Virus record (IMG/VR): IMGVR_UViG_3300009965_000007
Location: 1 to 60,206 of that record
Source: a virus
DNA length: 60,206 bases
Strand: one strand, 5' to 3'
The translations under genes and the position numbers were made by a program. A model generated the notes under the pieces. The model saw only the letters and a program-made list of their open reading frames with translations, ran no database searches and had not been told where the DNA came from. How positions within the stretch are numbered: the first letter of the stretch is position 1; every line of letters begins with the position of its first letter. Shown here piece by piece: positions 1-60,206 of this stretch.

Positions 1-127
1 ACCGACATTGCAGACATAGAGAAAACAGTACTCCACGAAGCAGTAGCGCATCACGGATTAAGAGAACTCTTTGGAGACAACTTCGACAACTTCCTCGACA
101 CCGTATTTGCAAAAGCCGACATCGAAA
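1..127. repeat. Terminal overlap copy 1 (identical to 60080-60206); indicates a circular or terminally redundant contig with 60,079 bp unique length
   Basis: Direct comparison: 'accgacattgcagacatagag...gccgacatcgaaa' occurs at both window ends, 127/127 identical. Confidence 0.95.
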
Positions 128-3100
128 CAAGGCAACAAATAGCCCACCTGTCAGCAAAACACGGCTGGAACATACGCACGGCAACAGAGGAATATCTTGC
201 CTCAATGGCAGAAGATACCAACTTCGAGCAAATCAAACCCACACTGTGGCAACGCATCAAACAACTCTTTGGAGAAATAATGAGCGCATTTGGTTTACAT
301 CACGCTAACATCACCGACAACGACCTACGTTATATACTATGGCGTAGTTACAAGAACCTACAAAGCAGTGGCAAACACAGTATACTCGACAAGGTAGAAG
401 ATATTGCAATGCAGTACCGTCTGAAAGCTGGTAACTATGCCGACAAGGCGACAGACAATGTTTTGTATCGAAGTGGCATAGACCCTACAGCAACAGAAGT
501 TCTACCCGATGCACGCACACGTTACGAAAAGGAAACAAAAGAACCCGACAATATAGATTCTGTGCCAAAAACGCACAACTTCTTTAGACGTTTCTACAAA
601 TCGTACGTAGATAGTATGCTTGCATTGAAGTCATTCACAAACAGCGTACTAGAGGCAACAGGCGATAAGATGGCATCGCACGAAGACACCTACAAAGCCG
701 AAAATGCAATGACCTCCAAAAACAAAACAGACGGTGAAGTTTACAACCGTGACTACTACAACCCATTGCTCACGGCAGCGCAGCAGCTTTGCGAAGCCGT
801 AGGAATGGACTATGATGCACTCAATATGTATATGGTAGCAAAGCACGGATTGGAACGCAACGAGTATATGGGCAAGCGTGCAGCGCAGAACGACGAAAAT
901 GTATTGAAAGCAAAGAAAGCTTTGGAAGATGCACTGGTGGCTTACAACGAAGACCCCACAAGCAAGAATGAAGCAGCAGTACAAAAGGCGCAAGAAAAGT
1001 ATACAAAAGTATACGACAAGGCATTGGAAGTCCACACCAGCAGAGACTACTCTGGACTTACCGAACTCACAGACAAAGAAGATGTTGCGGAAGCCGAATA
1101 CGAAGCACAAAAGATTGTAGATGCTGTAGAAACGCCTGATGCAATGCCGAAAGTTACAGCGTTTTGGAGCAAAGTCAATGCAGCCACAAAACAGACGTTA
1201 AAGACTGGTTACGAAAGTGGCATAATGACAAAGGACACGTACGAGCATATTCTTAATATGTATAAGTATTATATTCCTTTGCGTGGGTGGGCTGAACCTA
1301 CCGCAGACGATGTTTATACATATTACAACAATCGCTCTTACGAGGGGAAACCACTTACAAAAACAGCAAAGGGGCGCACATCGCTTGCCGAAGACCCGAT
1401 GGCTATAATCGCATCTATGGCGCAGCGTAGTATAATTGAAGCCAACAGAAACAAGATGAAACAGACGTTTCTGAATTTCGTGCTTAACCACCCTACCAGT
1501 CTTGCTACAGTTGGCGAACAATGGTACATCAAAAATGCGTTAGGAGAATGGGAACGTAGCGATGCAAATATACCAGCAAATGCAACCCCCGATGAGATAA
1601 GCAAGATTATTGAAGAGCACGAATTGGAGATGCAAAGATTAGCCGAGCAGGGAGCAGCAATAAAGCAGCGCAACGGATTGAAGCTCGATAAGCGTGTAAT
1701 CAACGGAGAGGGTGCAGAGCACACCATCAAAGTATGGCGTGGTGGAAAAGAATATGTTATCTACATTAACGGAAACCCTGCAGTCGCACAAGCTGTAAAC
1801 GGTCTGACAAACCCCGACACGCAAGGCAGCGACTTACCTAAATGGGCTAAAATAGGAGCAGCACAGCTAAAGAATTTCTTATCAGGCGTGTATACAAGCT
1901 TTTCTCCAGCATTCGTACTTACCAACTTCACACGAGACCAATTATTTGCCTCACAAGCCGTGTATATAAAGTATGGACTGAAATACAAGCGGCAAGCCTC
2001 AAAGAATGCACGCAACCTACTCTTTAGCGGAGCATTGCCACGACTTGTGTACAAATGGGAACACGGCACACTTAATATGAACGATGAAACGGAACGTTAC
2101 TTCGATGAGTTTATGCGTGGGGGTGGCGAGACAGGTTTCACAGCCTTGCGAGACATAGAGAGCATAAAGAAAGAAGTAAAAGATGCCGTCAATGGAAACA
2201 AAGCAAACATTGCAAAGCGTGGGTGGAAGTCATTCATCAATGCCGTAGAGTTTGCCAACCGAAGTGCAGAAGATTTCAGCCGCTTTGTAACATTTATGAC
2301 AAGCCGCCAGCAAGGCAAGAATATCGTTGATGCAATCTACGACGCAAAGGATATTACTGTGAACTTCAATAAGAAAGGCAGCGGAGAAATGGGCAGCAGG
2401 TTTATGAACTTCGCTTACATCTTCTTCAATGCAGCCGTGCAGTCCATAAACAATTTCGGCACAATGCTAAAGCAGCACCCTGCACGCACAATGCTTGTAA
2501 TATCCAAGTTCGGTGCTTTGGGCTTTGGAGTGCCAATGCTCAACGCTTTCCTTACAGCACTTTGTGGTGGAGGCGATGATGATAAGTATTGGGACAATAT
2601 GGATTGGGTTCGCAGAAACAACATCGTGTTACGTATACCATTCTTAGAAAAAACATTCATAAGCATTCCATTGCCGCAAGAGTTAAGACCTTTCTATGGT
2701 ATGGGAGAAATAGCAGCATCTATTCTGTTTGGAAAGGAAACGTTCTCAAGCGGACTGCAAAAAGCCGTAGAGGGATTCACAGGACTATTGCCTATAGACT
2801 TCACAGGCAACGGTGGGAACTTGCCCATAACGCTTACACCTACCGTTCTGCAGCCAGTTGCACAGTATATGTTTAATACAGACTACTTCGGCAGAAAGGT
2901 ATATAACGACAATGAGAAAAAGAAGTTTGCTCCAGGTTGGACTAAAGCATTCAGCAGCACGCCACCATTACTCATAGATGCTACAAAATTCTTCAACAGC
3001 CTAACAGGCGGAAATGATGTAGACAGAGGAGGCGTTAATCTCAACCCTGATGTTATAAACCACTTTGTAAAAGGTTACTTCGGAGGTCCTGCAACGTTCG

Positions 3101-3738
3101 TTACACAGATGAGTAGCTTGCTTTATAAAGGCTTTAAGGGAAATGCAAAAGAGATACGTTGGAGAGACGTACCCGTTGCCAGCCGATTTGTACAGCAACT
3201 CGACGAACGAAGTGTGAGAAGCAGCGCACAGGGCAGCTACAAAGACTTCAAGGAAGAGACAGAAGAGACAGAGTACCGACTTTCCAATTACAAGAAGCAG
3301 GTAAAAATGGGTAAAATGGAATATGCCAAAATGATAACAGACTTAATTAAAAGTCCTGAATATCAACGCTACAAAATAGCAAAGGCATATAAAAAGCCAA
3401 TGGACTTGCTACAGGAAACATTGAGCCACATAGACAATACTACCGACAAAAAGGAAGTCGAAAAGGCACTCACAGGACTACGCCATTATATGATGGAGAC
3501 AGTAGAAAGTGAACAGAAAGGAAAGCACGCTAAACGTGAGGAAGATTTCAACTATTTAGGAGATAATCTTAGCGAGTTGAACAATAATCTAAAGTCTTCA
3601 TTACGAAGCCTCAAACGAAACGAAGAACAGCGTTTAGATGGCGAAGAAGATGATGGTATAGAAGAACTTATCAGCGAAGACAAAGAAACAACAATGCGTA
3701 TCATTCGTGAAATGAACAAGCTCTTCAAAAAGAAATAA
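1..3738 (+). CDS. C-terminal part (about 1,245 codons) of the giant polyvalent-type virion/ejection protein that starts at 49082
   Basis: Frame 1 is open from base 1 (TDIADIEKTVLHEAVAHHGL...) into the listed 205..3738 ORF. Base 1 is equivalent to 60080 and in frame with ATG 49082. Hydrophobic helix-like segments lie near 2490-2560. Confidence 0.85.
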   Translation, partial: TDIADIEKTVLHEAVAHHGLRELFGDNFDNFLDTVFAKADIETRQQIAHLSAKHGWNIRTATEEYLASMAEDTNFEQIKPTLWQRIKQLFGEIMSAFGLHHANITDNDLRYILWRSYKNLQSSGKHSILDKVEDIAMQYRLKAGNYADKATDNVLYRSGIDPTATEVLPDARTRYEKETKEPDNIDSVPKTHNFFRRFYKSYVDSMLALKSFTNSVLEATGDKMASHEDTYKAENAMTSKNKTDGEVYNRDYYNPLLTAAQQLCEAVGMDYDALNMYMVAKHGLERNEYMGKRAAQNDENVLKAKKALEDALVAYNEDPTSKNEAAVQKAQEKYTKVYDKALEVHTSRDYSGLTELTDKEDVAEAEYEAQKIVDAVETPDAMPKVTAFWSKVNAATKQTLKTGYESGIMTKDTYEHILNMYKYYIPLRGWAEPTADDVYTYYNNRSYEGKPLTKTAKGRTSLAEDPMAIIASMAQRSIIEANRNKMKQTFLNFVLNHPTSLATVGEQWYIKNALGEWERSDANIPANATPDEISKIIEEHELEMQRLAEQGAAIKQRNGLKLDKRVINGEGAEHTIKVWRGGKEYVIYINGNPAVAQAVNGLTNPDTQGSDLPKWAKIGAAQLKNFLSGVYTSFSPAFVLTNFTRDQLFASQAVYIKYGLKYKRQASKNARNLLFSGALPRLVYKWEHGTLNMNDETERYFDEFMRGGGETGFTALRDIESIKKEVKDAVNGNKANIAKRGWKSFINAVEFANRSAEDFSRFVTFMTSRQQGKNIVDAIYDAKDITVNFNKKGSGEMGSRFMNFAYIFFNAAVQSINNFGTMLKQHPARTMLVISKFGALGFGVPMLNAFLTALCGGGDDDKYWDNMDWVRRNNIVLRIPFLEKTFISIPLPQELRPFYGMGEIAASILFGKETFSSGLQKAVEGFTGLLPIDFTGNGGNLPITLTPTVLQPVAQYMFNTDYFGRKVYNDNEKKKFAPGWTKAFSSTPPLLIDATKFFNSLTGGNDVDRGGVNLNPDVINHFVKGYFGGPATFVTQMSSLLYKGFKGNAKEIRWRDVPVASRFVQQLDERSVRSSAQGSYKDFKEETEETEYRLSNYKKQVKMGKMEYAKMITDLIKSPEYQRYKIAKAYKKPMDLLQETLSHIDNTTDKKEVEKALTGLRHYMMETVESEQKGKHAKREEDFNYLGDNLSELNNNLKSSLRSLKRNEEQRLDGEEDDGIEELISEDKETTMRIIREMNKLFKKK

Positions 3739-3742
3739 CAGC

Positions 3743-3780
3743 ACGCCGAAGCCCTATAAATCCACATAGGGCTTCGGTGT
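3743..3780 (+). terminator. Hairpin after the giant ORF
   Basis: CCGAAGCCCTAT / ATAGGGCTTCGG 12-bp stem with an 8-nt loop, directly after the stop at 3738. The downstream T-tract is weak. Confidence 0.6.
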
Positions 3781-3799
3781 TATAATTCACATACCTAAA

Positions 3800-3842
3800 T
3801 TAATACTTAACCGCACTTAAACATTTCGCATTCATATCTTTG
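3800..3842 (+). promoter_or_regulatory. Late-type promoter P1 (portal)
   Basis: TTAATACTTAA (3800-3810), 24 nt, then TATCTTTG (3835-3842, fits Bacteroidetes -7 consensus TAnnTTTG). ATG at 3865. Confidence 0.7.
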
Positions 3843-3864
3843 CGACAGATAAAAATATATTTTT

Positions 3865-5829
3865 ATGGCAAAGAAAGAAAAACTGTTAAGTGTAAAACGT
3901 GTCTGTTCTATTAAAGATAGGCGTGCAATGGATAGCGTTGCTAATTCAAAGCTCAACAACAAGGCACGTGCTTACGATGTACTGTTCCAGGCGCAGCAAT
4001 ACTATATGAATATGAGCGAGTTTCGCAAAGAACGTGAGCGAAATAAACGATATGCGTATGGCAAGCAATGGGAAGACGTCATTTGTGTAGAGGGCAAAAG
4101 AATAACGGAAGCCGAATATATCAGACGGCAAGGAAACATACCATTGAAAAACAACCTTATCAGGCGTTTGGTACGCAGCGTGTTAGGCGTTTACCGAAGT
4201 CAGAGCAAAGAACCTATATGCGTAGCAAGAGACCGAGACGAGCAGCGTATTGGCGAAACGATGTCTACTATATTACAATGCAATAGGCAGCTTAATCGTA
4301 TGGACGAAATAAGCGCACGGAGCATTGAGGAGTTTTTGATTAGTGGTTTCATTGTACACCGCAAATGGTACGGCTGGCGCAATAACAAATTAGACTGTTG
4401 GACAGATTATGTACAGCCCAACAATTTCTTCATTGACAACAAAATGCGTGATTTCAGAGGGTGGGACGCAAGTTGCATAGGAGAAATTCACGATGTCAGT
4501 TTCAATACTCTGTGCGGACAGTTTGCAAAGACACCCGAAGACTATTATAAATTATCCGAAATATACAAGTCTGCAAAAGACCAACAGAATATCGTAAGCA
4601 ACTTTACAAGCTTTGGAGCATCGGACAATACAGATATTAGCTTCTTTATGCCCAGAGACGGCAATCTTTGCAGAGTAATAGAGGTATGGCGCAAGGAAAG
4701 CAAACCACGCTATCGCATTCACGACCCTAACAATGGAGATATTTACAAGATAGATGTAGAAGACTACCAACAACTGTTTCTCTCTGTAAACGAAGAGAGA
4801 AAACAACAGGCAATAGAGGCAGGTATGGATTTAGAAGATGTGCCTTTCTTACGTGCCACGTGGTTTATGGACGATTATTGGTATTACTACTATTTAACGC
4901 CATTCGGAGATATCCTCGATGAGGGAGAAACACCATACGAACACAAGAGCCACCCATACGTATTCAAAGCCTATCCATTCATAGACGGAGAGATACATTC
5001 ATTCGTAAATGACGTGATAGACCAGCAGCGATACACCAACCGACTAATTACGTTATACGACTGGATAATGAGGTCAAGTGCAAAAGGAGTACTACTCGTG
5101 CCTGAACAGAGTTTAGGGAGTATGTCAGTGGAAGAGATTGCAGATGAATGGAGCAGGTTTAATGGTGTCATTGCCTACAAACCAAAGGCAGGAGTACCTA
5201 TCCCACAACAGATTGCCGTAAACTCTACAAATATAGGCATATCAGAACTACTCAACATACAGCTTAAGTTCTTTGAGGATATTTCAGGTATTCACGGAGC
5301 ATTGCAAGGTAAACCTGGATATAGTACAACAAGTGGTTCTCTCTATGCACAGCAGGCACAGAACGCAACCACAACTCTGTTAGACCTACTCGAAACATTC
5401 AGTCAGTTTATTGTAGATGGAGCATACAAGGACGTTAAGAATATGCAACAGTTCTACGATGGCAAACGTGTATTCAACATTGCAGGCAAGAGTGGGAAGA
5501 TAGTTGTCTACGACCCTAAATTAATTCGAGACGTTGAATTTGATTTGAGCATAGTAGAAAGCACATCTACACCAGCATTCAGGCAAGTTGCCAACGACTT
5601 CCTAATGCAGATTTGGCAAAGTGGACAAATCAATTTGGAACAGCTACTCGAATACGGAGACTTCCCATTTGCCGACGAACTGTTACAGAGCATAAAGGCA
5701 CAGAAAGCAGAAATGCAACAGCAAGGAGGAACACCGAACGGACTGCCGCCCGAATTACAACAGCAAGTTCAACAAGGTGCAGATATGGACGCTGTAAACA
5801 AGGGCTATAATATGCTTAAAGCCTCATAA
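3865..5829 (+). CDS. Portal protein (putative)
   Basis: 654-aa ORF next to the large terminase. The N-terminal 'FRKERERNKRYAYGKQWED' region looks portal-like, and size and position fit the packaging module. Confidence 0.7.
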   Translation: MAKKEKLLSVKRVCSIKDRRAMDSVANSKLNNKARAYDVLFQAQQYYMNMSEFRKERERNKRYAYGKQWEDVICVEGKRITEAEYIRRQGNIPLKNNLIRRLVRSVLGVYRSQSKEPICVARDRDEQRIGETMSTILQCNRQLNRMDEISARSIEEFLISGFIVHRKWYGWRNNKLDCWTDYVQPNNFFIDNKMRDFRGWDASCIGEIHDVSFNTLCGQFAKTPEDYYKLSEIYKSAKDQQNIVSNFTSFGASDNTDISFFMPRDGNLCRVIEVWRKESKPRYRIHDPNNGDIYKIDVEDYQQLFLSVNEERKQQAIEAGMDLEDVPFLRATWFMDDYWYYYYLTPFGDILDEGETPYEHKSHPYVFKAYPFIDGEIHSFVNDVIDQQRYTNRLITLYDWIMRSSAKGVLLVPEQSLGSMSVEEIADEWSRFNGVIAYKPKAGVPIPQQIAVNSTNIGISELLNIQLKFFEDISGIHGALQGKPGYSTTSGSLYAQQAQNATTTLLDLLETFSQFIVDGAYKDVKNMQQFYDGKRVFNIAGKSGKIVVYDPKLIRDVEFDLSIVESTSTPAFRQVANDFLMQIWQSGQINLEQLLEYGDFPFADELLQSIKAQKAEMQQQGGTPNGLPPELQQQVQQGADMDAVNKGYNMLKAS

Positions 5830-5834
5830 TAAAA

Positions 5835-5862
5835 ACAAAGGTTGCGATTATGCAACCTTTGT
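5835..5862. terminator. Bidirectional hairpin between convergent portal and terminase genes
   Basis: ACAAAGGTTGC / GCAACCTTTGT perfect 11-bp stem, with an A-run on the left and a T-rich right flank. Confidence 0.75.
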
Positions 5863-5961
5863 CGTTTCTGTTTATAACACGGCAGTTGGTATATATGTCA
5901 AAAAATCAACCTCTTTTCATAAACCCATCAATTTCGATGGGTTTAAAATCATACATACCAC

Positions 5962-8091
5962 CTATATTGTTGCTTCTGACAAAACTCTTTTGTGTGTCTT
6001 GCTTTCAGCAGCACTCTTTATTGTTGATATTATCTTTGGTATCTCCATTTCGTAGAAACAGATGTGCAGCCCTATTGCTCGTGTCATCAACAAGTCATCG
6101 TGCTTGCCAACGATAGCACCAAATGCACCGTTTTTCTTACGCTCATAAAACAGATACTCATCAATACAACGTTCGTCTCTCTCCACGTACATTTGTTTTC
6201 TTATCACCTTTACAAGTGTTGATATAATCATCGGTTTTGTAGAGACGTTCGTGTGCCAACCATAACGTTTTGGCGCACCCTCCGCAATAGCCTCCGCACT
6301 TTGTTTACGTGCGTAAAGGTTTGGATATACATCTTTTATTTGGTCTAATATAAATGGAGCCTGTACACCGTCTACAACTCTGTCTTTGTCTTTTGTTTCG
6401 AGCGTGTTGCTCTCTATTACCAACAATGCATTGTCATAGTAGGCAGCTATCTGTGCAGATTTCCACGCAAGAATATCCATATCGGTGTGTCCATACCATT
6501 GTGCAACAACCGACGGCTTATCACCGTCCATCATATAGAACCTGTCAAATACGGTTATAACAGAGTAGTCGGCTTTTGCAGAACGCCCACCAATGTCCAC
6601 AACAACAAGATAGCGATTTGTAACTTTTTCATTTGCCCATACTTCAGGCTTCTTCCATATCCACAAGCAACCCTGACGGTCCTCAATAAAGCGTAAGCCT
6701 TTGAATGCCTCTTTACCCTCGTCTCCATCGGCAACCATATCACCAATGAATTGAGGAGGACAACAAGACTTCTTTAATTTCGCTACTAAATACTTGTCAA
6801 ATACTCTTGTGCCTGAATGTACAAACGCCTCCACATCGTCAGACGGATATTCAGATGCCATTGTAGCGTGGTCAGGTTTTCCTTTTCTCTCTTCCACATA
6901 CCAATGTATAGCTTCGAGGGTTGCGCCAAGCTCCCACAGATACCACAAGTATTTACCACTCTCTTCACGTTCGTTGCTAACATTGGTGTTATTTCTATTC
7001 TTCCATAGCTCGATAGCGAAGTCTGCTTTTTCATCTTCATTCTTAAATGGTAAGCTGTATATATCAATATCAAACCACGATATAAACAATGCCTGGAATT
7101 GTGATACACCTTTCTTTGCAGCGTCATATTCACGCTGGAAGAAATTACCTGTACCATTTGCCGTACTTTCGTAAACTATCATCGTGTACGGCTTTAGCTG
7201 AATACCTGAACAAGCAGACCGTACTATGTCTTCAGGCTTCTTTCCATCTGTAGTTTTCCAAACACCTACTTCGGAAAGGTGTACCAAGTTGTAATCGCCA
7301 CCACGACAACTATCAGGACGTTCGGCTGTACCTATTTTTATTTTACAGTTTCGTTGTGGCACTCTGTATATCGCCCCCGATTTACCTACTCCAACAAGTT
7401 TAGGCTCGTTAGCGTTGTAATACTCCCCTATCTTGTGTAGCATCTTTGTCGGATATGCTTTAATCATACGGTCGAACATATCCTTAATTTCATCTGATGC
7501 TGTACCCTGATGCGCAATGATAAGAGAATTTAAGCCTACCTTGTGAACAAGCTGCAACCACGCCATATACAGCTGTGATGTAGTAGAACCACCCCATTGC
7601 CTGGCTTTCAACAATATAAGTCGTATAGGCTTGTTTGCAAGGCGAAGTGTTTCCAACCTCTCTACAAACCTACGTTGTGGACGTGTCAGACGAAACAAGA
7701 CATCTTCGCCACCACCTTTATTTTTAATGTACACAAGCAAGGCTGCCCAAAACGCAAAGTCGTACTGTATGCGTATGCGAACAATCTGCTCTATTATTTT
7801 TAGCCTGTTTTCCTCCGTGTACTCCGCATCCATTTCCTTTTCGCAAAACACTTTCATAGACTTGTGTTTTACGATAAGTTTAACAAGAGGAACATTTAAC
7901 ATTCCCACAGGTAGATACTGTACAGGTAATGGGTGGTCTTTTATTTCTACTTTCTTTCTCTTGCCAACAGACCCCTCGCCTGTAATGGGATTAAACAGAC
8001 GGTTATTCGCTTCGTTACGCTTGTCGTTTTCATCAAGCAGCTTCGATACTCGAACATCTATTTGTTTCTTACCCGTCTCCGTTCGTACCAT
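5962..8091 (-). CDS. terL: Terminase large subunit
   Basis: 709 aa. Walker-A-like 'KARQWGGSTTS' in the N-terminal ATPase part and a C-terminal nuclease-like 'VVDIGGRSAKADYSVITV'. Sits next to the portal gene. Confidence 0.9.
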   Translation of the reverse strand: MVRTETGKKQIDVRVSKLLDENDKRNEANNRLFNPITGEGSVGKRKKVEIKDHPLPVQYLPVGMLNVPLVKLIVKHKSMKVFCEKEMDAEYTEENRLKIIEQIVRIRIQYDFAFWAALLVYIKNKGGGEDVLFRLTRPQRRFVERLETLRLANKPIRLILLKARQWGGSTTSQLYMAWLQLVHKVGLNSLIIAHQGTASDEIKDMFDRMIKAYPTKMLHKIGEYYNANEPKLVGVGKSGAIYRVPQRNCKIKIGTAERPDSCRGGDYNLVHLSEVGVWKTTDGKKPEDIVRSACSGIQLKPYTMIVYESTANGTGNFFQREYDAAKKGVSQFQALFISWFDIDIYSLPFKNEDEKADFAIELWKNRNNTNVSNEREESGKYLWYLWELGATLEAIHWYVEERKGKPDHATMASEYPSDDVEAFVHSGTRVFDKYLVAKLKKSCCPPQFIGDMVADGDEGKEAFKGLRFIEDRQGCLWIWKKPEVWANEKVTNRYLVVVDIGGRSAKADYSVITVFDRFYMMDGDKPSVVAQWYGHTDMDILAWKSAQIAAYYDNALLVIESNTLETKDKDRVVDGVQAPFILDQIKDVYPNLYARKQSAEAIAEGAPKRYGWHTNVSTKPMIISTLVKVIRKQMYVERDERCIDEYLFYERKKNGAFGAIVGKHDDLLMTRAIGLHICFYEMEIPKIISTIKSAAESKTHKRVLSEATI

Positions 8092-8492
8092 TTTGATTTA
8101 ATCTTACTGATGATTACTTTTATAGAACCCTCTGTAAGGTAGAATTTTGGCGCAGGTTGTCTAACCACTTTAAATATTATCTTTGTAAGACTAAGTGTTG
8201 GATATTTCTGTTTCATTATGGTTGCTCGCCTGTATATCTCAAAGAACATATCACGCTTGTTCTTGCCCATACCAATCAGGGTATCGCCTTTCATAATCTG
8301 CAAAACAACTATTAACGCACGTTCTTCACTTACCCAAAAGCGATCAGACGGACTATTTGACATCTTTCGATAAATCTCCTCCGAACAAATAAACTTTACT
8401 TCTGATATAAGCTGATGATAAAGCCGTAATAGATTATTATTGCGTTCTTGCTCGTATTCAAATACACTCCCAAAGTTTTTCATAAACACCAA
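8058..8492 (-). CDS. Hypothetical protein; small terminase subunit candidate by position
   Basis: 144-aa ORF immediately upstream of terL, overlapping it by 34 nt, with a basic C-terminus. No recognisable motif. Confidence 0.35.
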   Translation of the reverse strand: MVFMKNFGSVFEYEQERNNNLLRLYHQLISEVKFICSEEIYRKMSNSPSDRFWVSEERALIVVLQIMKGDTLIGMGKNKRDMFFEIYRRATIMKQKYPTLSLTKIIFKVVRQPAPKFYLTEGSIKVIISKIKSKWYERRRVRNK

Positions 8493-8533
8493 TATAAATA
8501 ACTATCTGTTATATTGGCACTTGTTCCCAACTA

Positions 8534-8577
8534 CAAAGATAGTGTTTTGTGTTAATACTTAAAAGTATAACTATTAA
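8534..8577 (-). promoter_or_regulatory. Late-type promoter P5 (terminase operon), degenerate upstream element
   Basis: Minus strand reads TTAATAGTTAT (8577-8567), 25 nt, then TATCTTTG (8541-8534). ATG at 8492. Confidence 0.55.
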
Positions 8578-8594
8578 TAATGTACCTATTTTTG
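8552..8594 (+). promoter_or_regulatory. Late-type promoter P2 (scaffold/capsid operon)
   Basis: TTAATACTTAA (8552-8562), 24 nt, then TATTTTTG (8587-8594). ATG at 8624. Confidence 0.7.
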
Positions 8595-8623
8595 CGCTAT
8601 CAACTACAAAATATTGTTTTACA

Positions 8624-9364
8624 ATGGCAGAAGAGCAAAAAAATACCCCGCAAAAAAACAAACGTGAACTTTTTATGGAGCGTTTGAAAACCAAATATCC
8701 CGACGATAATTTCGATGACGAAGAAGTATTGTACGGCAGACTTGGCGAAGATTACGATAACGCAGAGAATGAAATCGCAGAATACAAGAAACACGAAGAT
8801 GAATTAGCAGGTATGTTCGCTGCCGACCCCCGAAGTGCAGGCTACCTTAATAGTTGGCGTAAAGGCGCAGACCCTGCAGTAGAACTTATTCGTATGTTTG
8901 GCGACGATGTAAGAGAGGCGTTAGATGACCCCGATAAGCAAGAAGCATTAGAGGAGGCACACAAAGAATACCTCGATAAGGTTAGCAAGTCCAAAGAGTT
9001 GGAAGAGGAATACAGCAAGAATTTAGAGGTATCTTTAGAAGAATTATCTAAATTTCAGGAGGATAACAACCTAACCGATGAAGAACTCGACAACGTTTCA
9101 GAGTTTATTATGACGATTATCACGGACGGTATCAACGGCAAGATTACACGAGATACAATGGATATGGCATTAAAGGCACTCAACCACGACACCGACATAG
9201 CCGAAGCAAGCCACGAAGCCGAAGTAAGAGGCAAGAATGCAAAGATAACAGAAAAGCTCCGCAAAACAGGAGACGGAATGGCAGCTATGGGAGGACAAAA
9301 CGGAATACCAGAAAAACCAAAACGCAGATCGACTATTTTTAGCGATGCGGAAATGGCAAAATAA
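8624..9364 (+). CDS. Scaffolding protein (putative)
   Basis: Acidic, coiled-coil-like 246-aa protein (MAEEQKNT...) directly upstream of the capsid gene. The ATG at 8624 is preferred over the listed 8549 start because of the promoter position. Confidence 0.55.
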   Translation: MAEEQKNTPQKNKRELFMERLKTKYPDDNFDDEEVLYGRLGEDYDNAENEIAEYKKHEDELAGMFAADPRSAGYLNSWRKGADPAVELIRMFGDDVREALDDPDKQEALEEAHKEYLDKVSKSKELEEEYSKNLEVSLEELSKFQEDNNLTDEELDNVSEFIMTIITDGINGKITRDTMDMALKALNHDTDIAEASHEAEVRGKNAKITEKLRKTGDGMAAMGGQNGIPEKPKRRSTIFSDAEMAK

Positions 9365-9394
9365 AATTTTTACTAATAATATTTGTATAAAAGT

Positions 9395-10918
9395 ATGGCA
9401 GAAGTTATTCAAACAGTAGACAAAACACCTGTAGCAGCACCAGGCTCTACAGGATTAGGAACCCAATTACCAGGTCAAGCCACAACCGTAGATGGTATGG
9501 CAGCCGCAACAGGTGGCGTTGGACCTGGCGAACTTATGGAGGTAGACATCGATGCCGAACTTGCCAAGTTCGAAAGCGATGATACCCCACTTTGTTCACT
9601 TATGCTCGCTGCAAAGAAAGTACCTGTAGGTTCACCTATAGTGCAGCACTATCAAATGGACGAGGAGGTTTCAACTGTTACTACCACTGCAGCAGTAGCA
9701 AAAGGAACAGCAGCTTCTTTCGCTCTTACTCTTTCAGAAGAGGATAAGAGTTATGTTCAAACCTACTCAACATTGAGAGTAAGGGGCGTAAATGGATACA
9801 CAGAAGATGGCTCAAAGGAAGACGCAGGTTCTGACTTGCAACTTTACGTAACAGGTAGAGATACCAGCGATAATCCTATCGTTCGTTGTGTAAACGGTCC
9901 ACGCCAAAGTCCTACCAATGAGTATTGTCAAACACCAGCAATACCAAAGGGCACAAAGATTGATATCCTTGCAACAGCACTACACGAAACGCAAAAGGTA
10001 GTGCCTCCCGACACATTCGTTCCTGTGCCAACACTTGTTACTCTACAGAAGCGAGGAATGACACGTATAGTTTCTGACTACCTTGATAGTCAAAAGAAAC
10101 GCATTCCATTTACAAATGCGTTGCTTGCCGAATACTCTATTCGTAAGTTTAAGCACGCAACCAACCGTTCTTTGTGGATTGGTCGTGGTGGCAAAATGTC
10201 AGTTAAGGACGATAAGACAGGTACACAGATGGTGTATTTTATGACTGGTATTCGTTGGAGCTTTAAACGTGAAATGGAGCACATTGGAAAGTGGGAGTAC
10301 GAAGACTTTGTTGGTCTTGGTAAGCTCTTCTATACAGGAGCAGATGTACCAAAGGGCGCAATCTGTTTGTGCGGTAAGAACTTCTTAGAGAATATCCAAT
10401 GTATAGACTTCTCAAAGCACCCCGAAGTGCAAATTAAAGTCGAAACCAGTAGCTTAGGTTGGAGCATTACACGTTTCCACACTGTATTTGGCGACTTTGA
10501 TTTTAAACACGAACCAACACTCGACCGTATTGGCTACAGCAACAGTGCCGCAATCTTAGGAATTGACCGTCTTGTACACTATGTTCGCAGCGCAGAACAC
10601 ACCGATACAGAGAATGTAGAAGAGCACGAAGCAAAGCGTGAGACGCTCATCGTATGGGACGCACTCGCTCTCAAAGGTGCTTGCCACATCTTCATCAACG
10701 GTGAGGGTACACCAAAAGCACCTGGCGCAACAAGCTATACAGTTTGGAAAACCAATCAAGCACCAACAGGCGCAGACTTGGTAGACGGCAAAGTTTACTA
10801 TCTACTTGTAGACTGTCCAGGCATCAACGCTAAAGCGCATAAGGGTGAAACTTGGATTTACAAATCTGCAGGCGGTACTGGCTCTTGGGAGAAGTACGAG
10901 GGTGAATTAGACTTGTAA
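9395..10918 (+). CDS. Major capsid protein (putative)
   Basis: About 507-aa ORF (MAEVIQTV...) after the scaffold-like gene, followed by a strong terminator. Called on position and size only. Confidence 0.7.
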   Translation: MAEVIQTVDKTPVAAPGSTGLGTQLPGQATTVDGMAAATGGVGPGELMEVDIDAELAKFESDDTPLCSLMLAAKKVPVGSPIVQHYQMDEEVSTVTTTAAVAKGTAASFALTLSEEDKSYVQTYSTLRVRGVNGYTEDGSKEDAGSDLQLYVTGRDTSDNPIVRCVNGPRQSPTNEYCQTPAIPKGTKIDILATALHETQKVVPPDTFVPVPTLVTLQKRGMTRIVSDYLDSQKKRIPFTNALLAEYSIRKFKHATNRSLWIGRGGKMSVKDDKTGTQMVYFMTGIRWSFKREMEHIGKWEYEDFVGLGKLFYTGADVPKGAICLCGKNFLENIQCIDFSKHPEVQIKVETSSLGWSITRFHTVFGDFDFKHEPTLDRIGYSNSAAILGIDRLVHYVRSAEHTDTENVEEHEAKRETLIVWDALALKGACHIFINGEGTPKAPGATSYTVWKTNQAPTGADLVDGKVYYLLVDCPGINAKAHKGETWIYKSAGGTGSWEKYEGELDL

Positions 10919-10962
10919 ATTAGTGTATTTCATATGTGATAATTTTTAAATGTTAGTAACCA

Positions 10963-10994
10963 AAGGGGAGGTTGAGATAAGCTCGCCTCCCCTT
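10963..10994 (+). terminator. Intrinsic terminator after the capsid gene
   Basis: AAGGGGAGG / CCTCCCCTT stem followed by 'aaacttttt'. Confidence 0.8.
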
Positions 10995-11007
10995 AAACTT
11001 TTTAGCG

Positions 11008-11451
11008 ATGACACAAAAAACGTATGGCGTATATGGAATGATAGAATGGAGTATTCTATTAAACGTTGCAGGTCGAATTATGAATATTGATTTTGAGGGC
11101 GGACTTGCATCAGGCACAGGCATTCGTCCTGCCACTTTCACCACTCGCAACGAAATAGTACAGTTCGCAATAGAGAATAGCGGACACTTTAAACACGGAC
11201 GAATAATCCTTGTTAGCGAAATGGATATCGAAGAGCCAAAGGAAGCAATAGCAGAGGCTACAGAGATAATCCCTACTGACACAGAAGAAGTAGTAGAAGA
11301 CAATTTAACAGAGGTCGAAGTGAGTAGCTTAGAAGAAGCAGTAGACTATTTAGTATCGAACTTTGACGATGCAAAGAAACAGCAGCTTCGTAGCAAGGTA
11401 ACAGCAAAAGCCTTTGCAGAAACAAAGGGTATTCGTTTTGTAGGACTTTAA
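11008..11451 (+). CDS. Hypothetical virion-module protein
   Basis: 147-aa ORF in the structural operon with an acidic C-terminal half. Confidence 0.6.
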   Translation: MTQKTYGVYGMIEWSILLNVAGRIMNIDFEGGLASGTGIRPATFTTRNEIVQFAIENSGHFKHGRIILVSEMDIEEPKEAIAEATEIIPTDTEEVVEDNLTEVEVSSLEEAVDYLVSNFDDAKKQQLRSKVTAKAFAETKGIRFVGL

Positions 11452-11465
11452 TTACTTGTATTGCA

Positions 11466-12116
11466 ATGATATACAAAGTTGCAGATTTAGTAAACGAGGT
11501 GCGCACTGTTATTGACAGGAACAATAGCAGCGCACCTCTTGCTGGTTTAACAGACGTAGACACGTTGAGCATAGACACGCTTATAGAGAGCAAGTTAGAA
11601 GATGCGGCACGTGCAGTAACTGTAAATGCCCCACGCCACTTGCTCGATAGCGGTAAGAGCATAGGTACAGCCGTAGCGTGGAGTTCGTCAAAGACAAAAC
11701 ACTGGGGCTTTACACAACTCCCCGAAGACTTTTTGCGATTACTAACATTCCAAATGGCTGATTGGAGCTATCCAGTAACAGAAGCTATCACAGATGCAGC
11801 CCCCGAATACAAACAGCAGAACAGCCGTTTTGCAGGAATAGGAGGCAATCCGCAACGCCCTGTTGTAGCTATTGTGCAGCACCCTATTGGTTTGATATTG
11901 GAATTTTATTCGTGTACATCTAACGATGTAGCCGTAAAGGTGGCACGCTACATTCCTATACCACGTATAGAAGACGAACATATCGGTATATCCGAAAAAC
12001 TCGAAAAAGCCGTGATATATTACTGTGCATATCTTGTCCTTTCCTCTTTATCCGAAGTAGAACAAGCAAAACTAATGTATTCTATTTATATGGACTTGTC
12101 CGAACTGAAACATTAA
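11466..12116 (+). CDS. Hypothetical virion-module protein
   Basis: 216-aa ORF tightly packed in the structural operon. Confidence 0.6.
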   Translation: MIYKVADLVNEVRTVIDRNNSSAPLAGLTDVDTLSIDTLIESKLEDAARAVTVNAPRHLLDSGKSIGTAVAWSSSKTKHWGFTQLPEDFLRLLTFQMADWSYPVTEAITDAAPEYKQQNSRFAGIGGNPQRPVVAIVQHPIGLILEFYSCTSNDVAVKVARYIPIPRIEDEHIGISEKLEKAVIYYCAYLVLSSLSEVEQAKLMYSIYMDLSELKH

Positions 12117-12125
12117 TATAATATT

Positions 12126-13592
12126 ATGACTGACAACCTTTTAGGAACATACCAAAGTTTAGAAGCCGTACACGTAGCGCACCCATTAGGTGGCATACAA
12201 GGCGACTATGTAATTGTGGGCGATAGCAATTACTATTGGAATCCGTTATCATTAGAATGGACGAAAGAAAAGCCTACTGTTACTGTACCAGCCAACAAAA
12301 TTAAAGAGAAAAACAATCTTGGCAATTTCGCAAACATCTTAGAGGTATATAGTAGATACCCCGATGGTGGTAAGGAGGGCGACTATCTATTCATAGACGG
12401 CATAGAGTACGTTTGGAACAGATGGGAGCGTATATGGCAAAGCAAGGGCGACACTACACCAACAGGCGGACGAACTACAAACACCTTTGATGGAGACCTT
12501 GCCGTTGAGAACGATTTAATTGTAGGTGGCATATTACGTGTAAAGGGATTCAGTTTCGATAATCCCGATACACCAGGTGGCAGCAGTGGACAAGGCACAC
12601 CAGCCACTATGTCGCTGAAAACGCTAAACGAATTTCCAACGACACCCGAACAAGCTATTGCTTTTGTTAAAGAGAAAAACCAACACACAGTTCTCTCTAT
12701 AGTTGAGAATGGTATAAATGTAGGTGTACTTCACATCTATGCAGACCAATTCCGACAAGTCCTCACAGAGGTAATAGAGACACGCCTTTTGGTAAATGGC
12801 ACAAAGGTCGGTGGCGGACACGTATATTCAGAACCTATACGCTATTGGCGCAACTATGGTTTACGGCAAGACTATAGCGGTATAAAGAAGTATCAATGGA
12901 CGCTATGGCGGCAATGTAAAGACGATACACTTGTGCGTCTTAACGAACGTCTTGATATGATGTTTGAAATATACAACGCATCGCCAAATGGTCAATTATA
13001 CACATTACGTGAAGTCGTAAGCACTGTTACAGATGATAACAGAGTTGAGTTCAAACGCTGTATGATGATTAGCTTCTTAAGTGCAGAAACAAAAAAGCGT
13101 GTATACTATGTATGCACAACCACCGACAGGTCAAAGAATGAAAACGATTGGAAACAACTAACAACAGAAGACAATTTAGAACAGACAAAACAACACGTTA
13201 GCGCATTACCTTTCGATGGATATGTAGATGATGTGCAAGCCGTTTCACTATCAGCAGCCGATGACACAGAAGACAGCAACACGCCTAACGGCTTAAATCT
13301 CACTCCCGAAAACAAAAAAGGCGTTATGTGGGACAGAGTTAAGAACGTGTTTGTATACCAAAAAGGAGACACCTATTACACTAACTGGAAAGGTGCTGAC
13401 GATTATGGAGAACTTGCGCACGATGGACGTAAGCCAGCTGTGGGCATACTATTCTATCATCGCATTTATGGAAATGCGTGTACGTGGAATGGTTCTAAAA
13501 TGCTACCTATTATAGGAGGTAGCAAAACAGAGATTATAGAAGATGCAACACGCATCACAGAGGAAGAGATAAACAATATAGTAAACGAATAA
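12126..13592 (+). CDS. Fibre/receptor-binding-like structural protein with a duplicated N-terminal motif
   Basis: 488 aa. Two similar segments: 'GTYQSLEAVHVAHPLGGIQGDYVIVGDSNYYWNPLSLEW' and 'GNFANILEVYSRYPDGGKEGDYLFIDGIEYVWNRWERIW'. Confidence 0.5.
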   Translation: MTDNLLGTYQSLEAVHVAHPLGGIQGDYVIVGDSNYYWNPLSLEWTKEKPTVTVPANKIKEKNNLGNFANILEVYSRYPDGGKEGDYLFIDGIEYVWNRWERIWQSKGDTTPTGGRTTNTFDGDLAVENDLIVGGILRVKGFSFDNPDTPGGSSGQGTPATMSLKTLNEFPTTPEQAIAFVKEKNQHTVLSIVENGINVGVLHIYADQFRQVLTEVIETRLLVNGTKVGGGHVYSEPIRYWRNYGLRQDYSGIKKYQWTLWRQCKDDTLVRLNERLDMMFEIYNASPNGQLYTLREVVSTVTDDNRVEFKRCMMISFLSAETKKRVYYVCTTTDRSKNENDWKQLTTEDNLEQTKQHVSALPFDGYVDDVQAVSLSAADDTEDSNTPNGLNLTPENKKGVMWDRVKNVFVYQKGDTYYTNWKGADDYGELAHDGRKPAVGILFYHRIYGNACTWNGSKMLPIIGGSKTEIIEDATRITEEEINNIVNE

Positions 13593-13602
13593 AACAAATA
13601 CT

Positions 13603-14025
13603 ATGGCAGAAAGACATTTCTTAGATATCGCAGGATTAAAGCACTTCGCACGCAAGATAAAAGAAAACCTTGCGCAGACGCAACGAGTTGTAACAAACAA
13701 AAACTTCTTAGCAGAGCTTGACAGCAACGAACTTGCGATACTTGACAATTCACAATTTACCTACCCTGCAGGACAGGCGTGGTGGATAAACGTTAAGCAG
13801 AAGCTTATCTCTGACAACAGTCGAAAGGCATTTGAATTTATAGTTATAACAGGAGCGAATACAGCTAATATTAATTTTAGCTGGTATTTAGACGTAAAGA
13901 GAGATGCGACACCATTACAACCAAATTCAGCCTATCTGTTTCGCCTGTATGGCTATGGAACACAATATCAGAATGGTCAGTTGTATGGCAAAACACTTTA
14001 TGTAGTAAAGGAGAAAATTGGATAA
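13603..14025 (+). CDS. Fibre-like protein, short paralogue
   Basis: N-terminus MAERHFLDIAGLKHFARKIK matches the N-terminus of the next ORF. Confidence 0.5.
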   Translation: MAERHFLDIAGLKHFARKIKENLAQTQRVVTNKNFLAELDSNELAILDNSQFTYPAGQAWWINVKQKLISDNSRKAFEFIVITGANTANINFSWYLDVKRDATPLQPNSAYLFRLYGYGTQYQNGQLYGKTLYVVKEKIG

Positions 14026-14053
14026 ATCATAATCAATAAAACAGTTTAGTTAT

Positions 14054-15076
14054 ATGGCAGAGAAAAAATTTTTAGATTTAGAAGGTCTCAAACATTACAA
14101 CAGCAAAATTAAAGCAGGTTCTGTTCGAGTGGGACACGCAGAAGTAGCCGAACGAGTGGCAGCATCAGGCATTCAGTGGGGAACAACACAAATTCCACTC
14201 GCCAACATTCCACGTGCAGCAATGGAACGTTGTATGGTTGTAGCAAACGACACAGCACGTTTCGCACTTACAACAGACCAAGTACAGAATGGCGACACCG
14301 TGAAAGTTACATTAAACGGTAAGATGTATTTTGTAAAGGACGATACCAAACTCAACTCCGAAGCTGGTTACGAACCTTATGTTGCAGGTGCAGCATCTAC
14401 AGCCGAAGTTGCCGAAAGTGTCGATTGGGAGAAAGTGAAGAACAAGCCAAACAAGTTCGCACCCGAAAATCACGGCACAAATGTAGTAACAGCACTCACT
14501 GGCTATATCCCATCGCTTGATACAGATAACGTATTTAACGAGCTTAACGAAAGCGACGCTCTTAATGCAGCCTTAAACAAGCTGTATAAGAACGACTACA
14601 GAATGCTTCCAACTCTTGACATTGAGAATTTAGACTATTCACCAGGCACAGGCTTAGATGCCGTTAAGAGGCTCGCAGGTATGCAAGCTGTTATTCGCTA
14701 TACGCTTACCTATACAAACGGAGACAACAAGACGTATGCGGTTGGAACATTAGAGGAGTTTACAGACAACGCTACACTTGCTATTACGCAGATAGCTGAA
14801 ACACGATGCGTATTAGACGGCACTAAAAGTTTTCGCTTTAAAGAGGCACAAGGCGCACAACGCTATATTCGCCACTATATATTAAAAGATGGTAACCCAT
14901 TAGGCGCAAAGAATACGTGGACAGCGTGGAAGCCATATTGTGGAGAGGAAACACAAAAGCTCATTGATGCAGCAAAGCAGGAGGGTACAGATGCTAAAAC
15001 TCTTGCAAACAGTGTAAAGAATGAAGTAAACAGCTTTACACGCATCACTGAAAGCGAGATAGATGCTGTTATTTAA
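14054..15076 (+). CDS. Fibre-like protein, long paralogue
   Basis: N-terminus MAEKKFLDLEGLKHYNSKIK shares 13 of 20 residues with ORF 13603. 340 aa. Confidence 0.5.
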   Translation: MAEKKFLDLEGLKHYNSKIKAGSVRVGHAEVAERVAASGIQWGTTQIPLANIPRAAMERCMVVANDTARFALTTDQVQNGDTVKVTLNGKMYFVKDDTKLNSEAGYEPYVAGAASTAEVAESVDWEKVKNKPNKFAPENHGTNVVTALTGYIPSLDTDNVFNELNESDALNAALNKLYKNDYRMLPTLDIENLDYSPGTGLDAVKRLAGMQAVIRYTLTYTNGDNKTYAVGTLEEFTDNATLAITQIAETRCVLDGTKSFRFKEAQGAQRYIRHYILKDGNPLGAKNTWTAWKPYCGEETQKLIDAAKQEGTDAKTLANSVKNEVNSFTRITESEIDAVI

Positions 15077-15104
15077 TATACTACCAAACAAGAAAGGAGG
15101 AATT

Positions 15105-15596
15105 ATGAATTATTTAGAGCAATTCAAATATGTTATCTGTTCTATCATCAGTGGTATGCTAAGTCTATTCTTTCCTATTAGGGACTTTATGTACGCTATG
15201 TTGATAGTATTCACACTGAATTATATATTTGGTGTGGTTGCAGGTCTTAAGCATGGCGAAAGATGGGATTTGAAGAAATCAATGGTATTCTTTTACCATT
15301 GTGCTGTCTTTTTTGTAATGACAGCATCTATATTTCTTACAGGCTATTTCTTGCATGCTGGCGCAGAAACATTGGGTGTTGTAAAGGCATTGTGCGGTGT
15401 GGCGATTTGGTTCTACGCTACAAATATAGTAAGGAATTGGCGTATAATGCTCATTGAGAATACTACGATGTGGAAGGTGGCAGGATTTGTCTACTACGTA
15501 TTAACCTTAAAGGTAGTAGATAAAATACCTTTCCTGAACGAGTATTTAAAGAGTACCAACAGCAAGGCAGATAGCGATAAAGCAGATATTTTATAG
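15105..15596 (+). CDS. Multi-pass membrane protein, holin-family-4-like
   Basis: The ATG at 15105 follows an 'aggagg' site. Several hydrophobic helices, and 'LNYIFGVVAGLKHGERWDLKKS' resembles the holin_4 signature as I recall it. Confidence 0.45.
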   Translation: MNYLEQFKYVICSIISGMLSLFFPIRDFMYAMLIVFTLNYIFGVVAGLKHGERWDLKKSMVFFYHCAVFFVMTASIFLTGYFLHAGAETLGVVKALCGVAIWFYATNIVRNWRIMLIENTTMWKVAGFVYYVLTLKVVDKIPFLNEYLKSTNSKADSDKADIL

Positions 15597-15620
15597 TTTC
15601 ATAATAAAAAAAAGAAGAAA

Positions 15621-15884
15621 ATGAAAACATTTAGCAAGAGTAATTTATTATTAAGCCTCATAGGACTACTTATATCGTTCTTCATAACGATAGGTTCTTC
15701 AAAAGCATACGCACCAGCGGTAAATGTATGCGTCTATTCGCTTATAGTAGTAAGCGTGGTCAGCTTTATGGTAGAAGCGTTTCGTCTACTCGTAAAGGAA
15801 TGCGCACGTTGGCAGTGGACACGCATCGTGTCGTGGCTAACAGGCGGTATTGTAGGCACTATATTAGGACTTTTACTTTCATAA
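15621..15884 (+). CDS. Small membrane protein
   Basis: 87 aa with 2-3 hydrophobic helices. Confidence 0.5.
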   Translation: MKTFSKSNLLLSLIGLLISFFITIGSSKAYAPAVNVCVYSLIVVSVVSFMVEAFRLLVKECARWQWTRIVSWLTGGIVGTILGLLLS

Positions 15885-15972
15885 TTTTATTTTGTATATT
15901 TATTTATTGTTTTATTTCAGGCTGCTGTTGGTTCGAGAGGAATAGGCACAGCCATTTTAACACACAAACACA

Positions 15973-16584
15973 ATGGAAATATTATTAGGACAGGGCGGAG
16001 AACACCAAGACGGAGTTGTTCGCATCAATTACAAAAGCGACTTTCCTCTCGAAGTGAAAGTAGTTAGAAATGGCGTAGTAGAGAACTTTCCTGATGCCGA
16101 TTTTACATTGACGGCAAAGACAGAGGGAGGCTTCACCGTCTACAAAGCAGAGCGCAAAGCAGGCGTGTATAGCCATTGCAAGCGAGATGGAGAACGGCTG
16201 ATAATGTTCTTCGACAATCACGGACTTGCCAAAGGTAGGCTTATAGTGTCAGCCGTTATTAATCACCCCGATGCCGACTACACCGAAGACGGTATACGTC
16301 AAGAGAACCTAACCACCACAACCAACATAGAACTTGTGGAGGATAATGGCGATGCACTGCAATTGCAAATGCCCGAGCCTCGTGTGGTGGAGAAAGTGGT
16401 AGAAAAGATTGTGGAGAAAGAAACTGACCACTACACCGACCTACAGAAGAAAGCAGCAGCGTGGGTGGCAGGGTTAGACACAAGCAATGACCCAGTATAT
16501 CTTTTAGTTTTAAATTACTTTTTAAAGAATGTAACTGAAATAGATGGTTTGACAAGAGCCTTTAATTCCTATTTTTTTAACTAA
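15973..16584 (+). CDS. Hypothetical structural-module protein
   Basis: 203-aa ORF ending at TAA 16582-16584. The same frame stays open downstream (see findings). Confidence 0.6.
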   Translation: MEILLGQGGEHQDGVVRINYKSDFPLEVKVVRNGVVENFPDADFTLTAKTEGGFTVYKAERKAGVYSHCKRDGERLIMFFDNHGLAKGRLIVSAVINHPDADYTEDGIRQENLTTTTNIELVEDNGDALQLQMPEPRVVEKVVEKIVEKETDHYTDLQKKAAAWVAGLDTSNDPVYLLVLNYFLKNVTEIDGLTRAFNSYFFN

Positions 16585-16713
16585 ATAAACGAAACAGATC
16601 CTGACTTTAACGAGAAGATTCAAATAGCTATACTTAAGGCGAGATTCGCTAGCAACGTTGGAGATGTAGATATATCAGGTCTCTTTTCCTTTATTGATGC
16701 CCCTAATTATGAT

Positions 16714-17217
16714 TTGAGCATAGATATTAACAGTGAATTAATTATTATGTCAAGTCTTTTTAGTAGTTCGACATTTAAGACTATCACAATAAATCATAGT
16801 GCAGGAAAACAACTCCCATTAGGGCAGTCAAATATTGATTCTATAAATGTAATTGATGCTATTGCAGGCGAACAAATGTTTGACACTACTAAAGCAGAAA
16901 AGGTTACTATCCGAATAAGTACATATTCAAACGGACACGGTATAGACGGTGGTTGGTATATGCTTGCAGGAATTGGTGATAGTATGGTTGATACATTTGA
17001 TGTGGGATATACAGACCCAATAAGTAATGGAACTGGCAGAACAAATATTGATTTTGTAGCTGAAAAGATACTACCAGATGTATCGCAAGACGAGCATAAG
17101 CCAAAGCTAATATTTAGGAATGTAGTTGGCACAGTAAACGAAGAGTTAAAGCAGAAGATACTTGCCAAAGGCTATCCATCAGTAGAGTTCTACGAGGGAG
17201 AGAATAAGGTGTTGTAA
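16714..17217 (+). CDS. Hypothetical protein; start uncertain (TTG 16714, ATG 16747, or readthrough from 15973)
   Basis: Same frame as 15973..16584, and no stop between 16585 and 16713. Confidence 0.5.
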   Translation: MSIDINSELIIMSSLFSSSTFKTITINHSAGKQLPLGQSNIDSINVIDAIAGEQMFDTTKAEKVTIRISTYSNGHGIDGGWYMLAGIGDSMVDTFDVGYTDPISNGTGRTNIDFVAEKILPDVSQDEHKPKLIFRNVVGTVNEELKQKILAKGYPSVEFYEGENKVL

Positions 17218-17220
17218 TGT

Positions 17221-17252
17221 AAATGGGGTATTCGTAATTGAATACCCCATTT
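17221..17252. terminator. Bidirectional terminator between convergent operons
   Basis: AAATGGGGTATTC / GAATACCCCATTT perfect 13-bp stem with a 6-nt loop. Confidence 0.85.
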
Positions 17253-17266
17253 TAAAATATATACAA

Positions 17267-17824
17267 TCAAAACGGACTTTGCGAACGTCGCACACGTCCA
17301 CTCCGCCTGTTTATAGTAGCCGTAATCTTGTCTGTTATATCTTCCAACCTTTGCGCCCACAGTACTTTATTTTCAGGCATTGTAATGCCTACCCAATCAC
17401 TTAGCACGCTACAAATCAAATATTCGTGTATAAGATGAACCAAATATTCTAAAGACGTGCGAGAGAACGTTGTAGGCACTTTCATATCTATAATGTAGTT
17501 CTTAGGGTCTGCAAATGCATCGTCCAAATGCTCACCACCTACAATATCTGTGTGTGTATAAGCATACAGCAGCTCTATGCACTCCTGATGAGCCAATCGC
17601 AGAACACGTAATACCCTATCCAAGTTTTCGTCCTGCACAATATCCTTAAGCTCTTGCTTTGCGTTTGTATTGTCCGAAGCAGATACTTCGCTTTGCACCC
17701 AGCTATTGTTACTAATGTCGTGCAACAGCTCATCACGCTTAAACAGCAGGCTTACTTGTAACTGTTCTCTGTCGCTTGCCAACTTTGTAAACTGACAATA
17801 CCCACCATCACATTTTAATTCCAT
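17267..17824 (-). CDS. Hypothetical virion protein (one of three apparent tandem paralogues)
   Basis: 185 aa with a basic C-terminal tail RRSGRVRRSQSPF. Confidence 0.6.
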   Translation of the reverse strand: MELKCDGGYCQFTKLASDREQLQVSLLFKRDELLHDISNNSWVQSEVSASDNTNAKQELKDIVQDENLDRVLRVLRLAHQECIELLYAYTHTDIVGGEHLDDAFADPKNYIIDMKVPTTFSRTSLEYLVHLIHEYLICSVLSDWVGITMPENKVLWAQRLEDITDKITATINRRSGRVRRSQSPF

Positions 17825-17842
17825 ATATTAACCTCCTTTATA

Positions 17843-18358
17843 TTAAAACCTTGTGCCACGTCTATGGCGAGTGCGTTTGCTCATAGCCTCGTAAATCTGT
17901 GGCAACAGACCCTCCGCCATCTTGTAATAGGCATTTGCTTCGTCCGCATTTGTCTTTAGATACCAATTACCAATAGCATAATTCACAATATAGTCGTGCA
18001 AACCAGCTGAAATGAAGTCTATAGAAGACACACTAAAGTTATATGGCATACTAAAAACAAATACATATCCTTTGTCTACAGAACGCTTAATATCGTTCTT
18101 AAGGACGTTGTTTATTTCCTCCACTTCCTCATAGTTATATATATACTTGCCTAAATGAGTGCGTAGCTTTGCAATAGCACTCTGTATGCTTCTATACAGT
18201 TCGTTCTCACATTCCTCCGAACTATCTGTGGTTGCATCGGCTGCTTCCTCATACTTGTCGCCACTCATAGCCGTACGATTCGCAAGATATGTCTTTGTGG
18301 CTATGTCATAGAACAGCTCGCCAATCTTTATTGTAATTTTAATTTCTGTCTTTGCCAT
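17843..18358 (-). CDS. Hypothetical virion protein (apparent paralogue)
   Basis: 171 aa with a basic tail KRTRHRRGTRF and a similar 'YIV..AI..WY' segment. Confidence 0.6.
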   Translation of the reverse strand: MAKTEIKITIKIGELFYDIATKTYLANRTAMSGDKYEEAADATTDSSEECENELYRSIQSAIAKLRTHLGKYIYNYEEVEEINNVLKNDIKRSVDKGYVFVFSMPYNFSVSSIDFISAGLHDYIVNYAIGNWYLKTNADEANAYYKMAEGLLPQIYEAMSKRTRHRRGTRF

Positions 18359-18366
18359 ATTCTTTG

Positions 18367-18837
18367 TTATTCAAAATTAGCTTTTGTAGGTGCAAACTTC
18401 ATACACAGCTTGCGTCTTATGCCCTTTATAAAGTCATTGTAGTTTGCAAAGTAATATTCGCAACGTTCCTTGTCTGTCAATTCAAACCACTTACACAGAA
18501 TGAAATTCACAAAACAACTAAACAAATCCTTTTGCAATACTGTCTTCCTTTGTGCTACATCGCTCAAAGGCTGTATTATAAATGTTACATCGTTACTTTT
18601 ATCGTTTGACACAATATCCTTTATAAAGCGTTGCAACTCGCCAGCCACTTTTCCACAACAGTCCTCCCAATACCTATCCAATAGCTCATAATCGCTATCC
18701 GTAATAGCTATGCGAGTATAAGTATCCGCTTGTCCGTCCTGCTCTTTAAAACTCTTTGCGCCAACGTAGCCACTAATCCTCGCCACTTCGTTGTAAACGT
18801 CTTTCCTCTTTATATCTAATTCAATGTTTGTTATCAT
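18367..18837 (-). CDS. Hypothetical virion protein (apparent paralogue)
   Basis: 156 aa with a 'FVNFILCKWF' segment and a basic C-terminus. Confidence 0.6.
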   Translation of the reverse strand: MITNIELDIKRKDVYNEVARISGYVGAKSFKEQDGQADTYTRIAITDSDYELLDRYWEDCCGKVAGELQRFIKDIVSNDKSNDVTFIIQPLSDVAQRKTVLQKDLFSCFVNFILCKWFELTDKERCEYYFANYNDFIKGIRRKLCMKFAPTKANFE

Positions 18838-18881
18838 ACCTGCAAACTTAATTATAATACCTTTTAATCATTAGTTATTCA

Positions 18882-21785
18882 TTAACGCAACTGGTTGTTA
18901 AACCTACCACGCAACGATACACTTGCATTGCTCAAACTTTGCGATGTTGTAAGGCTGCCAAAGCCTACAATGCGAAAGTATTTGTAAGGCGACCCACTAA
19001 AGCCACGTAGATAGTGATTTTCAGAGGACCACACTATATTCCAGCTGTTAAGGTCTACAGAACCGTACAGCACCATTTTAACGCTACCATCGTTAAAGTG
19101 TCCACGCTGAATTACACTCTCAACAGTCTTTAATACGTCAGGCGCACCAAATTTTAGTGGGCGTGTAACAAATAGGAACTTTGCATCGTCCCTATTCTCA
19201 TATTCTGAAAGGTCTATTAAGCTACCATCGCTACACATAGTCAATGCCTGTGGGTATGAATTGACACCGTGAGTAATAGTACTCGTCATCATACCCCACA
19301 TCTTCGTGCGGAGCGAATATACATACGCATACGCCTTTGTAGGATTGTACAGAACAATACGTTGGTGTGCGTAATCAAACACCATTCCACTATCTTGTAT
19401 ATACTGTTTAAAAGGGATATAATCAAAGTGTTTATCTAACAGTCCTGCCAACTTTATAATTTCAGAACCGAAGCGCAAAGAACCCAAGTTAAACGCATCT
19501 TCACTTTCTAATACTTCTGTAATACAGGTACTTTGCGAACCTGACAGCATCATAACTCCTCGTGTCGTTGCAAACAGCACAGCACTATCTATTTGCGTTA
19601 TGCTATCCTTATCCACGCACACGTCTCTTGTAATGGGCTGACGTGCCGAATAAGCACCATTAGACGCAACTTCCAAAGCCCACACACCATCAGATGTGAA
19701 AGCGTACAATGGAAATTGTCCGAACTGACCTTCTGAAAGAGCCTTTGCAGCAGTGGAGATGCCATATACTTCTCCAACACCGACTGTTGTAATACCTAAA
19801 ATAGGGAATACAAAAGGGTTGTTCACCTTAGAAGTGTATATCTTGTTAGATATATTCACAGTTCTATTGGCACTTGTTGATACAATAGGGATATTAACAC
19901 CGTTGAATACATCTGTGTCTAACTCTTTCATATCGCCCAGCCGTCTAAAATTACCAAACCAAAACGCACCATTAAGCCCTATATGACTTTCGAGTGGCAG
20001 TTCAAAGTAACGTTCTGCATTTGCGTCCCACGTTCCAAACTCCCATACGCCTTGTATACGAATGATTGCCTTATAGGCATTTGCATTTGGATAATAGAAG
20101 TAATAGATCGGCACATTACAGAATATATCCTTTGTATCGCTTTCAACCACTATGTTGCGACCACCTTGTTTAACGTATATATACGCACGCACCTTGCTCA
20201 TCTTCTGTTCTACAGCTTCTATTCCGTCAGAGTTTACAGCCGTATTTACAGCCGATGGATTAAAGCCACTAAACAGCTTCTTTGAAAGTCCTGTGAGGTT
20301 TAAGCGTTGGTTGTATACAAACGAATACTTTGCAGTAAGTCTGTCGTGGCTGTCGTAATCGTCCGTCATCGTCTGTCTATTCACAAGAGCCTTAAGGAAG
20401 TACTCATCAATATCTATCTTCTTTCTAACTCCCGATGTTAGTTCTTCTATGTTAATGCTTTTGAGGAGATAGAAATCACGGCACGTCTTTACATTCTCTA
20501 ATACTGTTTTGAATGGTACTTTTGGAATTTCGATGCTCGCCTTAAAACCAACGTCCGCATATTGCGCACCGTCAGGCACATTAAACTTCTTCTTATACGC
20601 TGTAATCCAGCTCCAGTCGCTATATTTGCCCTCCGCCTGCACTTCTTTTAAGTTGCAAACAGATTTTACAGTAGTCATATCAGATGACAGAACAGGCGTT
20701 ATATTTAAATACTCTATGTCGCCACTTTGTTTGTATGTGTATATAGGAGCTGAAATGTATACATCAACCGACTTAACGATATCTTTCCAACTTTTAAGCT
20801 TCTCAATTACGCTTGCATCATCTGTTACGATGTAGTCTAAATCGCATACCATTCCAAACACACGGTAGTTTATTTGTGTTGTGGAAAAGAACACCTTATC
20901 CCCTGCCTTATAAAAGTTCATACCCTCTTCCATACATATAGGGCTACACTCTGTAGACGGTATCATTAATATAGGCGCAGAGTGTTTCGTTAAGCTGCCG
21001 TCATACAGCCGATAGGCATAGCGTACAAAGAATGGGTAGATAAATTTGCCGTTGCGTTCGTAATTCTCTGCTATAAACTTGTTCACATACCCCAACACGT
21101 AATCTGTTATCTCTTTCTTTTCACTATCCCTAATCTTTAGGCGAAGCGTGGATTTGCCATTTAGTCTATCATTTAAGAAGCCACCCCATTCAGCTTTACT
21201 TACTCCTTTGTCAAAATTCACAATTGAAACGTCCAGCTTGTCGCTCTGTTTCAACTCGCCTTGCAAGCCAAAGAGAAGAGATACATCAGGTATTTCACTA
21301 CCTAATATTTTATAAGCGTTCCTTTCACTCTCCCATAAAAGATACTGCACGCCCGATGTTGTAAGTAGAATTAATGTGTTACCAACAGAAGATATGCGAT
21401 ACAAGCCATCATCTTTTAAATCGCAAAGTTCGTGAATGTCCGTTCCATTGACAGACCAATACAAATGTCCTCCTCTATATAAGTTAGACTTGCTCGCAAC
21501 GATAGAACCATTAGACGTAGCATTATAGCCAACATCAACTATAATATAGTTTGTATACTTATCTCCACGATGCACATATAGCACCGTACTATCCTTACTA
21601 CCCAATTTAAGCACCGTCTTAGCCTCCTGAATACCTGAAAGGCTAATATTACCACCTGCACTAACATTATCAGGCAGCAAACCCATTACGGCAGCCAATT
21701 CGCCATCGCCACAGTCATAATCAGAACCTGCAGCCGTAAAGCCCTTATATTTTACCTCGTCAATCATACTCTGTCTTAATTTCAA
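18882..21785 (-). CDS. Large structural protein (tail/nozzle/baseplate candidate)
   Basis: 967-aa ORF. The listed start at 21785 is TTG. The ATG at 21767 (MIDEVKY) fits the upstream promoter better. No recognisable enzymatic motif. Confidence 0.65.
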   Translation of the reverse strand: MKLRQSMIDEVKYKGFTAAGSDYDCGDGELAAVMGLLPDNVSAGGNISLSGIQEAKTVLKLGSKDSTVLYVHRGDKYTNYIIVDVGYNATSNGSIVASKSNLYRGGHLYWSVNGTDIHELCDLKDDGLYRISSVGNTLILLTTSGVQYLLWESERNAYKILGSEIPDVSLLFGLQGELKQSDKLDVSIVNFDKGVSKAEWGGFLNDRLNGKSTLRLKIRDSEKKEITDYVLGYVNKFIAENYERNGKFIYPFFVRYAYRLYDGSLTKHSAPILMIPSTECSPICMEEGMNFYKAGDKVFFSTTQINYRVFGMVCDLDYIVTDDASVIEKLKSWKDIVKSVDVYISAPIYTYKQSGDIEYLNITPVLSSDMTTVKSVCNLKEVQAEGKYSDWSWITAYKKKFNVPDGAQYADVGFKASIEIPKVPFKTVLENVKTCRDFYLLKSINIEELTSGVRKKIDIDEYFLKALVNRQTMTDDYDSHDRLTAKYSFVYNQRLNLTGLSKKLFSGFNPSAVNTAVNSDGIEAVEQKMSKVRAYIYVKQGGRNIVVESDTKDIFCNVPIYYFYYPNANAYKAIIRIQGVWEFGTWDANAERYFELPLESHIGLNGAFWFGNFRRLGDMKELDTDVFNGVNIPIVSTSANRTVNISNKIYTSKVNNPFVFPILGITTVGVGEVYGISTAAKALSEGQFGQFPLYAFTSDGVWALEVASNGAYSARQPITRDVCVDKDSITQIDSAVLFATTRGVMMLSGSQSTCITEVLESEDAFNLGSLRFGSEIIKLAGLLDKHFDYIPFKQYIQDSGMVFDYAHQRIVLYNPTKAYAYVYSLRTKMWGMMTSTITHGVNSYPQALTMCSDGSLIDLSEYENRDDAKFLFVTRPLKFGAPDVLKTVESVIQRGHFNDGSVKMVLYGSVDLNSWNIVWSSENHYLRGFSGSPYKYFRIVGFGSLTTSQSLSNASVSLRGRFNNQLR

Positions 21786-21794
21786 TTACAGTTG

Positions 21795-21837
21795 CGAAGA
21801 TAGCACTAAACACACCCATTAGAATATTAAGTATTAA
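21795..21837 (-). promoter_or_regulatory. Late-type promoter P4 (minus-strand virion block)
   Basis: Minus strand reads TTAATACTTAA (21837-21827), 24 nt, then TATCTTCG (21802-21795). Confidence 0.65.
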
Positions 21838-21961
21838 TCCACAGTGTATATGTATTCCATTATTCATTAAGCCTTAGAAAGGCAGCTGAATGGCTTACAA
21901 AACGGTAGATTGAAAAATAAACAAAGCCGAAAAACCTATCGAAGTGGCTTTGCGAAATGGC

Positions 21962-21995
21962 AAAAAGGGGAGCGAGAAATTAAGCTCCCCTTTTT
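21962..21995. terminator. Bidirectional terminator
   Basis: AAAAAGGGGAGC-gagaaattaa-GCTCCCCTTTTT. GC-rich stem flanked by A5 and T5. Confidence 0.85.
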
Positions 21996-22023
21996 CTATT
22001 AAAATCTATAGTAGAAAAACATA

Positions 22024-22450
22024 TTCCCTATTTGTCGCACTTGCATACAATTAACTGTTATACAATGTATTACAAGACAATAAATTTATTTTTTTAAACA
22101 ACTTCCCTATTTGTCGCACATCTTTGTATTCATCTGTTTATCAATACGTTATAACAATATTTATTAAATTATTAAAGATATTCCCTATTTGTCGCAGTTA
22201 GTCATATTTTATAGTAAAACACCCTATTTTTTAAAAGTCTAATTTAACATTTAGTTTTGGCGCATTTTAAAACATATTCCCTATTTGTCGCTATTATATA
22301 TAACAAGTTGATTATTAGCATATTATAAGTATTTAATTTAAGAACACAAAATATACTCCCTATTTGTCGCAGTACCGTGTAACTTTATATATAACAGATG
22401 GTTATAAACGTACAAATATTTTAAGTTTTAAATGTTCCCTATTTGTCGTA
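22024..22450 (+). repeat. Iteron array: six direct copies of TTCCCTATTTGTCGCA plus one degenerate copy
   Basis: Copies start at 22024, 22103, 22181, 22277, 22356 (CTCC...) and 22435 (...GTA), with a degenerate CCCTATTTT at 22222. Spacings are 79, 78, 96, 79 and 79 bp. No ORFs. Confidence 0.9.
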
Positions 22451-22538
22451 ATTTGCATTTTCAGTCTTTTTATTTTAACAATTAATCTTTAAAGTCTTTA
22501 TTTTTGTTTAATTCTGTTCATTTTTCTTAACCCTCGCG

Positions 22539-22548
22539 CGCACGTGCG
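22539..22548. repeat. GC-rich palindrome CGCACGTGCG inside CCCTCGCGCGCACGTGCGGTTAGG
   Basis: The only GC-rich island in an otherwise very AT-rich non-coding stretch. TAACC/GGTTA flank it. Confidence 0.8.
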
Positions 22549-22580
22549 GTTAGGATGAAGCTATATATAATATATTATAT

Positions 22581-22618
22581 AAAAAGAAAAGAAAAAGAAA
22601 AGAAAAAGAAAAGAAAAA
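22581..22618. repeat. Helically phased A-tracts, (AAAAAGAAAAG)x3
   Basis: 11-bp-period purine repeat. A second purine-rich tract lies at 22681-22718, and a GAAAAAATTTTTTC palindrome at 22639-22652. Confidence 0.85.
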
Positions 22619-22720
22619 TATTATTATAATACGCACGAGAAAAAATTTTTTCGTTTTTTCTATTTTTACATTCTTTCACAATTAAAAGAAAGAAAAACAA
22701 AGAAAAGAAAGAAACATTTC

Positions 22721-23878
22721 TTATGGTTGTTGTTTTAATTTTTCTTGCATCATTTCAAAATCTTTTCTTATGTCTGTGGCGAGAACTTTTGCGTACGTGC
22801 TTTCGGTTATTTTGGTGGACGAGTGTCCGAGCATTTTTGAAATGTGTTCCATTCTTACGCCAAGCGAAAGGGTCATTACAGCGTACGTGTGTCGTGCCCA
22901 GTGAGAGGATATTGGCTTATCTATACCAGCGTACGATGCAACGACTTTCAAATACTGATTGTACTTTCCGTTGCTTATGATAGGTAGTTTGTAGTTGTAT
23001 TTCTTTAAAACCTGCATTGCCTTGTCGAGTATCATCACGAAATAATCCTCGTTTGTCTTTTGCCTTGTATCTCTAATAACATAGCAGCTTCCCTGTTTCT
23101 CCGTTTTCGAGAAGTCGAATTTCGCTAAGTCCCCGTATGAAAGACCTGTGTAGCTTTGGAATATAAACAAATCTCTTACACGTTCTACAGGCTTGTCTTT
23201 TATCGTACAGCATTCTATCTGTTTTAGTTCGTCCATTGATAGATACTTTAAGCCTTTAGACTTTCCACGCTCAATTTTTAGTTTGCTGTATGGGTTGGTT
23301 GTAATGTAGTCAAACCTTATAGCCTCGTTAATGTATGCTTTGAGCCTCTTGTGATAGCCATAGATGGTTGTCTGCAGATAATTCTTACCGTGTAGCCAGT
23401 CATCAAACCTTGTGATATTGGCAGTTGTTATGTCGGAGAAGTGTTCTATGTATTTAAACTCTTCGAGTGCCGCCAATAGAGTTCTGTGTACCCTCTTTGT
23501 ACTTTCCCTAATGTCGCCACGGTCAAGCAGTCGTTCTGCAATGAACTCTATAAACGTCAGGCTGCTATCATTGGAACTTGTGCGTTTCATAAAACTTGTA
23601 AGCTCATCGAACGAGAAAGGAACGTTGCGTTGTATTCCGTCCTTTATGAAGTCCTGTACCTGCTTCAGCTGTGCGTCTAAAGTGTCGTTGTATTCAAAAG
23701 TGTGTGGCGAATTGACAACCTTGTATCGTTCGTCCCATTGGTCAGCGTACACTTTTATTCCTGTCGAGAACCATTTGCGTTTCCTTTCGTGCATAACTTC
23801 CAGCTGTACCAATCCTTTTTTGTCTTTCGTTGCAACGTGTTTTCTATCAAACACAAGTCTAACCATAGCGTATTTCAT
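22721..23878 (-). CDS. int: Tyrosine site-specific integrase
   Basis: 385 aa. C-terminal 'HWARHTYAV...LGHSSTKITESTYAKV' carries R/H-x-x-R/H/Y catalytic signatures. The N-terminal region is arm-binding-like, as in Bacteroidetes integrases. Confidence 0.93.
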   Translation of the reverse strand: MKYAMVRLVFDRKHVATKDKKGLVQLEVMHERKRKWFSTGIKVYADQWDERYKVVNSPHTFEYNDTLDAQLKQVQDFIKDGIQRNVPFSFDELTSFMKRTSSNDSSLTFIEFIAERLLDRGDIRESTKRVHRTLLAALEEFKYIEHFSDITTANITRFDDWLHGKNYLQTTIYGYHKRLKAYINEAIRFDYITTNPYSKLKIERGKSKGLKYLSMDELKQIECCTIKDKPVERVRDLFIFQSYTGLSYGDLAKFDFSKTEKQGSCYVIRDTRQKTNEDYFVMILDKAMQVLKKYNYKLPIISNGKYNQYLKVVASYAGIDKPISSHWARHTYAVMTLSLGVRMEHISKMLGHSSTKITESTYAKVLATDIRKDFEMMQEKLKQQP

Positions 23879-23923
23879 ATAATTATTTGTTTTTTGGTAT
23901 CACAGATGGTATCGCATAGGGTA

Positions 23924-23960
23924 CAAAACTATAACCGTTATTGTCCGTTAATGTCCGTTA
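23924..23960 (-). promoter_or_regulatory. Putative int promoter with phased repeats
   Basis: Minus strand has TAGTTTTG (23931-23924, TAnnTTTG) 46 nt before the int ATG. CCGTTA repeats at 23935, 23945 and 23955 (10-bp phase) lie just upstream. Confidence 0.5.
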
Positions 23961-24034
23961 TATCCCACTTAGCGTTAATCCTAATTTTATTATAACTTTC
24001 TGACTATCAGTTGCAAACTCCTCATTATCAATAA

Positions 24035-24061
24035 AATAGGAGAGTTATTAACTCCCCTATT
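24035..24061 (-). terminator. Terminator of the minus-strand repressor/moron operon
   Basis: AATAGGAGAG / CTCCCCTATT stem with one mismatch. On the minus strand it is followed by TTTTATT. Confidence 0.6.
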
Positions 24062-24342
24062 CTGTGATCCGCATGGGGTTAATTTTACTCTATGGAACTA
24101 TCTGTAATACAATCGTTTTTATTTTTAACATGTTATTTGGTATCACAAATAGCCTTTTGTGAACTCTTTGCGATACGTATCTTGTTTTTATTGTTCTGTC
24201 TAATTTGATTTTGGAGCATTGTTGCAATGTTTGGCAGAGTCTTTAATTTGCCTGTTTATTTTGCGCCTGTCCGTTTCAAATGTCAAAGATGATAGTTTTA
24301 TCATCTGAAAGATTTTGAGCCGTCAGAATGCTTTATTTTGCC

Positions 24343-24690
24343 TCAACCCAGTATTTTTTCTTCATGCGACCTGATTTTGTTTATAATGCCCTGTTTCTCT
24401 TTTCGGCAGCGATGCCACAGTAATAACAAAATTAAACCTGTGATTACAGTTATTATTGCAATCACAGTAAAGATGATAAAAGGCTTTCCATCTATAGGAA
24501 CCGTTAGCAGAGATGTCAAAAAAGAACAGAATATGGAAAAACAGGATATTGCAATCTCAAGATACAAGTCTGAGTTGCTACCCTTTTCCAATTCGTTCAA
24601 CTCGCTCTCTTGTACTTGATAGATTTTTATAGTGTCAGTAGGAATAATTTTAACGTTAGTATCACCAAATGAACTATTCTTCCGAGCCAT
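24343..24690 (-). CDS. Two-pass membrane protein (moron)
   Basis: 115 aa with two hydrophobic helices. Overlaps the upstream ORF by 17 nt. AT-rich. Confidence 0.55.
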   Translation of the reverse strand: MARKNSSFGDTNVKIIPTDTIKIYQVQESELNELEKGSNSDLYLEIAISCFSIFCSFLTSLLTVPIDGKPFIIFTVIAIITVITGLILLLLWHRCRKEKQGIINKIRSHEEKILG

Positions 24691-24973
24691 TTTCTATAGT
24701 TTTGTAAATTTTTGCTAATAAATCTGCTGATTTCTTAGATAAAGCCCAAGCACTTCGTAAATTTAAATCAAAGCGTATTACCATAACATCCAAACTTCTT
24801 ATTCCCGACGAAGTGTATATTTCGTCTCTCACACTTACACTCGTGGTGTCATTTTCGGCAATTTCAAGAAGATAAGTGTTATTCATTATCTCATGGCAGT
24901 TCCCATAAGCAGCCAAAGATTTTTTATGAATGTTCTTGTCATCTATTCCAAATATTACTATGAAATATTGCAT
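24674..24973 (-). CDS. Small soluble protein (moron)
   Basis: 99 aa from the ATG at 24973 (MQYFIVIFGIDD...). The listed longer start at 25075 is less likely. Confidence 0.5.
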   Translation of the reverse strand: MQYFIVIFGIDDKNIHKKSLAAYGNCHEIMNNTYLLEIAENDTTSVSVRDEIYTSSGIRSLDVMVIRFDLNLRSAWALSKKSADLLAKIYKTIENGSEE

Positions 24974-25142
24974 TGCTATTTTTTTTATATAACTTTGTAG
25001 AAAAAATATGGATAATAAATCAGATACATTTCTTTTGCAACTATTATCAATGCTGATATTGATAATTATTGCCATTGAACTTGCAGGGATATTTGTAAAG
25101 TTGTAAAGATGCAGGCATCACTCCTTGCTTCCGATTTTGAAA

Positions 25143-25373
25143 CTACTTGTAGCAAATCCGACAAGGCGTAAATCCTTTTGCCTTTGCGCTGCTTACAGAA
25201 AGCTGTCTGATGCTGCCCGAACATCTGTTTAATCCACGGCAAGTTTGTGTTGCGTGGTACTTCTTTGCCTTTGGACCAGTGCAGATGTAGACTGTTGCTT
25301 CTTTGGTCTTTACTTCGGTGCTTACTTGCCCACTTAATATGAATGCGAGAGCGGAGAGAATTAATGTTTTCAT
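25143..25373 (-). CDS. Secreted Cys-rich small protein
   Basis: Signal-peptide-like MKTLILSALAFILSG, then C..YH..C..C....C..C spacing. 76 aa. Confidence 0.6.
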   Translation of the reverse strand: MKTLILSALAFILSGQVSTEVKTKEATVYICTGPKAKKYHATQTCRGLNRCSGSIRQLSVSSAKAKGFTPCRICYK

Positions 25374-25388
25374 AAAATGTTATTTAAA

Positions 25389-25943
25389 TTATTTGTACAT
25401 AAAGATAGTTACATATATCTTATTTTCATCGTCCATTTGAATTCCTACATAGTCCTTCCAATCCTTAAAATACGAATTTAGTCGTTTGGTTAAAGTTTCA
25501 TACTTTTCATCATAATTGTAAGGGAGATGTCGAAATATAAAGTCTGGTTTATTACTGTACACTAATCGTATTTCAGTTAATTTCTCTGTCGTAGGAGAAA
25601 AACGAAATCCGATTTCCTCCACTTCGTTATGGAAGAATGTCCCCCTAATAAATATAATATCAGACCACCCTAAATCGATGTTATAGTAGGTTCGAAGAAG
25701 ACGAAAATAATCCCCTTTGCTGATAAGACCGATATTTACAGCTCTCCTCAAACAGTGTTCTTGTTCCATCCTTGAACTAAAGCTCGCCCAACCAAATTTT
25801 TCAATGAAATAGATAGGGTCGCTGGAAGAACTTATTGATTTTGCTAAATTCCAAAACTTAGATTGACGGTAATAGTAACATATTACAGCAATAATAAGAG
25901 TGAGGGATAAGGCTAAGAGGAATGGATTTATTAGTTCTAACAT
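25389..25943 (-). CDS. N-terminally membrane-anchored protein (moron)
   Basis: 184 aa with an N-terminal hydrophobic helix (PFLLALSLTLIIAVICYYY). Confidence 0.6.
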   Translation of the reverse strand: MLELINPFLLALSLTLIIAVICYYYRQSKFWNLAKSISSSSDPIYFIEKFGWASFSSRMEQEHCLRRAVNIGLISKGDYFRLLRTYYNIDLGWSDIIFIRGTFFHNEVEEIGFRFSPTTEKLTEIRLVYSNKPDFIFRHLPYNYDEKYETLTKRLNSYFKDWKDYVGIQMDDENKIYVTIFMYK

Positions 25944-25945
25944 AT

Positions 25946-26179
25946 CTACTTTAAACCAAGTTTTTTAGGTGCATTAATATCTCTATTGCTCCATTCGTCA
26001 GGTTCATCACAAAAGTTTCCGTAAACGTACTTTGATGTCCATTTGTCAAATATGTAAACTGCGAAACCATTACCACAAAAATGATACTGATACCTGTTAT
26101 TCAGTGCAAATAGGTACAAGATAATAAGAAATAAACTTGCAAGAATTAGCTTTGCTGTGCGATAAAGAGTATTTGTCAT
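25946..26179 (-). CDS. Small membrane-anchored protein (moron)
   Basis: 77 aa from the ATG at 26179 (MTNTLYRTAKLILASLFLIILYLF...), which starts 11 nt after the repressor stop. Confidence 0.5.
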   Translation of the reverse strand: MTNTLYRTAKLILASLFLIILYLFALNNRYQYHFCGNGFAVYIFDKWTSKYVYGNFCDEPDEWSNRDINAPKKLGLK

Positions 26180-26189
26180 AACTATACGT

Positions 26190-26837
26190 TTATTTCTTTG
26201 CCATACAAAGCATAACTCTGTACACTCCGTAAATATCATTCAGCGCAACCTCGAAAGGTGCATATATTGGATCAGGGTTAATCGAAACGCAACGAATACA
26301 ATTCTCTTTCTCTGATGGTGTAAGTGCCTTTACCACTACCCCATTGCAAGTGTCGAGCACATAAACCTTACCCCAGTCTATAAAGGCACGTTCGTTTATG
26401 CGCTTTGCAAGAACGATGCTGCCGTTCGGATACTCGTCTGCCATACTATCACCCGATATGGTTATTGCTATGTCTGCTCCATTTATAGGAGAAATTATCT
26501 TTTCACAGTCTTGCAAGCTGACAGAAACAACAAAGTCATTAAGCGAGCCACCTTGTGCAGATATGGGAAGCAAAGGTACTCGAGTGTATTCCATTTCGTT
26601 GAAGCCAGCCAAAGATGGTTCAGTAGTAAACATAGAACCTTCACCTGTTAATAAAAATGATTTACTAAAGCCAAATACTTCTGACCATTTTTCTGCTGAT
26701 TTCTTTCCAAATCTGCTATTTTCTGCAAGTAAAGCATTAATATATGTTTTTGAAACACCTAGCCTTTTGGCTATATCTATCTGTGAAATGCCCTGACTAT
26801 CAAAGTAGTTTCGTAATTTCTCTCCAATATTTGCCAT
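26190..26837 (-). CDS. CI/LexA-like repressor (HTH plus S24 peptidase)
   Basis: N-terminal HTH 'ISQIDIAKRLGVSKTYINALL'. The C-terminal 'ITISGDSMADEYPNGSIVLAKR' carries the S24 Ser motif (GDSM). Confidence 0.88.
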   Translation of the reverse strand: MANIGEKLRNYFDSQGISQIDIAKRLGVSKTYINALLAENSRFGKKSAEKWSEVFGFSKSFLLTGEGSMFTTEPSLAGFNEMEYTRVPLLPISAQGGSLNDFVVSVSLQDCEKIISPINGADIAITISGDSMADEYPNGSIVLAKRINERAFIDWGKVYVLDTCNGVVVKALTPSEKENCIRCVSINPDPIYAPFEVALNDIYGVYRVMLCMAKK

Positions 26838-26873
26838 CTTTTAAAACTTAAATAAAGTTAATAACTAAACTTT

Positions 26874-26958
26874 TAGTTTACTTTTTCTTGTGTAGTAAAC
26901 CAAAACACTTTACCTTTGTCGCCGTGTTAAGTAAACAGCTTGTCAATTTATAGTAAAC
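26874..26958. promoter_or_regulatory. Immunity-switch operators: four AGTAAAC heptamers
   Basis: AGTTTAC (26874-26880, inverted), and AGTAAAC at 26893-26899, 26929-26935 and 26952-26958. TACCTTTG -7 box at 26910-26917 on the + strand. Confidence 0.6.
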
Positions 26959-26997
26959 TATACTTGTCAGGCTGCAAATTTAAACAAAATATAAGAA

Positions 26998-27171
26998 ATG
27001 TCCAAAAGAAAAGCAATAAAATTAAGACGTGGTGGCACGGCAAGACTAGCAAAGCTTTGTCGAGTTTCACGACAAACGGTATGGAAAGCCATCAATTGGA
27101 ATGCCGACACCGATATGGAAAACCTAGTCCGCCAAAAAGCGGCGGACTTAGGGCTTATAAAGAAGTTTTAA
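26998..27171 (+). CDS. Cro-like small HTH protein (57 aa, below the ORF-track cutoff)
   Basis: Manual translation gives MSKRKAIKLRRGGTARLAKLCRVSRQTVWKAINWNADTDMENLVRQKAADLGLIKKF. Divergent from the repressor, with HTH-like 'LAKLCRVSRQTVWKAI'. Confidence 0.65.
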   Translation: MSKRKAIKLRRGGTARLAKLCRVSRQTVWKAINWNADTDMENLVRQKAADLGLIKKF

Positions 27172-27186
27172 CTAACATTTATAATT

Positions 27187-27501
27187 ATGAAAACATTTAA
27201 GAATTACACCCCACACCCCATCGCACTTAACGATGGTAGAACATTTGCAAGCGAGGGTCTTGCAAGAGTTAGCGCAACATTTTCTCCGTTTGACGAGAAC
27301 GGAGTATGCGCCCAAGAGTTTGGGCAAGTAACCGGCTTGCCCGAGCCAACAGCCGATACGCTGTACATTGTCAGTGCGCTTGTACTGACGGCAGCAAAGG
27401 CAGCAGGCAGAACAGACTGTGTTGCACCAGCAACAGGACACCCCGATTGCAAGCGCAACGACAAGGGGTTCATTGTTAGTGTGCCAGGTTTTGTGAGATA
27501 A
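27187..27501 (+). CDS. Hypothetical early protein
   Basis: 104-aa ORF starting 16 nt after the cro-like stop. Locally GC-richer. Confidence 0.6.
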   Translation: MKTFKNYTPHPIALNDGRTFASEGLARVSATFSPFDENGVCAQEFGQVTGLPEPTADTLYIVSALVLTAAKAAGRTDCVAPATGHPDCKRNDKGFIVSVPGFVR

Positions 27502-27573
27502 TGTTCAACCAGCAGCGGGGGCGCAAGTGTTTTCTTGGCACTGTTCCCTGTAGTGTCCTCGCTGCATAATTTT

Positions 27574-27600
27574 AAAGAAATGAAAGAAATGAAAGAAATA
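27574..27600 (+). repeat. 9-bp tandem repeat (AAAGAAATG)x3
   Basis: Read directly from the sequence. Supplies alternative in-frame ATGs at 27580 and 27589 (the third copy ends ATA). Confidence 0.9.
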
Positions 27601-27789
27601 TTCTGTATAAACTGGTTCGCCAACCTGTCGTTGGTGCAAAGGTTTGCTGTAATTGCGGCAATCACGGCATTTTGCTGTGTGTTGTTTTCTGCAATGGCAG
27701 CAAACCTTTTTGTGTTTTCGGCAAGCTGTATAGCATTTTATGTAGCTTGCAAATGGGTAGGAATGTTAGAGATTGATATCGAGGAATGA
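27580..27789 (+). CDS. Small two-helix membrane protein
   Basis: Starts within a triple in-frame ATG repeat (MKEMKEI...) and has two hydrophobic segments. Confidence 0.45.
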   Translation: MKEMKEIFCINWFANLSLVQRFAVIAAITAFCCVLFSAMAANLFVFSASCIAFYVACKWVGMLEIDIEE

Positions 27790-28061
27790 TGTCGCGTGAG
27801 CTTGACATAATAGCAAACAGAATGGCTAACATTCTTGCCGACAAGGTAGCCGACAAGGTTGTGGAAAAATTAGGCTTTAATGCTGGTGCAATGATGACAC
27901 GCAAGGAAGCTGCAAAGTTTTTAGGCTATTCAGAAAGCTATGTTAAGAAGCTCAACATTCCAACATACAAAATAGGGCGCAAAGCCCTGTACAAGAAAGA
28001 GGACTTAACGGCTTTCCTCACAGCAAAAGCCGAAAGGGAGAGAAGCCTTATAAAACGGTAG
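27786..28061 (+). CDS. xis: Excisionase-like / MerR-type HTH DNA-binding protein
   Basis: 'MTRKEAAKFLGYSESYVKKLNIPTYKIGRKALYKKEDLTAFL' resembles the HTH_17/excisionase pattern. Confidence 0.6.
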   Translation: MMSRELDIIANRMANILADKVADKVVEKLGFNAGAMMTRKEAAKFLGYSESYVKKLNIPTYKIGRKALYKKEDLTAFLTAKAERERSLIKR

Positions 28062-28098
28062 GCAGCTTAAATCTGTGGTTCGATTCCACTTCTCTCCA
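28037..28098 (+). other. tRNA 3'-half-like / tRNA-like element
   Basis: GTGG-TTCGATT-CCAC T-arm (28075-28089), then TCTCTCC-A (28091-28098), which pairs with GGAGAGA (28037-28043). CAG-CTTAAAT-CTG stem-loop at 28063-28075. No D-arm. Confidence 0.45.
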
Positions 28099-28565
28099 CT
28101 ATTTTAAAAGTGGTCTTTGACTTATTGATACAAAAGAAACAAAGAAAGAACATACATATTGTTTATATAGCACGCAAAAACGTCATAGCGTAGAGAGTAG
28201 GCAGGGTTGGCGTCTGTCTCGCATAAACAATATACTATATAGATTTTAGACGTAAGTACGCAACGCACCTTTACAACACGTAAAGAGAATAGCTGTTGGG
28301 GTCGCTTGCGTGGGAAACAACTTCGTATGTAAGCTCTATTCTGCTACGCTTTCATCTTCTCTACACAGAGTGGGTACTGCGCAAGTGGAAATATACAGAG
28401 TGCCTATCGTGATTTTGGTGGCTAACTGGGGACGAATGGGTGTATATATGCGAAGACTTCTTAACTGCGTGGCGATATTTGATAGTAAATAGCACTTTGC
28501 GAAAGGAGCAAAAGCAAAGCATACATCTAAAATAAATTTTGAACAATACTAAATTTCAATATAAA

Positions 28566-28626
28566 CCCACTCCGCACGCTTTAGCGGTGCTGCAATCGAA
28601 TTGAGAGTGGGTCCTTTTCCATTTTT
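28566..28626 (+). terminator. Compound hairpin followed by a T-rich tract
   Basis: CCCACTC (28566-28572) pairs with GAGTGGG (28605-28611). Inner hairpin GCACGC-TTTA-GCGGTGC. Followed by 'tccttttccattttt'. Confidence 0.4.
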
Positions 28627-28752
28627 ATAATATGATTTCTTGATTTTTCAGTTGCAGCCGCTTGTGATAAGTCGCTGCAGCAACTAATGTATTTTGTTAA
28701 TGTATAGACTATAATAATTATTATCTGCAGAGGCAGATGTTACCTTTATCGA

Positions 28753-28784
28753 ATGTGCAACTCGTGATGAGCTGCACATTTTTT
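28753..28784 (+). terminator. Intrinsic terminator at the end of the ORF-free region
   Basis: ATGTGCAaCTC-gtgat-GAGcTGCACAT stem followed by TTTTT. Confidence 0.75.
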
Positions 28785-28881
28785 ATATAGCTTGTGAACT
28801 GCACGGTGTGGGATAAACTTGGTCTGCGGTTCGTCTCCGCCAAAAACTACAAATTATAAAATAATAAACAATAAAAACAAT

Positions 28882-29493
28882 ATGGCAAAAAGAGATAGCT
28901 TTTTGAGGTTCGCCGTTAAGGCAAACTTCGAAGAAAAAAGAGTAGTTGCCTATGAAGATGGCGATGAAACATTCCATACGATGAAGCACGAAAGCGAAGA
29001 AGACGAGGCACACGTCTTTCGTACGTTTAAAAACGCTTATATCGAAGTGTATAAGTGTTTTCCTAATGAAGATGGCATCAGAAAAGAGTTTGAAAAGGTT
29101 AAGGAAGCCAACAAAGAGGCTCACAATAGCCTCAAAGAATCTTTTAAAGAGTTCGTAACTCTGCCCGAAATAAAGCTCGAAAAATCAAAAATAGAGTTTT
29201 CGGAGGAGAAAATATTGGGAGAACTCGATTTAAGCAAGGAAGAATACAGATTCCTTGCGAATAAGGAAAGCCACACCTTTGGAGGCAGGGGCAATTTCCT
29301 TATCACTTACAACGGTAAGGAGTTTTTGGGAGTGGTAACCAACAGCGAGCATTTCGTATGGTCGCAATTGCGGTCGGAATACCACCCACGAGAGATACAA
29401 GGCGCAACCCATATTGATAAGTACGGGTTGCCCGAAGATTTATATAGCTTGCTATATGATTTGTTTCAGGCAAGTTTAGAAGAATTATTATAA
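28882..29493 (+). CDS. Hypothetical early protein
   Basis: ATG at 28882 (MAKRDSF...). About 203 aa. First gene of the early operon. Confidence 0.6.
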   Translation: MAKRDSFLRFAVKANFEEKRVVAYEDGDETFHTMKHESEEDEAHVFRTFKNAYIEVYKCFPNEDGIRKEFEKVKEANKEAHNSLKESFKEFVTLPEIKLEKSKIEFSEEKILGELDLSKEEYRFLANKESHTFGGRGNFLITYNGKEFLGVVTNSEHFVWSQLRSEYHPREIQGATHIDKYGLPEDLYSLLYDLFQASLEELL

Positions 29494-29510
29494 CTATAAA
29501 CATTATCATA

Positions 29511-31493
29511 ATGAAAATTCATTTTAAAACACTCACATTAAAAAATTTCAAAGGATTTTTAGGTGAGAAAACAATCAACTTCTGTGATACGGTAACTTCC
29601 ATATATGGAGCGAATCACACAGGAAAGACAACCGTCATAGATGCAATTCTATGGGTATTATTCGACAAGAACAGCGAGGGTGCAAGCGTCTTTGGCATAG
29701 ACACCAAAGACGAAAACAATAACGTAATTCCAAAATTGGAACACTGCGTTAAGCTTACGCTGTCAGTAGACGGAGTAGAACGCACTCTTGAAAAGGTGCG
29801 TAAAGACGTGTGGAGCAAGCCACGAGGACAAAAAGAAGAAGTCCTCTCAGGGCACACCACGAACTATTTTATAAGTGGCAACAAGTACACACAAACAGAG
29901 TACAAGGCAGAAATAGCAAATATATTGCCCGAAGCCCTGTTTAAATGCATAACAAACCCTATGTTCTTTCCAACCTTACCACCAATCGAACAACGTATGT
30001 TACTCGAACAGATGGTAGGAGAAACAAACTTTGTCGATGTTGTAGCTCAAAAAGAAGAATGGGCTTTGCTCGAAAAGTACATAGAGAATGGGGATATAGA
30101 AAGGTTTAGAGAAAACCTTGCATACAAGATTAAGGGTATAAAAGAGGAACTCAAACTTATTCCAAGCCGAATTAGTGAGCATACTAACGAACTTGCAGAG
30201 TTGCAAAGCAAAGATTACAACTTCCCCATACTCGAAAAGCGCATTGCGGAAATAGAAAAAGGTCTGCAGCATTATGATGATATGCTTGCCGATGCAAGCA
30301 AGGGCAGTGATGAGAAATACAAAGCCAAAATGGCTGTCCGCAAGCAGATACAAGCCTATGAAGCTGAACGAGACAGCATCATAAACGGCATAGAGAAAGA
30401 AAACAAGAGTGCTATTGATAAGCACGCAAGTAATATTGAAAACATACAGCGTGCTTTGAAAGATTTAAAAGGTAGTATTTCTTTCGTGGAGAGTGCGCAA
30501 AACGCATGCGAGCGTAGGTTGCAAGCCCTCATCGAACACAAGGAAGACTATCGCAAACGATGGCAACAGATAGAGGACGAGGCATTTGTGTGGGACGCAA
30601 ACAATGAAGTTTGCCCTACGTGCCACCAGCGACTTCCACAAGAAGATATTGACGAATTGCGTGAGCGTTTGCAAGGCAACTTCAACGAGAATAAGGCGAA
30701 GAAACAAGAAGCCTTAGATATAGAGGCGCAAAACATATTGGAGACACAAAAGAAAATAAATGAGGAAACAGAACGTCTCCAAAAGGACAAGGATAATACT
30801 CTTACAAGCATATCTGTGCTTGAAAAGAAATTAGAGGAAGCAAAAGGCACTCAACCCGAAAAGAAAGACTACACGACGGATAGCAGAGTTATTGAACTTA
30901 CAAACCTCATCAAAGGCGAAGAGGACAAGTTACAGCAACTCGAACAGGAAGAGGATAACACTACACAACAGGAGGCAATTAACCGTATAAAAGAGCAGAA
31001 GCAAGGACAACAGCAGCTCCGAGACCAACTCCGAGACCAACTCCAAACCAAAAAACAGATAGAGCGCAAGGAAAAGCGCATCGCTGAACTCACAGCAGAG
31101 CAGCAAAGCCTTAGTCAGCAGCTAACAGATTTAGAGCAGCAGGACAATGCAGCTATGAAGCTGGTGCAGTTTTATATAGAAGAGTTGGAAAAGAAAGTGA
31201 ATAAGATGTTTGATATTGTAAAATTTACAATGTTTGAACACCACCTTAATGGTAATATCAAAACAAAGTGCGAATGCACGATGCACGGCACACCTTACCA
31301 AGATTTATCGAACAGCGAAAAGATAAACGCTGGAATAGATATCATTAACGCTATGTGCAGGCATCGCAATGCTTTTGCGCCTATCATAATAGATAATGCA
31401 GAAAGCATCACAGATATATTGCCAACGGCAAGCCAGCAAATACGCCTGGTGGTAAGTGCGCAAGACAAAGAACTAACAGTAGTAAACTCTTAA
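29511..31493 (+). CDS. Rad50/SbcC-like AAA ATPase with coiled coil and CxxC hook
   Basis: Walker A 'GANHTGKTT', a long coiled-coil middle with 'CPTCHQRLP', and a C-terminal 'IIIDNAESI' Walker-B-like motif. Confidence 0.8.
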   Translation: MKIHFKTLTLKNFKGFLGEKTINFCDTVTSIYGANHTGKTTVIDAILWVLFDKNSEGASVFGIDTKDENNNVIPKLEHCVKLTLSVDGVERTLEKVRKDVWSKPRGQKEEVLSGHTTNYFISGNKYTQTEYKAEIANILPEALFKCITNPMFFPTLPPIEQRMLLEQMVGETNFVDVVAQKEEWALLEKYIENGDIERFRENLAYKIKGIKEELKLIPSRISEHTNELAELQSKDYNFPILEKRIAEIEKGLQHYDDMLADASKGSDEKYKAKMAVRKQIQAYEAERDSIINGIEKENKSAIDKHASNIENIQRALKDLKGSISFVESAQNACERRLQALIEHKEDYRKRWQQIEDEAFVWDANNEVCPTCHQRLPQEDIDELRERLQGNFNENKAKKQEALDIEAQNILETQKKINEETERLQKDKDNTLTSISVLEKKLEEAKGTQPEKKDYTTDSRVIELTNLIKGEEDKLQQLEQEEDNTTQQEAINRIKEQKQGQQQLRDQLRDQLQTKKQIERKEKRIAELTAEQQSLSQQLTDLEQQDNAAMKLVQFYIEELEKKVNKMFDIVKFTMFEHHLNGNIKTKCECTMHGTPYQDLSNSEKINAGIDIINAMCRHRNAFAPIIIDNAESITDILPTASQQIRLVVSAQDKELTVVNS

Positions 31494-31508
31494 AAACAAA
31501 AAATAATT

Positions 31509-32429
31509 ATGACACAACAACAAACAACAGCAACAGCACAACTTCCATCACAAAGTAATACAGCATTAAAGGAAATGCAGGAAAAAACCGTAAATGCGGT
31601 TATGAAACAGGTTGAAGAGCTAAAACAATCAGGCGGACTTGTGCTGCCAAAAGATTATAATGTAGGTAATGCTCTTAAAAGTGCGTGGATATACCTGCAA
31701 ACAATAGAGACACGCACCAAGCAGAAAGCAATAGATGTATGCACCAAATTAAGCATTTGTAATTGCTTACTCGAAATGGTGATACGTGGACAGCACCCTA
31801 AAAAACACTGCTACTTTATTGCTTGTGGTAACTCTCTTGAATATTGGGAACGCTACACGGGGAAGCTATTGCGTGCAAAGCGTGATACCAATATACAAGA
31901 AGTGGTGGCACAGGTCATCTATGAGGGAGATAATTTTGTCTACGGTGTAGACAAGAACGGATATTATCAATTGATAAAACACGAGACAGCAATAGAAAAC
32001 ATCAATCCCGACAAAATCAAAGCAGCTTATGCTGTCGTGATTTACAAAGATGGTAACAAGCATTTGGAGGTTATGACAATGGACCAAATCCGCAAGTCGT
32101 GGCAGCAAGGTGCAGCACGTGGCGCAAGTGGTGCGCATCAAAACTTCACAGACCAAATGTGCAAGAAAACAGTCATTGCACGTGCTTGCAAAATAGAATT
32201 AGATAGTGCAACTGACGGAGAAGAGGAAGAGTTGTCTATGACACCACCAAACGCAGCTGAAACTATTCGAGACGCAGCACAACAGCAAATAACAGTGCAG
32301 GCGAACGAAACCCCACAGTTGGAAAATAAGAAGCAGGAAACTATTGATTTTTCAGAGTCTGCAGTATATGAACCAGTAGCCGACACTCCACAACCCGATA
32401 ACAAAAGCGAGCGCAAGTGTCCCATCTAA
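31509..32429 (+). CDS. recT: RecT-like single-strand annealing protein (putative)
   Basis: 306 aa, lying between the SbcC-like ATPase and an MBL-fold hydrolase. The central region looks RecT-like and the C-terminus is acidic. Confidence 0.55.
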   Translation: MTQQQTTATAQLPSQSNTALKEMQEKTVNAVMKQVEELKQSGGLVLPKDYNVGNALKSAWIYLQTIETRTKQKAIDVCTKLSICNCLLEMVIRGQHPKKHCYFIACGNSLEYWERYTGKLLRAKRDTNIQEVVAQVIYEGDNFVYGVDKNGYYQLIKHETAIENINPDKIKAAYAVVIYKDGNKHLEVMTMDQIRKSWQQGAARGASGAHQNFTDQMCKKTVIARACKIELDSATDGEEEELSMTPPNAAETIRDAAQQQITVQANETPQLENKKQETIDFSESAVYEPVADTPQPDNKSERKCPI

Positions 32430-32448
32430 TATATAAAAGGTAAAAGCA

Positions 32449-33165
32449 ATGGTATTAACTTGCATTGGCAGTTCCTCCAAAGGGAACTGCTACGTAATTC
32501 AGAACGACAGTGAAGCCTTGATAATAGAAGCAGGGCTACCACTGCTGGAAGCCAAAAAGGTTTTAAACTGGAATATTCAAAAGGTGGTCGGCTGTTTGGT
32601 TTCGCACCAGCACGGAGACCACGCAGCATTCGCAAGGGAGTACACCGATGCAGCAATACCATTGCTTGCGCCCGAAGAGACTATTAAAACAAAGAATTTA
32701 GGCTACAGTGCTAAAGCTGCAGAACACGGCAAATGTTACAAGTTAGGCAACTTTAAAGTTATACCTTTCAATGTGTACCACGATGTGCCGTGCGTAGGAT
32801 ACCTTGTATGGCATAAAGAGTTTGGCAAACTATTCTTTGCAACAGATACCTATGCAGTACCTTACAACTTCAATGGCATTAACCATTGGCTCATAGAAGC
32901 CAACTATTCGGACGAGATATTGGACAGCAATATCATCAGCGGACGAGTACCAGCGATTATGAGAGACCGATTGATGTTGAGCCATTTAAGCATTGCCAAT
33001 GCAATTGGTATATTAAAGCGGAACGATTTGAGCCAAACAGAACACATTGTGTTATTGCACCTGTCAGACGGCAACAGCAACGAAGCCGAATTTGTAAGAG
33101 CAGTCCGCAGGGCAACAGGCAAGCGCACGGTAGCCGCCAAAAGAGGGGTAGAAATAACATTATAA
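32449..33165 (+). CDS. Metallo-beta-lactamase-fold hydrolase (nuclease candidate)
   Basis: HxHxDH motif 'SHQHGDHA'. 238 aa. Confidence 0.85.
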   Translation: MVLTCIGSSSKGNCYVIQNDSEALIIEAGLPLLEAKKVLNWNIQKVVGCLVSHQHGDHAAFAREYTDAAIPLLAPEETIKTKNLGYSAKAAEHGKCYKLGNFKVIPFNVYHDVPCVGYLVWHKEFGKLFFATDTYAVPYNFNGINHWLIEANYSDEILDSNIISGRVPAIMRDRLMLSHLSIANAIGILKRNDLSQTEHIVLLHLSDGNSNEAEFVRAVRRATGKRTVAAKRGVEITL

Positions 33166-33213
33166 AAATACAATGGGAATAATTAACAAAAACGCAAACA
33201 AAAAAAAGAAATT

Positions 33214-33636
33214 ATGCAGAAAGTATTAGGACAAGACATCAAGAACTTGGACGAGCGCAAACAGTTCCTTATCGACAATGCAGACGAAGTTGTCGAAATG
33301 GATTACAGTAAAGCGTTTGATGCCGACGAACTTGCAAAGAAGAAGACTACACTTGCAGAGAAGTCTATCAAAATTCATGACCTGCAAGAAGAAATTAAAG
33401 ACTTCAAAGCAGAAAAGAACCTTGAATTAAAACCTCTAAAAGAGGACGTCGAAGAACTGCTTGCCGACATTAAGGCGAAGAGCCGCGTCGTAACAGAAAA
33501 AGTCTACAAATTCGTAAACGAAGAAGAACGTATGGCGTGCTTCTATAATGCAGAGGGTGTACTTGTGTCAAGTCGCCCTGCAACAAGAGACGAACTCTCA
33601 CCAACTTTGTTCAAAGAGTTCAAAAAAGCAGAGTAA
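33214..33636 (+). CDS. Hypothetical coiled-coil protein
   Basis: 140 aa, rich in charged heptad-like sequence. Confidence 0.55.
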   Translation: MQKVLGQDIKNLDERKQFLIDNADEVVEMDYSKAFDADELAKKKTTLAEKSIKIHDLQEEIKDFKAEKNLELKPLKEDVEELLADIKAKSRVVTEKVYKFVNEEERMACFYNAEGVLVSSRPATRDELSPTLFKEFKKAE

Positions 33637-33660
33637 CAAACCAATTAACAACATTTAATT

Positions 33661-34404
33661 ATGACAAACGAAAAAATGCAAATCAATCTTGATAAGGACT
33701 GTCAAAAGGCAGAGGTTATCATTCGCGAAGTGGGCAATGTGAACGAGCTGCCCGTGCTTGAACCCGAAAACCTCAACGTAAGAGGTACTATTGGGGCTAT
33801 TTTATCATTCCTCGAGAAACGCTGGGGTTGCGATGGTCAGATAGACCGTGAACACACGCATATCATTGTAGACCGAGATAACCTAACAATGGTGCTTGTC
33901 TGCAACGAGACAGACAAACGTAACAGAATTATCGTTACAGGACAATTGCAGCTGTCCCGTCAGTTTGAAGCGTTCCACATCAATGATGGCTATGAATGGG
34001 AACCTATTCAGCTTAGCCAATTCATCAAGATGAGCCGTGCTTACTTTGCCGAGCGTGATACCAACATGAAATTGGTGTCAGTCTTTAAGAACTTCAAGGC
34101 AAAGGTGAACACCGACTACGAGCGAGACCGCAAGGAAAACGGTTCATATATGGACAACTATTCACAAATTGTAGATTCCAATATGCCCGACCGCTTCTTT
34201 GTAGTACTGCCGATTTTCAAAGGCACAAAAGCGCAGTCTATCGAAGTGGAAACGTATGCCACTATCAATGGGCACGACGTAACGGTGCAGCTTATTTCCC
34301 CAAGTGCACAGCAAGTTGTAGAAGAAACACTGGACACTATCATTGATGAACAGATTGAAGCCATCAAGGAGATTGCGCCCGAAATCCCATTCATCGAGAA
34401 ATAG
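33661..34404 (+). CDS. Hypothetical protein
   Basis: 247-aa ORF in the early operon. Confidence 0.6.
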   Translation: MTNEKMQINLDKDCQKAEVIIREVGNVNELPVLEPENLNVRGTIGAILSFLEKRWGCDGQIDREHTHIIVDRDNLTMVLVCNETDKRNRIIVTGQLQLSRQFEAFHINDGYEWEPIQLSQFIKMSRAYFAERDTNMKLVSVFKNFKAKVNTDYERDRKENGSYMDNYSQIVDSNMPDRFFVVLPIFKGTKAQSIEVETYATINGHDVTVQLISPSAQQVVEETLDTIIDEQIEAIKEIAPEIPFIEK

Positions 34405-34423
34405 ACAACAACGTATGGTTTTT

Positions 34424-34628
34424 GGATAGGTGGCGGAATTGGTAGACGCTAAACTTAAGTCGGTGAGAGGGGAATATGGGAGAGACCATTACAACAGAAG
34501 CCGTGTAAGCACCTCTAACGTGGTATATTCCTATAAATCAAGTGAAAATATTAAGACATGTGCAACGCTTAGTTGGTAACGGCTAACACTTGATATAGCT
34601 CGTGCAGGTTCGAGTCCTGCTCTATCCA
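34424..34628 (+). tRNA. Interrupted class-II tRNA(Leu)-like gene (205 nt, about 118 nt of extra sequence at the anticodon-arm position)
   Basis: Acceptor GGATAGG/TCTATCC plus A. D-arm GCGGAATTGGTAGACGC (as in tRNA-Leu). T-arm GCAGG-TTCGAGT-CCTGC. Variable-arm-like hairpin ACGGCTA/TAGCTCGT. CTTAAGT (anticodon-loop-like, TAA) at 34454-34460. Confidence 0.55.
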
Positions 34629-34642
34629 TTAATTTAAAATAA

Positions 34643-35146
34643 ATGTCTAACAAAAAAACAAAAAAAATTATGCGTAAAATGGAAGAAAAAATGAAACAAT
34701 ACACTTGTACTAAAAGTGTAAAAGCAGCACCCTGTGATTTGTTTGATGCGCAGGAAATCATAGGTCGAAAAATCTATGGAGATGATAGTGAGAATATGAT
34801 GGGTTATCTCATTCAATACGAAGACGGCTATATGTCATGGTCGCCTAAAAAAGCTTTCGAGGAGGGCTATGTATTAACTGAAACTTTCATTAATAGAATG
34901 GAATTTGAGCTTACAGAGCTAACCCAGCGTATCAACAAGGCTATGCAAGCGTGCTTTACAATCGGCACATTGCATTGGTACAAACGGCAAGAACTTATGA
35001 GACAATTAGAGCATATGCAAAAATATGCTGATGCTCTTTATCAACGTATCGAAAGAGCAAAAGAAGACGAATCTCAGCAGAAAGAGCGTTCAATCATAGT
35101 TGAGCGATATGTAAAAAGAAGACCAATAGAAAATAAGGAAATATAA
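34643..35146 (+). CDS. Hypothetical protein
   Basis: 167-aa ORF. Several in-frame ATGs near the start. Confidence 0.55.
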   Translation: MSNKKTKKIMRKMEEKMKQYTCTKSVKAAPCDLFDAQEIIGRKIYGDDSENMMGYLIQYEDGYMSWSPKKAFEEGYVLTETFINRMEFELTELTQRINKAMQACFTIGTLHWYKRQELMRQLEHMQKYADALYQRIERAKEDESQQKERSIIVERYVKRRPIENKEI

Positions 35147-35152
35147 TAAGCT

Positions 35153-35563
35153 ATGAGTTTGACTTTTGAGCAAGCATTGACTCAACAGAAAGCCAAGCGC
35201 AAATCACCCTCTAATGAGGAGCACCGCATACAATGTTCTTGTGTGCGGTGGTTTAATTTAAAGCATAGAAAGTTACAAGGTCGTCTTTTCGCAGTTCCCA
35301 ATGGAGGTAAACGAGATGCACGCACAGCTGCAATACTCAAAGAAGAGGGCGTTGTGGCAGGTGTGGCAGACTTAATACTGCTTATTCCTAATCGTTTTTA
35401 TGGAGCTTTGCTTATAGAAATGAAAACAGCAAAGGGCAAGCAAAGTCCATCGCAAAAGCAATGGGAGAAGCTTGTAACGGAGCAGGGAGAATATAAATAT
35501 ATCGTCTGCCATTCGTTGGACGAATTTATAAATGAAGTAGAAAGTTACCTTAAATTTCAATAA
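35153..35563 (+). CDS. VRR-NUC domain nuclease
   Basis: 'FAVPNGGKRDARTAAILKEEGVVAGVADLILL...LLIEMKTAKGKQSPSQKQW' fits the VRR-NUC PD-(D/E)xK pattern. Confidence 0.8.
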   Translation: MSLTFEQALTQQKAKRKSPSNEEHRIQCSCVRWFNLKHRKLQGRLFAVPNGGKRDARTAAILKEEGVVAGVADLILLIPNRFYGALLIEMKTAKGKQSPSQKQWEKLVTEQGEYKYIVCHSLDEFINEVESYLKFQ

Positions 35564-35564
35564 A

Positions 35565-36254
35565 ATGGATATTGATTATTACCCTATCGAAATTAGTATC
35601 TTCCAAGATGCTAAAGTACGAAAGCTTATACAATATCAGGGAGCAAAAGCAGCAACAGTATATATATATCTGTTATGTGAAATATATCGTAATGGATATT
35701 ATATATCGTGGAATAAGACCACAGTACAACTTGTTATACAAGCTTTAAATTTAGATGTAGCTTTCGTAAAGGAAGCTGTAATTTGTTGTGCAAAAGTAGG
35801 ATTATTCAATTCTGAATATCTATACAAAGAAAAGATTCTAACATCAAAGGGCATTCAGAAACGATACCTAAGAATTTCTAAGCTATGCAACAACTCTATA
35901 GCCATAGAAGATTACAGTTGCATAGAAAACAAACAATGTGTCAAACAAAAAAACACTACAGGAATAGATAAAGAAATTGAAGAACTAAAACTATCCTGTG
36001 TATGGCTCGACAACTTACAAACATTGCATCACTTACCAAAAGATGTATTAATAAACAAGTTGGACGATTTTAAACTGCAATGTTTGGCAGATGGAATAGA
36101 GGAACACGCCAATATCAGAGATGCAAAGCAGCACTTCAATAATTGGTTAAGAAAAATGCAAAACAATGAAAGCAATAGACAAGAAACAAAAAATAGACGT
36201 AGAGGCAATGTTCTCACTTCTTCTAAAAAGAAAGAATATACCGACACGTTTTAG
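35565..36254 (+). CDS. Replication initiation / DnaD-like organiser (putative)
   Basis: The N-terminal 'YYPIEISIFQDAKVRKLIQYQGAKAATVYIYLLCEIYRNGYY' resembles phage replisome-organiser N-terminal domains. Precedes the DnaC-like gene. Confidence 0.5.
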   Translation: MDIDYYPIEISIFQDAKVRKLIQYQGAKAATVYIYLLCEIYRNGYYISWNKTTVQLVIQALNLDVAFVKEAVICCAKVGLFNSEYLYKEKILTSKGIQKRYLRISKLCNNSIAIEDYSCIENKQCVKQKNTTGIDKEIEELKLSCVWLDNLQTLHHLPKDVLINKLDDFKLQCLADGIEEHANIRDAKQHFNNWLRKMQNNESNRQETKNRRRGNVLTSSKKKEYTDTF

Positions 36255-36876
36255 AATACCATACACAACAGAACAAGTATATACTATGCTGTATGCAGCT
36301 TGTAAAGCCGAAGTTGCAGCACGAATGAGAAAATTTGTTGATAGCAAAGAATATAAACAGCATATATTAGATGTCGCTAAGTGGCTGACATCAAACGAAA
36401 CAACATTTGGGTTGTTTATTTGTGGCGATAAAGGCAACGGGAAAACAACTCTTGTGCTGGCGTTGCAGTCATTGTATTTCTATCTCCATTTAGGAGAGCG
36501 TTGCGAGAACAGAGAGCCACCGTACAGCGGTTTCAGAATTGTAACAGCAAAGGAGCTTGTGCAGCTGGCTAAAGCTGACAACAATCCGACAAAAGAAAAC
36601 GAAAAAGCAACTACAGAATTTCGTCTTCTAAAGAACATAGAGATACTATGTATAGATGACTTAGGCACAGAGCCTTGCGAAAGTCTTAACTATGGTGATA
36701 CTGTTACGGCAGTTACAGATGTTATACATTATCGCTATCAAAAGCAATTTTGCACGATAACAACATCTAATCTTACTTCAAAAGAGATTGGAGAGTATTA
36801 CGACCAGCGTCTACTTGATAGATTTAAAGAGATGATGCACGTTGTAAACTTTGCTCACGAACCATCATTTAGATAA
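36166..36876 (+). CDS. DnaC/IstB-like helicase-loader ATPase
   Basis: Walker A 'GDKGNGKTT' and Walker B 'LCIDDLGTE'. The start may instead be ATG 36208 or 36286. Confidence 0.8.
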   Translation: MKAIDKKQKIDVEAMFSLLLKRKNIPTRFRIPYTTEQVYTMLYAACKAEVAARMRKFVDSKEYKQHILDVAKWLTSNETTFGLFICGDKGNGKTTLVLALQSLYFYLHLGERCENREPPYSGFRIVTAKELVQLAKADNNPTKENEKATTEFRLLKNIEILCIDDLGTEPCESLNYGDTVTAVTDVIHYRYQKQFCTITTSNLTSKEIGEYYDQRLLDRFKEMMHVVNFAHEPSFR

Positions 36877-36908
36877 AATATTTAATAAAACAATAAACAA
36901 TAAAAGTT

Positions 36909-37259
36909 ATGAAAACAGAAACAATGAATAAATTATGCGCTTCTTATATGGAAGATGTAAGAGGCGTAAAGAGAAATACGCCTAATAGAAACTTTGTATT
37001 GCGTCTAATCGAAGATACGTACAAAGCAGGAATTGAAAATGCCTACAAAGGCATTAAGCCGTTAGACTGGACGGTTGGAAAGTATGGAATGTGGGCGAAT
37101 ACATTTGTAGGTATGTTTTCTATTCGTCCGCTTTTGAAAGGTGGTTTTGAAGTAATTTACAACGGAGAAACATTGTGCACTCGTTCTACCTTATCAAAGG
37201 CGAAAGAGTTTGCGAACAATGTTTACAGGAAGAAAGCAAAGGAAAGGTTGGGGCTATGA
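36909..37259 (+). CDS. Hypothetical protein
   Basis: 116-aa ORF with an ATGA overlap onto the next ORF. Confidence 0.55.
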   Translation: MKTETMNKLCASYMEDVRGVKRNTPNRNFVLRLIEDTYKAGIENAYKGIKPLDWTVGKYGMWANTFVGMFSIRPLLKGGFEVIYNGETLCTRSTLSKAKEFANNVYRKKAKERLGL

Positions 37260-37621
37260 AGCAGAAAGATTTAGCCGATGAGTATGCAGAGAAAGAGTAC
37301 AAACGGGTAAACGGAGATAGTGCTCCCATCTTTACAGATGAGACCTGTTTTACTTTTGACGACATTAAAGCTGCTTTTAACACAGGGCGTGAGAGTGTGG
37401 TGGAGAGTTTGCCAAAATTGAAATGGCAAAGAGTTCACAAAGATGGACCACACCTTGCCGTAACAGTTTTTAATTGGTTCTACAGGATAGAATTTATTTA
37501 TAACGAATTTCATTTATTCTGTAATAGCTATTTTATCAGTTGTTATATCTCACTTTCAGATACCAAGCAGGCAGCCAACGAACACTATAAACAATATATT
37601 AAACAGGCATTGGAGTTATGA
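37256..37621 (+). CDS. Hypothetical protein (weakly similar to the preceding ORF)
   Basis: ATG at 37256 (MKQKDLADEY...). Its 'LKW...' then '...AK/QAA..Y' layout resembles ORF 36909. Confidence 0.5.
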   Translation: MKQKDLADEYAEKEYKRVNGDSAPIFTDETCFTFDDIKAAFNTGRESVVESLPKLKWQRVHKDGPHLAVTVFNWFYRIEFIYNEFHLFCNSYFISCYISLSDTKQAANEHYKQYIKQALEL

Positions 37622-38136
37622 TTGAAACAAAACTATCAGTTAAAGAGATTGAACGTATCATTGTTGCGTACTTAGGCGGTGTCAGAACGAATATTATAGT
37701 TCCAAACCTGTCATGGGGCTTTCTTAACCATGAAGCAGACCTAATAAGTATAGATAAGAATGGGTACCTTACAGAAGTTGAAATTAAGCGTTCTTTTGAG
37801 GACTTTAAGACAGACTTCAAAAAAGACAACTACCACGACACAGATGAGCGTGTTTACCGTTTTGGATACTTCGTCCCAAAAGCTATCTTAAAGGAGTGTA
37901 TTGAATATAACAACGAATATTGCAAAGGTGTAACCTTTAACGATGAACCATATTCTGTATTTGGTTTCACAGATGATGGGAAAGTATATGACGGAAAAGG
38001 GCGCATTATACATCTTGCTTTTTCTTATTCAAGCAACCCCAGAAGTCGTAAACTATTCTTAGAAGAAAGGTTAAAAGTAGCACACCTTGGATGTATGAGG
38101 TTGTACCCACTCGGGCAAAAGAGTATAAAACGTTAA
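37618..38136 (+). CDS. PD-(D/E)xK nuclease-like protein (MmcB-like)
   Basis: 'HEADLISIDKNGYLTEVEIKRSFEDFKTDFKK' carries a D...E-x-K signature. Confidence 0.5.
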   Translation: MIETKLSVKEIERIIVAYLGGVRTNIIVPNLSWGFLNHEADLISIDKNGYLTEVEIKRSFEDFKTDFKKDNYHDTDERVYRFGYFVPKAILKECIEYNNEYCKGVTFNDEPYSVFGFTDDGKVYDGKGRIIHLAFSYSSNPRSRKLFLEERLKVAHLGCMRLYPLGQKSIKR

Positions 38137-38150
38137 AACATAACAAAATT

Positions 38151-38321
38151 ATGACGATATTAGAATTACAAAAGGCACTTCAAGAAATGTACGAAAAGTA
38201 CGGAGATGTTGAAGTAGCTATCCAAAACGGAGACGATAGCGGAGAATACTGCGGTCAAAGAAATATTGAAAATGTAGAATTTGAGGGAGAATACCCTAAC
38301 GAAATGGTTATTCTGTCGTAA
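38151..38321 (+). CDS. Small hypothetical protein
   Basis: 56 aa from the ATG at 38151 (MTILELQKALQEMYEKYG...). Confidence 0.4.
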   Translation: MTILELQKALQEMYEKYGDVEVAIQNGDDSGEYCGQRNIENVEFEGEYPNEMVILS

Positions 38322-38331
38322 AAAATAAATT

Positions 38332-38862
38332 ATGAACAGAGATATTCACCATAGCTGCAAATGCACAGGGCAAAATTTCACTTTCGAAGAATGGGGTGAA
38401 TACCTACGTTTGGAGGATAGACCCAAAATAGTGCATCAATGCAAAGAGTTTGGCTTCAATATTTTCGATGTATGCTTAACACCGAATGTTAAGATAAAAT
38501 GGGAAAATAAAACAAATTACTTTAAAGTCGAAACAGCGCAATCAGACAACGGACGGTGGGATTACGGACTTAGTTATAATTTTTGGACGCAAGGCGGTGG
38601 TTGTGGTGCAGGCTATGTTGATATACCAACAGGTGGGTATAATACAGAAAAAGAAGCTATCAATGCAGCCTTAAGTTCCTTAGAAGAGAAATGCCAACGT
38701 ATTATTGACGAAAATCAATTCAGGGGCGGAGATATAGACGACGATAGTAACGAACCCGAAATTAGGGGTTCGTCTGTACTTCCAATACTTAAAGAGGCAA
38801 TGCGTAAGATTGCTTATTATAAAGAAGTATTCAACCCCCGACAATTAGAATTGTTTGATTAG
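38332..38862 (+). CDS. Hypothetical protein
   Basis: 176-aa ORF. Confidence 0.55.
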   Translation: MNRDIHHSCKCTGQNFTFEEWGEYLRLEDRPKIVHQCKEFGFNIFDVCLTPNVKIKWENKTNYFKVETAQSDNGRWDYGLSYNFWTQGGGCGAGYVDIPTGGYNTEKEAINAALSSLEEKCQRIIDENQFRGGDIDDDSNEPEIRGSSVLPILKEAMRKIAYYKEVFNPRQLELFD

Positions 38863-39013
38863 TTTTTTGAAACCTAAGATTAGTTTTGATTTATGAAAGG
38901 AAAAACAATAAACGATATATGCGAGGATAGTGTAATTTATAAAGCACCTTACTACTTTATAAATAGTAACGGGGAGTGCGAAATATCTAAGAAATTAAAA
39001 ATAGAAAAGTAAT

Positions 39014-39523
39014 ATGATTGCAAAAAAAATAAAAGCGTATTTTGAGGAACGCAAAGAGAGAAAGCGCATATCAGAACAATATGCGTTGGAAAAGAAATGT
39101 GTGGAATATTTTGATAAATCCGTCCCCCGATGGACGGGGAGTTTGGAAGAATTGATAGGCAGCACACCATTGCCCGAAAAAGAGATATACTTGCTTGGGA
39201 AATTTAAGAAAGATAGTTTTCCATTGCAGGCAGTAAGGCTTCATCGTTCTTGGCGGAATGAACGACCAATGTTATCTTACGGAGATTACTCTTACCATTC
39301 TACGTATGAATGGCTGACCTCAGTTGAGAATTTTCCTAATGAACTGTGGTTTTCTACTGAAGATTATCCACGTCCAACACGTCCCACGTTGCTTTTATGC
39401 GAGTATAACTCTGGACATTACGAGGTGGTCAAGTATGCAGATAAAACGTGGGTAACAGAGTTATGTTTCCCTGTAAAGCCTACACGTTACTTCGTTCTTG
39501 ACTTCTTAACTGAAGGTAAATAA
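39014..39523 (+). CDS. Hypothetical protein
   Basis: 169-aa ORF. Confidence 0.55.
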   Translation: MIAKKIKAYFEERKERKRISEQYALEKKCVEYFDKSVPRWTGSLEELIGSTPLPEKEIYLLGKFKKDSFPLQAVRLHRSWRNERPMLSYGDYSYHSTYEWLTSVENFPNELWFSTEDYPRPTRPTLLLCEYNSGHYEVVKYADKTWVTELCFPVKPTRYFVLDFLTEGK

Positions 39524-39543
39524 CATTTAAATAGAGTCTTAAT

Positions 39544-39846
39544 ATGAAGAAACTAATTTTATTATCAGTATTAGCATTTGTAGTCAGTTCTTGTGGCTAT
39601 GAGATTAGAAAGAAGCCAGAGCCTCCTAAGCCGAAGCTGACAAAGGAACAGATACGAAAGCAAGAATATGAACAAAGGTTGAAAGACTACGATGTACAGT
39701 TCTTGTTTGAGTGTAACGGAGTAAAGGTATATCGGTTTTGTGATAATGGAAATAATATCTATTTCACTGATGCAAACGGAATGACTTACTATCAATACAG
39801 CACGAAGTATACCCATAGGGTTCAATCTATTAATACAAGGAGGTAA
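39544..39846 (+). CDS. Lipoprotein
   Basis: MKKLILLSVLAFVVSSC is a signal peptide with a lipobox-like VSSC. Confidence 0.65.
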   Translation: MKKLILLSVLAFVVSSCGYEIRKKPEPPKPKLTKEQIRKQEYEQRLKDYDVQFLFECNGVKVYRFCDNGNNIYFTDANGMTYYQYSTKYTHRVQSINTRR

Positions 39847-39849
39847 ATT

Positions 39850-40122
39850 ATGATAGTATATATTAACTTATTAGTGCTTTTTCTCATTTCTCTTGCTTGC
39901 GTGTTTATGTCAAAATATGTTCCTGATGAGTATGCGAGGATAAACAGGCGGATAGATAATTTGTTTGCTAATCAACGAATGATGTATAAATATCAACTGC
40001 TTTCGTTGTTGGCAAATATGAGAAATTTAAAGACATTGGCTATTATACAGGAGGAATACGAGATTGCAAATAGCATACAAGAGAACATAGAAAAAATAGA
40101 AAAAAGAATTGAAAGATTATGA
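39850..40122 (+). CDS. Small membrane-anchored protein
   Basis: N-terminal hydrophobic helix (VYINLLVLFLISLACVF). 90 aa. Confidence 0.5.
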   Translation: MIVYINLLVLFLISLACVFMSKYVPDEYARINRRIDNLFANQRMMYKYQLLSLLANMRNLKTLAIIQEEYEIANSIQENIEKIEKRIERL

Positions 40123-40544
40123 AGCGTGAAATTTTATTTAGAGGAAAAAGAGTAGACAATGGCGAGTGGGTCTATGGTAGAGGATTACAGCAATGTAAAG
40201 ATGAACTTGGAAACGAGATAGTAGCCATATTCAAAAATGTTGTGAAGTCTGAAAAGTATATAAAGAAAGAGGGTAGGTACACTCTTTATTACGTGCCAGT
40301 GAAAGCTGAAACGCTCGGTCAGTTCACCGGGTTTAAAGATAAAAACGGCAAGAACATATTTGAGGGGGATATTGTGCGTTTAGGTGATGACTTGCATTAT
40401 TTTATATTTAATATAGAATATGGCTCTTTTGTGGCTGCAAGTATAAAAGGAGGCATTGGAATACGTCTATTTCAGTGTACTATAACAAATTGTGGATATG
40501 CCATCATCGGCAATATTCACGATAACCCCGAACTAATCAAGTAA
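40119..40544 (+). CDS. YopX-family protein
   Basis: 'ILFRGKRVDNGEWVYG...LGQFTGFKDKNGKNIFEGDIV' is the typical YopX pattern. Confidence 0.8.
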   Translation: MKREILFRGKRVDNGEWVYGRGLQQCKDELGNEIVAIFKNVVKSEKYIKKEGRYTLYYVPVKAETLGQFTGFKDKNGKNIFEGDIVRLGDDLHYFIFNIEYGSFVAASIKGGIGIRLFQCTITNCGYAIIGNIHDNPELIK

Positions 40545-40548
40545 GCGT

Positions 40549-40695
40549 ATGAGAAGAAAAATAATCCCTAAACACTGCACCCACCCTATTTGCCATTGTA
40601 CAGATGGGGTGGACACAATAGACTGTTGGGCGTTCCTTAATGAAAGATTTGAGGAGTGTCCGTATACAAATTGTGAATGTTATAAACAAGAATGA
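40549..40695 (+). CDS. Cys-rich micro-ORF (48 aa), tentative
   Basis: Manual translation gives MRRKIIPKHCTHPICHCTDGVDTIDCWAFLNERFEECPYTNCECYKQE. Its stop overlaps the next ATG (ATGA). Confidence 0.35.
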   Translation: MRRKIIPKHCTHPICHCTDGVDTIDCWAFLNERFEECPYTNCECYKQE

Positions 40696-41561
40696 AGATA
40701 TTAGTACAATTTAGCGGAGGCAAGGATAGTCAGGCTTGCCTTATCAAGGCGGTAAATGACTACGGCAATGAAAAAGTTACAGCATTGTTCTGTGATACAG
40801 GGTGGGAGCACGAAGATACTTACACGCATATTCACAATGTTTGCAACCAATTAGGCGTAGAACTGATTACGCTCAAAAGCAGTAAGTATAAAGACTTTGT
40901 GGATATGTCTATTAAAAAAGGAAGATTTCCATCAACAATGGCAAGGTTCTGTACTTCTGAACTGAAAATAATACCAATGATAGATTATATTCTCTCACAA
41001 GATGAGAGCTTTATCATTATTCAAGGAATTAGAGCTAAAGAAAGTAAGGCACGTGCTGGGTATGATGTTGAATGTTCTTATTTTAAGGACTACTTCAACA
41101 AAGAAGTAAAAGGTCTATATCGCAAGAAAGATGTGATAGAATGGTGTAAGACACACGATGCTTCTGTCCTGCGACCTATATTCAGATGGTCAGCACAGGA
41201 TGTAATAGATTATATACTGGAGAATGGCCAGCGACCTAATCCTTTGTACGAACGTGGTTTTTCACGTGTTGGTTGCTTTCCTTGCATTATGTGTAGAAAG
41301 CGTGAAGCACAGTTGATTTCAAAAGATGAATGGGCAAGAAAACGGCTAATAGATGCTGAACAACGAATGAAAGATGAAACAGAAAGAGGTTCGTCTTTCT
41401 TTCCACCTATATACATTCCTAAACGTTTCTGTGCCAACGGAGAATACCCCACTGTGCAGGAGGTATTCAAATATGTAAACCGAAATGACACAGAACTGGA
41501 TATGTTTGAGCCAGAGGGAGGATATAGTTGTATGAGCTTATATCACGGTTTGTGTGAATAA
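40692..41561 (+). CDS. PAPS-reductase-like PP-loop protein
   Basis: The N-terminal 'ILVQFSGGKDSQACL' carries the PP-loop SGGxDS motif. 289 aa. Confidence 0.8.
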   Translation: MKILVQFSGGKDSQACLIKAVNDYGNEKVTALFCDTGWEHEDTYTHIHNVCNQLGVELITLKSSKYKDFVDMSIKKGRFPSTMARFCTSELKIIPMIDYILSQDESFIIIQGIRAKESKARAGYDVECSYFKDYFNKEVKGLYRKKDVIEWCKTHDASVLRPIFRWSAQDVIDYILENGQRPNPLYERGFSRVGCFPCIMCRKREAQLISKDEWARKRLIDAEQRMKDETERGSSFFPPIYIPKRFCANGEYPTVQEVFKYVNRNDTELDMFEPEGGYSCMSLYHGLCE

Positions 41562-41738
41562 CGAATAAATAAATACCAAAGCTGATAGTATGGACGAATT
41601 AAGAAGAGAATATATCATTCCAATAAAACCTGTAGAAATGATAGATTGTAGTTATCTACCTAACAAAAAGAGTAAATCACGTGCAGGGTCAGCACCTTAC
41701 GCAAGTAAGAGGAAAAAAAAACGTAAAAAGTAAATATT

Positions 41739-42410
41739 ATGAAGATAAATAATGAAGCGGAACTGCTAAATAAGTTCTGCGATAAAAGCAATTCTAACAA
41801 CTTGCGCTCCTATCCGTTTTTCAATACGAGGTACAACGAGGTATGGAGTACTGATGGGTATACTCTTATTAGGGTAAATCCCGAAATTCTTGTTGGCGAA
41901 TATATTAAGGAGAGTTTGCCAATGCCTAACTTAGAATATCCTTGTGAAAAGACTATCACCATTAAGGCATTAAACAAAGCATTAGAGGCGTGTCCTTTGG
42001 TTGATGAAGAAGTTGTAATACAAGACGCTGTAAAATGTGAGGAATGCGATGGAAGTGGTGAAGTGTATTGGGAATACAAGGACAATCATTTGTACACCCA
42101 CGAACGCTTGATGGATTGCCCTATATGCGATGGCACAGGAGAGATGGAACACGAGAAGACAAAGAGAACGGGTAAGAAAGTTATTGCAGACGATGCCGTC
42201 ATTGAAGTGGGAGATGCTTATATCTTTGCTAAGTATCTTCAAACTCTAAAGCAGGCAATGGATTTTCTTAACATTGCGTCTGTTAAGATAACACACAACT
42301 CGCCTAAAGGAGCAAATGAGTTTGTTGTAAATGACGATATACGCATCATTATTGCGAGTATGCTCTTTGACTATTCAAATGAATGCAACGCAGAATTAGA
42401 ATTAAGATAA
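41739..42410 (+). CDS. Sliding-clamp (DnaN)-like protein with an inserted CxxCxGxG zinc finger
   Basis: 'STDGYTLIRV' (compare DnaN ATDGHRLA), 'CEECDGSGE...CPICDGTGE', and C-terminal 'YIFAKYLQTLKQAM...IIIASM' (compare DnaN FNxxYLxD...MPM). Confidence 0.5.
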   Translation: MKINNEAELLNKFCDKSNSNNLRSYPFFNTRYNEVWSTDGYTLIRVNPEILVGEYIKESLPMPNLEYPCEKTITIKALNKALEACPLVDEEVVIQDAVKCEECDGSGEVYWEYKDNHLYTHERLMDCPICDGTGEMEHEKTKRTGKKVIADDAVIEVGDAYIFAKYLQTLKQAMDFLNIASVKITHNSPKGANEFVVNDDIRIIIASMLFDYSNECNAELELR

Positions 42411-42435
42411 TAACAATTAAAAGAAAAGTAAAAAT

Positions 42436-42693
42436 ATGGAAAGAAAAATTATTGAAAATGGAACACCTTTTAGGTGGCACAATTCAAAAGAGGAACTTCC
42501 AAACCTTAAGAATGAAAAAGACACACTTACTTGTGTTGTCAAACGTAATGGGCTCCTGTCTCTTAGTGTATGGAACCAATATTACCAAGTATGGGACGAT
42601 GAATTTGGCGACGATTACGAAATGAGCAAGGAAACAGAACTTGAATGGTCTCCTCTTGATACGATGGAGGAAAGTGAAATTATTAAATTATAA
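42436..42693 (+). CDS. Hypothetical protein
   Basis: 85-aa ORF. Confidence 0.5.
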   Translation: MERKIIENGTPFRWHNSKEELPNLKNEKDTLTCVVKRNGLLSLSVWNQYYQVWDDEFGDDYEMSKETELEWSPLDTMEESEIIKL

Positions 42694-42724
42694 GCAGGAA
42701 GGAATATATTAAAATTAAGAATTG

Positions 42725-42913
42725 ATGGGATACTTAATAGATTTTATACCAATACTATTGTCGTTCTTTGTATGCTATTACGCTGGTAAATATAAAGCGT
42801 ACAGCGATATTTACGAGAAAGTTCTAAACGAACACGTAAAAAGACATTTTGAAGAAGAATTTAAAAACGATATTAAAAACAAAATAAATAAAGGACAAAA
42901 CAAATGGAAGTAA
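42725..42913 (+). CDS. Small membrane-anchored protein
   Basis: ATG at 42725 with an N-terminal hydrophobic helix. Confidence 0.45.
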   Translation: MGYLIDFIPILLSFFVCYYAGKYKAYSDIYEKVLNEHVKRHFEEEFKNDIKNKINKGQNKWK

Positions 42914-43470
42914 AATTCAACGCAGGGGATATGTGCGCCATTCCCGATGGTTGCAAGGCAACTATTAAAGATGGAGTGGTGATATTCGAGAAAGAAGAAA
43001 AATTCAAAGACGGAGATATTCTTGTGTCTTTTGTAAATGGGGAAAGGTACAATGCCTTTATATATAAAGGCACGGATAAAAATGGTTTCCATTCATACTA
43101 TGTTGGAGTAGATGTAGGCAAACTGCTTTCTATCAGTACATCTCCAAGCAATAGGTGGTGCAATTCTAATTTATCCTACGCCACCGAAGAAGAAAAACAG
43201 TTACTCTTTGATAAAATGAAAGAGCAAGGCTTGCGATGGAATGCCGAAGAGAAGAAAGTGGAGAAGATACGGTGGAGAGCAAAGAAAGGTGAGGAGTATC
43301 ATTTTATGAATACCGATTTTACTACGGTTATTTCAACTGAATTAGATGATGATATTGATACGAACCGTTATAGTGCTCTCAACTATTTTCATACTCAAGA
43401 ACAAACCATTGAAGCTGCAGAGCGTGTGAAAGAAACGTTAAGAAAGTACCACGAAGAAATAAAAGAATGA
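42904..43470 (+). CDS. Hypothetical protein
   Basis: 188-aa ORF. Confidence 0.55.
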   Translation: MEVKFNAGDMCAIPDGCKATIKDGVVIFEKEEKFKDGDILVSFVNGERYNAFIYKGTDKNGFHSYYVGVDVGKLLSISTSPSNRWCNSNLSYATEEEKQLLFDKMKEQGLRWNAEEKKVEKIRWRAKKGEEYHFMNTDFTTVISTELDDDIDTNRYSALNYFHTQEQTIEAAERVKETLRKYHEEIKE

Positions 43471-43808
43471 ACATAACAGACCTTAAAATTGGCGACCGTG
43501 TGCAGGAAATCGGGACACGGTTTCCAATGACAGTTGTAGGCTTATATTCCACGCTCGATAACCTTAAGTTAGGCACGGTGGACCTCGATTTCGAGGGCAA
43601 CGAGGGCGATGTGTGGATACGCAAACCCGAAGAACTGGAGAGAGTAAACAGTCAGTCTACAGATTGGGACAAAGTAAGAATTAACGCTGCCATTGCCAAT
43701 ATGCAAACACTGATGGCACAGTCGTGGCAAATGGAAGCAGACGAAGTGGCAAAGGTAGCCGTTGAGTATGCCGATGCGCTAATTAAAGAATTGAAAGAAA
43801 ATGAATAG
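43467..43808 (+). CDS. Hypothetical protein
   Basis: 113-aa ORF with an ATGA-type overlap onto the previous ORF. Confidence 0.55.
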   Translation: MNITDLKIGDRVQEIGTRFPMTVVGLYSTLDNLKLGTVDLDFEGNEGDVWIRKPEELERVNSQSTDWDKVRINAAIANMQTLMAQSWQMEADEVAKVAVEYADALIKELKENE

Positions 43809-43980
43809 AACAAGACTTAACTTTTGGTTGTGGACATTCATAACCATTATGTGGGAAGTTACCCTAATGGGTGCAATATCGCACCATCATTACAAAGATG
43901 TTTATCTTCCTTTTGTTGGAATGGTAATCAGCCTGATACCCACAATTATTAACTTTTTAGCATTAGAAAGGAAGAGATGA
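43801..43980 (+). CDS. Small two-helix membrane protein (59 aa, below the track cutoff)
   Basis: Manual translation gives MNRTRLNFWLWTFITIMWEVTLMGAISHHHYKDVYLPFVGMVISLIPTIINFLALERKR. Overlaps its neighbours at both ends. Confidence 0.45.
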   Translation: MNRTRLNFWLWTFITIMWEVTLMGAISHHHYKDVYLPFVGMVISLIPTIINFLALERKR

Positions 43981-44210
43981 AGTTTAAACAAGCAATAGCC
44001 TTTGATGGGCGAAACCTTAACGACATATTTCGCCTGCCGTGCGTTGAAAGTATTGATAAAGGCGAAAACGGTAAGCCATACATTAAGCTGTATCGTAGCT
44101 GTACGGAGGGCAGACTGATTGCCACCGTAGGCACTGTGCTGGTGCAGTTCGGCAACGACACCTGGCAAGTGTTCGGCAAAGAAGCGTGGGAAAGAGCCAC
44201 CAAAGAATAG
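43977..44210 (+). CDS. Hypothetical protein
   Basis: 77-aa ORF. Confidence 0.5.
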   Translation: MKFKQAIAFDGRNLNDIFRLPCVESIDKGENGKPYIKLYRSCTEGRLIATVGTVLVQFGNDTWQVFGKEAWERATKE

Positions 44211-44223
44211 GCACGCAAATCTG

Positions 44224-44278
44224 TATCCATAGATATACAAGCGTATATCCATAGATGTACGCTCGTATATCCATAGAT
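44224..44278 (+). repeat. Three direct TATCCATAGAT repeats with a 22-bp period
   Basis: Copies at 44224-44234, 44246-44256 and 44268-44278. The last two share the extended GTATATCCATAGATGTA. Intergenic. Confidence 0.9.
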
Positions 44279-44396
44279 GTAAAAACACAGAACAATATGA
44301 CAATAGAGCAATACACTTATTTAGTAGCCAAATATGGCGAGGAAACTGTCTACCGATTCTTTAAACGGTCGGTGGACGCTTTAAAGAGGAAGTATA

Positions 44397-45311
44397 ATGA
44401 ACGTATTTAAACAACAAACCCCATTCACAGGAATAAAGCAAACCGATTTGGCGCAAGCGTGGCAACAGAACCGCGAAACGCTAAACCATATTTCTGCCCT
44501 ATTCCACGTGATAATAGGTGGAGCAAACAGCGTGGCGCAAACTGTTATGCTGGACACTATAAACTTGCTTTCTAAAACAAACCAATACAAAGGAAAGGCA
44601 AAGCACAACGCACACTTGGCGGTGAAGAGATATAACGATTTCGACCGTCAGAATATGGACGATATGCGCAATAAACAGCTGGACAAACGTCAGTTCTATA
44701 TAGATTATTTAGACGACTTGGAAGAACGACTGAAACCCGATGTGTTCCGCTTCAGACTTGCCATTAAACAAGTGTTGGACAAAAGAAAGATAGCCGACAG
44801 CGAACTGAAATCGTACATTCTATGTACCTACGAAATGCTGCACTACTGTGTTACGCTATTCGATAGGTTCATAGAGGAATTGCCGTCTATTCCACCCATA
44901 AACTTTAAAGAAACATACAGAGCCGCCCGATTAGACGGTGTGTTTACAGCGTGGGACAATCTTACGGACGTGCTTTGTAGAGATTGTGCCAACATTCGAT
45001 TAGACGACGACCCCAACTGTCGCCTTGCCCTAAACATTATAGAAACAAAAATAGTGTCGGAGCAAAGCATAAACAAAAGCGGCAAAGAAGCTCTAAGCCT
45101 CAACCCCACCATACAGCTGAAAGCCGACCGTGCCGAAATGAACCACCATCGCAAGCCGTTCCAGCCATTGCAATTCACCGATGCACAAATGGAATATCTA
45201 AAGAACAACTACTCAACCACACGAAACATAGACCTTGCCAAAACGTTAGGCATCAGCCTATCGAAACTTAACAAACTCGCAAAAGAACTCAACTTGACTA
45301 AGCAGAACTAA
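44397..45311 (+). CDS. Hypothetical protein with a C-terminal HTH; regulator candidate
   Basis: 304 aa. The C-terminal 'TRNIDLAKTLGISLSKLNKLAKELNL' is HTH-like. Last gene of the early/middle operon. Confidence 0.45.
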   Translation: MNVFKQQTPFTGIKQTDLAQAWQQNRETLNHISALFHVIIGGANSVAQTVMLDTINLLSKTNQYKGKAKHNAHLAVKRYNDFDRQNMDDMRNKQLDKRQFYIDYLDDLEERLKPDVFRFRLAIKQVLDKRKIADSELKSYILCTYEMLHYCVTLFDRFIEELPSIPPINFKETYRAARLDGVFTAWDNLTDVLCRDCANIRLDDDPNCRLALNIIETKIVSEQSINKSGKEALSLNPTIQLKADRAEMNHHRKPFQPLQFTDAQMEYLKNNYSTTRNIDLAKTLGISLSKLNKLAKELNLTKQN

Positions 45312-45315
45312 AATA

Positions 45316-45352
45316 GTCCAAATATTGTCCAATTCTTGGACAGATATTGGAC
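45316..45352. promoter_or_regulatory. Four-site dyad GTCCAA-N5-GTCCAA-N3-TTGGAC-N5-TTGGAC
   Basis: Hexamers at 45316, 45327, 45336 and 45347, symmetric about 45334. Lies 5 nt after the stop of ORF 44397..45311. Confidence 0.55.
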
Positions 45353-45392
45353 AGATATATAAAAACTCTTTTCACTCATAATTATATGTAGT

Positions 45393-45428
45393 AAGCCCCA
45401 CCGTCCGTGATGGATAGTGGGGCTTTTT
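45393..45428. terminator. Terminator between convergent operons
   Basis: AAGCCCCAC / GTGGGGCTT stem followed by TTTTT. Confidence 0.8.
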
Positions 45429-45446
45429 GCGTTTACATCATTACGG

Positions 45447-46061
45447 CTATTTCCTTACTCTATCTAATATCTTTCGCACCACATTTCGCACGCTTGGCAC
45501 TCGCTTGTAAAGGTAGTATAAAGCTATGGCTATGGCAAACAGAATACTTACACCTACTATTAGCTGCCAAAAGTCGAAAGGTTTCGATACCGCTATCTGC
45601 TCTACTTGCTTCTGTTTCTGCTTGTGTTGCTCGGTGGCGTGTACTTTCGTTCTTACTACTTTATTTGCTGTGCTATCTTTCTGCACAGACATACCTTTCT
45701 TTTCGTTCTTACAGCTTATCTTTGTTTCCTTGATAGTTTTTAAGCCGTGATGTATTATGACGCTGCCATCGCTCTTGTATTCTACCATTGGCTGTTTAGC
45801 ATTAGTGTCGTGAGTAAGACAGCTTTCCTTGCCGTAATAGGGCGTGTCGAATATGTACTCACGAATGAGCGTGGTATATTCGTCCACGTGCGATGTGTCC
45901 ACGAGTGAGTATTTCACGCTTGCCTGTTCCTTTACCACTTGCGCACTATCAAATGTGCGCTTTACACTCTCTACCTGTACGGCTCTCTTCGTCTTGCAAC
46001 TGCAAAGTGTAATTAGGGTGCATATCAGCACGCCCCATATTGCTCCTATTAGTCTATTCAT
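45447..46061 (-). CDS. Unimolecular-spanin-like protein (lipoprotein signal plus C-terminal TM helix)
   Basis: N-terminal 'GVLICTLITLCSC' and a C-terminal hydrophobic helix 'WQLIVGVSILFAIAIALYYLY'. Directly downstream of the endolysin. Confidence 0.5.
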   Translation of the reverse strand: MNRLIGAIWGVLICTLITLCSCKTKRAVQVESVKRTFDSAQVVKEQASVKYSLVDTSHVDEYTTLIREYIFDTPYYGKESCLTHDTNAKQPMVEYKSDGSVIIHHGLKTIKETKISCKNEKKGMSVQKDSTANKVVRTKVHATEQHKQKQKQVEQIAVSKPFDFWQLIVGVSILFAIAIALYYLYKRVPSVRNVVRKILDRVRK

Positions 46062-46063
46062 AT

Positions 46064-46516
46064 CTATACCTTTAAATTAAAACACTGTCTACGTTGGCTA
46101 CCATCAGGCTTTTTATATCCTACGTGTACCCAACGTGTGTAGCTGTTTTTCTCAATTATGATTTGGTCGTACAGATAGCCACGCTTGCTAAAACTATATG
46201 CCATAAAACGCTCGAACACGTCCTGCTTTCCATTGGCTGGTACAATGTCGGCTGCATAGCCAGCTACGTGCGCACTGTTCTTTACACCGCCCACAGCTTT
46301 GTTTAATGCTGGACTTCTGTACCCACTCGACACTATCAACGATGGACTACCCAAATTGTATTCGAGGCAATATTTTGCCCATTCGGCACGTATAGCCTCG
46401 AGTAGTGTTATAGTTTCTGTCAGATGCACCCTAACCACTGCTGGTGGAGTGTTGTCTATTCCTTTCTCTTGTGCCACCTTTGAGGTGCACAACTCTCCTA
46501 TCGTAAAGTTTGCCAT
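46064..46516 (-). CDS. Endolysin, peptidase M15 (VanY / D-Ala-D-Ala carboxypeptidase-like)
   Basis: 'SGYRSPALNKAVGGVKNSAHVAGYAADIV' fits the M15 zinc-peptidase motif. Confidence 0.8.
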   Translation of the reverse strand: MANFTIGELCTSKVAQEKGIDNTPPAVVRVHLTETITLLEAIRAEWAKYCLEYNLGSPSLIVSSGYRSPALNKAVGGVKNSAHVAGYAADIVPANGKQDVFERFMAYSFSKRGYLYDQIIIEKNSYTRWVHVGYKKPDGSQRRQCFNLKV

Positions 46517-46517
46517 T

Positions 46518-46775
46518 TTAAATCATTAATATTAACATTGCCACACCACCCATTACGCCTGCGAGAGCGTCCGTTAAGTCGAAATTCTCTTTGCGTATAA
46601 AGTGGTCAATACATTCTTTTCCTGCCATTACTATTGCAACGGCTGTCAATGCAGCTAATGCTCCACCGTGTAAGCGCACAATGGCTGCCACCATCATACC
46701 CACAATAAAGTGTAGATACTTGTCGCTACCAATATCTGCCAACCGTTCAAATATTTTATATATTCTTTCTATCAT
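46518..46775 (-). CDS. Holin candidate
   Basis: 85 aa with 2-3 hydrophobic helices, immediately upstream of the endolysin. Confidence 0.55.
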   Translation of the reverse strand: MIERIYKIFERLADIGSDKYLHFIVGMMVAAIVRLHGGALAALTAVAIVMAGKECIDHFIRKENFDLTDALAGVMGGVAMLILMI

Positions 46776-46784
46776 ATCTTTTAA

Positions 46785-47099
46785 TTATTCTTCCTCCGCT
46801 AATTTTCTCAACATTATATCAATAGTACATTCTGTATTCTCCGCAGCCAAATCAACAGTAGTGCTTTGCATCTTTGGAGTTGTATACTGTATTAATCTTT
46901 CTGCTATTGTAATTCTGTCTTTTGGTTCTAACGAAAGAAAGTCTTGCGTAAAAAGACCACTTCTATTATAATCCGCTAACACACCCTCAATAGCTTTTCT
47001 ATTAAGAGCAGTAAGCTTATTAGGTGTTCCTTTCACACGTCCACCTGTCTTTTTTCGTTTTCCTTTTTCTTTTTCCTTTTCCTTTTTTATTGTTTTCAT
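46785..47099 (-). CDS. Basic N-terminus protein, possibly DNA-binding
   Basis: 'KKEKEKEKGKRKKTGGRVKGTPNKLT' N-terminus. First gene of the minus-strand lysis operon. Confidence 0.5.
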   Translation of the reverse strand: MKTIKKEKEKEKGKRKKTGGRVKGTPNKLTALNRKAIEGVLADYNRSGLFTQDFLSLEPKDRITIAERLIQYTTPKMQSTTVDLAAENTECTIDIMLRKLAEEE

Positions 47100-47111
47100 A
47101 TTCTTTGCGTG

Positions 47112-47154
47112 TTAATACTTAAAAACCAAAAGCAAAGGTATTGTTTTAATTTTG
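47112..47154 (+). promoter_or_regulatory. Late-type promoter P3 (ejection-protein operon)
   Basis: TTAATACTTAA (47112-47122), 24 nt, then TAATTTTG (47147-47154). ATG at 47195. Interleaved with P6. Confidence 0.7.
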
Positions 47155-47175
47155 ACGCATTATTATAAGTATTAA
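47133..47175 (-). promoter_or_regulatory. Late-type promoter P6 (lysis operon)
   Basis: Minus strand reads TTAATACTTAT (47175-47165), 24 nt, then TACCTTTG (47140-47133). ATG at 47099. Confidence 0.6.
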
Positions 47176-47194
47176 TTCCACAAAACAAAGCAAT

Positions 47195-47746
47195 ATGTTA
47201 GGAACAGCAATAGGAGCAGGTCTCAAAATAGCAGGCAGTATCTTTGGAGGTATCAAAGCCTCAAAAGCTATGCGCAAATATAAAGCGCAAATCAATCAGC
47301 AAAAACAAGAAAATAAAAGTTGGTACGATAGACGCTACAACGAAGATGCAACGCAGCGAGCCGAAGCACAAGCCGTACTTTCTAATTTGCGTGAACACCT
47401 TAAACGTAATAGTGAGAATACAGCAGGCACACAAGCCGTCATTGGAGGCACGGAGGAAAGTGTTGCAGCGCAAAAAGCAGCCGACGCAAACGCAATGAGT
47501 AACGCAGTCAGCAACATTAACGCTATGGGCGAAGCTCGTAAAGATGCCATCGAACAGCAGTATCAACAGCGAGAAGACAACCTGAATGCACAACTTGGAA
47601 ACTTAGAAGTTAATCGTGCGCAGAACATAGCCAATGCCGTTAAGGGAGTTAGCCACGCAGCATCAGACATTGCAGCTTATATGGACGGCACAGAAAAACC
47701 CATTAAACCAAAACAAGACGAACAAGAAGAAAATCCTTATGTTTAA
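47195..47746 (+). CDS. Internal virion / ejection protein candidate
   Basis: Gly-zipper-like N-terminus MLGTAIGAGLKIAGSIFGGIKA, then a Q/A/N-rich helical region. Heads the operon that contains the giant ORF. Confidence 0.4.
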   Translation: MLGTAIGAGLKIAGSIFGGIKASKAMRKYKAQINQQKQENKSWYDRRYNEDATQRAEAQAVLSNLREHLKRNSENTAGTQAVIGGTEESVAAQKAADANAMSNAVSNINAMGEARKDAIEQQYQQREDNLNAQLGNLEVNRAQNIANAVKGVSHAASDIAAYMDGTEKPIKPKQDEQEENPYV

Positions 47747-47763
47747 ATAGGTTAGATAGTTAT

Positions 47764-49065
47764 ATGAGTTCTTTAGCAGATATAATGAATACAAGTGGTG
47801 CAAGAAATCGTAGGCGAGGTAGTGGGGCAACAACGCCTACACCCACTCAACAACAGCCTACACAAACACCACAACCACAACAAACAGGCACAACACCCAC
47901 AGTGCAGCCAGCACAAGGCGAAGTAAGTGCGCCACAGCCAGCAACACAACCAACAGCAGCTCCGCCTCAACCGATGCCAGGAGAAGTACAGCCCATAGAG
48001 AAAATACCACAGCCAGCACCCATCAGTAGCTGGTTGCCAAAGGACGTTCCACCAACAGCAGAAGAGAATAACTCTGAACAAGAAAACAATCCTTATCAAA
48101 GAATGTCTTTGGAACAAATAGCACGCACGCTTTACGAAAGTGGCAAGCCGTCTCCTGAAGAAGAGGAACGGCAGCGCAAGCGTGAACGCAGCAGGGCAAT
48201 ATTGTCGGCTATTGGTGATGGCGTTTCGGCACTCTCAAACTTGTATCATACAAGCAAATACGCTCCCGATATGAGTACTCCCGATAGTTCGTTGAGTGGC
48301 AAAGCAAAGGAACGTTACGACAGATTTACACAAATACGTAGAGAAAATGAGGCTCGCTATAACAATGCTATCTTGCGTGCACGGCAAGGTGATTATGAAA
48401 TGAATATGAAAGAACGTGAGATAGCACGCAAGGAGGCAGCCGACGCAGCAAAGGACGCACGAGAAGCAAAGCGTTACGAAGAGCAGGCAAAAGCAAAGGC
48501 AGAAGAATTGCGAATTAAAGCAGAACAAGCGCAGACTGCCAAAGAAAGGGCAGAGTACGAAAAACAGTACAACGATGCATTGCTTGACCTCAAGCAGAAA
48601 GCATTAGAAGCCGACATTGCAGCGAAGAAAGAACAGGCAGCAGTTCGGCGTGCGACACTTGCCGAAACAGCACGCCACAATAGAACTGTGGAGGGATTAA
48701 GCAGAGAAAGAAACAATATCTCACGCTCAAAAGGCGGAGGGAAAAACAGCGGAGGTGCAGATGCATCGGATATGTATTACATCAGCGGCAGACATTTCAC
48801 CATCGGACGAAAGAAAACACTATCGCAAATGGAACAAGATGCCATTTATCAATACGCTGTAAACAGGGGTTGGGTAGACAAGAAAAATCAGAATGCCGTC
48901 AATTCAGGCTCACTAAAAAAAGGCGACATCATTGCTAAACTTGCCAACTATACACCACAAGCAAAGCAGTATCTTATTGACAACTACGGCTATACAGAAA
49001 TCAATAATGGCAAGTCATTAGGATTAAAGCACAACAAAGGGAAAAAGATATTAGGATTAAAATAA
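47764..49065 (+). CDS. Low-complexity (P/Q/T-rich then K/E/A coiled-coil) virion protein candidate
   Basis: 433 aa with an N-terminal PTQQQPTQTPQPQQTG region and a central charged coiled coil. Confidence 0.5.
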   Translation: MSSLADIMNTSGARNRRRGSGATTPTPTQQQPTQTPQPQQTGTTPTVQPAQGEVSAPQPATQPTAAPPQPMPGEVQPIEKIPQPAPISSWLPKDVPPTAEENNSEQENNPYQRMSLEQIARTLYESGKPSPEEEERQRKRERSRAILSAIGDGVSALSNLYHTSKYAPDMSTPDSSLSGKAKERYDRFTQIRRENEARYNNAILRARQGDYEMNMKEREIARKEAADAAKDAREAKRYEEQAKAKAEELRIKAEQAQTAKERAEYEKQYNDALLDLKQKALEADIAAKKEQAAVRRATLAETARHNRTVEGLSRERNNISRSKGGGKNSGGADASDMYYISGRHFTIGRKKTLSQMEQDAIYQYAVNRGWVDKKNQNAVNSGSLKKGDIIAKLANYTPQAKQYLIDNYGYTEINNGKSLGLKHNKGKKILGLK

Positions 49066-49081
49066 AAAAAATAACATACGT

Positions 49082-52000
49082 ATGCCAGATATAAAGAACA
49101 ACATAAAGGTTATTTACAACGCATTAGCCAAAGAGGGTTATAACGATTTAGGGTCAGAACAAGAGTTTGCAGAAAATATGGCAGACGAAAACAATCGAAA
49201 ACTTGTTTATAACACACTCAAAGGAAAAGAGTTTGCAGATGTAAAAGACTACGACAGCTTTTCTAATATGGTTTATCAGCAGCCACGAGCAGAGCAGCAG
49301 CAAGAGGAAGAAATAAAACCTGTAAAGCCTGCAAAGATAGACCCACGTTTTGTTGCTCCAAATGTAGGCAAGCCTACCGATGCACAGCCAATTATGAAAT
49401 CTGTGCAACAAGATACTGGTTTTGCTGCACCACAAGACTACAATTCGCAAAATGCTTTCTTATCTAATGTTGATAAGGATTATAATGTTGCAAGTCATAT
49501 CCCCGATGCACAGCAGCCTATTAAAATGTATGGTGCTGATAGCAATCTTGGAGAAGTCATAGATAACCTTTATACGGTCTACGATGAAGCATACAAGAAA
49601 GATAATCCTAAAAAAATTGCAGAAGCAGCAAATATGGCTCGTTCTATGGGACTTGATAACGAGCAAGCAGAAAAGGCACTCACTTTAGTACACGGTCTTT
49701 ATTCACAGAATATTGCTAACAACATAGCGGACTATATGTATAGCCGTATGAATAACGGAGACCCACTCTATGCATTGAAAGAGGTTTATTATGATAAAGA
49801 CTTTCAAAAGAAGCTCAAAGACACAACTACCCGATTAGGACTTGATAACACACAAGGTTTTGTAGAGTATTACCTAAAGCCAGCATTGCAACGTAAACTC
49901 GAAAACGAACGTGGGTTTACTGATACCGTAAACTTTGGCGTACAAAGCGGAAGCGATGATGTTGCAAAGAATACAGAAGTCTTTGAGAAACGCAAGGCAG
50001 AAGAAGACCTTTTGCAAAAGCAGGTTGATGCAATGAACGCAGAGGGTAAGCGCATAGAAGAAAAGGGACAACAAATGTACGACCCTAACTATAAAGACCG
50101 TCCGTGGTGGGCAGACTTGATACCTGTAGAGGGTGGCGGGCGAAGTGCATACGACGAAGCAGAGGGCATAAAGCGCAACCCCGAAGCCGAAGAACTTATG
50201 CGCACAGGACAAGCTATGCAACGTATGGCAGACGATGCACAAGCAGCCATCAGCGAGGATAACATTCTTCGTACAAGGAAGACGGACGGTCTCACCAATC
50301 AAATTAAGAATGCATTTGGGCGGATTTTACGTGGTGGAGCAAAAACCGCAACCGATATTCGTACGTGGGACTTCGGTTTTACCGACCTTAAGGACGCTAC
50401 AGTCATAAAGGCAGCAGCTGACGCCTACGCAAACAACCGTGCAACGGCAGCGCAGAAAGCACTGTTAAATGCCGTAGCCCTTAAAAATGCCGTAATGGGC
50501 AAGCACGGAGATGCATTGGGCGGACTGTATGGAGCAACAGGCACAACTATACAGATGGCTCCTTATATGATGCAGTTTGCAGCCAGTCCTGTAAAAGGTG
50601 TAGGCGTAGGGTTTCAGAAGTATTGCAGAACACAACTCGAAAAAGCGTTTGGCAAATACGCCACAGAAGCCGTAGGCAAGTTTGTTATCAAATCAGGAGA
50701 ACTCGCAGGACGTTTTGTTGGAGACGTAGCGCAAGGTGCAGCAATGACTACCATCTTCAATATGCCTGCCGTTGCAGCCGATACACATAAACGTATGACT
50801 GGTGATTTGGAAGCTGCCACCGATAGCAAAGGGAACATCGTCTACAGCGGCAAGCGTACAAACGTAAAGAGCGGCGGCAGGGCTTTTGCAGAAGCATTCA
50901 CGGCACAGACCATTGAAAACCAAAGCGAACTATTTGGCGAATACCTCAAACCTTTGGCAAACTTTACGCAAAAGGGTGCGGCAAAGGCTATGGATAAGTG
51001 GGGCTTGAGTAAGACGAAAGATTTCCTTACAGGTATTAACAACAAGCAAATTATGAAAAGCTTTAACCGCTTCACAAAGAACACAGAGTGGAACGGTTTA
51101 TTTGGTGAGGTTGGAGAAGTAATTGTTGGTAACTTTGAAAACGCATTCACTGTAGGCGATTTAAACCTTAATCTTGACATTAACGATGACAACAGCGTTT
51201 TCAGCAAGAAAGTAAACACCGATATTATTTTAGGTGTAGGCTTAGGTTGTGGCATCATCAGTGGCGCACGTGTGGGCAGCTACATTCGCAACAATCGCAG
51301 ACTAAACACCGCTATCAAAGATGCAGATAGCTATGCAGATGTTATCTTTGGCACTGACCGTTGGCAACAGATAAAGAGCGAGATAGACAACGCTCCCGAT
51401 GACAAGGCAGGAAATTTACTGCAATCTTACATAGATAGTGAAAAACTCAACAAAGAACAAAAACAAACCATTGTAGACTATACTGTTAATACGTATATTA
51501 AACGTGGTAATGATATTTCGCACCTCAAAAATGCCATAGAAGATAATATCTCTTCTGAACAGCAGGAAGTACAGTCTGCCTATGAAAACGGACAGAACGC
51601 ACGTGATGCGCAAATGAACGAAGTCAAAACCTCGCTCGATGAAGCAGAAAAGCACGCAGCAGAACTTTTAGGCGAGGACGAATTAAACGCATTGGACGGT
51701 GTCGAAGATGTAGACGCTTTCAAAGAAAGCAACGCTTACAAGTCCTATTCAGAAGAACAGAGAGAAACAGCACTTAAATATATCATTGCACGTACCGCAT
51801 ACAATGGTATGATTAATCGTGTACAGGACGAAATAAAAGCAGCTGTTAATAAAGCCAATGCAGAAATAGACAATCTCACTCACAAGGATAGCGGCACTAT
51901 CATTCGTGCAACTCTCAAAAATGGAGACCAGGAAGTATATGTTGTTTCAGGAAACGTGGCAATGTCTCCCGATGGAAAGAGCATAGACACCGAAAAGTCC

Positions 52001-55000
52001 GACAACGATATTGTCGTTTACAATACGGAGAGTGGGAAAAAGGAAATGCTCGATATAAAAGACCTACAAAGTGTAGATACTCCTATTGATGCAGCTACCT
52101 ACAAGGCTAACAATGCAGCAGAGACAACGCAACAAATAGCAGAGACAGAAGCCGCAAAAATAGACGGTGTTCGCAATTTCCATTACAACGACACTGTAAA
52201 GGTGCAAGACAAAGATGGCAACCTTATAAATGGCAGCGTACAAGATGTTACACCCGATGGCATTATTGTTGTTTCAGACGCATATCCTGGTGGCAAGACT
52301 TACACAGCAGAGGAACTCACTGCAATGCAACCGCAGCAGCAAACAGAAAGCAGTCCTACAGAAGCTATGCTACAAACGCCCGAAGCTCCAGCAGCAACAG
52401 AACAAACAGAAAGTGCTGCAAACGAAAGTACTGCAAACGAAGCTCCAGCACAAAAGGAAAGCGAGGTGAACTCTCCACAAAGTGAAGCAACGCCACAACA
52501 AGAAGAGACAGCAGAGCCACAGCAGCAAGCAATACCTACCAATGAGAAAGGGAACTTATTATATCACGAAGTTCCTGTAGAGCGTACGATAGAAGATTTG
52601 TACGATGGCTCATTAGACGATACAGAGATTGCCGACTTTATTTCTGCAAATATCGAAGCAGCACAAAAGGAATACAACAGTGTTGTAAAGAAAGTACCGA
52701 AGATTAGCACAGACAAAGCTAAATACTTGCAAGAAAAACAAGCCTATCAAGAAGAAGTTGGCAAAGCGAAAGCAAAGGTAGACTACTGGCAAGCTGTAGA
52801 AAACGAACGCCAACGCATCACCCACACCTCCCCCGAAGAACTTAAAAACGAAGAAGACGAATTAAGCGGAGAAGCGGCACGAAAAGAGTATAGAGGAATA
52901 ACGACAGGAGACGAAGAGAATCCTACGTCCGTAGAAGACCTCGTGAGAGACTTCTTGCGAGGCGCAAAAATAACTCCCGAAGATTTCAGAAGAGAAACAG
53001 GACTATCCATAAGCGAACAGAAAAAGTTCGTTGGTATGATTTCAAAACAAGGAAAGACTATTGCAAGGCTCAGCGAAGAACTTGCAGACTACGACGAATG
53101 GAATCTGGGTGGTAGATTCTTTGGCGGAGATAATAACGCAGCACGTGGAGCAATCATAGACGTACTTTTAAGTTCGAGAACACGTGGCGACTTCAAACAA
53201 CAGGACGCAACGGAAGAAGAAGAACGCTATATAGAAGCTGTAGAACAGCAAAGAGAACAGTGGTATTACGAAAACTACCATATGACATACGAAGAATATC
53301 TGCAATACAGAGAAATCGTATTGCCCGAATTGTTGAGAAAATACGCTAACTTTGCACCCGATATATTATATCCACAATTTGTAGCATCATTCGAAGATGC
53401 ATACGCAGCAGAACATTCACAAACAAACAATACAGAAAACAATGAACAACAAAGAAATGACACCACAACAGAAGAGCCAACAACTACTCCAGGCGATACA
53501 GTTTTGCAAACAGAAGAAACTAATAACAGCAGAGGAGATAGCCAAAGCAAAGAGCAACCAACAGAAGTTCCAACTGGCGTGCGAAGCAGTAATGAGAATG
53601 GAACTCTACCTCAAAGCGCACCCACAGAAGTAGACAAACAGGGCAATCCGCTTAACGCAGATGGCACACTTAAAATAGAAAAGGTAAACTCTATTGACGA
53701 ACTTACAGATAAAGACTTCGAAGAGCCTTATCGTAATGTAGAATTACCTACTTTACCAGCAAAAATCGATAAAGCCATCGATGCAAAAGGGAAACCTGTA
53801 GTTATAAAAAAGAATATCTTTTTAAAAAATAAGAGTAGTCATAATTTTAGCAATGAGCAAAGCAGAAATATACTATCCAACACTTTATACAACGCAGATT
53901 TAATAGGGCAAACACAACCAATAAAAAGACCAAAGCATTGGGTCGCAATACAGATTAGTGAAAAAAGTCCTATTACCGTATTAGAGGTAAATGAAAACAA
54001 AGACAACATAGAAGTTGTTGGTTGGTATACATTAGATAAACGTAACCTTGAAAGAATAAAAAGACAAGCTATCAGCGAGGGCGGCGAACTCCTCATATTA
54101 TCCTCAAAGGATAAGGTGGAAAGCCTTTCCACTCCTACTGATAGTTTGTCTTCTACCGACAAAGTTACACAATCTTCTCAAACAAAGCAAGAAAAGGAGA
54201 ACAAATTTTCACCCACACCACGAAAAGACGGTGAAAGCATAACAGACTATGCCGAAAGAGTAGCAGAAGAACACCAGGCACAACGTACACGCAAAGAAGA
54301 GGAAGCAAAGGTTGATACCAATCCCACAGAAGCACAAAAGGAAGCTGGCAACTACAAAAAAGGACACATCAAAGTAGACGGACTTAATATTACCATCGAA
54401 CAGCCAAAGGGTAGTATTCGTCGTGGCACTGATGCAAACGGCAAGCAGTGGGAAAGCGAAATGCACAATACCTACGGCTACATTCGTGGTACTGAAAGTG
54501 TAGACGGAGACCATATTGATGTGTATTTGTCAGACAATCCAACGGCAGGTAATGTGTTTGTTGTAGACCAAATAAACAAAGACGGTTCATTCGACGAACA
54601 TAAGGTGATGTACGGTTTCCCCGATATGGAAAGCGCAAAGCGAGCCTACCTTTCCAACTACGAAGAGGGCTGGCAAGGCTTAGGAAGCATTACCGAAGTC
54701 AAAAAAGAAGACTTCAAGAAATGGATTGACAGCAGCAAGCGAAAAACAAAACCTTTCGCAGAATACACGTCTGTAAAAACACAAGACGATGTGCAGACTA
54801 AAAAGCCAACAGAAGAGAACGCTGCACCAGCCAACACAGAAACAGAAGAAAACAATGCGCATAATTCAGAGGATATTATGCACGAACAAAAGAATGTACA
54901 ACTGCAGCAAGCTATCAACGCTTACGAAAACGCAACTAAATTCTACTATCAGCAACTAAAGGAAGGGAAACTCGACAAAGTATTCGAGAGTAAACAATGG

Positions 55001-58000
55001 AAAGATGTACTCCGCAAACAAACAGAACTGCAAAAAGTACTATTGCAGCTCAACTCCGAAGAACTGAAAGAACTACTCAAACAAACAAGTAACGAAGACA
55101 CCAAAAAGGAAATCAAAGGGGCATTAGACGCAGTACTTAGACAAGAACAACGGTCTATAGAATATAACGCAGTCTTAGACAAGCAAGAACCCATAACGCC
55201 TATATACAAAGAAGAGAAGAAATCCATTGCCGTTACAGAGTTTGTAGAAACGGACAAGAAAGAAGCAGAGATACACCCCGTTCTCACTGGCGTTTACCAC
55301 GACAACGGCTATGTTGTGGGCACTAATGCGCATATCTTGTTGGCTCGTAAAGAAGACTATAACAAATCTTTAGAGGGAAAGATAACAAACAAGAAAGGCG
55401 AGGTTATAGATGGCAAATATCCAAATTGGCGAGCTGTAGTCGAGGGTGAAACTACAACAAATTCGTGGGGTATCAATCTTGACGAACTGCACGCATTCGT
55501 AAGAGGCGTGCTTACCAAACTAAAGGCAGACGGAGCAAAGAAGAGTAGTATCGACAGCGCAACTATAGCATTTAAGGACACTGACGGAAAAATTATTGTG
55601 TGCAACGCAAAAACACTCGACAAGGCATTGCGTGGAGCAAAAAGCATAGGGGCAACTGAATTCGGAAACAAGTCTGAAACATTCGCACACGCACAAACCA
55701 AAAAAGGCTACGTTGTTTGCCCAACAATCTCCACATACCACAGCATAAACGATAACTGTTTCGTATACGCCCCGAAAGAAGCGGCACGACAACAAACCAC
55801 TGCAACACTCACCAACGACACCGAAGCAAAGCAGAAAGCCACAGAGGCAGTCTTAGCAGCTTTATCTAAGGCAGGTATAGAGGTTGTGCGTGCGACTGAC
55901 GAAGAAGTAAAAGCATTGCTTAGTAACCCCCATGCAACCACATTGCGCACCCCACAAGGCACAATTTATGGTTGGTCGGTTAATGGCAAAATTTATCTTA
56001 CAGAAGCAGGAATAAACCCTGATACGCCAATCCACGAGTACACACACTTGTGGGCAGAAGCAATGATGATAAAAAACAAGAAAGGCTGGGATAGTATAAA
56101 AGCACTGTTGAAAGATAATCCAATTTGGAATGAAGTCGTTGCAGATGCAAACTACTCTAATATTGCGGACAATGAAGATGCTGTTGCAAGTGAAGTCTTA
56201 AGCCGTATCAGCGGCAAAAAGAATGCTGCAAAAATGGAGGAGGAAGCACAAAGGGCTATAGATGAAGCTAAAGGTGTGTTTGAAAAAGCAAGAGCTACAA
56301 CTATACTTACCAATCTAAAGAAAGCACTCAATAGCTTATGGAAGTGGGTAAGCAAAAATATCTTTGATGTTAAAGAGTTTAGCAGCATAAACGAGGTAAC
56401 AGACAAAGTATTATACGACCTTATACATGGTACAAAACTAATAAACGACAAATCTTTAATAGGCGTACATAATATATCTGAACAAAAGCTACGCAAAGTG
56501 TTAAAGCAAGGTGGATTTGCCAATCCGTCTATAGCTGTTATTGATACAGACAAGCAGGTGCATAATGATTATGGAGAAATTTCTCTCATTTTGCCATCTC
56601 GCAAAGTCAATAAGTCTACAGGCAAAAATGTAGGAACATACGAGGGCGACGCATGGACACCTATGTATCCTATTATCGAAAAGCAAATGAGCAACGATGG
56701 TAATCTAATAATGCACAACGATATCAACTCTGTGCCAAATGAAATGCAGAGTGAAGTTCGCAATGCTTTGAATAGATGGTTAGACAATGGTTCGGATACC
56801 GATTTATCATATCTTTACCTATTCCAACAAGGGAAAGCTCCAAAGATGGCTACTGTAAAGCCTAAATATAGCAACGAAGTTTATAAATCGCTAAGAGACA
56901 TTATGTTTGGTGTTGATAGCGTTTATAACTTAACGAAAGGTGAGGTAAAGAAGTTGGTAGAGCTTTATGTGCAAACAGAGCTAAACGGCGACATTGACGA
57001 ATACAACAAAGCCAATGAGAGAAGAATTACAAAGTATAAAGAAACAATAGAAAGCGGAAGAACCAACTCTATGTATTACAAAATAGCAGAAAGAAATTTG
57101 GAAGAAGTCAAAAAGTATGGCTATCCACTTTCTTCTTTGAAAACATTTGCAGACGATGTACAGAGAGATAAAACTAAGCAAGGCAGTAAAAATGTACAAA
57201 AGACTCTTAACGCAGCAAGTCAAATTATAAAAGACGCTGGTCTTGAAGAAGATTTTAGGAATTGGGTAGAGGGCTTAAATAATCGCTACCAAACAAAAGA
57301 GGTTATTTTTGACGGCTTCACCCCAACAGGGAAGCGTAGATACATTCCTAACACTTTAGAAAATGTATCTAAGCTTATGAAGAAACAGGGACGACAAGCG
57401 TCTACAGGATTAGGCGTATCATTCTCAAACTTCGCTGCAAGCGTAATGAAAGCCAACGGAAGTCTTGCTAATATCAGAAAAAAGAAAAGCAAACTCACAA
57501 ACGAACATAAAGATATAGAAAACTTTGAAGAAAAATGGAAAGAAGTATATTTCGATTTAGCAATGAAGTTGCAACCTAATGCAAGTACATTTGACGACTA
57601 CGGCTTTACACGTTTACAAGAAGCTGCACTTGAGGCTGACCCGCAAGCATTTCTAAGCAAAGAGTACGGAGTAACATTATCTAAAGAAGACGTTCGCAAG
57701 TTGCAGCAAATGGTTAAGGCTATCCAAGAAGAAAGACCTGCTATGTACTTTGAAACAAAGTTTGAACGCCCTGTTACTCTCAATGAATTCTCTAAAGCCG
57801 TTGTTCCTGAAGACCTCTCTGATGATTTGCAAAAAACATTAAGAGATAATGGAATAGAGATTTTCACATATAAGCGAGGAGACGCTGAAGACCGACAAAA
57901 AGCAACACAAGAAGCAGCTTACAGTAGTGATGATATAGCATTTCAAATAATAAGCAATGGCAATAACGAAGCCAACAATGATAGCGACACACGTTTTCAG

Positions 58001-60206
58001 ATAGTAGGCAATAGTCTGTCAGATGAAGAAAAGAAGATTGTCGAAACTGCAAAGGCAAACGACACTTATATGAAAGCACCTAACGGCAAGCCTACCAATC
58101 TTAGCGAAAAGCAGTGGACACAAGTAAGAACCACAGCTTTCAAAAACTGGTTCGGAGACTGGGAAAAAGCTGCACGCATAGAAAAGGTGCGCAGGAGCAA
58201 AGCTGTCGTTATTAGTGGCAGCGAATACAAAGACAAATATGAACTAAACAGAGACAGTGCCAAAGAATGGATAAAAGATAATCTACGGGGGGAATATACC
58301 ATTGCTGATACAGAAGAAATAGTTAGCCTTACCAAAGTTGGAGCAAATAAGGTAACTTCACACGGAATGAGCAACAAAGCTCATCTTCAGTCAATTGCGG
58401 CTATTCCACAATTGATACGGAATGCTATATTTATAGAAGAACGTCCTAACGAAAAGCATAATAATAAATACGACAGTTACAAATATTATATTTGCGGATT
58501 AAAAATTGGCACAACTGACTATACCGTAAAGCTGACTATTGGAGTAAAGAGTGGAAAAAAGTATTACGACCACGCTTTGACAGAGATTGAAAAAGGGAAA
58601 CTGCTTGACCGTATTAACGACCAAGCAGACAAAAAAGGCTTTACAACAACTGGGGACGCACCTTTACAGTCTTATGCCCTTTCTATTGGCAAAGATAGCA
58701 AGTTACTTTCAATCCTCCAAACAAATTCATCAAAAGTTGTAGACGAGAACGGAGAGCCAATGGTGGTATACCACGGAACTTTGGCTGATGGCTTAAGGCA
58801 ATTCAGTACGGATTTTATAGGTAGCCGCTATAGTTACGATGAGAAAGGGTTCTTTTTTATAAGCAACAGGAAGATAGCTGATGATTATGCTGTTTCAGAA
58901 TTTGATGCAAGTCGCAGGGGAGAGGTGATAGATGCTTATGTAAGCTTAGGAAATCCTCTTGTTGTCAATTCGGAATGGTGCAGGAAGAATGGTCTTGGCA
59001 GTAATGTCTTCAAGGATAATGACGTTATAGAGTTCTGGGATAACTACCAATCGCTTATAGTGGAAGAGTCTGAACAAAACGACGGCGTGATTGTAACAGA
59101 TGGAGAAACGTCAATGGTTGTGGCTTTCTTCCCCAATCAAATAAAGAGTGCAACAGGCAATAACGGCAATTTCTCTACCACAGAAGACGATATCCTCTAC
59201 CGCACCGTCTTCGGTGGTAATAGTGGTTACGTAGGCTACTCAATGAGCAAACGTGCTGCAGAAGCTAAAGAAGAGGGCAGATATCCAAAAACTGAATTTA
59301 GAAGAGAATATCACATAACAGCAAAGTCGCTCGATATGCTAACAAGTCTTGGTTTCATTGACAATTCAGAATGGCATCATACCAGTATGTACGGCAACAA
59401 AACACCATTCTATGGCTGGACAGAAGATGAGTTTGCAGACGATTATCTCAAACACAAGAAAGAGGTAGACACACTCTGCAAAGGTATCGACCCTAAAACA
59501 AAACAGCCACTGTTAGAGAAAGTGGAGAAGCCACAGTACGAACACGAATATGAAATGCCACAATATGGCGAAGCAGAAACAGCCGCAAATCCAATTAGAG
59601 AGTGGAGACACAAGCAGATAGACAAATACGACCAGTTTACAGGCTTTAAAGGCTATGCAGATGCTACAGAAGAAGAAAAGAAAGAAAGAGACGCTTACTT
59701 GCATTCTCTCAACGAACAAATGGACGAGAAGATAAGAGAGATGTTAGCAAAAGACTATCCCGACTATCTTGCAGCAAAAAACGCCTTAGATGCTTATAAC
59801 AATTACGAGGAAGATTTACGCAAAGCAATAGGCGAACGCATAAAGGAATACTTAGACATTGACAAGTATAGCCAACGGTGGAGAGAACAAACCGCCACCA
59901 CACAGCCCACAGCCAATATAGAAACACTCACCAACCACGCAGAAAGTGTTGTGCAAAACTTACATCTTAACAACGTAGAAATAGTACCCGATGGCAGCAG
60001 CCTCAATGGCGAGCAAGCCACTGCAAAAGGTTTCTACAACAAGCGCACAGGTAAAATCGTAGTAGTGGCAAGCAACCACACCGACATTGCAGACATAGAG
60101 AAAACAGTACTCCACGAAGCAGTAGCGCATCACGGATTAAGAGAACTCTTTGGAGACAACTTCGACAACTTCCTCGACACCGTATTTGCAAAAGCCGACA
60201 TCGAAA
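49082..60206 (+). CDS. Giant polyvalent-type virion/ejection protein, N-terminal about 3,700 codons; the ORF leaves the window and continues at 128..3738
   Basis: Manual translation from ATG 49082, checked codon by codon over 49082-56100 and by eye beyond, showed no stop. The track lists no + ORF at 49066-60206, which is expected only if this ORF never closes in the window. Confidence 0.85.
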   Translation, partial: MPDIKNNIKVIYNALAKEGYNDLGSEQEFAENMADENNRKLVYNTLKGKEFADVKDYDSFSNMVYQQPRAEQQQEEEIKPVKPAKIDPRFVAPNVGKPTDAQPIMKSVQQDTGFAAPQDYNSQNAFLSNVDKDYNVASHIPDAQQPIKMYGADSNLGEVIDNLYTVYDEAYKKDNPKKIAEAANMARSMGLDNEQAEKALTLVHGLYSQNIANNIADYMYSRMNNGDPLYALKEVYYDKDFQKKLKDTTTRLGLDNTQGFVEYYLKPALQRKLENERGFTDTVNFGVQSGSDDVAKNTEVFEKRKAEEDLLQKQVDAMNAEGKRIEEKGQQMYDPNYKDRPWWADLIPVEGGGRSAYDEAEGIKRNPEAEELMRTGQAMQRMADDAQAAISEDNILRTRKTDGLTNQIKNAFGRILRGGAKTATDIRTWDFGFTDLKDATVIKAAADAYANNRATAAQKALLNAVALKNAVMGKHGDALGGLYGATGTTIQMAPYMMQFAASPVKGVGVGFQKYCRTQLEKAFGKYATEAVGKFVIKSGELAGRFVGDVAQGAAMTTIFNMPAVAADTHKRMTGDLEAATDSKGNIVYSGKRTNVKSGGRAFAEAFTAQTIENQSELFGEYLKPLANFTQKGAAKAMDKWGLSKTKDFLTGINNKQIMKSFNRFTKNTEWNGLFGEVGEVIVGNFENAFTVGDLNLNLDINDDNSVFSKKVNTDIILGVGLGCGIISGARVGSYIRNNRRLNTAIKDADSYADVIFGTDRWQQIKSEIDNAPDDKAGNLLQSYIDSEKLNKEQKQTIVDYTVNTYIKRGNDISHLKNAIEDNISSEQQEVQSAYENGQNARDAQMNEVKTSLDEAEKHAAELLGEDELNALDGVEDVDAFKESNAYKSYSEEQRETALKYIIARTAYNGMINRVQDEIKAAVNKANAEIDNLTHKDSGTIIRATLKNGDQEVYVVSGNVAMSPDGKSIDTEKSDNDIVVYNTESGKKEMLDIKDLQSVDTPIDAATYKANNAAETTQQIAETEAAKIDGVRNFHYNDTVKVQDKDGNLINGSVQDVTPDGIIVVSDAYPGGKTYTAEELTAMQPQQQTESSPTEAMLQTPEAPAATEQTESAANESTANEAPAQKESEVNSPQSEATPQQEETAEPQQQAIPTNEKGNLLYHEVPVERTIEDLYDGSLDDTEIADFISANIEAAQKEYNSVVKKVPKISTDKAKYLQEKQAYQEEVGKAKAKVDYWQAVENERQRITHTSPEELKNEEDELSGEAARKEYRGITTGDEENPTSVEDLVRDFLRGAKITPEDFRRETGLSISEQKKFVGMISKQGKTIARLSEELADYDEWNLGGRFFGGDNNAARGAIIDVLLSSRTRGDFKQQDATEEEERYIEAVEQQREQWYYENYHMTYEEYLQYREIVLPELLRKYANFAPDILYPQFVASFEDAYAAEHSQTNNTENNEQQRNDTTTEEPTTTPGDTVLQTEETNNSRGDSQSKEQPTEVPTGVRSSNENGTLPQSAPTEVDKQGNPLNADGTLKIEKVNSIDELTDKDFEEPYRNVELPTLPAKIDKAIDAKGKPVVIKKNIFLKNKSSHNFSNEQSRNILSNTLYNADLIGQTQPIKRPKHWVAIQISEKSPITVLEVNENKDNIEVVGWYTLDKRNLERIKRQAISEGGELLILSSKDKVESLSTPTDSLSSTDKVTQSSQTKQEKENKFSPTPRKDGESITDYAERVAEEHQAQRTRKEEEAKVDTNPTEAQKEAGNYKKGHIKVDGLNITIEQPKGSIRRGTDANGKQWESEMHNTYGYIRGTESVDGDHIDVYLSDNPTAGNVFVVDQINKDGSFDEHKVMYGFPDMESAKRAYLSNYEEGWQGLGSITEVKKEDFKKWIDSSKRKTKPFAEYTSVKTQDDVQTKKPTEENAAPANTETEENNAHNSEDIMHEQKNVQLQQAINAYENATKFYYQQLKEGKLDKVFESKQWKDVLRKQTELQKVLLQLNSEELKELLKQTSNEDTKKEIKGALDAVLRQEQRSIEYNAVLDKQEPITPIYKEEKKSIAVTEFVETDKKEAEIHPVLTGVYHDNGYVVGTNAHILLARKEDYNKSLEGKITNKKGEVIDGKYPNWRAVVEGETTTNSWGINLDELHAFVRGVLTKLKADGAKKSSIDSATIAFKDTDGKIIVCNAKTLDKALRGAKSIGATEFGNKSETFAHAQTKKGYVVCPTISTYHSINDNCFVYAPKEAARQQTTATLTNDTEAKQKATEAVLAALSKAGIEVVRATDEEVKALLSNPHATTLRTPQGTIYGWSVNGKIYLTEAGINPDTPIHEYTHLWAEAMMIKNKKGWDSIKALLKDNPIWNEVVADANYSNIADNEDAVASEVLSRISGKKNAAKMEEEAQRAIDEAKGVFEKARATTILTNLKKALNSLWKWVSKNIFDVKEFSSINEVTDKVLYDLIHGTKLINDKSLIGVHNISEQKLRKVLKQGGFANPSIAVIDTDKQVHNDYGEISLILPSRKVNKSTGKNVGTYEGDAWTPMYPIIEKQMSNDGNLIMHNDINSVPNEMQSEVRNALNRWLDNGSDTDLSYLYLFQQGKAPKMATVKPKYSNEVYKSLRDIMFGVDSVYNLTKGEVKKLVELYVQTELNGDIDEYNKANERRITKYKETIESGRTNSMYYKIAERNLEEVKKYGYPLSSLKTFADDVQRDKTKQGSKNVQKTLNAASQIIKDAGLEEDFRNWVEGLNNRYQTKEVIFDGFTPTGKRRYIPNTLENVSKLMKKQGRQASTGLGVSFSNFAASVMKANGSLANIRKKKSKLTNEHKDIENFEEKWKEVYFDLAMKLQPNASTFDDYGFTRLQEAALEADPQAFLSKEYGVTLSKEDVRKLQQMVKAIQEERPAMYFETKFERPVTLNEFSKAVVPEDLSDDLQKTLRDNGIEIFTYKRGDAEDRQKATQEAAYSSDDIAFQIISNGNNEANNDSDTRFQIVGNSLSDEEKKIVETAKANDTYMKAPNGKPTNLSEKQWTQVRTTAFKNWFGDWEKAARIEKVRRSKAVVISGSEYKDKYELNRDSAKEWIKDNLRGEYTIADTEEIVSLTKVGANKVTSHGMSNKAHLQSIAAIPQLIRNAIFIEERPNEKHNNKYDSYKYYICGLKIGTTDYTVKLTIGVKSGKKYYDHALTEIEKGKLLDRINDQADKKGFTTTGDAPLQSYALSIGKDSKLLSILQTNSSKVVDENGEPMVVYHGTLADGLRQFSTDFIGSRYSYDEKGFFFISNRKIADDYAVSEFDASRRGEVIDAYVSLGNPLVVNSEWCRKNGLGSNVFKDNDVIEFWDNYQSLIVEESEQNDGVIVTDGETSMVVAFFPNQIKSATGNNGNFSTTEDDILYRTVFGGNSGYVGYSMSKRAAEAKEEGRYPKTEFRREYHITAKSLDMLTSLGFIDNSEWHHTSMYGNKTPFYGWTEDEFADDYLKHKKEVDTLCKGIDPKTKQPLLEKVEKPQYEHEYEMPQYGEAETAANPIREWRHKQIDKYDQFTGFKGYADATEEEKKERDAYLHSLNEQMDEKIREMLAKDYPDYLAAKNALDAYNNYEEDLRKAIGERIKEYLDIDKYSQRWREQTATTQPTANIETLTNHAESVVQNLHLNNVEIVPDGSSLNGEQATAKGFYNKRTGKIVVVASNHTDIADIEKTVLHEAVAHHGLRELFGDNFDNFLDTVFAKADIE
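54347..54700 (+). other. Inorganic-pyrophosphatase-like domain within the giant ORF
   Basis: 'GNYKKGHIKVDGLNITIEQPKGSIRRG...MHNTYGYIRGTESVDGDHIDVYL'. Compare family I PPase '[20 protein letters not shown]'. Confidence 0.7.
55274..55730 (+). other. DnaN (beta-clamp)-like domain within the giant ORF
   Basis: 'HPVLTGVYHDNGYVVGTNAHILLA', 'KYPNWRAVV' (compare DnaN RFPDYRRVLP), and 'IVCNAKTLDKALRGA...GYVVCPT'. Confidence 0.45.
56033..56047 (+). other. HExxH zincin motif (HEYTH) within the giant ORF
   Basis: Context is 'GKIYLTEAGINPDTPIHEYTHLWAEAM'. Confidence 0.6.
58736..59205 (+). other. ADP-ribosyltransferase-like (ART-PolyVal-like) segment within the giant ORF
   Basis: 'VVDENGEPMVVYHGT...KGFFFISNRKIADDYA...VIDAYVSLGNPL...MVVAFFPNQIKSATGNNGNFS' resembles the polyvalent-protein ART family as I recall it. 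Confidence 0.5.
60080..60206. repeat. Terminal overlap copy 2 (identical to 1-127)
   Basis: Same 127-nt string as the window start. Confidence 0.95.
60113..60133 (+). other. His-rich HEAVAHH motif (also at 34-54), a possible second metallopeptidase-like site
   Basis: Context is 'KGFYNKRTGKIVVVASNHTDIADIEKTVLHEAVAHHGLRELFG'. Not a canonical HExxH. Confidence 0.35.

Follow-up and report, generated by a model that had tools for sequence, protein, structure and literature searches.

Conserved putative late promoters that pair a host-type -7 element with a fixed upstream box in a temperate Prevotella phage and its relatives

The window analyzed here, the whole 60,206-nucleotide stretch of viral record IMGVR_UViG_3300009965_000007, contains at positions 3800 to 3842, in front of the portal gene, a short sequence followed at a distance of 24 nt by a -7 promoter element of the Bacteroidota type, and the same arrangement recurs elsewhere in the window. 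The question raised by this locus is whether these sites are promoters of a single late regulon and, if so, what reads them. Almost nothing is known about the timing of gene expression in temperate phages of Bacteroides and Prevotella, which are dominant members of the human gut and mouth. We found no paper in which the repeated sequence appears in a relevant context and none that describes late promoters of temperate Bacteroidales phages.

An end comparison shows that the terminal 127 nt are identical at positions 1 to 127 and 60080 to 60206, which indicates an assembly overlap and a complete, circular window genome of 60,079 bp. At the right end, an open frame continues in frame into the one at the left end, giving a single gene for a protein of ~4,911 aa (49082 to 60206 plus 1 to 3738). 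The giant gene is homologous to the gene for gp3 (5,391 aa) of Bacteroides phage BS-TP4, and its homologue in phage BKO1-TP3 is annotated as "DarB-like"; the DFDxD polymerase motif is absent from the ~4,911-aa protein. The genome encodes a tyrosine integrase (22721 to 23878, minus strand) and, in a lysogeny operon at 24343 to 26837 (minus strand) that also holds five uncharacterized genes, a CI-type repressor with HTH_3 and peptidase S24 domains (26190 to 26837, minus strand). Prevotella pallens, P. nigrescens, and P. intermedia have recorded homologues of two window proteins. Among cultured phages, the closest relatives are Bacteroides phages BS-TP4, BKO1-TP3, and BF1-TP2, with 33 to 70% protein identity, and these share the gene order of the window, including the giant gene; a megablast of the window against phage records gave no match. 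The window is a temperate phage of Bacteroidales, namely, a phage of oral Prevotella.

The sequence-only reading of this DNA had described six operons preceded by an 11-mer or a degenerate copy of it, 24 or 25 nt (N24 or N25) upstream of a -7 box. All six sites are present, but the count was too low, since a seventh lies at 18875 to 18885 on the minus strand. The exact 11-mer, TTAATACTTAA, occurs four times, and reading of the flanks together with a scan for TAnnTT[TC]G places each copy at N24 from its -7 box; the -7 boxes are those that had been quoted, and the minus-strand coordinates given earlier are the right-hand ends of the sites. Site P1 (3800 to 3842, plus strand) has TTAATACTTAA at 3800 to 3810 and the -7 box TATCTTTG at 3835 to 3842, and it drives the portal gene (phrog_156; 3865 to 5829, plus strand), whose ATG is 22 nt past the -7 box. 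A GC-rich hairpin that terminates the giant gene lies directly upstream of P1. P3 (8552 to 8594, plus strand) has TTAATACTTAA at 8552 to 8562, N24, and TATTTTTG at 8587 to 8594, and drives the head and virion operon from 8624 to ~17217. P4 (21795 to 21837, minus strand) has TTAATACTTAA at 21827 to 21837, N24, and TATCTTCG at 21795 to 21802, and drives a gene for a virion protein of 961 to 967 aa (ATG at 21767) together with the minus-strand genes downstream. P6 (47112 to 47154, plus strand) has TTAATACTTAA at 47112 to 47122, N24, and TAATTTTG at 47147 to 47154; it drives the gene for a T7 gp14-like internal virion protein (47195 to 47746, plus strand), a 433-aa gene, and the giant gene, which runs from 49082 across the junction to 3738.

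The remaining three sites carry degenerate boxes. P5 (47133 to 47175, minus strand) has TTAATACTTAT at 47165 to 47175, N24, and TACCTTTG at 47133 to 47140, and drives a 104-aa gene (46785 to 47099) and the lysis cassette with its M15 endolysin (46064 to 46516, minus strand). P2 (8534 to 8577, minus strand) has TTAATAGTTAT at 8567 to 8577, N25, and a second TATCTTTG at 8534 to 8541, and drives a 144-aa gene (8058 to 8492) and the large terminase gene (5962 to 8091, minus strand). It is the weakest and least conserved member, its N25 spacing is found in the lineage of the window, and BS-TP4 has no recognizable P2 box. The newly found P7 (18843 to 18885, minus strand) has TTAATGAATAA at 18875 to 18885, N24, and TAAGTTTG at 18843 to 18850, and precedes a 156-aa gene (18367 to 18837); its orthologues in two relatives have the exact 11-mer (L045, position 177, plus strand; L032, position 6991, minus strand). 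The functions downstream of the sites are as had been claimed, i.e., portal, large terminase, virion genes, M15 endolysin, the T7 gp14-like protein, and the giant protein. Between the convergent portal and terminase genes there is a hairpin at 5834 to 5863, with a perfect 12-bp stem and T-rich tails on both strands, that is likely a bidirectional terminator; the 88-aa open reading frame that overlaps it (5850 to 6116) is probably not a gene.

These sites are not a product of chance. Four exact copies of the 11-mer were observed against 0.12 expected, and none of 100 dinucleotide shuffles reached four. Copies with two or fewer mismatches, counted without regard to the -7 box, show no excess (43 observed and 48 expected), so the 11-mer by itself is informative only when exact. 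It is the composite motif that is distinctive. When the best 11-mer was sought 20 to 29 nt upstream of each TAnnTT[TC]G box on both strands, six sites with two or fewer mismatches were found, five at N24 and one at N25, while the next candidate has three mismatches at N20; this gap cleanly separates the six from background. A degenerate composite derived from relatives, T[TA]A[AT]N[AG]N[AT]TA[AT]-N24/25-TAnnT[TC][TC]G, has seven matches in the window, compared with a mean of 0.11 and a maximum of 2 in 100 first-order Markov simulations. A sigma-70-type promoter scan gave a result near the shuffled level (59 matches versus 46.7 ± 7.2), as expected in this phylum. In a pattern scan of 185,579 species genomes (596 Gb), 118 of the 120 loci returned were single matches without detectable homology to this phage, as many as a pattern of 17 bases should give by chance, and the other 2 were relatives; the scan does not bear on whether the host uses the box.

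The arrangement is conserved in relatives well beyond the range in which the surrounding DNA is. When IMG/VR was scanned for the exact pattern, 116 loci were returned, and 52 of those fetched are true relatives. To avoid circularity, we chose upstream regions through the orthologues of the leading gene in each unit, before any search for the motif. At P1, P3, P5, and P6, the box is found at exactly N24 in every relative except BF1-TP2, down to 37 to 45% identity of the flanking proteins. In L030, whose terminase is 62% identical, the P2/P3 intergenic region has diverged throughout except for the 11-mer and the -7 box. In 29 nonredundant sites whose spacers are unrelated, only the box, a 5' G (1.3 bits), a 3' A, and the -7 box hold information, with ~0 to 0.4 bits in the spacer and the flanks; the search pattern demanded neither the flanking G nor the A. 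The box itself varies with its spacing unchanged (TTAATACTTAA, TTAATATTTAA, TTAACAATTAA, TTAATAGATAA, TTAAAAGTTAT, TAAATAGTTAA, and TAAAAAGATAA), and T1, A3, T9, and A10 are invariant among the sites listed. BS-TP4, which carries five box promoters, and BKO1-TP3 have the variant TAAAWAGWTAA at the same spacing, and intermediate variants occur in L045, L032, L054, L098, and L065; the hosts of the variants differ, being Prevotella in one case and Bacteroides in the other. In BF1-TP2 (L120, PQ571263.1), no late unit has a box, and the regions upstream of the portal and g247 orthologues are among those that lack it. The portal and terminase of this phage are 47 to 48% identical to those of the window, and its portal gene follows the terminase gene on the same strand. 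BF1-TP2 could serve as a natural negative control in a search for the regulator.

All seven sites lie in an intergenic gap or at the extreme end of the preceding gene, and all are aimed at an adjacent start codon. Every virion, packaging, lysis, and ejection unit has one of them at its start, and they are the only conserved intergenic blocks in distant relatives. As had been noted from the sequence, no site precedes an early gene, and none is found in the early region (26.9 to 45.3 kb) or in the lysogeny region. The proposal of a coherent late regulon is supported by placement and conservation, with "late" being the predicted timing for these units. It is hardly conceivable that the motif instead has a nontranscriptional role, as a packaging, replication, or recombination signal or as a dispersed repeat. 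We found no specific support for such a role; two short conserved blocks around a free spacer do not make a mobile repeat, one of the two blocks is the -7 promoter element of the phylum, and seven of seven sites point at start codons.

A -7 element of the TAnnTTTG type is present at all seven sites, with TATCTTCG at P4 and a G at -9 at P7, and the refined form TAHHTTTG fits six of the seven. This element is identical in sequence to that of the canonical Bacteroidota promoter, which combines TTTG or TTG at -33, ~19 to 21 nt upstream of the -7 element, with TAnnTTTG at -7. In contrast to the canonical promoter, late sites P1 to P6 have no TTG or TTTG at 17 to 22 nt upstream but have a box of 11 to 13 bp at 24 nt. 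A search upstream of exact TAnnTTTG boxes in intergenic DNA found no TTG at 17 to 22 nt at P1, P2, P3, P5, or P6, and the 24-nt spacer of P4, read by eye, has none at that distance. The two early promoters of the lysogeny switch, with -7 boxes starting at 26911 (plus strand) and 26982 (minus strand), are canonical, with a TTG or TTTG placed 20 nt upstream. In Flavobacterium johnsoniae, the -33 element is weak across the genome (PMC6847099), so its absence alone is no proof that an activator is needed. The two switch promoters face each other, and their transcripts would overlap by ~45 nt. In the switch region (26838 to 26997), (T/A)AGTAAAC occurs three times in direct and once in inverted orientation, and these copies are probably operators; the cro-like gene probably starts at an ATG near 26998 rather than at the TTG at 26940.

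The distance from the -7 box to the start codon provides independent, indirect support for the boxes as working promoters. In F. johnsoniae, the -7 element extends from a T at -12 to a G at -5, leaving 4 to 5 nt to the transcription start in probable promoters, and 87% of the transcripts predicted there carry leaders of >10 nt (PMC6847099). Start codons lie 4, 4, and 5 nt past the -7 box in BS-TP4 gp28 (annotated start at 44869; L117, 44869 to 44881), BKO1-TP3 gp32 (annotated start at 16244; L119, 16232 to 16246), and the window gene behind P7 at 18367 to 18837, whose ATG is the one at 5 nt. At five more sites, an ATG or GTG is found at 4 nt (L045, 177 to 230 and 5530 to 5585; L032, 1297, 6991, and 10442). 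These start codons fit the start distance of the canonical promoter (PMC6847099) and indicate mRNAs that are leaderless or nearly so and that begin where the rule predicts. A leaderless mRNA is probable for the 156-aa gene behind P7 and likewise for several other late genes in this group of phages. Counted from the predicted start, the 11-mer would occupy approximately -47 to -37, with its center near -42.

Two pairs of sites are divergent. P2 and P3 stand back to back with their boxes 4 nt apart, while P5 and P6 are interdigitated, with each -7 box inside the spacer of its partner and each box at approximately +7 to +17 of its partner. The order is box 6, 10 nt, the P5 -7 box on the other strand, 6 nt, the P6 -7 box, 10 nt, and box 5 on the other strand; the two boxes are 53 bp apart from center to center, ~five helical turns, and this 64-bp module is retained in all relatives. 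The alternative that each box is paired with the -7 box on the opposite strand was rejected, because one pair would then have the box downstream and the other would have it upstream. Same-strand pairing at N24 is the only pairing that is consistent across all seven sites.

What, then, reads the box? The primary sigma factor of the host is suggested by the host-type -7 box. A box-reading factor that is present only after induction is suggested by the lack of a -33 element, by the strictness of spacing and orientation, by the need for a silent lysis cassette in the lysogen, and by the box-free early promoters of the same phage. Silence is expected because a phage with a CI-type repressor and an integrase must keep its lysis genes off in the lysogen. 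Our favored interpretation, which we hold to be probable, is that these late promoters work with the primary sigma factor of the host and require a further factor to read the box. Host RNA polymerase carrying the primary Bacteroidota sigma factor would read TAnnTTTG at approximately -12 to -5, and a 13-bp element, G-TTAATACTTAA-A, at approximately -48 to -36 with its center near -42, would replace the -33 TTTG from its fixed distance of 24 nt. A trans-acting factor, made or activated only after induction, would read this element and recruit or stabilize polymerase. We infer that the factor is most likely phage encoded; it could be an activator of the class II type or a polymerase-riding protein that stands in for -33 recognition. 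This would turn on all operons for structure, packaging, lysis, and ejection proteins jointly and leave them silent in the lysogen. Several points stand against this interpretation, among them that a stably bound classical activator is awkward at P5/P6, where each box lies at approximately +7 to +17 of the partner promoter, and that no regulator common to all box-bearing phages was found; the weak -33 element of F. johnsoniae and the different hosts of the box variants also count here.

Comparison with known systems shows that, of the defining features tested, only the -7 element is shared, and the sites form a well-defined, conserved class of probable late promoters. Class II activator sites such as those of CRP and FNR are 22-bp dyads centered at -41.5 and bound by dimers; the box has a similar position (~-42) and adjoins the core promoter in place of a -33/-35 contact, but class II sites are dyads, whereas this box is short and has one orientation only. 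Antitermination of the lambda Q type is defined by a Q protein, a binding site for it inside a single late promoter, and a promoter-proximal terminator, whereas this genome has seven promoters. The late operons of P2/P4 and Mu have promoters with a weak upstream half. P2 late promoters have a TGT-N12-ACA dyad near -55 recognized by a small zinc finger activator of the Ogr/Delta type, and Mu C binds at about -30 to -55. The systems of P2 Ogr/P4 Delta and of Mu C (for Mu C, PMC4461284) likewise have several separate late operons of a temperate phage with a conserved site at a fixed distance and a joint switch-on. Their sites differ from the box in sequence, symmetry, position, and the type of host sigma factor, and Pfam scans of ~40 proteins gave no match to the Ogr/Delta or Mor/C families. 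Within Bacteroidota, the crAss-like Cellulophaga phage phi14:2 is reported to have its middle and late genes transcribed by the host polymerase; the "extended tripartite motif" from which this happens is common to many promoters and to related phages, and E. coli sigma-70 holoenzyme recognizes two of its blocks, which are similar to -35/-10 elements (bioRxiv 10.1101/2020.03.07.982082). This phage belongs to an unrelated virulent group, and the likeness is one of description, since the motif sequence is given only in a figure.

The position of the box raises the alternative that host RNA polymerase itself reads it, either through a contact of the alpha C-terminal domain as at an UP element or as a displaced substitute for the -33 element, with no dedicated activator and with timing set by something else, such as a prophage repressor, genome copy number, or DNA topology. 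UP elements are AT-rich tracts at -40 to -60 that are contacted by the alpha C-terminal domain with a loose sequence requirement. The box would lie at approximately -47 to -37, where E. coli has its proximal UP subsites, and its core is TTAA-N3-TTAA in an AT-rich sequence, so composition and position fit; no conserved phage DNA-binding protein tracks it; and it differs between phages of different host genera, a variation that a host factor could also explain. Its high sequence conservation and fixed orientation do not fit an UP element. UP elements tolerate much variation, whereas the exact 11-mer with its nonpalindromic center, TAC, is kept at 40 to 50% protein identity, and the orientation of the box relative to the -7 box never changes. 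Lysogens would be killed if a lysis cassette stood behind constitutive promoters, and the early promoters of the same phage do without the box. We consider reading by host polymerase alone unlikely.

A related alternative, which differs from our favored interpretation only in the mode of action of the factor, is that a phage protein bound to polymerase redirects the holoenzyme, with the box replacing the -33 element. Such a protein could be a sigma-like factor or part of a pair resembling MotA/AsiA of T4. The T4 MotA box is centered near -30, 11 to 13 nt from the -10 element. T4 middle promoters are like the late sites in that an element of the host -10 type is kept while the upstream element gives way to a phage-specific box that is asymmetric and whose distance and orientation are fixed; they differ in that the MotA box is centered near -30 and this box near -42, ending 24 nt upstream of the -7 element. 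The asymmetry of the box, its strictly fixed spacing and orientation, and the retention of a host-type -7 box all agree with a polymerase-bound factor, and the interdigitated P5/P6 module, where the box is in the initially transcribed region of the partner, is easier to accommodate if the factor arrives with polymerase. However, none of the ~40 scanned proteins reached the Pfam cutoff for sigma region 2 or 4, and no MotA or AsiA homologue was found among these early, lysogeny, and lysis proteins. The box would also lie 5 to 7 nt upstream of the -33 position, which is probably beyond the normal reach of sigma region 4. The host-type -7 box together with the lack of an above-threshold sigma domain in these ~40 proteins makes a complete alternative sigma factor, in particular, less likely, and we regard a polymerase-bound redirector in general as improbable.

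It is very unlikely that the box is the operator of a repressor that is made in the lysogen, silences the late promoters, and is relieved on induction. The five uncharacterized genes that accompany the CI-like repressor gene in the lysogeny operon at 24343 to 26837 could supply such a protein, but no small lysogeny protein is common to BS-TP4 and the window, and the AGTAAAC repeats of the switch region are unlike the box. A repressor sitting at -47 to -37 would leave the core promoter uncovered, and promoters without a -33 element are probably weak even when unrepressed.

If the factor of our favored interpretation is phage encoded, which protein is it? The sequence-only reading had put forward the helix-turn-helix (HTH) protein encoded at 44397 to 45311 (g304), the last gene of the early operon. 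This suggestion is not supported by comparison, because the g304 family is absent from BS-TP4 and because its HTH varies while the box stays constant. The protein has no sequence match in Pfam, NCBIfam, or PDB. Its AlphaFold model is confident (pLDDT, 94) and all helical and has no fold match in PDB; the C-terminal 55 residues form three helices with a weak likeness to generic HTH domains (E > 0.4), so that a C-terminal three-helix HTH is plausible at a subthreshold level. The family comprises 212 representative clusters, in most members of which the C-terminal unit is missing. It was not found in BS-TP4, in the first 50 kb of BKO1-TP3 and BF1-TP2, or in the last 7 kb of the L045 early operon before the late promoter. 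The putative recognition helix reads SKLNK in the window versus TKLRE in L106, L055, and L109, whose P5 and P6 boxes are identical to those of the window. Close homologues of the TKLRE type are also found in phages with the early and lysis modules in common, whose structural module is a different one and carries no box. More distant homologues at four loci (P0021, P0017, P0004, and P0005) accompany a different structural module with no box except for one TTAAAAGTTAA-N23 site and have no bearing on covariation. On the basis of the absence from BS-TP4 and L045 and the variation in the recognition helix, g304 was rejected as a demonstrated reader of the box and is a positional candidate only.

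It had also been stated that no other obvious candidate is present. This is roughly true, although there are two weak alternatives. The protein encoded at 41739 to 42410 is a zinc-ribbon candidate and the only four-Cys protein; it matches DnaJ-type zinc finger models below their cutoffs and has weak PHROG matches to Q-like families (E values of 5e-4 and 7e-4), with no stretch passing alone. The protein encoded at 27786 to 28061 is HTH_17/excisionase-like and has a subthreshold match resembling sigma region 4. None of the zinc finger candidates is common between genomes. The C terminus of one g304 homologue gave a subthreshold Sigma70_r4_2 match (E = 0.0018). The Pfam scans covered ~40 early, lysogeny, and lysis proteins, and among these there was no match to sigma-70 region 2 and only subthreshold matches to region 4.

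The only small protein present in every box-bearing relative is g104 (46785 to 47099, minus strand), the 104-aa product of the first gene behind P5. It has a nearly invariant N-terminal motif, KTGGRxKGTPNK, its gene is always divergent from the gp14-like gene, and it has no match in Pfam or PDB. It could be a DNA-binding or packaging protein. Since g104 is itself made from a box promoter, it is unlikely to be the trigger, and in BS-TP4-like genomes there is no early read-through into it. Four relatives encode a protein of 72 to 78 aa, 57 to 90% identical (L117, 44906 to 45142; L119, 15971 to 16207; L045, 5613 to 5831; and L032, 1065 to 1280), whose gene is always the last early gene, with a 3' end that overlaps a P4-type late promoter; the window has no homologue.

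The failure of the obvious candidate, g304, in comparative tests leaves the search for the transcription factor well framed. Across the whole group of phages, three cultured Bacteroides phages among them, the motif gives the late regulon a precise definition; it yields predictions of start sites at nucleotide resolution and of leaderless late mRNAs, and it is a compact and probably inducible promoter part for Bacteroidales genetics. A bolder reading, which we offer as possible but doubtful, is that a family-level group of temperate gut and oral Bacteroidales phages uses an undescribed form of polymerase redirection. Here, -33 recognition would be replaced by a protein of unknown family that reads the 13-bp box, at exactly 24 bp upstream of the -7 element, as a Bacteroidota counterpart of sigma appropriation, and the 64-bp P5/P6 module would be a two-way late switch.

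Several minor features lie near the regions discussed above. The late-early genes and the lysis cassette at 42883 to 46802 have 84 to 89% DNA identity to positions 8511 to 13699 of L246, which has a different structural module and is thus evidence of mosaicism. In L246, the last ~65 codons of g304, which encode the HTH, and the next ~0.4 kb are replaced, and the replacement brings in three additional genes, a SecB-like one among them. A set of three tandem 22-bp repeats (TATCCATAGATGTAC...) at 44224 to 44297 lies just upstream of a 37-aa open reading frame (44298 to 44411) and g304; the open reading frame is conserved in L106 and L109, the repeats are not, and the repeats are present in L245. 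The 935 bp of noncoding DNA between P4 and the integrase gene contain five to six copies of TTCCCTATTTGTCGC, ~79 bp apart, at 22017 to 22450, which may be integrase arm sites of attP or replication iterons and are followed by an (A)GAAAA-rich tract at 22568 to 22714.

Follow-up and report, generated by a model that had tools for sequence, protein, structure and literature searches.

The window, which is the whole 60,206-nt stretch of viral DNA analyzed, carries on its plus strand a gene whose ends are those of a tRNA(Leu) and whose middle is a structured, non-tRNA domain (Table 1). The gene lies between two same-strand genes, with no promoter or terminator predicted between them. Both acceptor strands, A34628, the TG and D arm, and the T arm, which the initial annotation had read as tRNA(Leu)-like, are present exactly where it had placed them. 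Its description of structured extra sequence at the anticodon-arm position is also borne out, in that a covarying domain occupies this position in three clades of relatives. We refer to the family of the window element as type A.

Table 1. Features of the type-A element in the window (positions are those of the window)
Feature	Positions	Strand	Remarks
Acceptor stem, 5' strand GGATAGG	34424-34430	+	Partner 34621-34627; 7 bp in 30/30 type-A variants
U8-G9 and Leu-type D arm GCGGAATTGGTAGACGC	34431-34449	+	G18 G19 at 34441-34442; nearly invariant in all clades
Linker L1, TAAACTT	34450-34456	+	5-8 nt across family members, replacing the lone nucleotide 26 of a tRNA
Helix XY, 5' strand AAGTC	34457-34461	+	Pairs with 34555-34559; closes the inserted domain
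Junction J1, GGTGAGAG	34462-34469	+	Purine-rich in 2/3 clades
Helix H1, 5' strand GGGAATAT	34470-34477	+	Pairs with 34525-34532
Junction J2, GGGAGAG	34478-34484	+	One-sided bulge between H1 and H2; 7-12 nt, always AG-terminated
Helix H2, 5' strand ACCAT	34485-34489	+	Pairs with 34520-34524
Pseudoknot helix PKa, 5' strand AGCCGT	34499-34504	+	Within the loop of H2; partner 34579-34584; invariant GTAA follows
Junction J4, GTAAGCACCTCTAAC	34505-34519	+	Conserved GTAA....CTNTAA motif
H2 (GTGGT) and H1 (ATATTCCT), 3' strands	34520-34532	+	Contiguous in all clades
Junction J5, ATAA	34533-34536	+	Invariant columns A118 T119 A120 A121
Pseudoknot helix H4, 5' strand ATCAAGTG	34537-34544	+	Pairs with 34587-34594
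A-rich junction J6, AAAATATTAA	34545-34554	+	Invariant columns G130-T135
Helix XY, 3' strand GACAT	34555-34559	+	Covariation
Hairpin H5, CAAC-GCTTA-GTTG	34563-34575	+	3/4 pairs altered on both sides
PKa (ACGGCT) and H4 (CACTTGAT), 3' strands	34579-34594	+	Joined by invariant AA; includes invariant G.CTAAC
Linker J10, ATAGCTCGT	34595-34603	+	Variable except for the last base
T arm, GCAGG-TTCGAGT-CCTGC	34604-34620	+	Matches the Rfam tRNA model locally (13.1 bits)
Acceptor stem, 3' strand TCTATCC, and discriminator A73 (A34628)	34621-34628	+	CCA not encoded

Positions 34428 to 34449 (21 to 22 nt) are identical to annotated tRNA-Leu genes. The tRNA nucleotides U8, A14, G18 G19, U54-A58, and C56 can be read in the sequence and are conserved across clades, and the acceptor and T stems covary: six of the seven acceptor pairs are altered on both sides (e.g., GCTTTGG/CCAAAGC, GTCACTG/CAGTGAC, TGATGTG/CACATCA, and GGAGAAA/TTTCTCC), as are three of six in the T arm. 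This body can form the elbow and the coaxial stack of the acceptor and T stems. The discriminator is A73 in 28 of 30 type-A variants, and the sequence directly 3' of the window element is TTAATT. Between the D arm and the T arm, the non-tRNA part amounts to 154 nt (34450 to 34603), more than the ~118 nt first estimated. Its flanking linkers vary, L1 in both length and sequence (TAAACT, ATCACT, TAACC, and TAATTAAC) and J10 in all but its terminal T (ATAATTCAT, ATATTTCAT, and ATCTCAT). This terminal base, T34603, is probably the equivalent of U48, and the T stem is preceded by CAT or TAT in 94 of 101 elements built on the same scaffold.

Within the inserted domain, helix XY encloses a stacked H1/H2 arm, and the 3' segment just upstream of the T arm (ACGGCT-AA-CACTTGAT) pairs back twice, forming a double pseudoknot around hairpin H5. 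In a hand-curated alignment (A3) restricted to helix strands set in fixed fields with constant spacers, the nine helices comprise 52 pairs and 99.1% of cells pair, compared with 74.8% in shuffles, but this alignment was adjusted manually to the structure and includes only three deep clades, so that independent compensatory events are far fewer than the cell counts suggest. Both sides are altered in 37 of the 52 pairs, as opposed to 3 to 6 when the partner strand is slid (the slid controls at helix ends partly hit spacer columns), and the covariation score is 0.628 versus 0.04 to 0.08 in controls. Eight of the nine helices show two-sided changes with pairing kept across the three clades; the ninth, the D stem, is invariant. 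A second alignment (A2, made with MAFFT from the N-padded hand alignment) shifted one block and was left out of the pair counts. Given an unsupervised alignment, RNAalifold independently arrives at PKa and at the acceptor, D, and T stems. The frequent G·U pairs in the helices would be C·A on the opposite strand, which assigns the RNA to the plus strand. The minimum free energy of the single sequence is no better than that of shuffles (z = 0.03), a value that is uninformative for a pseudoknotted fold and is not counted against the RNA.

The preserved pairing exceeds by a wide margin what chance would give. All five XY pairs are altered on both sides (GGATC/GATCT, GGTGG/CCATC, AATGG/CCATT, and ACAGT/GCTGT), and the window copy itself has one A-A mismatch (34458/34558). 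The same is true of all five H2 pairs (ATTGC/GCAAT and TCTAG/CTAGA in other clades), five of eight in H1 (TGCAACAT/ATGTTGCA in L007 and AGGTGTG/CACACCT in the gut clade), and seven of eight in H4 (TCCATTAG/CTAATGGA in Enterococcus phages and TCCGTTAG/CTGACGGA and TCTGTTAG/CTAACAGA in the gut clade). In PKa, three of six pairs are altered on both sides and the others are invariant (AGTCTG/CAGACT, AGTCCG/CGGACT, and AGTCGG/CCGACT in relatives), and H5 appears elsewhere as CCTA-TTCG-TAGG, CTTA-ATTG-TAAG, or CCT-ATCTCGA-AGG. Several junctions contain invariant positions: in A2, these are G89 T90 A91 A92, C97 T98, and A101 A102 of J4, together with the columns of J5 and J6 given in Table 1, the invariant GAAAAT consisting of G34544 (the last base of H4) and J6. 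Junction J1 differs by clade (GGTGAGA in the window clade, TTAAGAGAA in the gut clade, and ATAGCACAG in the Enterococcus clade), and no conserved pairing partner was found for it. The window copy has all the type-A features (a length of 201 to 206 nt, the tRNA-Leu body, and helices XY, H1, H2, H5, PKa, and H4) and all the motifs (AG.C.G-GTAA, CT.TAA, ATAA, GAAAAT, and G.CTAAC); it matches an insert-only profile at E = 1e-20, the window being one of the profile's source sequences.

Of the complementarities listed in the initial annotation, GGAATAT/ATATTCC and TCAAGTG/CACTTGA correspond to H1 (34470-77/34525-32) and H4 (34537-44/34587-94), and both covary in relatives. The remaining pairings dissolve on comparison. 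In the proposed variable-arm hairpin (ACGGCTA/TAGCTCGT), the 3' strand becomes TAATTCAT, TATTTCAT, or TAGTTCAT without compensation, and ACGGCT pairs instead with AGCCGT at 34499 to 34504, as RNAalifold also finds. The AGTT of the suggested AACT/AGTT stem belongs to the hairpin at 34563 to 34575, which is CCTA-TTCG-TAGG in other clades, and the 5' strand of AGAGG/CCTCT reads AGAAA or AGAAT in close relatives. The anticodon-like loop CTTAAGT is CT-AAGT in L006 and CTGGATC in L007, its AAGTC pairing with GACTT at 34555 to 34559, and the flanking CTTAAGT/CTTAGT duplication is not conserved.

Type-A homologues occur in more than 100 viral and metagenome contigs, all 201 to 206 nt in length, and fall into three deep clades, from Bacteroidota phages, Enterococcus phages of the genus Schiekvirus, and gut phages carrying suppressor tRNAs. 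Exact and degenerate pattern scans yielded 10 and then 49 viral contigs, plus 53 metagenome contigs; the first scans of metagenomes and genomes, with a pattern too specific to the window clade, gave no matches, and the 53 metagenome loci came from a broader pattern. The match of this broader pattern in reference genomes, in a Methylocella MAG, is an ordinary tRNA-Leu that matched by chance, and a scan with the 17-mer GAAGCCGTGTAAGCACC returned ten unrelated coding matches (L005, L008, L010, and others) that were discarded. Against INPHARED phages, blastn with a 501-nt query found no match, and the 205-nt query at E ≤ 1 revealed the Enterococcus homologue. The gut and Enterococcus clades are linked by blastn (E = 2e-14); the window and Enterococcus clades reach only E = 0.2 by sequence, yet every helix is common to both. 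Identical copies are present in five independent metagenome contigs. The relatives' elements sit in tRNA arrays: in EFDG1, 2 nt after the phage tmRNA gene; in L001, L002, and L006, with a tRNA-Gln ~90 nt downstream; and in the gut clade, adjoining suppressor tRNAs. One relative (L012) has lost the 5' half of the element, and phiFL2A (L025) retains a deletion remnant. The conserved sequence directly 3' of the gut-clade copies, considered as an HDV-like theta ribozyme, consists of two plain hairpins whose topology, by eye, does not fit, and it has no Rfam match.

The element is overlooked by tools for known tRNA, intron, and ribozyme classes. ARAGORN calls no tRNA in the window, and Rfam 15, with its YrlA, RNase P, HDV-like, hammerhead, twister, ROOL, and drum families, has no match there at the gathering threshold. 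At E ≤ 10 over 34380 to 34680, Rfam returns the T-arm fragment (the tRNA model matches its positions 46 to 63 only, at 13.1 bits against a cut-off of 29) and, on the minus strand, two plastid UTR families (E = 0.07 and 2.7) that fall far short of their gathering scores; at E ≤ 1, the Enterococcus locus and other loci with the same scaffold yield the neighboring true tRNAs only. No anticodon stem of 5 bp with a 7-nt loop (U33 and purine 37) occurs one nucleotide after the D stem. Intron and ribozyme models, Intron_gpI among them, have no match in the element at E ≤ 10 or in the Enterococcus copy at E ≤ 1. Neither an omega-G nor a U·G splice-site pair is conserved, as the bases at the possible junctions vary: position 34456 is missing from some copies, 34457 to 34459 read AAG or GGA, 34598 can be any of G, A, and T, and 34602 can be either G or A. 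Among 20,433 single excisions made in silico across six representatives, none gives a consistent tRNA; ARAGORN calls number zero in L024 and L031 and five, all stray, in L030 (0 to 5 in gut copies and 0 in the Enterococcus copy), and calls inside the window clade conflict (Leu-AAG versus Ile-GAT), with a stem of three Watson-Crick pairs only. The initial annotation had considered a mini-intron or ribozyme, naming ARAGORN, Infernal, and intron-less homologues as checks; these searches make no such call on the element, and a pattern search for an intron-less allele found none.

Other known RNA architectures also fail to accommodate the element. An archaeal or eukaryal type of protein-spliced intron lacks the anticodon stem for a bulge-helix-bulge, and XY is a plain 5-bp helix without 3-nt bulges. 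The hosts are bacteria (Bacteroidota and Enterococcus), and we know of no tRNA splicing endonuclease in bacteria. For tmRNA, pair 3:70 is A-U, U-A, or C-G rather than G3·U70, the D stem is intact, and inspection of the alignment shows no tag frame conserved between clades; ARAGORN calls the true tmRNA that neighbors the element in L027, yet ARAGORN and Rfam are negative on the element. As an RNase P RNA, AAGTC.GG/CC.GACTAA resembles the P4 strands and ACAGAAGCCG resembles CR-V, but the helices come in another order and RNase P models give no match. Two mappings onto group I introns (XY as P3, H4 as P7, and H5 as P8, or PKa as P7 and H4 as P3) give neither a consistent P4-P6 nor a consistent strand order. 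The strand order, in which a pseudoknot and a hairpin lie between the strands of a closing helix, is loosely like that of the P3-P8-P7 core, and CAGACTAA presumably resembles the group I R element; this order, together with the likeness of G.CTAA to the R element, makes catalysis conceivable by analogy.

The scaffold extends beyond type A. The matching D arm, T arm, and 7-bp acceptor stem recur in at least 120 viral contigs, usually at phage tRNA gene sites, around more than 100 unrelated structured inserts; isolated phages of Weissella, Lactobacillus, Brochothrix, Lacticaseibacillus, Bacillus, and Enterococcus also carry them. Bacteroides phage BS-TP2 has a 108-nt version at a site syntenic with the window, after a DUF2303 gene. 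Searched with the type-A insert profile, the scaffold loci of LoVEphage, BS-TP2, phage 113, Weissella, and others gave no match, so that no relationship between the cargos is detectable. Across this superfamily, the discriminator is A in 63, T in 30, G in 14, and C in 13 (n = 120), and base 1 is often U or A, which argues against charging by leucyl-tRNA synthetase (LeuRS) as a general property. Versions from Firmicutes phages have a T stem of 6 bp, often with the loop TGCAAAT, and an acceptor/T stack of 13 bp (7 + 6). Temperate Firmicutes phages carry the scaffold at the start of the late operon, flanked by a late transcriptional activator (phrog_248 or phrog_36) on one side and by HNH and small-terminase genes on the other, a pre-terminase site that ordinary tRNA genes also occupy (PMC10763512). 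The RNAs ROOL and drum immediately adjoin scaffold elements in L153, L135, and L150. In L182, a tRNA-like gene holding an insert of 66 nt gets a full-length match from the Rfam tRNA model; by eye, the anticodon stem is kept and removal of the insert leaves a tRNA-Lys(UUU) loop.

These features suggest that the window element is probably one gene for an unspliced, non-decoding RNA of ~205 nt that is processed like a tRNA and whose working part is the pseudoknot domain. A tRNA-scaffolded RNA of another function, among the options raised at the outset, is the best fit, given that the scaffold carries more than 100 unrelated structured inserts elsewhere. By this reading, which draws on sequence comparison, the type-A RNA would be cotranscribed with its flanking genes and excised by host tRNA-processing enzymes, with RNase P acting at the 5' end followed by 3' trimming and possibly CCA addition. 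It would accumulate as a stable, L-shaped species unable to decode, and the pseudoknot domain would be the effector, acting in trans and most likely binding a partner common to Bacteroidota and Firmicutes. The analysis establishes the gene with its plus strand, ends, fold, and family, as well as the want of an anticodon arm, and from these the processing, stability, trans action, and charging are inferred. Host LeuRS may be able to charge the RNA, since LeuRS ignores the anticodon and A73 and the D-arm identity elements are kept in type A. Several features speak against the preferred reading, among them the A-A mismatch in XY of the window copy, the group I-like order of strands with its R-like G.CTAA motif, and, for tRNA-type processing, the 13-bp acceptor/T stack of the Firmicutes versions compared with the 12 bp measured by tRNA-processing enzymes. 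We put a wider generalization at somewhat below even chances: phages of at least two bacterial phyla would carry a large undescribed class of natural tRNA-scaffolded RNAs, in which a tRNA-Leu-derived body ensures tRNA-type maturation and stability for interchangeable structured cargos (more than 100 seen), the type-A cargo being an ancient double-pseudoknot fold that serves as a new ribozyme or binds a universally conserved cell component. Its invariant core would be the AG.C/G.CT helix flanked by adenines, plus the GTAA and CT.TAA motifs, and candidates for the component it binds are the machinery of translation or of tRNA processing and a factor of anti-phage defence.

Several features of the element could also be accounted for by an intron, in which the 154 nt, or part of them, would be removed from a tRNA(Leu) gene by self-splicing (as a miniature or degenerate group I-like element) or by protein, leaving exons that form a working tRNA. 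The strand order (XY-5' ... H4-5', XY-3', the H5 hairpin, and PKa-3'/H4-3') recalls P3/P8/P7, GGTGCAGACTAACTGACGG of the gut clade appears similar to group I R-element sequences, and the gene in L182 would yield a tRNA-Lys(UUU) loop. Moreover, bacterial group I introns classically reside in tRNA-Leu (Williams 2020 preprint), and unexplained tRNA "introns" occur in Lak megaphages of Prevotella (PMC6784885). We nevertheless consider an intron improbable in view of the failed model searches and excisions, the missing intron-less allele, and the lack of a conserved G at the 3' junction or a U·G at the 5' site. In addition, no hairpin between the D arm and XY could serve as P1, nothing among the helices corresponds to P4-P6, PKa lies within the loop of H2, and the 3' strands of PKa and H4 end 7 to 9 nt before the T arm, which leaves no room for an anticodon-stem strand and a variable region. 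To our knowledge, group I introns are all ~190 nt or more, and the insert, at ~100 to 150 nt, is smaller. That the gene is instead a tRNA(Leu) inactivated by insertion and now decaying, as the initial annotation also allowed, is effectively refuted by compensatory change and conservation across phyla. The missing ARAGORN and Rfam calls, the truncated copy in L012, and the remnant in phiFL2A are what decay would produce, but the constant length of 201 to 206 nt, the invariant junction motifs, the eight helices altered on both sides yet still paired in three clades, the different phyla infected by these clades, and the identical copies in five independent metagenome contigs are not.

The remaining alternatives keep the RNA intact and differ from the preferred reading in where it acts. 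It is rather unlikely that the RNA is charged with leucine and acts on or near the ribosome without decoding, or as a leucine donor, in the manner of tmRNA, with the pseudoknot replacing the anticodon-mRNA contact. Bacterial LeuRS reportedly ignores the anticodon and charges a minimal tRNA-Leu that lacks the anticodon and variable arms. The A73 and Leu-type D arm kept in type A, and the position of the element directly after the phage tmRNA gene in Schiekvirus and beside suppressor tRNAs in the gut clade, would also fit. The absence of G3·U70, of an interclade tag frame, and of any ARAGORN or Rfam tmRNA call weighs against this possibility, as do the unencoded CCA and the discriminator, which is A in 63 of 120 superfamily members and not conserved; a 154-nt domain is also unlikely to fit the tRNA sites of the ribosome. 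A role in cis, by which the tRNA-like body would attract RNase P or RNase Z, which would cleave a polycistronic mRNA and thereby set the stability or translation of its neighbors, with the released RNA a by-product, is similarly improbable. The window element, between two same-strand genes and with no promoter or terminator predicted, and the Firmicutes scaffolds at the head of the late operon are placed as such a signal would be, but a processing signal has no need of a double pseudoknot of 154 nt that has invariant motifs at its junctions and is shared between phyla, the Enterococcus and gut elements lie among tRNA genes and not ahead of a conserved protein gene, and ordinary tRNA genes occupy the pre-terminase site too.

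If the preferred reading is true, ARAGORN, tRNAscan-type tools, and Rfam are blind to a common phage RNA gene, one that cultivable therapeutic Enterococcus phages (EFDG1-like) carry, as do abundant phages of the human gut and mouth. A tRNA scaffold with swappable cargo would then be a new viral route to stable functional RNAs, a design that, in the literature searched, is otherwise found only in synthetic biology, and it would offer an explanation for the "enigmatic tRNA introns" of megaphages. At ~150 nt, conserved between Bacteroidota and Firmicutes phages and with invariant junctions, the type-A domain is a promising candidate, either as a new ribozyme or as an RNA ligand of high affinity, and because the Enterococcus hosts and their phages are in culture, its function is directly testable.

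Among known systems, type A shares with bacterial class II tRNA-Leu the 7-bp acceptor stem, U8, the D arm GCGGAATTGGTAGACGC with G18 G19, the T arm, A73, the lack of an encoded CCA, and the tRNA-gene site; unlike tRNA-Leu, it has no anticodon stem-loop or variable arm but 154 nt of pseudoknotted RNA, with a linker of 5 to 8 nt in place of nucleotide 26. The tRNA-Leu(UAA) genes of cyanobacteria and plastids that carry group I introns (10.1101/2020.01.27.920355) likewise have a Leu-type body interrupted at the anticodon region by a pseudoknot-containing RNA, but the type-A insert is ~150 nt rather than ~190 nt or more, lacks Intron_gpI, U-1·G, omega-G, P1, and P4-P6, and is flanked by exons that make no tRNA. 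Lak megaphages possess conserved, unclassified "enigmatic introns" in tRNA genes that are not recognized by Rfam (Devoto et al. 2019, PMC6784885). These phages, too, have Bacteroidota hosts and Rfam-blind inserts, yet by description their tRNAs are otherwise complete, with assignable anticodons and no structure or family defined, whereas type A has no anticodon arm and a fold common to Firmicutes phages. In tmRNA (SsrA), which is sometimes phage encoded and adjoins the element in EFDG1-like phages, acceptor and T-arm ends also enclose a pseudoknot-rich middle; type A differs in its intact D stem, its lack of G3·U70 and of a resume codon or tag frame, and its length (205 versus ~350 nt). YrlA, a noncoding RNA that phages have as well, likewise joins a mimic of the tRNA elbow (D and T loops) to a second functional module (Chen et al. 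2014, PMC4201824), but it ends at the anticodon-stem side (the Ro-binding stem) rather than at the acceptor stem. The window has no rsr or rtcB neighborhood and no Rfam YrlA match.

The noncoding phage RNAs ROOL, drum, and GOLLD (RF03087, RF02958) resemble type A in their phage or prophage sites beside tRNAs and in their conserved pseudoknotted folds; in contrast to type A, they are not built on a tRNA body, and they have no sequence or model similarity to it. No account of the family, and none of any natural bacterial or phage family of such design, turned up in searches of full-text literature, in which the literal motifs GGTGCAAATCC and GGAATAGGTAGACGC were included. Parallels in design come from other settings. 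The TMERs of murine gammaherpesvirus 68, which are tRNA-miRNA chimeras, also use a tRNA body as a handle for unrelated RNA, but they are eukaryotic-viral and carry their cargo 3' of the tRNA. In engineered tRNA scaffolds, the tRNA body is said to be a handle for processing and stability, with the cargo replacing the anticodon stem; these constructs are synthetic, but the place of their cargo is the same as in type A.

The element at 34424-34628 on the plus strand is a conserved, strand-specific RNA gene with pseudoknots, built on a tRNA-Leu body that has no anticodon arm. It lies inside a 238-nt gap between two open reading frames (ORFs) on the same strand, and prediction gave neither a sigma-70-type promoter nor an intrinsic terminator between these flanking genes. 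Its two ends form a near-textbook tRNA-Leu body (5′ end, GGATAGG-TG-GCGGAATTGGTAGACGC; 3′ end, GCAGG-TTCGAGT-CCTGC-TCTATCC-A), and the acceptor, Leu-type D arm, and T arm read there by the initial annotation are real. ARAGORN calls no tRNA or tmRNA in the whole 60-kb window, the element included, and Rfam 15 returns no match to the window at gathering thresholds. At E ≤ 10, the sole plus-strand Rfam match to the element is an 18-nt local alignment of the tRNA model with the T arm (13.1 bits against a cutoff of 29), and the minus-strand matches are to two plastid UTR families (E = 0.07 and 2.7), far under their gathering scores. The minimum-free-energy fold of the element is no better than that of shuffled sequence. 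By eye and from annotated relatives, positions 29511-36876 around the element constitute a recombination and replication module, which includes a large ATPase (660 amino acids), a RecT-like protein, a metallo-hydrolase, the DUF2303 and crAss001_48-like proteins, a VRR-NUC-like ORF, and a DnaC-like loader; the Pfam check within this module covered the DUF2303 and crAss001_48-like ORFs only.

An exact 28-mer and 17-mer from the element identified ten IMG/VR contigs carrying it in seven sequence variants, among which the acceptor stem is recoded with full complementarity, from GGATAGG/TCTATCC to GCTTTGG/CCAAAGC. The exact window sequence recurs in five metagenome contigs. The upstream flanking protein is 46% identical to a protein of Bacteroides LoVEphage, and because of this resemblance, the window phage is grouped with the phages of Bacteroidota. 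Low-stringency blastn with the 205 nt led to a region of Enterococcus phage VEsP-1 that lacks annotation (E = 0.2); this region is a 205-nt homologue with a layout identical to that of the window element; about 20 EFDG1-like Schiekvirus genomes carry this homologue, and all of their records lack an annotation for it. A degenerate pattern built from motifs common to the window and Enterococcus groups matched 49 viral loci and 53 metagenome loci, and only a chance match was obtained in reference bacterial genomes. Human-gut contigs account for a third, large clade (E = 2e-14 by blastn against the Enterococcus clade). All of these elements, termed type A, are 201 to 206 nt in length, each with a 7-bp acceptor stem, and 28 of the 30 distinct variants have adenine as the discriminator base (A73).

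A few loci depart from this layout. One IMG/VR relative (L012:2529-2666, minus strand) retains the insert together with the 3′ half of the tRNA body, with unrelated sequence in place of the 5′ acceptor and D arm, and is probably a recombination remnant. Enterococcus phage phiFL2A (L025:301-373) has flanks close to those of VEsP-1 and, of the element itself, only a 59-nt remnant in which the acceptor and T arm persist along with a D-like arm lacking G18 G19; its appearance is that of a type-A gene shortened by deletion rather than a functional insert-less allele. Most window-clade relatives (L001-L004, L006, and L014) conserve a GC hairpin, GTGGGGAAGCGTCCCCAC, 6 nt upstream of the acceptor stem, where the window copy has a T run.

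Features of the element, its flanks, and two other phage scaffold elements (both-sided changes are pairs altered on both strands)
Feature	Coordinates	Strand	Remarks
DUF2303-family protein ORF	33661-34404	+	Upstream flank, Pfam-checked
crAss001_48-like domain protein ORF	34643-35146	+	Downstream flank, Pfam-checked
Acceptor	34424-30 / 34621-27	+	Both-sided change in 6/7 pairs
D stem		+	Invariant; only helix without both-sided changes
XY	34457-61 / 34555-59	+	Both-sided change in 5/5 pairs
H1	34470-77 / 34525-32	+	Both-sided change in 5/8 pairs
H2	34485-89 / 34520-24	+	Both-sided change in 5/5 pairs
PKa (pseudoknot)	34499-504 / 34579-84	+	Both-sided change in 3/6 pairs
H4 (pseudoknot)	34537-44 / 34587-94	+	Both-sided change in 7/8 pairs
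H5	34563-66 / 34572-75	+	Both-sided change in 3/4 pairs
T stem		+	Both-sided change in 3/6 pairs
Bacteroides phage BS-TP2 element	L022:3765-3872 (PQ571275)		108 nt; window-like D/T arms, different 56-nt insert
Bacteroides phage LoVEphage element	L021:5114-5277 (MW660583)		164 nt; annotated in two pieces, "tRNA-His / tRNA-Undet"

Nine helices were derived by cutting the sequences into segments at conserved anchors. In the helix-strand alignment (A3), which was fitted to the structure by hand and in which the number of independent events is far below the number of cells because most changes are differences between the three clades, standard pairs occupy 99.1% of cells, versus 74.8% in shuffles; 37 of 52 pairs are changed on both sides, versus 3 to 6 when the 3′ partner is slid by 1 to 3 columns, and the covariation score is 0.628, versus 0.04 to 0.08 when slid. 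As an independent check, RNAalifold applied to an unsupervised MAFFT alignment of the raw sequences returned the acceptor, D, and T stems and PKa, the last with three compensatory columns. G·U pairs are frequent, indicating that the transcript is the plus strand. The 3′ strands of PKa and H4 form a single unbroken segment, ACGGCT-AA-CACTTGAT, that lies 3′ of the XY closure and ends only 9 nt upstream of the T arm. Invariant single-stranded motifs comprise AG.C.G-GTAA, CT.TAA, ATAA, GAAAAT, and G.CTAAC.

Two complementarities noticed in the window copy are borne out: GGAATAT/ATATTCC is H1, recoded in L007 (a window-clade relative) as TGCAACAT/ATGTTGCA with pairing kept, and TCAAGTG/CACTTGA is H4. 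Others have a different explanation. The pairing AGAGG/CCTCT is found in the window copy alone. Relatives do not conserve the supposed variable-arm hairpin, whose 3′ strand is free to mutate and whose 5′ strand is invariant because the same bases serve as the 3′ side of PKa. In the suggested AACT/AGTT anticodon stem, AGTT is one half of hairpin H5, and the CTTAAGT taken for an anticodon loop has lost a base in L006 and reads CTGGATC in L007, AAGTC being the 5′ side of XY. Outside the tRNA-like parts, the element has 154 nt, not the ~118 nt estimated originally.

A single unspliced RNA is the best reading of the element, which is not a pseudogene. Removal of the insert by splicing, the mini-intron or ribozyme of the initial annotation, is very unlikely. 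The Rfam group I intron model matches neither the window element nor the Enterococcus copy; there is no conserved omega-G or U·G pair across the aligned relatives and no P1 hairpin or P4-P6 in the derived structure, although the strand order is loosely like that of a P3/P8/P7 core. To our knowledge, the element is also smaller than any known group I intron. Every interval that starts at element positions 26 to 74 and stops anywhere between position 110 and the point 24 nt short of the element 3′ end was excised in silico from six representatives, and all 20,433 constructs were run through ARAGORN. There were no calls for L024 (Enterococcus clade) or L031 (gut clade) and five stray calls for L030 (gut clade). 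Calls in the window clade rest on a weak local hairpin of three Watson-Crick pairs with U at position 37, and their identities conflict (the window and L001 give Leu-AAG, and L007 gives Ile-GAT), indicating that the exons make no tRNA. The pattern search found no intron-less allele.

Splicing does have precedents to draw on, in that phage tRNA genes with unexplained inserts exist. A phage tRNA array at L182 includes two genes of 140 and 122 nt (2156-2295 and 2435-2556) that score full length against the Rfam tRNA model and are both missed by ARAGORN. The first keeps the anticodon stem GCTGA/TCAGC, and removing its 66-nt insert restores, by eye, a tRNA-Lys(UUU) loop. Lak phages are another case, and the "enigmatic introns" of their tRNAs (PMC6784885) are, compared by description, the nearest published observation to the type-A element.

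The type-A gene is located where phage tRNA genes sit. In Enterococcus phage EFDG1 (KP339049), it begins (L027:1501-1705) 2 nt past the 3′ end of a phage tmRNA identified by ARAGORN (L027:1151-1498; tag AKNEELLAVA*), both within a tRNA array (Leu, Leu, Ser, Ser, Arg, Ala). Suppressor-type tRNAs with anticodons TTA and TCA (the latter called "SeC") adjoin the element in the gut clade (L030, L031, and L052), and in L030 (12754-12825 and 12683-12750, minus strand) an int-alpA RNA (RF02996, 46.5 bits) is directly 3′ of the suppressor tRNA. At most gut-clade loci (e.g., L030, L037, and L046), the first ~50 nt directly 3′ of the discriminator contain a conserved GCGGTCGGGT....CCCGAATAAGCAGGCGTTGCAGTAGTCCCTGCTGAA. 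This downstream sequence folds as a pair of hairpins that vary in a compensatory manner (CCGG.../CCGG in L028) and matches no Rfam family; an HDV-like (theta) ribozyme was rejected by eye as a topological misfit.

Type A belongs to a modular scaffold family. In many phages, inserts quite unlike type A are bounded by the D arm TGGCGGAATAGGTAGACGC on one side and on the other by a T arm, usually GG-TGCAAAT-CC on a stem of 6 bp, and the whole is closed by an acceptor stem of 7 bp. Carriers include Enterococcus phage 113, LoVEphage, BS-TP2, and phages of Weissella, Lactobacillus, Brochothrix, Lacticaseibacillus, and Bacillus. A pattern scan restricted to 55- to 85-nt inserts (TGGCGGAATAGGTAGACGC ... 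GGTGCAAATCC; e.g., L128, L133, L140, and L146) detected the scaffold in at least 120 IMG/VR viral contigs (L127-L246), with at least 108 distinct inserts among the matches listed. Scaffold elements with other inserts receive no ARAGORN or Rfam call, and the type-A insert profile matches none of these other cargos. Across the wider set, the identity of the discriminator base varies and the elements end without an encoded CCA. An additional hairpin resembling a T arm is present in some inserts (GGAGTTCGAATCTCC in L140 and CACGGTTCAATTCCGTG in L146), and CCGAC...TCGGAGAC is common to several.

The usual position of the scaffold element in temperate Firmicutes phages is at the start of the packaging operon, with a late transcriptional activator gene (phrog_248 or phrog_36) on one side and HNH endonuclease/small-terminase genes on the other (judged from the flanks of the L127-L246 matches listed). 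In other phages, scaffold elements occur in tRNA arrays, at times adjoining ROOL or drum RNAs. A ROOL RNA (L153:667-1248) ends ~15 nt upstream of one such element, and drum RNAs (L135:3449-3554 and L150:230-335) lie ~100 nt downstream of others, such that three kinds of phage noncoding RNA are grouped with tRNA genes. The BS-TP2 element is syntenic with that of the window, directly after the DUF2303 gene, and within its insert, GAGCTTT/AAAGCTC appears to form a separate pseudoknot; at the syntenic site of Bacteroides phage Versailles (L023), nothing more than a GC-rich hairpin is present. In the LoVEphage element, which shares TAACACTTGAYATA with the window, the D arm is Leu-like, GTTTCTG/CAGAAAC is a closing helix, and a hairpin contains AGTCAGG-GTAA; a possible partner of this motif, CCTGATT, lies downstream, echoing the type-A PKa.

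The element fails the defining tests of a tRNA, a group I intron, a tmRNA, and any Rfam family, and full-text literature searches, literal motifs included, found no description of the type-A family. It is a tRNA-like noncoding RNA from a phage RNA family that is widespread and carries no annotation. Its tRNA-like body would bring RNase P and 3′-end processing and would confer nuclease resistance, and the 154-nt domain would be the effector, whose partner should be something that both hosts have because the domain is common to phages of Bacteroidota and Firmicutes. LeuRS charges tRNA independently of the anticodon; combined with A73 and the Leu D arm, this makes leucylation of type-A RNA plausible from its sequence, but leucylation is unlikely to be general across the scaffold family. 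We tentatively suggest a new class of natural tRNA-scaffolded RNAs whose type-A domain is possibly catalytic or of high affinity. Like the element, tmRNA and YrlA fuse a tRNA mimic to another module, and by analogy the engineered tRNA scaffold would be closest to it in its way of working.

Follow-up and report, generated by a model that had tools for sequence, protein, structure and literature searches.

A giant gene for a predicted 553-kDa polyvalent protein adjoins the portal gene of a temperate Bacteroides-type phage

The viral contig IMGVR_UViG_3300009965_000007, of which the whole 60,206-nucleotide stretch was analysed (hereafter the window), contains an exceptionally long open frame that runs across the contig ends, which raises the question of whether this frame is a real gene and, if so, what kind of protein it encodes and where that protein would act. 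The first 127 bases of the window are identical to bases 60080-60206, and this exact 127-bp terminal overlap implies a collapsed circle of 60,079 bp. On this circle a frame opening at ATG 49082 runs to base 60079 and continues from base 1, its sole stop being the final codon at 3736-3738; since the closest in-frame stop upstream is located at 49058, ATG 49082 is the first possible start. The resulting ORF of 14,736 nt encodes 4,911 aa (553 kDa) and occupies 24.5% of the genome (14,736/60,079), and collapsing the overlap and translating from 49082 to 3738 thereby reproduced the open frame, the length and the genome share given in a preliminary description of this DNA. That description had also warned that the gene is easily overlooked, and the ORF list indeed contains just the segment 205..3738 (1,177 aa), with no plus-strand ORF of at least 80 aa between 49082 and the window end. 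The two remaining forward frames contain 309 and 315 stops over the same stretch, and the probability of encountering 4,911 codons without a stop, given the base composition, is ~1e-138.

A frame of this kind might be an artefact, whether through chimeric assembly or a spurious circular junction, or as a decaying pseudogene that is open by chance, as it becomes visible only once the terminal overlap is collapsed and as the gene is broken in two related contigs. The junction, however, is crossed collinearly by independent contigs: a JGI contig aligns without gaps over 55804 to 437, thus spanning the junction, at 98.3% identity, while the IMG/VR contig 3300008148_000018 carries a collinear ORF of 4,914 aa with 93% identity from end to end. 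Relative to the latter, 93%-identical sequence, dN/dS is 0.21 overall and remains below 0.51 in all 400-aa windows, with minima of 0.04-0.15 over the first 800 aa and most of the C-terminal third. Furthermore, intact orthologues of 3,633-5,553 aa are present in cultured phage genomes, i.e., the closest cultured relatives BS-TP4 gp3 (5,391 aa, PQ571277), BKO1-TP3 gp55 (5,553 aa, PQ571269) and BF1-TP2 gp68 (3,633 aa, PQ571263), and intact ORFs of 4,677-6,205 aa were observed in 18 IMG/VR contigs. As regards the two broken copies, one is interrupted by a string of N in a scaffold and the other by a lone frameshift in a metagenome contig, and neither therefore counts as evidence of a naturally split gene. 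We conclude that the giant ORF is a genuine gene; the artefact reading was put to the test, found no support and is highly improbable.

The encoded protein is layered, with a conserved N-module, a central string of enzyme domains with low-complexity linkers, and a conserved C-terminal unit (Table 1). Seven Pfam families that were defined from polyvalent proteins match it with E values of 1.5e-11 to 3e-60, namely LPD14, LPD13, InPase, PBECR5, LPD3, ART-PolyVal and LPD38, in agreement with the earlier proposal that several unrelated enzyme-like modules are combined in one protein; approximately three quarters of its residues are without an assigned domain. The two P/T/Q/E-rich linkers that had been noted were likewise recovered by a composition scan, in which the P/T/Q/E/S/A/N fraction of 60-aa windows reaches 0.93 (aa ~1061-1170) and 0.75 (aa ~1431-1510), the low-complexity stretches mapping to nt ~52262-52590 and ~53372-53610.

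Table 1. Features of the giant gene and its neighbours, in window coordinates.
Feature	Position	Strand	Basis or remark
Predicted T7 gp14 internal-virion-protein-family protein, 183 aa, Gly-rich hydrophobic N-terminal helix	47195..47746	+	Pfam PF24072 T7_gp14
433-aa partner, P/Q/T-rich at the N-terminus, then K/E/A-rich and probably helical	47764..49065	+	conserved; middle gene of the triad
Giant ORF, 5' part (aa 1-3666 up to base 60079)	49082..60206	+	bases 60080-60206 repeat 1-127
Giant ORF, 3' part (aa 3667-4911 and stop codon 3736-3738)	1..3738	+	junction backed by independent contigs
Conserved N-terminal module (aa 417-1080)	50330..52321	+	contains LPD14 and a hydrophobic helix
LPD14	50909-51301	+	Pfam E 1.5e-11
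Strongly hydrophobic helix (aa 711-733)	51212-51280	+	Kyte-Doolittle scan
Linker 1, low-complexity P/T/Q/E/S/A (aa 1081-1160)	52322..52561	+	composition scan
Linker 2, low-complexity (aa 1441-1525)	53402..53656	+	composition scan
LPD13 (aa 1526-1663)	53657..54070	+	PF18825 E 1.2e-40
InPase, family-I inorganic-pyrophosphatase-like OB-fold domain (aa 1750-1882)	54329..54727	+	PF18823 E 3.3e-60
Module(s) without family match (aa 1940-2454), canonical HExxH	54899..56443	+	motif scan
PBECR5, predicted Barnase/EndoU/ColicinE5-D/RelE-fold RNase (aa 2455-2649)	56444..57028	+	PF18814 E 1.6e-21
LPD3 (aa 3056-3162)	58247..58567	+	PF18798 E 2.5e-19
ART-PolyVal, predicted ADP-ribosyltransferase domain (aa 3221-3364)	58742..59173	+	PF18760 E 6.1e-33
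Putative zincin-like domain, conserved, first part (whole domain aa 3606-3800)	59897..60206	+	alignment; AF2 model pLDDT 84.6
Putative zincin-like domain, second part	1..402	+	H3678-E3679-x3-H3683 at nt 34-51
C-terminal chassis (aa 3800-4911), conserved, mostly alpha-helical	400..3735	+	profiles and AF2 (pLDDT 70)
Second hydrophobic helix (aa 4498-4523)	2494-2571	+	Kyte-Doolittle scan
LPD38	2578-3177	+	PF18857 E 2.6e-30
Portal protein	3865..5829	+	phrog_156 E 1.5e-95; starts 127 nt after the giant gene
Large terminase subunit, convergent with the portal gene	5962..8091	-	phrog_2 E 1.3e-16

The N-module, which is present in 108 IMG/VR stretches, is, over aa 417-1261, ~25% identical to the corresponding parts of BS-TP4 gp3 and BKO1-TP3 gp55. 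The InPase domain, with the acidic motif DGDHIDV at aa 1808, is retained in nearly all relatives (46-71% identity) and matches the C-terminal extension of the portal of phage Pa193 (PDB 9b41_L, E 2.7e-31), this being the sole match when the whole giant protein was compared to PDB sequences using phmmer. The region that follows (aa 1940-2454) returned no Pfam or NCBIfam match; it holds an HExxH motif (HEYTH, aa 2318-2322, nt 56033-56047) and has 24 homologues, mostly short fragments that bear other polyvalent-protein domains. PBECR5 is located within a block (aa 2455-2966) common to BF1-TP2 gp68, with 45% identity over 511 aa, and LPD3 also aligns with aa 3238-3333 of Bcep22 gp75 (E 2.7e-5). 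The ART domain retains the His of its YHGT motif and has Phe (GFFF) at a position occupied by Tyr in some relatives, and this copy may therefore be altered or inactive. Searches of ten family-less segments against Pfam at E<=5, and of six against NCBIfam, returned no additional domains, and no methyltransferase family (Pfam, NCBIfam or PHROGs), superfamily-2 helicase domain (Pfam profile searches) or transglycosylase domain (Pfam) was found in the giant protein. Two further candidates were rejected: a virion RNA polymerase of the N4/crAss-like type, as Pfam and PHROGs yielded no RNAP family and a DxDGD-type motif is absent, and the motif 'DD[IV]LYR' as a general cleavage or junction signal, as it occurs three times here, at module boundaries, and zero or one time in most relatives.

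Polyvalent proteins, as defined by Iyer, Burroughs, Anand, de Souza & Aravind (2017), contain 2-15 biochemically unrelated domains and often exceed 2,000 aa; InPase and LPD38 are among the domains reported from the phage type only, and a zincin-like MPTase (HExxH and a downstream Glu) is common, occurring in ~36% of such proteins, though not obligatory (PMC5512222). The giant protein combines seven distinct Pfam domains in 4,911 aa, possesses both of these phage-only domains (InPase, E 3.3e-60; LPD38, E 2.6e-30) and is encoded among packaging and virion genes, with the portal gene 127 nt downstream, the large terminase gene next to it and a gp14-family protein two genes upstream. By its domain matches and gene context, it is assigned to the phage-type polyvalent proteins sensu Iyer et al. 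2017, the concept already invoked in the preliminary description; within this large and previously described class it is unremarkable.

A megablast search of 40000-60079 against 50,697 phage records produced no match, and there is thus no close cultured relative at the DNA level. Across relatives, only the N-module, InPase and the C-module are held in common. The proteins of BS-TP4 and BKO1-TP3 are 78% and 62% identical at their two ends, with ~1,600 unrelated central residues and with a Strawberry-notch-type helicase (BS-TP4) or an SNF2 helicase (BKO1-TP3) as cargo, while ART and PBECR5 are present in both the window protein and that of BF1-TP2, in permuted order. At closer range, contigs with 95-98% DNA identity exhibit replaced segments and a 635-nt domain insertion, and one close relative carries a different ART core between identical flanks. 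These alignments indicate that conserved N- and C-terminal modules, ~2,100 residues that are kept across phages with wholly different cargo, flank a central enzyme cassette that is swapped among close relatives.

The protein had been described as near the extreme of size for a 60-kb phage, which is true in comparison with published isolates only: a 5,007-aa protein was called the longest known phage protein in 2021, i.e., gp27 of the short-tailed Erwinia phage Pavtok, which is a putative ejection protein (PMC8402733). Within its own clade, a length of 4,911 aa is ordinary or small, and the clade now exceeds Pavtok gp27 both among cultured phages and among metagenomic representatives. The 5,391- and 5,553-aa versions are encoded by cultured Bacteroides phages with genomes of 64-65 kb, the IMG/VR relatives range from 4,677 to 6,205 aa in 18 contigs, and the best 150 metagenomic representatives have a median of 4,653 aa and a maximum of 6,927 aa. 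The latter two sets of sizes were derived from merged IMG/VR loci and the representative library, since the protein lengths in the first homologue search end at ~2,145 aa, which made that search unfit for a size distribution.

The zincin-like assignment is a candidate one. H3678, E3679, H3683 and E3729/E3730 are invariant in 40 sequences, with the spacing HExxxH, not HExxH, and the model of aa 3606-3800 displays the secondary-structure order of the zincin core (helix, three strands, helix). The Pfam MPTase-PolyVal model does not match the giant protein, and a Foldseek comparison of the zincin-like model to the PDB returned nothing significant, with M61 aminopeptidase and MATCAP at E ~1 and a probability of ~0.1. 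The C-module that follows matches phrog_14770 (E ~1e-110) in addition to the Stx-phage profile phrog_616 and the DarB-like profile phrog_10089, and it is widespread, being represented by 14,807 cluster representatives at E<=1e-3 and in at least 575 IMG/VR viral contigs. Its 76 BFVD fold matches include some proteins that carry LT_GEWL domains and a piece of a PTXU04 protein that we take to be part of gp25. The best PDB match to the C-module model in Foldseek, T7 gp15 and gp16 included, had an E value of 0.56 and nothing was significant, and a T7 gp15/gp16-like fold is therefore unsupported; an hhalign comparison of the C-module family alignment to T7 gp16 was likewise not significant (probability 0.2%).

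The genes surrounding the giant gene are arranged in the order T7-gp14-family protein (183 aa), 433-aa protein, giant protein and portal. The 183-aa protein itself matches PF24072 (T7_gp14) with an E value of 5.7e-4 and 20.3 bits, which is under the gathering score of 27, and 21 of its 22 orthologues, which precede the giant gene in the related loci that were inspected, match this family with a best E value of 1.9e-7. An hhalign comparison of the 183-aa family alignment to the single T7 gp14 sequence gave no significant match, and it is at the family level that these profile matches place the protein in the T7_gp14 family. The 433-aa protein has no Pfam or PHROG match; its family of 23 orthologues, which are 355-433 aa long and always immediately 5' of the giant gene, returned no Pfam match except for one marginal unrelated one, and comparison to T7 gp15 by hhalign was not significant (probability 0.1%). 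Of the two other ejection-protein-like genes that had been proposed here, the 183-aa gp14-like one is thus retained, while for the 433-aa protein no similarity to known ejection proteins, or to any other protein of known function, was detected. The triad is kept, with gaps of ~10 nt, in ~60 related loci with a readable upstream flank and in the three cultured Bacteroides phages.

The giant gene is not the last of its operon, as had been thought, but the third of at least four genes, with the portal gene 127 nt downstream on the same strand and no terminator predicted between the two. The 654-aa portal on two related contigs (L004 and L005), whose DNA is ~95% identical to that of the window over the portal region, carries Pfam P22_portal, and the window portal is 67% identical to that of BS-TP4. 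The rightward operon ends where the terminase gene converges on it, and the replication genes are located apart, at ~29-34 kb. This arrangement bears on the possibility that the product is a cytoplasmic polyprotein, cleaved into replication or takeover enzymes in the infected cell and never packaged. The long flexible linkers between modules and the two zincin-like motifs would suit such a protein, and no structural repeat or capsid-targeting signal was identified; its gene, however, is positioned between those for a gp14-family internal virion protein and the portal rather than among the replication genes, and homologues with the same C-module occur in purified virions, rendering this reading very unlikely.

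The cultured Bacteroides phages, which are temperate and possess integrases, have the same gene order, with proteins of ~160-183 aa and ~370-440 aa followed by the giant one and, in two of the three, by the portal; the portals of two of the three are 67% identical to that of the window. The N-module, InPase and C-module that they share with the window display 25-56% identity, and the giant gene represents 25-26% of the genome in BS-TP4 and BKO1-TP3. The central cassettes of these two are unrelated to that of the window, with helicase-type cargo as opposed to ART and an RNase, while that of BF1-TP2 is permuted relative to the window. The paper describing the three phages does not discuss the gene, which is annotated as 'hypothetical' or 'DarB-like'.

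The Burkholderia Lessievirus phages Bcep22 and JC1 encode proteins annotated as 'DarB-like antirestriction protein' (gp75, 4,602 aa, and gp69, 4,515 aa, respectively), each of which is a single ORF that takes ~22% of a 61-64-kb temperate genome and carries LPD3 and LPD38 near its C-terminus. The C-module is homologous to Bcep22 gp75 (BLASTP, aa 4066-4701 versus gp75 aa 3848-4464, E 1.5e-33), and JC1 gp69 (22.1% of a 61-kb genome) was detected in purified virions by mass spectrometry together with the two preceding proteins of 196 and 510 aa (PMC9144972). In contrast to the window protein, in which none of these was detected, the Lessievirus cargo consists of a lytic transglycosylase, a methylase and a helicase, and the Lessievirus gene closes the morphogenesis module, ahead of the lysis genes, whereas the window gene adjoins the portal; BLASTP of the window's two small proteins against Bcep22 gp74 revealed no similarity. 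A C-terminal LPD38 chassis of the same fold or family is also present in gp47 of the Stx phage phi24B (2,811 aa) and gp25 of the E. coli phage PTXU04 (2,198 aa). The former is abundant in virions by mass spectrometry, invisible in cryo-EM maps and a proposed ejection protein (bioRxiv 10.64898/2026.04.10.717836), while the latter is essential for infection (PMC11879866). Both are approximately half the size of the window protein, differ in their N-terminal domains (which in gp47 are LPD5, LPD1 and a MuF-C peptidase) and belong to phages of proteobacterial hosts.

Phage T7 stores gp14, gp15 and gp16 on the portal inside its head and ejects them to form a trans-envelope channel. These proteins (196, 747 and 1,318 aa) and those of the window (183, 433 and 4,911 aa) are both encoded by three adjacent genes of rising size, and the T7_gp14 family of Pfam includes both T7 gp14 and, at the family level, the 183-aa protein. 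Neither gp15 nor gp16 shows detectable similarity in sequence or fold, and the window giant is without the N-terminal lytic transglycosylase that in gp16 accompanies a large helical body; past gp14 the likeness to the T7 triad is positional only. DarB of phage P1, a large virion-packaged protein that is injected and protects the incoming DNA, is the prototype of the 'DarB-like' label and is defined by methyltransferase and helicase domains. Neither domain was detected in the window protein, of which the PHROG 'DarB-like' match covers InPase and the C-module only.

Based on these comparisons, the giant protein probably travels inside the virion and enters the host by injection. Our main reading, to which we assign a probability of roughly three in four, is that the gene belongs to a temperate Bacteroides-type phage and encodes a phage-type polyvalent protein of 553 kDa, with packaging and injection as the predicted mode of action of this protein. 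Expression would be late, and the giant protein would enter the procapsid with its two smaller partners, close to the portal. At infection the chain, mostly unfolded, would pass along the portal and tail channel either before or alongside the DNA. Delivery and passage across the envelope would fall to the two conserved end modules and the gp14-like protein, and the central enzymes would act on host targets in the first minutes. Their activities and any processing of the chain are predicted: ART may ADP-ribosylate proteins, PBECR5 may cleave RNA, InPase may hydrolyse pyrophosphate or a nucleotide signal, and the zincin-like domain or domains may process the chain into functional fragments. Recombination among related phages would exchange the central cassette while the chassis stays.

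A narrower function is also conceivable, in which the protein is pure anti-defence cargo like P1 DarB or T4 Alt, with no role in the delivery path, and is dispensable on hosts without matching defences. Such a role was proposed by Iyer et al., and it fits the recognizable domains, which are typical of conflict systems (ART, RNase, pyrophosphatase), the fast turnover of cargo among relatives and the DarB-like annotation of the BKO1-TP3 orthologue and the JC1 homologue. It accounts less readily for the ~2,100 residues of the N- and C-modules, which are kept despite differing cargo, are under the strongest purifying selection in the gene and include a membrane-like helix in each module. Furthermore, the PTXU04 homologue is needed for plaques on a laboratory host, and the gene forms a fixed triad that includes one for a T7 gp14-family protein. 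We regard an exclusively anti-defence function as unlikely, although anti-defence and delivery roles are not mutually exclusive.

A more far-reaching proposal, which goes beyond the packaging-and-injection reading and is offered tentatively, as possible but doubtful, is that the ends of the protein, i.e., the N-module and the HExxxH domain with the ~1,000-residue C-module, represent a general self-processing chassis by which phages of gut Bacteroidales inject an exchangeable library of enzymes, with the HExxxH domain acting as a module-boundary protease and the two hydrophobic helices entering the host envelope. If this were true, prevalent temperate gut phages would possess a natural modular protein-injection system, and its cargo might be taken as an inventory of the functions that count during the first minutes of a Bacteroides infection.

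Giant polyvalent virion proteins in ~60-kb phages have been known since the Bcep22 genome paper of 2011 and the survey of Iyer et al. in 2017, and what is worth recording here is the scale of the chassis in the human gut. Phages of this clade devote 22-30% of their genome to one gene of up to ~6,900 aa, cultured relatives such as BS-TP4 have been reported in ~31% of Chinese gut viromes, and no discussion of the giant gene of Bacteroides phages was found in the literature searched. The distinction between a fixed chassis and a fast-swapped cassette provides an experimental handle by which the delivery part may be separated from host-specific weaponry, and cultured phage-host pairs now exist for such tests.

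The window begins and ends with the same 127 bases, and collapsing this overlap gives a 60,079-bp circle (40.3% G+C). On this circle, a single open frame runs from an ATG at 49082 through base 60079 to base 1 and on to a stop at 3736-3738 (14,736 nt, 4,911 aa, 553 kDa, pI 5.4), and re-translation thereby confirmed the giant ORF which the preliminary description had traced across the junction. This ATG is the earliest possible, since the closest upstream in-frame stop is located at 49058. The remaining two forward frames of the stretch contain 309 and 315 stops, while the probability of 4,911 stop-free codons at the prevailing base composition was computed to be ~1e-138. As had also been pointed out, the mechanical ORF list holds the tail (205 to 3738) alone and nothing on the plus strand over the final 11 kb, the giant ORF being missed because ORFs that run past the window end are not listed.

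The giant gene is real and under purifying selection, and we place the probability that it represents a real polyvalent-family gene at approximately 95%. The stretch from window position 55804 through the junction to 437 has a gapless match in a JGI metagenome contig (98.3% identity), while IMG/VR contig 3300008148_000018 carries a collinear 4,914-aa ORF with 93% identity from first to last residue. Comparison with the latter yielded a dN/dS of 0.21 overall and below 0.51 in all 400-aa windows, domain-free stretches included, with minimum values of 0.04-0.15 in the first 800 aa and over the greater part of the C-terminal third. In two related contigs the gene appears to be split, one by an N run with duplicated flanks, the other (a metagenome contig) by a single frameshift.

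A Pfam search of the giant protein returned seven domains, all of which belong to the set defined from polyvalent proteins (see table), and InPase and LPD38 are among the domains restricted to phage-type polyvalent proteins (Iyer et al., PMC5512222). As judged from its predicted domain content, the protein is a member of the phage-type polyvalent proteins and would act as they do, and the identity initially proposed for it is borne out. A composition scan likewise located the two low-complexity linkers reported at about 52300-52540 and 53400-53640. Approximately three quarters of the residues remain without domain assignment, including the stretch that harbors a canonical HExxH motif (HEYTH) at aa 2318. 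Two segments are strongly hydrophobic, i.e., aa 711-733 within LPD14 and aa 4498-4523 directly before LPD38. Methyltransferase, helicase, lytic transglycosylase and RNA polymerase modules were not found in Pfam, NCBIfam, PHROG and motif searches. Methylase and helicase domains define DarB of phage P1, and since both are absent here, a 'DarB-like' label would be wrong for this protein.

Features of the giant protein (aa positions) and of the window (nucleotide positions)
Feature	Position	Strand	Evidence
LPD14	aa 610-740		Pfam, E 1.5e-11
LPD13	aa 1526-1663		Pfam, E 1.2e-40
InPase	aa 1750-1882		Pfam, E 3.3e-60
PBECR5	aa 2455-2649		Pfam, E 1.6e-21
LPD3	aa 3056-3162		Pfam, E 2.5e-19
ART-PolyVal	aa 3221-3364		Pfam, E 6.1e-33
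LPD38	aa 4526-4725		Pfam, E 2.6e-30
Portal gene	3865-5829	+	phrog_156, E 1.5e-95
967-aa ORF	18882-21785	-	PHROG 32516, full-length match, E 1e-255
Five direct repeats	22017-22403		~79-nt spacing
Tyrosine integrase gene	22721-23878	-	
SbcC/Rad50-like and RecT-like genes	29511-32429		
PAPS-reductase-like gene	40692-41561		phrog_424, E 3.7e-55
Candidate promoter element	47147-47154		fits TAnnTTTG

The C-terminal module (aa 3800-4911), or chassis, was modelled with AlphaFold from a 32-sequence alignment as a mostly alpha-helical structure (mean pLDDT 70, pTM 0.63). A search of the PDB returned nothing significant (best E 0.56), while 76 predicted viral structures were matched at E<=1e-3 over ~1,000 residues, the better ones with TM-scores of ~0.45-0.67. 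All are C-terminal pieces of large proteins from podoviruses or uncultured phages, with Ralstonia phage Alix and E. coli phage PTXU04 among the sources; toward the N-terminus, these proteins have transglycosylase, RelA/SpoT or methylase domains. Given the length of these fold matches, Pfam LPD38 represents roughly a fifth of a far larger conserved chassis. The chassis is preceded by a domain modelled with good confidence (aa 3606-3800, pLDDT 84.6), which consists of a helix, three strands, a long helix with H3678-E3679-x3-H3683 and a later helix with E3729-E3730, these five residues being invariant across 40 sequences. This order of elements is that of the zincin core as described by Iyer et al., but the motif in the present domain is spaced HExxxH. 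No peptidase family match was obtained for the domain and a PDB structure search gave weak hints only; it is referred to here as zincin-like, an unproven assignment.

Several characterized proteins share this chassis, with which that of the giant protein groups. The C-terminal module aligns with Bcep22 gp75 (BLASTP E 1.5e-33), a protein of 4,602 aa that occupies 21.6% of a 63,882-bp genome. Gp69 of the related phage JC1 (4,515 aa, 22.1% of the genome) contains LT-like, methylase, helicase, LPD3 and LPD38 regions, and was detected by mass spectrometry in purified virions together with gp67 (196 aa) and gp68 (510 aa), encoded just before it (PMC9144972). The LPD38-containing gp47 of phi24B (2,811 aa) is abundant in virions, is missing from cryo-EM maps and was proposed by its authors to be an ejection protein (bioRxiv 10.64898/2026.04.10.717836), while a knock-down screen showed that infection by PTXU04 needs gp25 (2,198 aa; PMC11879866). 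The chassis is shown to be homologous to proteins found in virions.

Downstream of a divergent intergenic region (47100-47194) lie a 183-aa gene, a 433-aa gene and the giant gene, in a small-medium-giant order with ~10-nt gaps that is kept in ~60 related IMG/VR loci with a readable upstream flank and in cultured Bacteroides phages. The 183-aa protein starts with a hydrophobic stretch rich in Gly and shows a sub-threshold match to the internal virion protein family T7_gp14 of Pfam (E 5.7e-4, 20.3 bits, cut-off 27), yet individual scans of 22 orthologues recovered this match in 21 (best E 1.9e-7). No match was found for the 433-aa protein in Pfam and PHROG searches, Pfam scans of its orthologues or hhalign against T7 gp15, and the likeness to T7 gp14-gp15-gp16 is limited to gene order and the gp14 family. 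Contrary to the initial view, the operon does not end with the giant gene: 127 nt further downstream, the same strand encodes the portal, with no terminator predicted in the gap, and a convergent large terminase gene ends the block. The -7 element of Bacteroides promoters is TAnnTTTG, and TAATTTTG, which fits it, represents a candidate promoter element within the divergent intergenic region, ~40 nt upstream of the start of the gp14-like gene.

The giant gene is thus placed between a gp14-family gene, two genes upstream, and the portal gene, and it is likely that its product is packaged and ejected. Produced late, it would be kept inside the head, close to the portal, with both smaller proteins and be threaded out unfolded during infection; passage through the envelope would be aided by the conserved modules and the hydrophobic helices that they contain. 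The central enzymes may then target host protein, RNA and pyrophosphate or nucleotides, possibly after cleavage of the giant protein by its zincin-like domain(s). An additional role in building a conduit is a tentative proposal, at somewhat short of even odds. If the partial specific volume is set at 0.73 cm3/g, a compact 553-kDa protein is estimated to fill ~670 nm3; at ~2 nm3 for each base pair in the head, this is about the space taken by 330 bp of packaged DNA, so that several copies would fit. An InPase domain is likewise present in the portal of phage Pa193, a protein of solved structure, where it forms a disordered extension at the C-terminus.

At the DNA level, 50,697 phage records contained no close relative of the window. 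Protein comparison identified as its nearest cultured relatives three Bacteroides phages of sewage origin, i.e., BS-TP4 (64,274 bp; gp3, 5,391 aa, 25% of the genome), BKO1-TP3 (64,956 bp; gp55, 5,553 aa, 26%) and BF1-TP2 (68,350 bp; gp68, 3,633 aa), the portal of the window being 67% identical to those of the first two. The paper describing these phages reports BS-TP4 in 31% of 930 Chinese viromes and does not mention the giant gene (PMC12694917); no paper discussing polyvalent proteins in Bacteroides phages was found in the literature searched. Among IMG/VR viral stretches, the C-terminal module occurs in at least 575 and the N-terminal module in 108, and in most of the loci whose upstream flank extended over the complete 10 kb the frame is open throughout. 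On 18 contigs (56-73 kb) with both modules, joining their loci resolved each giant gene as one unbroken ORF of 4,677-6,205 aa (23-30% of the contig). A profile of the C-terminal module, searched against 1.84 billion proteins, matched 14,807 cluster representatives (E<=1e-3). The 150 best of these nearly always carry the module at or very close to their C-terminus; their median length is 4,653 aa, the longest reaches 6,927 aa, and 61 are at least as long as the window protein. The claim that the protein is near the extreme of size holds against published isolates, the longest phage protein known according to a 2021 paper being that of Erwinia phage Pavtok at 5,007 aa (PMC8402733), but not within its own family, where it is of ordinary size.

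Distant relatives share three pieces only: the N-terminal module (aa 417-~1260; 23-28% identity), InPase (46-71%) and a C-terminal unit (aa ~3570-4840; 33-45%). Between the BS-TP4 and BKO1-TP3 giants, the initial 2,590 aa are 78% identical and the final 1,250 aa 62% identical, with no detectable similarity across ~1,600 central residues; in its middle part, the former carries a Strawberry-notch-type and the latter an SNF2-type helicase. ART and PBECR5 occur in both the window and BF1-TP2 giants, in differing order. Contigs with 95-98% DNA identity to the window show replaced segments and an insertion at a module boundary: in JGI contig 3300008080, segments corresponding to window 53641-54141 and 54879-55804 are replaced, and 635 nt (9167-9802; window 437-457), or ~210 extra aa, are inserted exactly between the zincin-like domain and the C-terminal module. 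In one close relative, the sequences flanking the ART are identical but its core differs (33% identity). Synonymous divergence from the 93%-identical relative is mosaic, varying between 0.004 and 0.31 over the length of the gene. The giant protein is thus shown to combine a fixed chassis with exchangeable cargo. The motif D[DN][IV]x[FY][RQ] (e.g., DDILYR, DNVLYR) is found at three module boundaries (aa 2950, 3369 and 3818; window ~57929, 59186 and 454), and the identical flanks of the swapped ART cassette end in it; it is rare in more distant relatives.

Elsewhere in the genome, the SbcC/Rad50-like ATPase (660 aa) and the RecT-like annealing protein encoded after it look like a recombination module, which may have a bearing on cassette exchange in the giant gene. 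The phage is temperate, as its tyrosine integrase gene indicates. The direct repeats (core TTCCCTATTTGTCGC) are located between this gene and the 967-aa ORF, and may represent operators, or else arm-type or attachment sites for the integrase; that ORF, the second largest gene, matches a PHROG without known function. A PAPS-reductase-like protein is also encoded near the homologous giant genes of Bcep22 and JC1. BS-TP4 (gp14, from 26704 onwards) and BKO1-TP3 (gp44, from 28792 onwards) possess a second very large gene of ~2,640 aa, reported in BS-TP4 to be a target of a diversity-generating retroelement (PMC12694917); the ORF list of the window holds no counterpart of this size.

The giant protein adds to an already described class, the polyvalent proteins. 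What is worth recording is that the family is abundant and large in phages of gut Bacteroidales, that cassettes are swapped among near-identical phages, and that a HExxxH domain is conserved.
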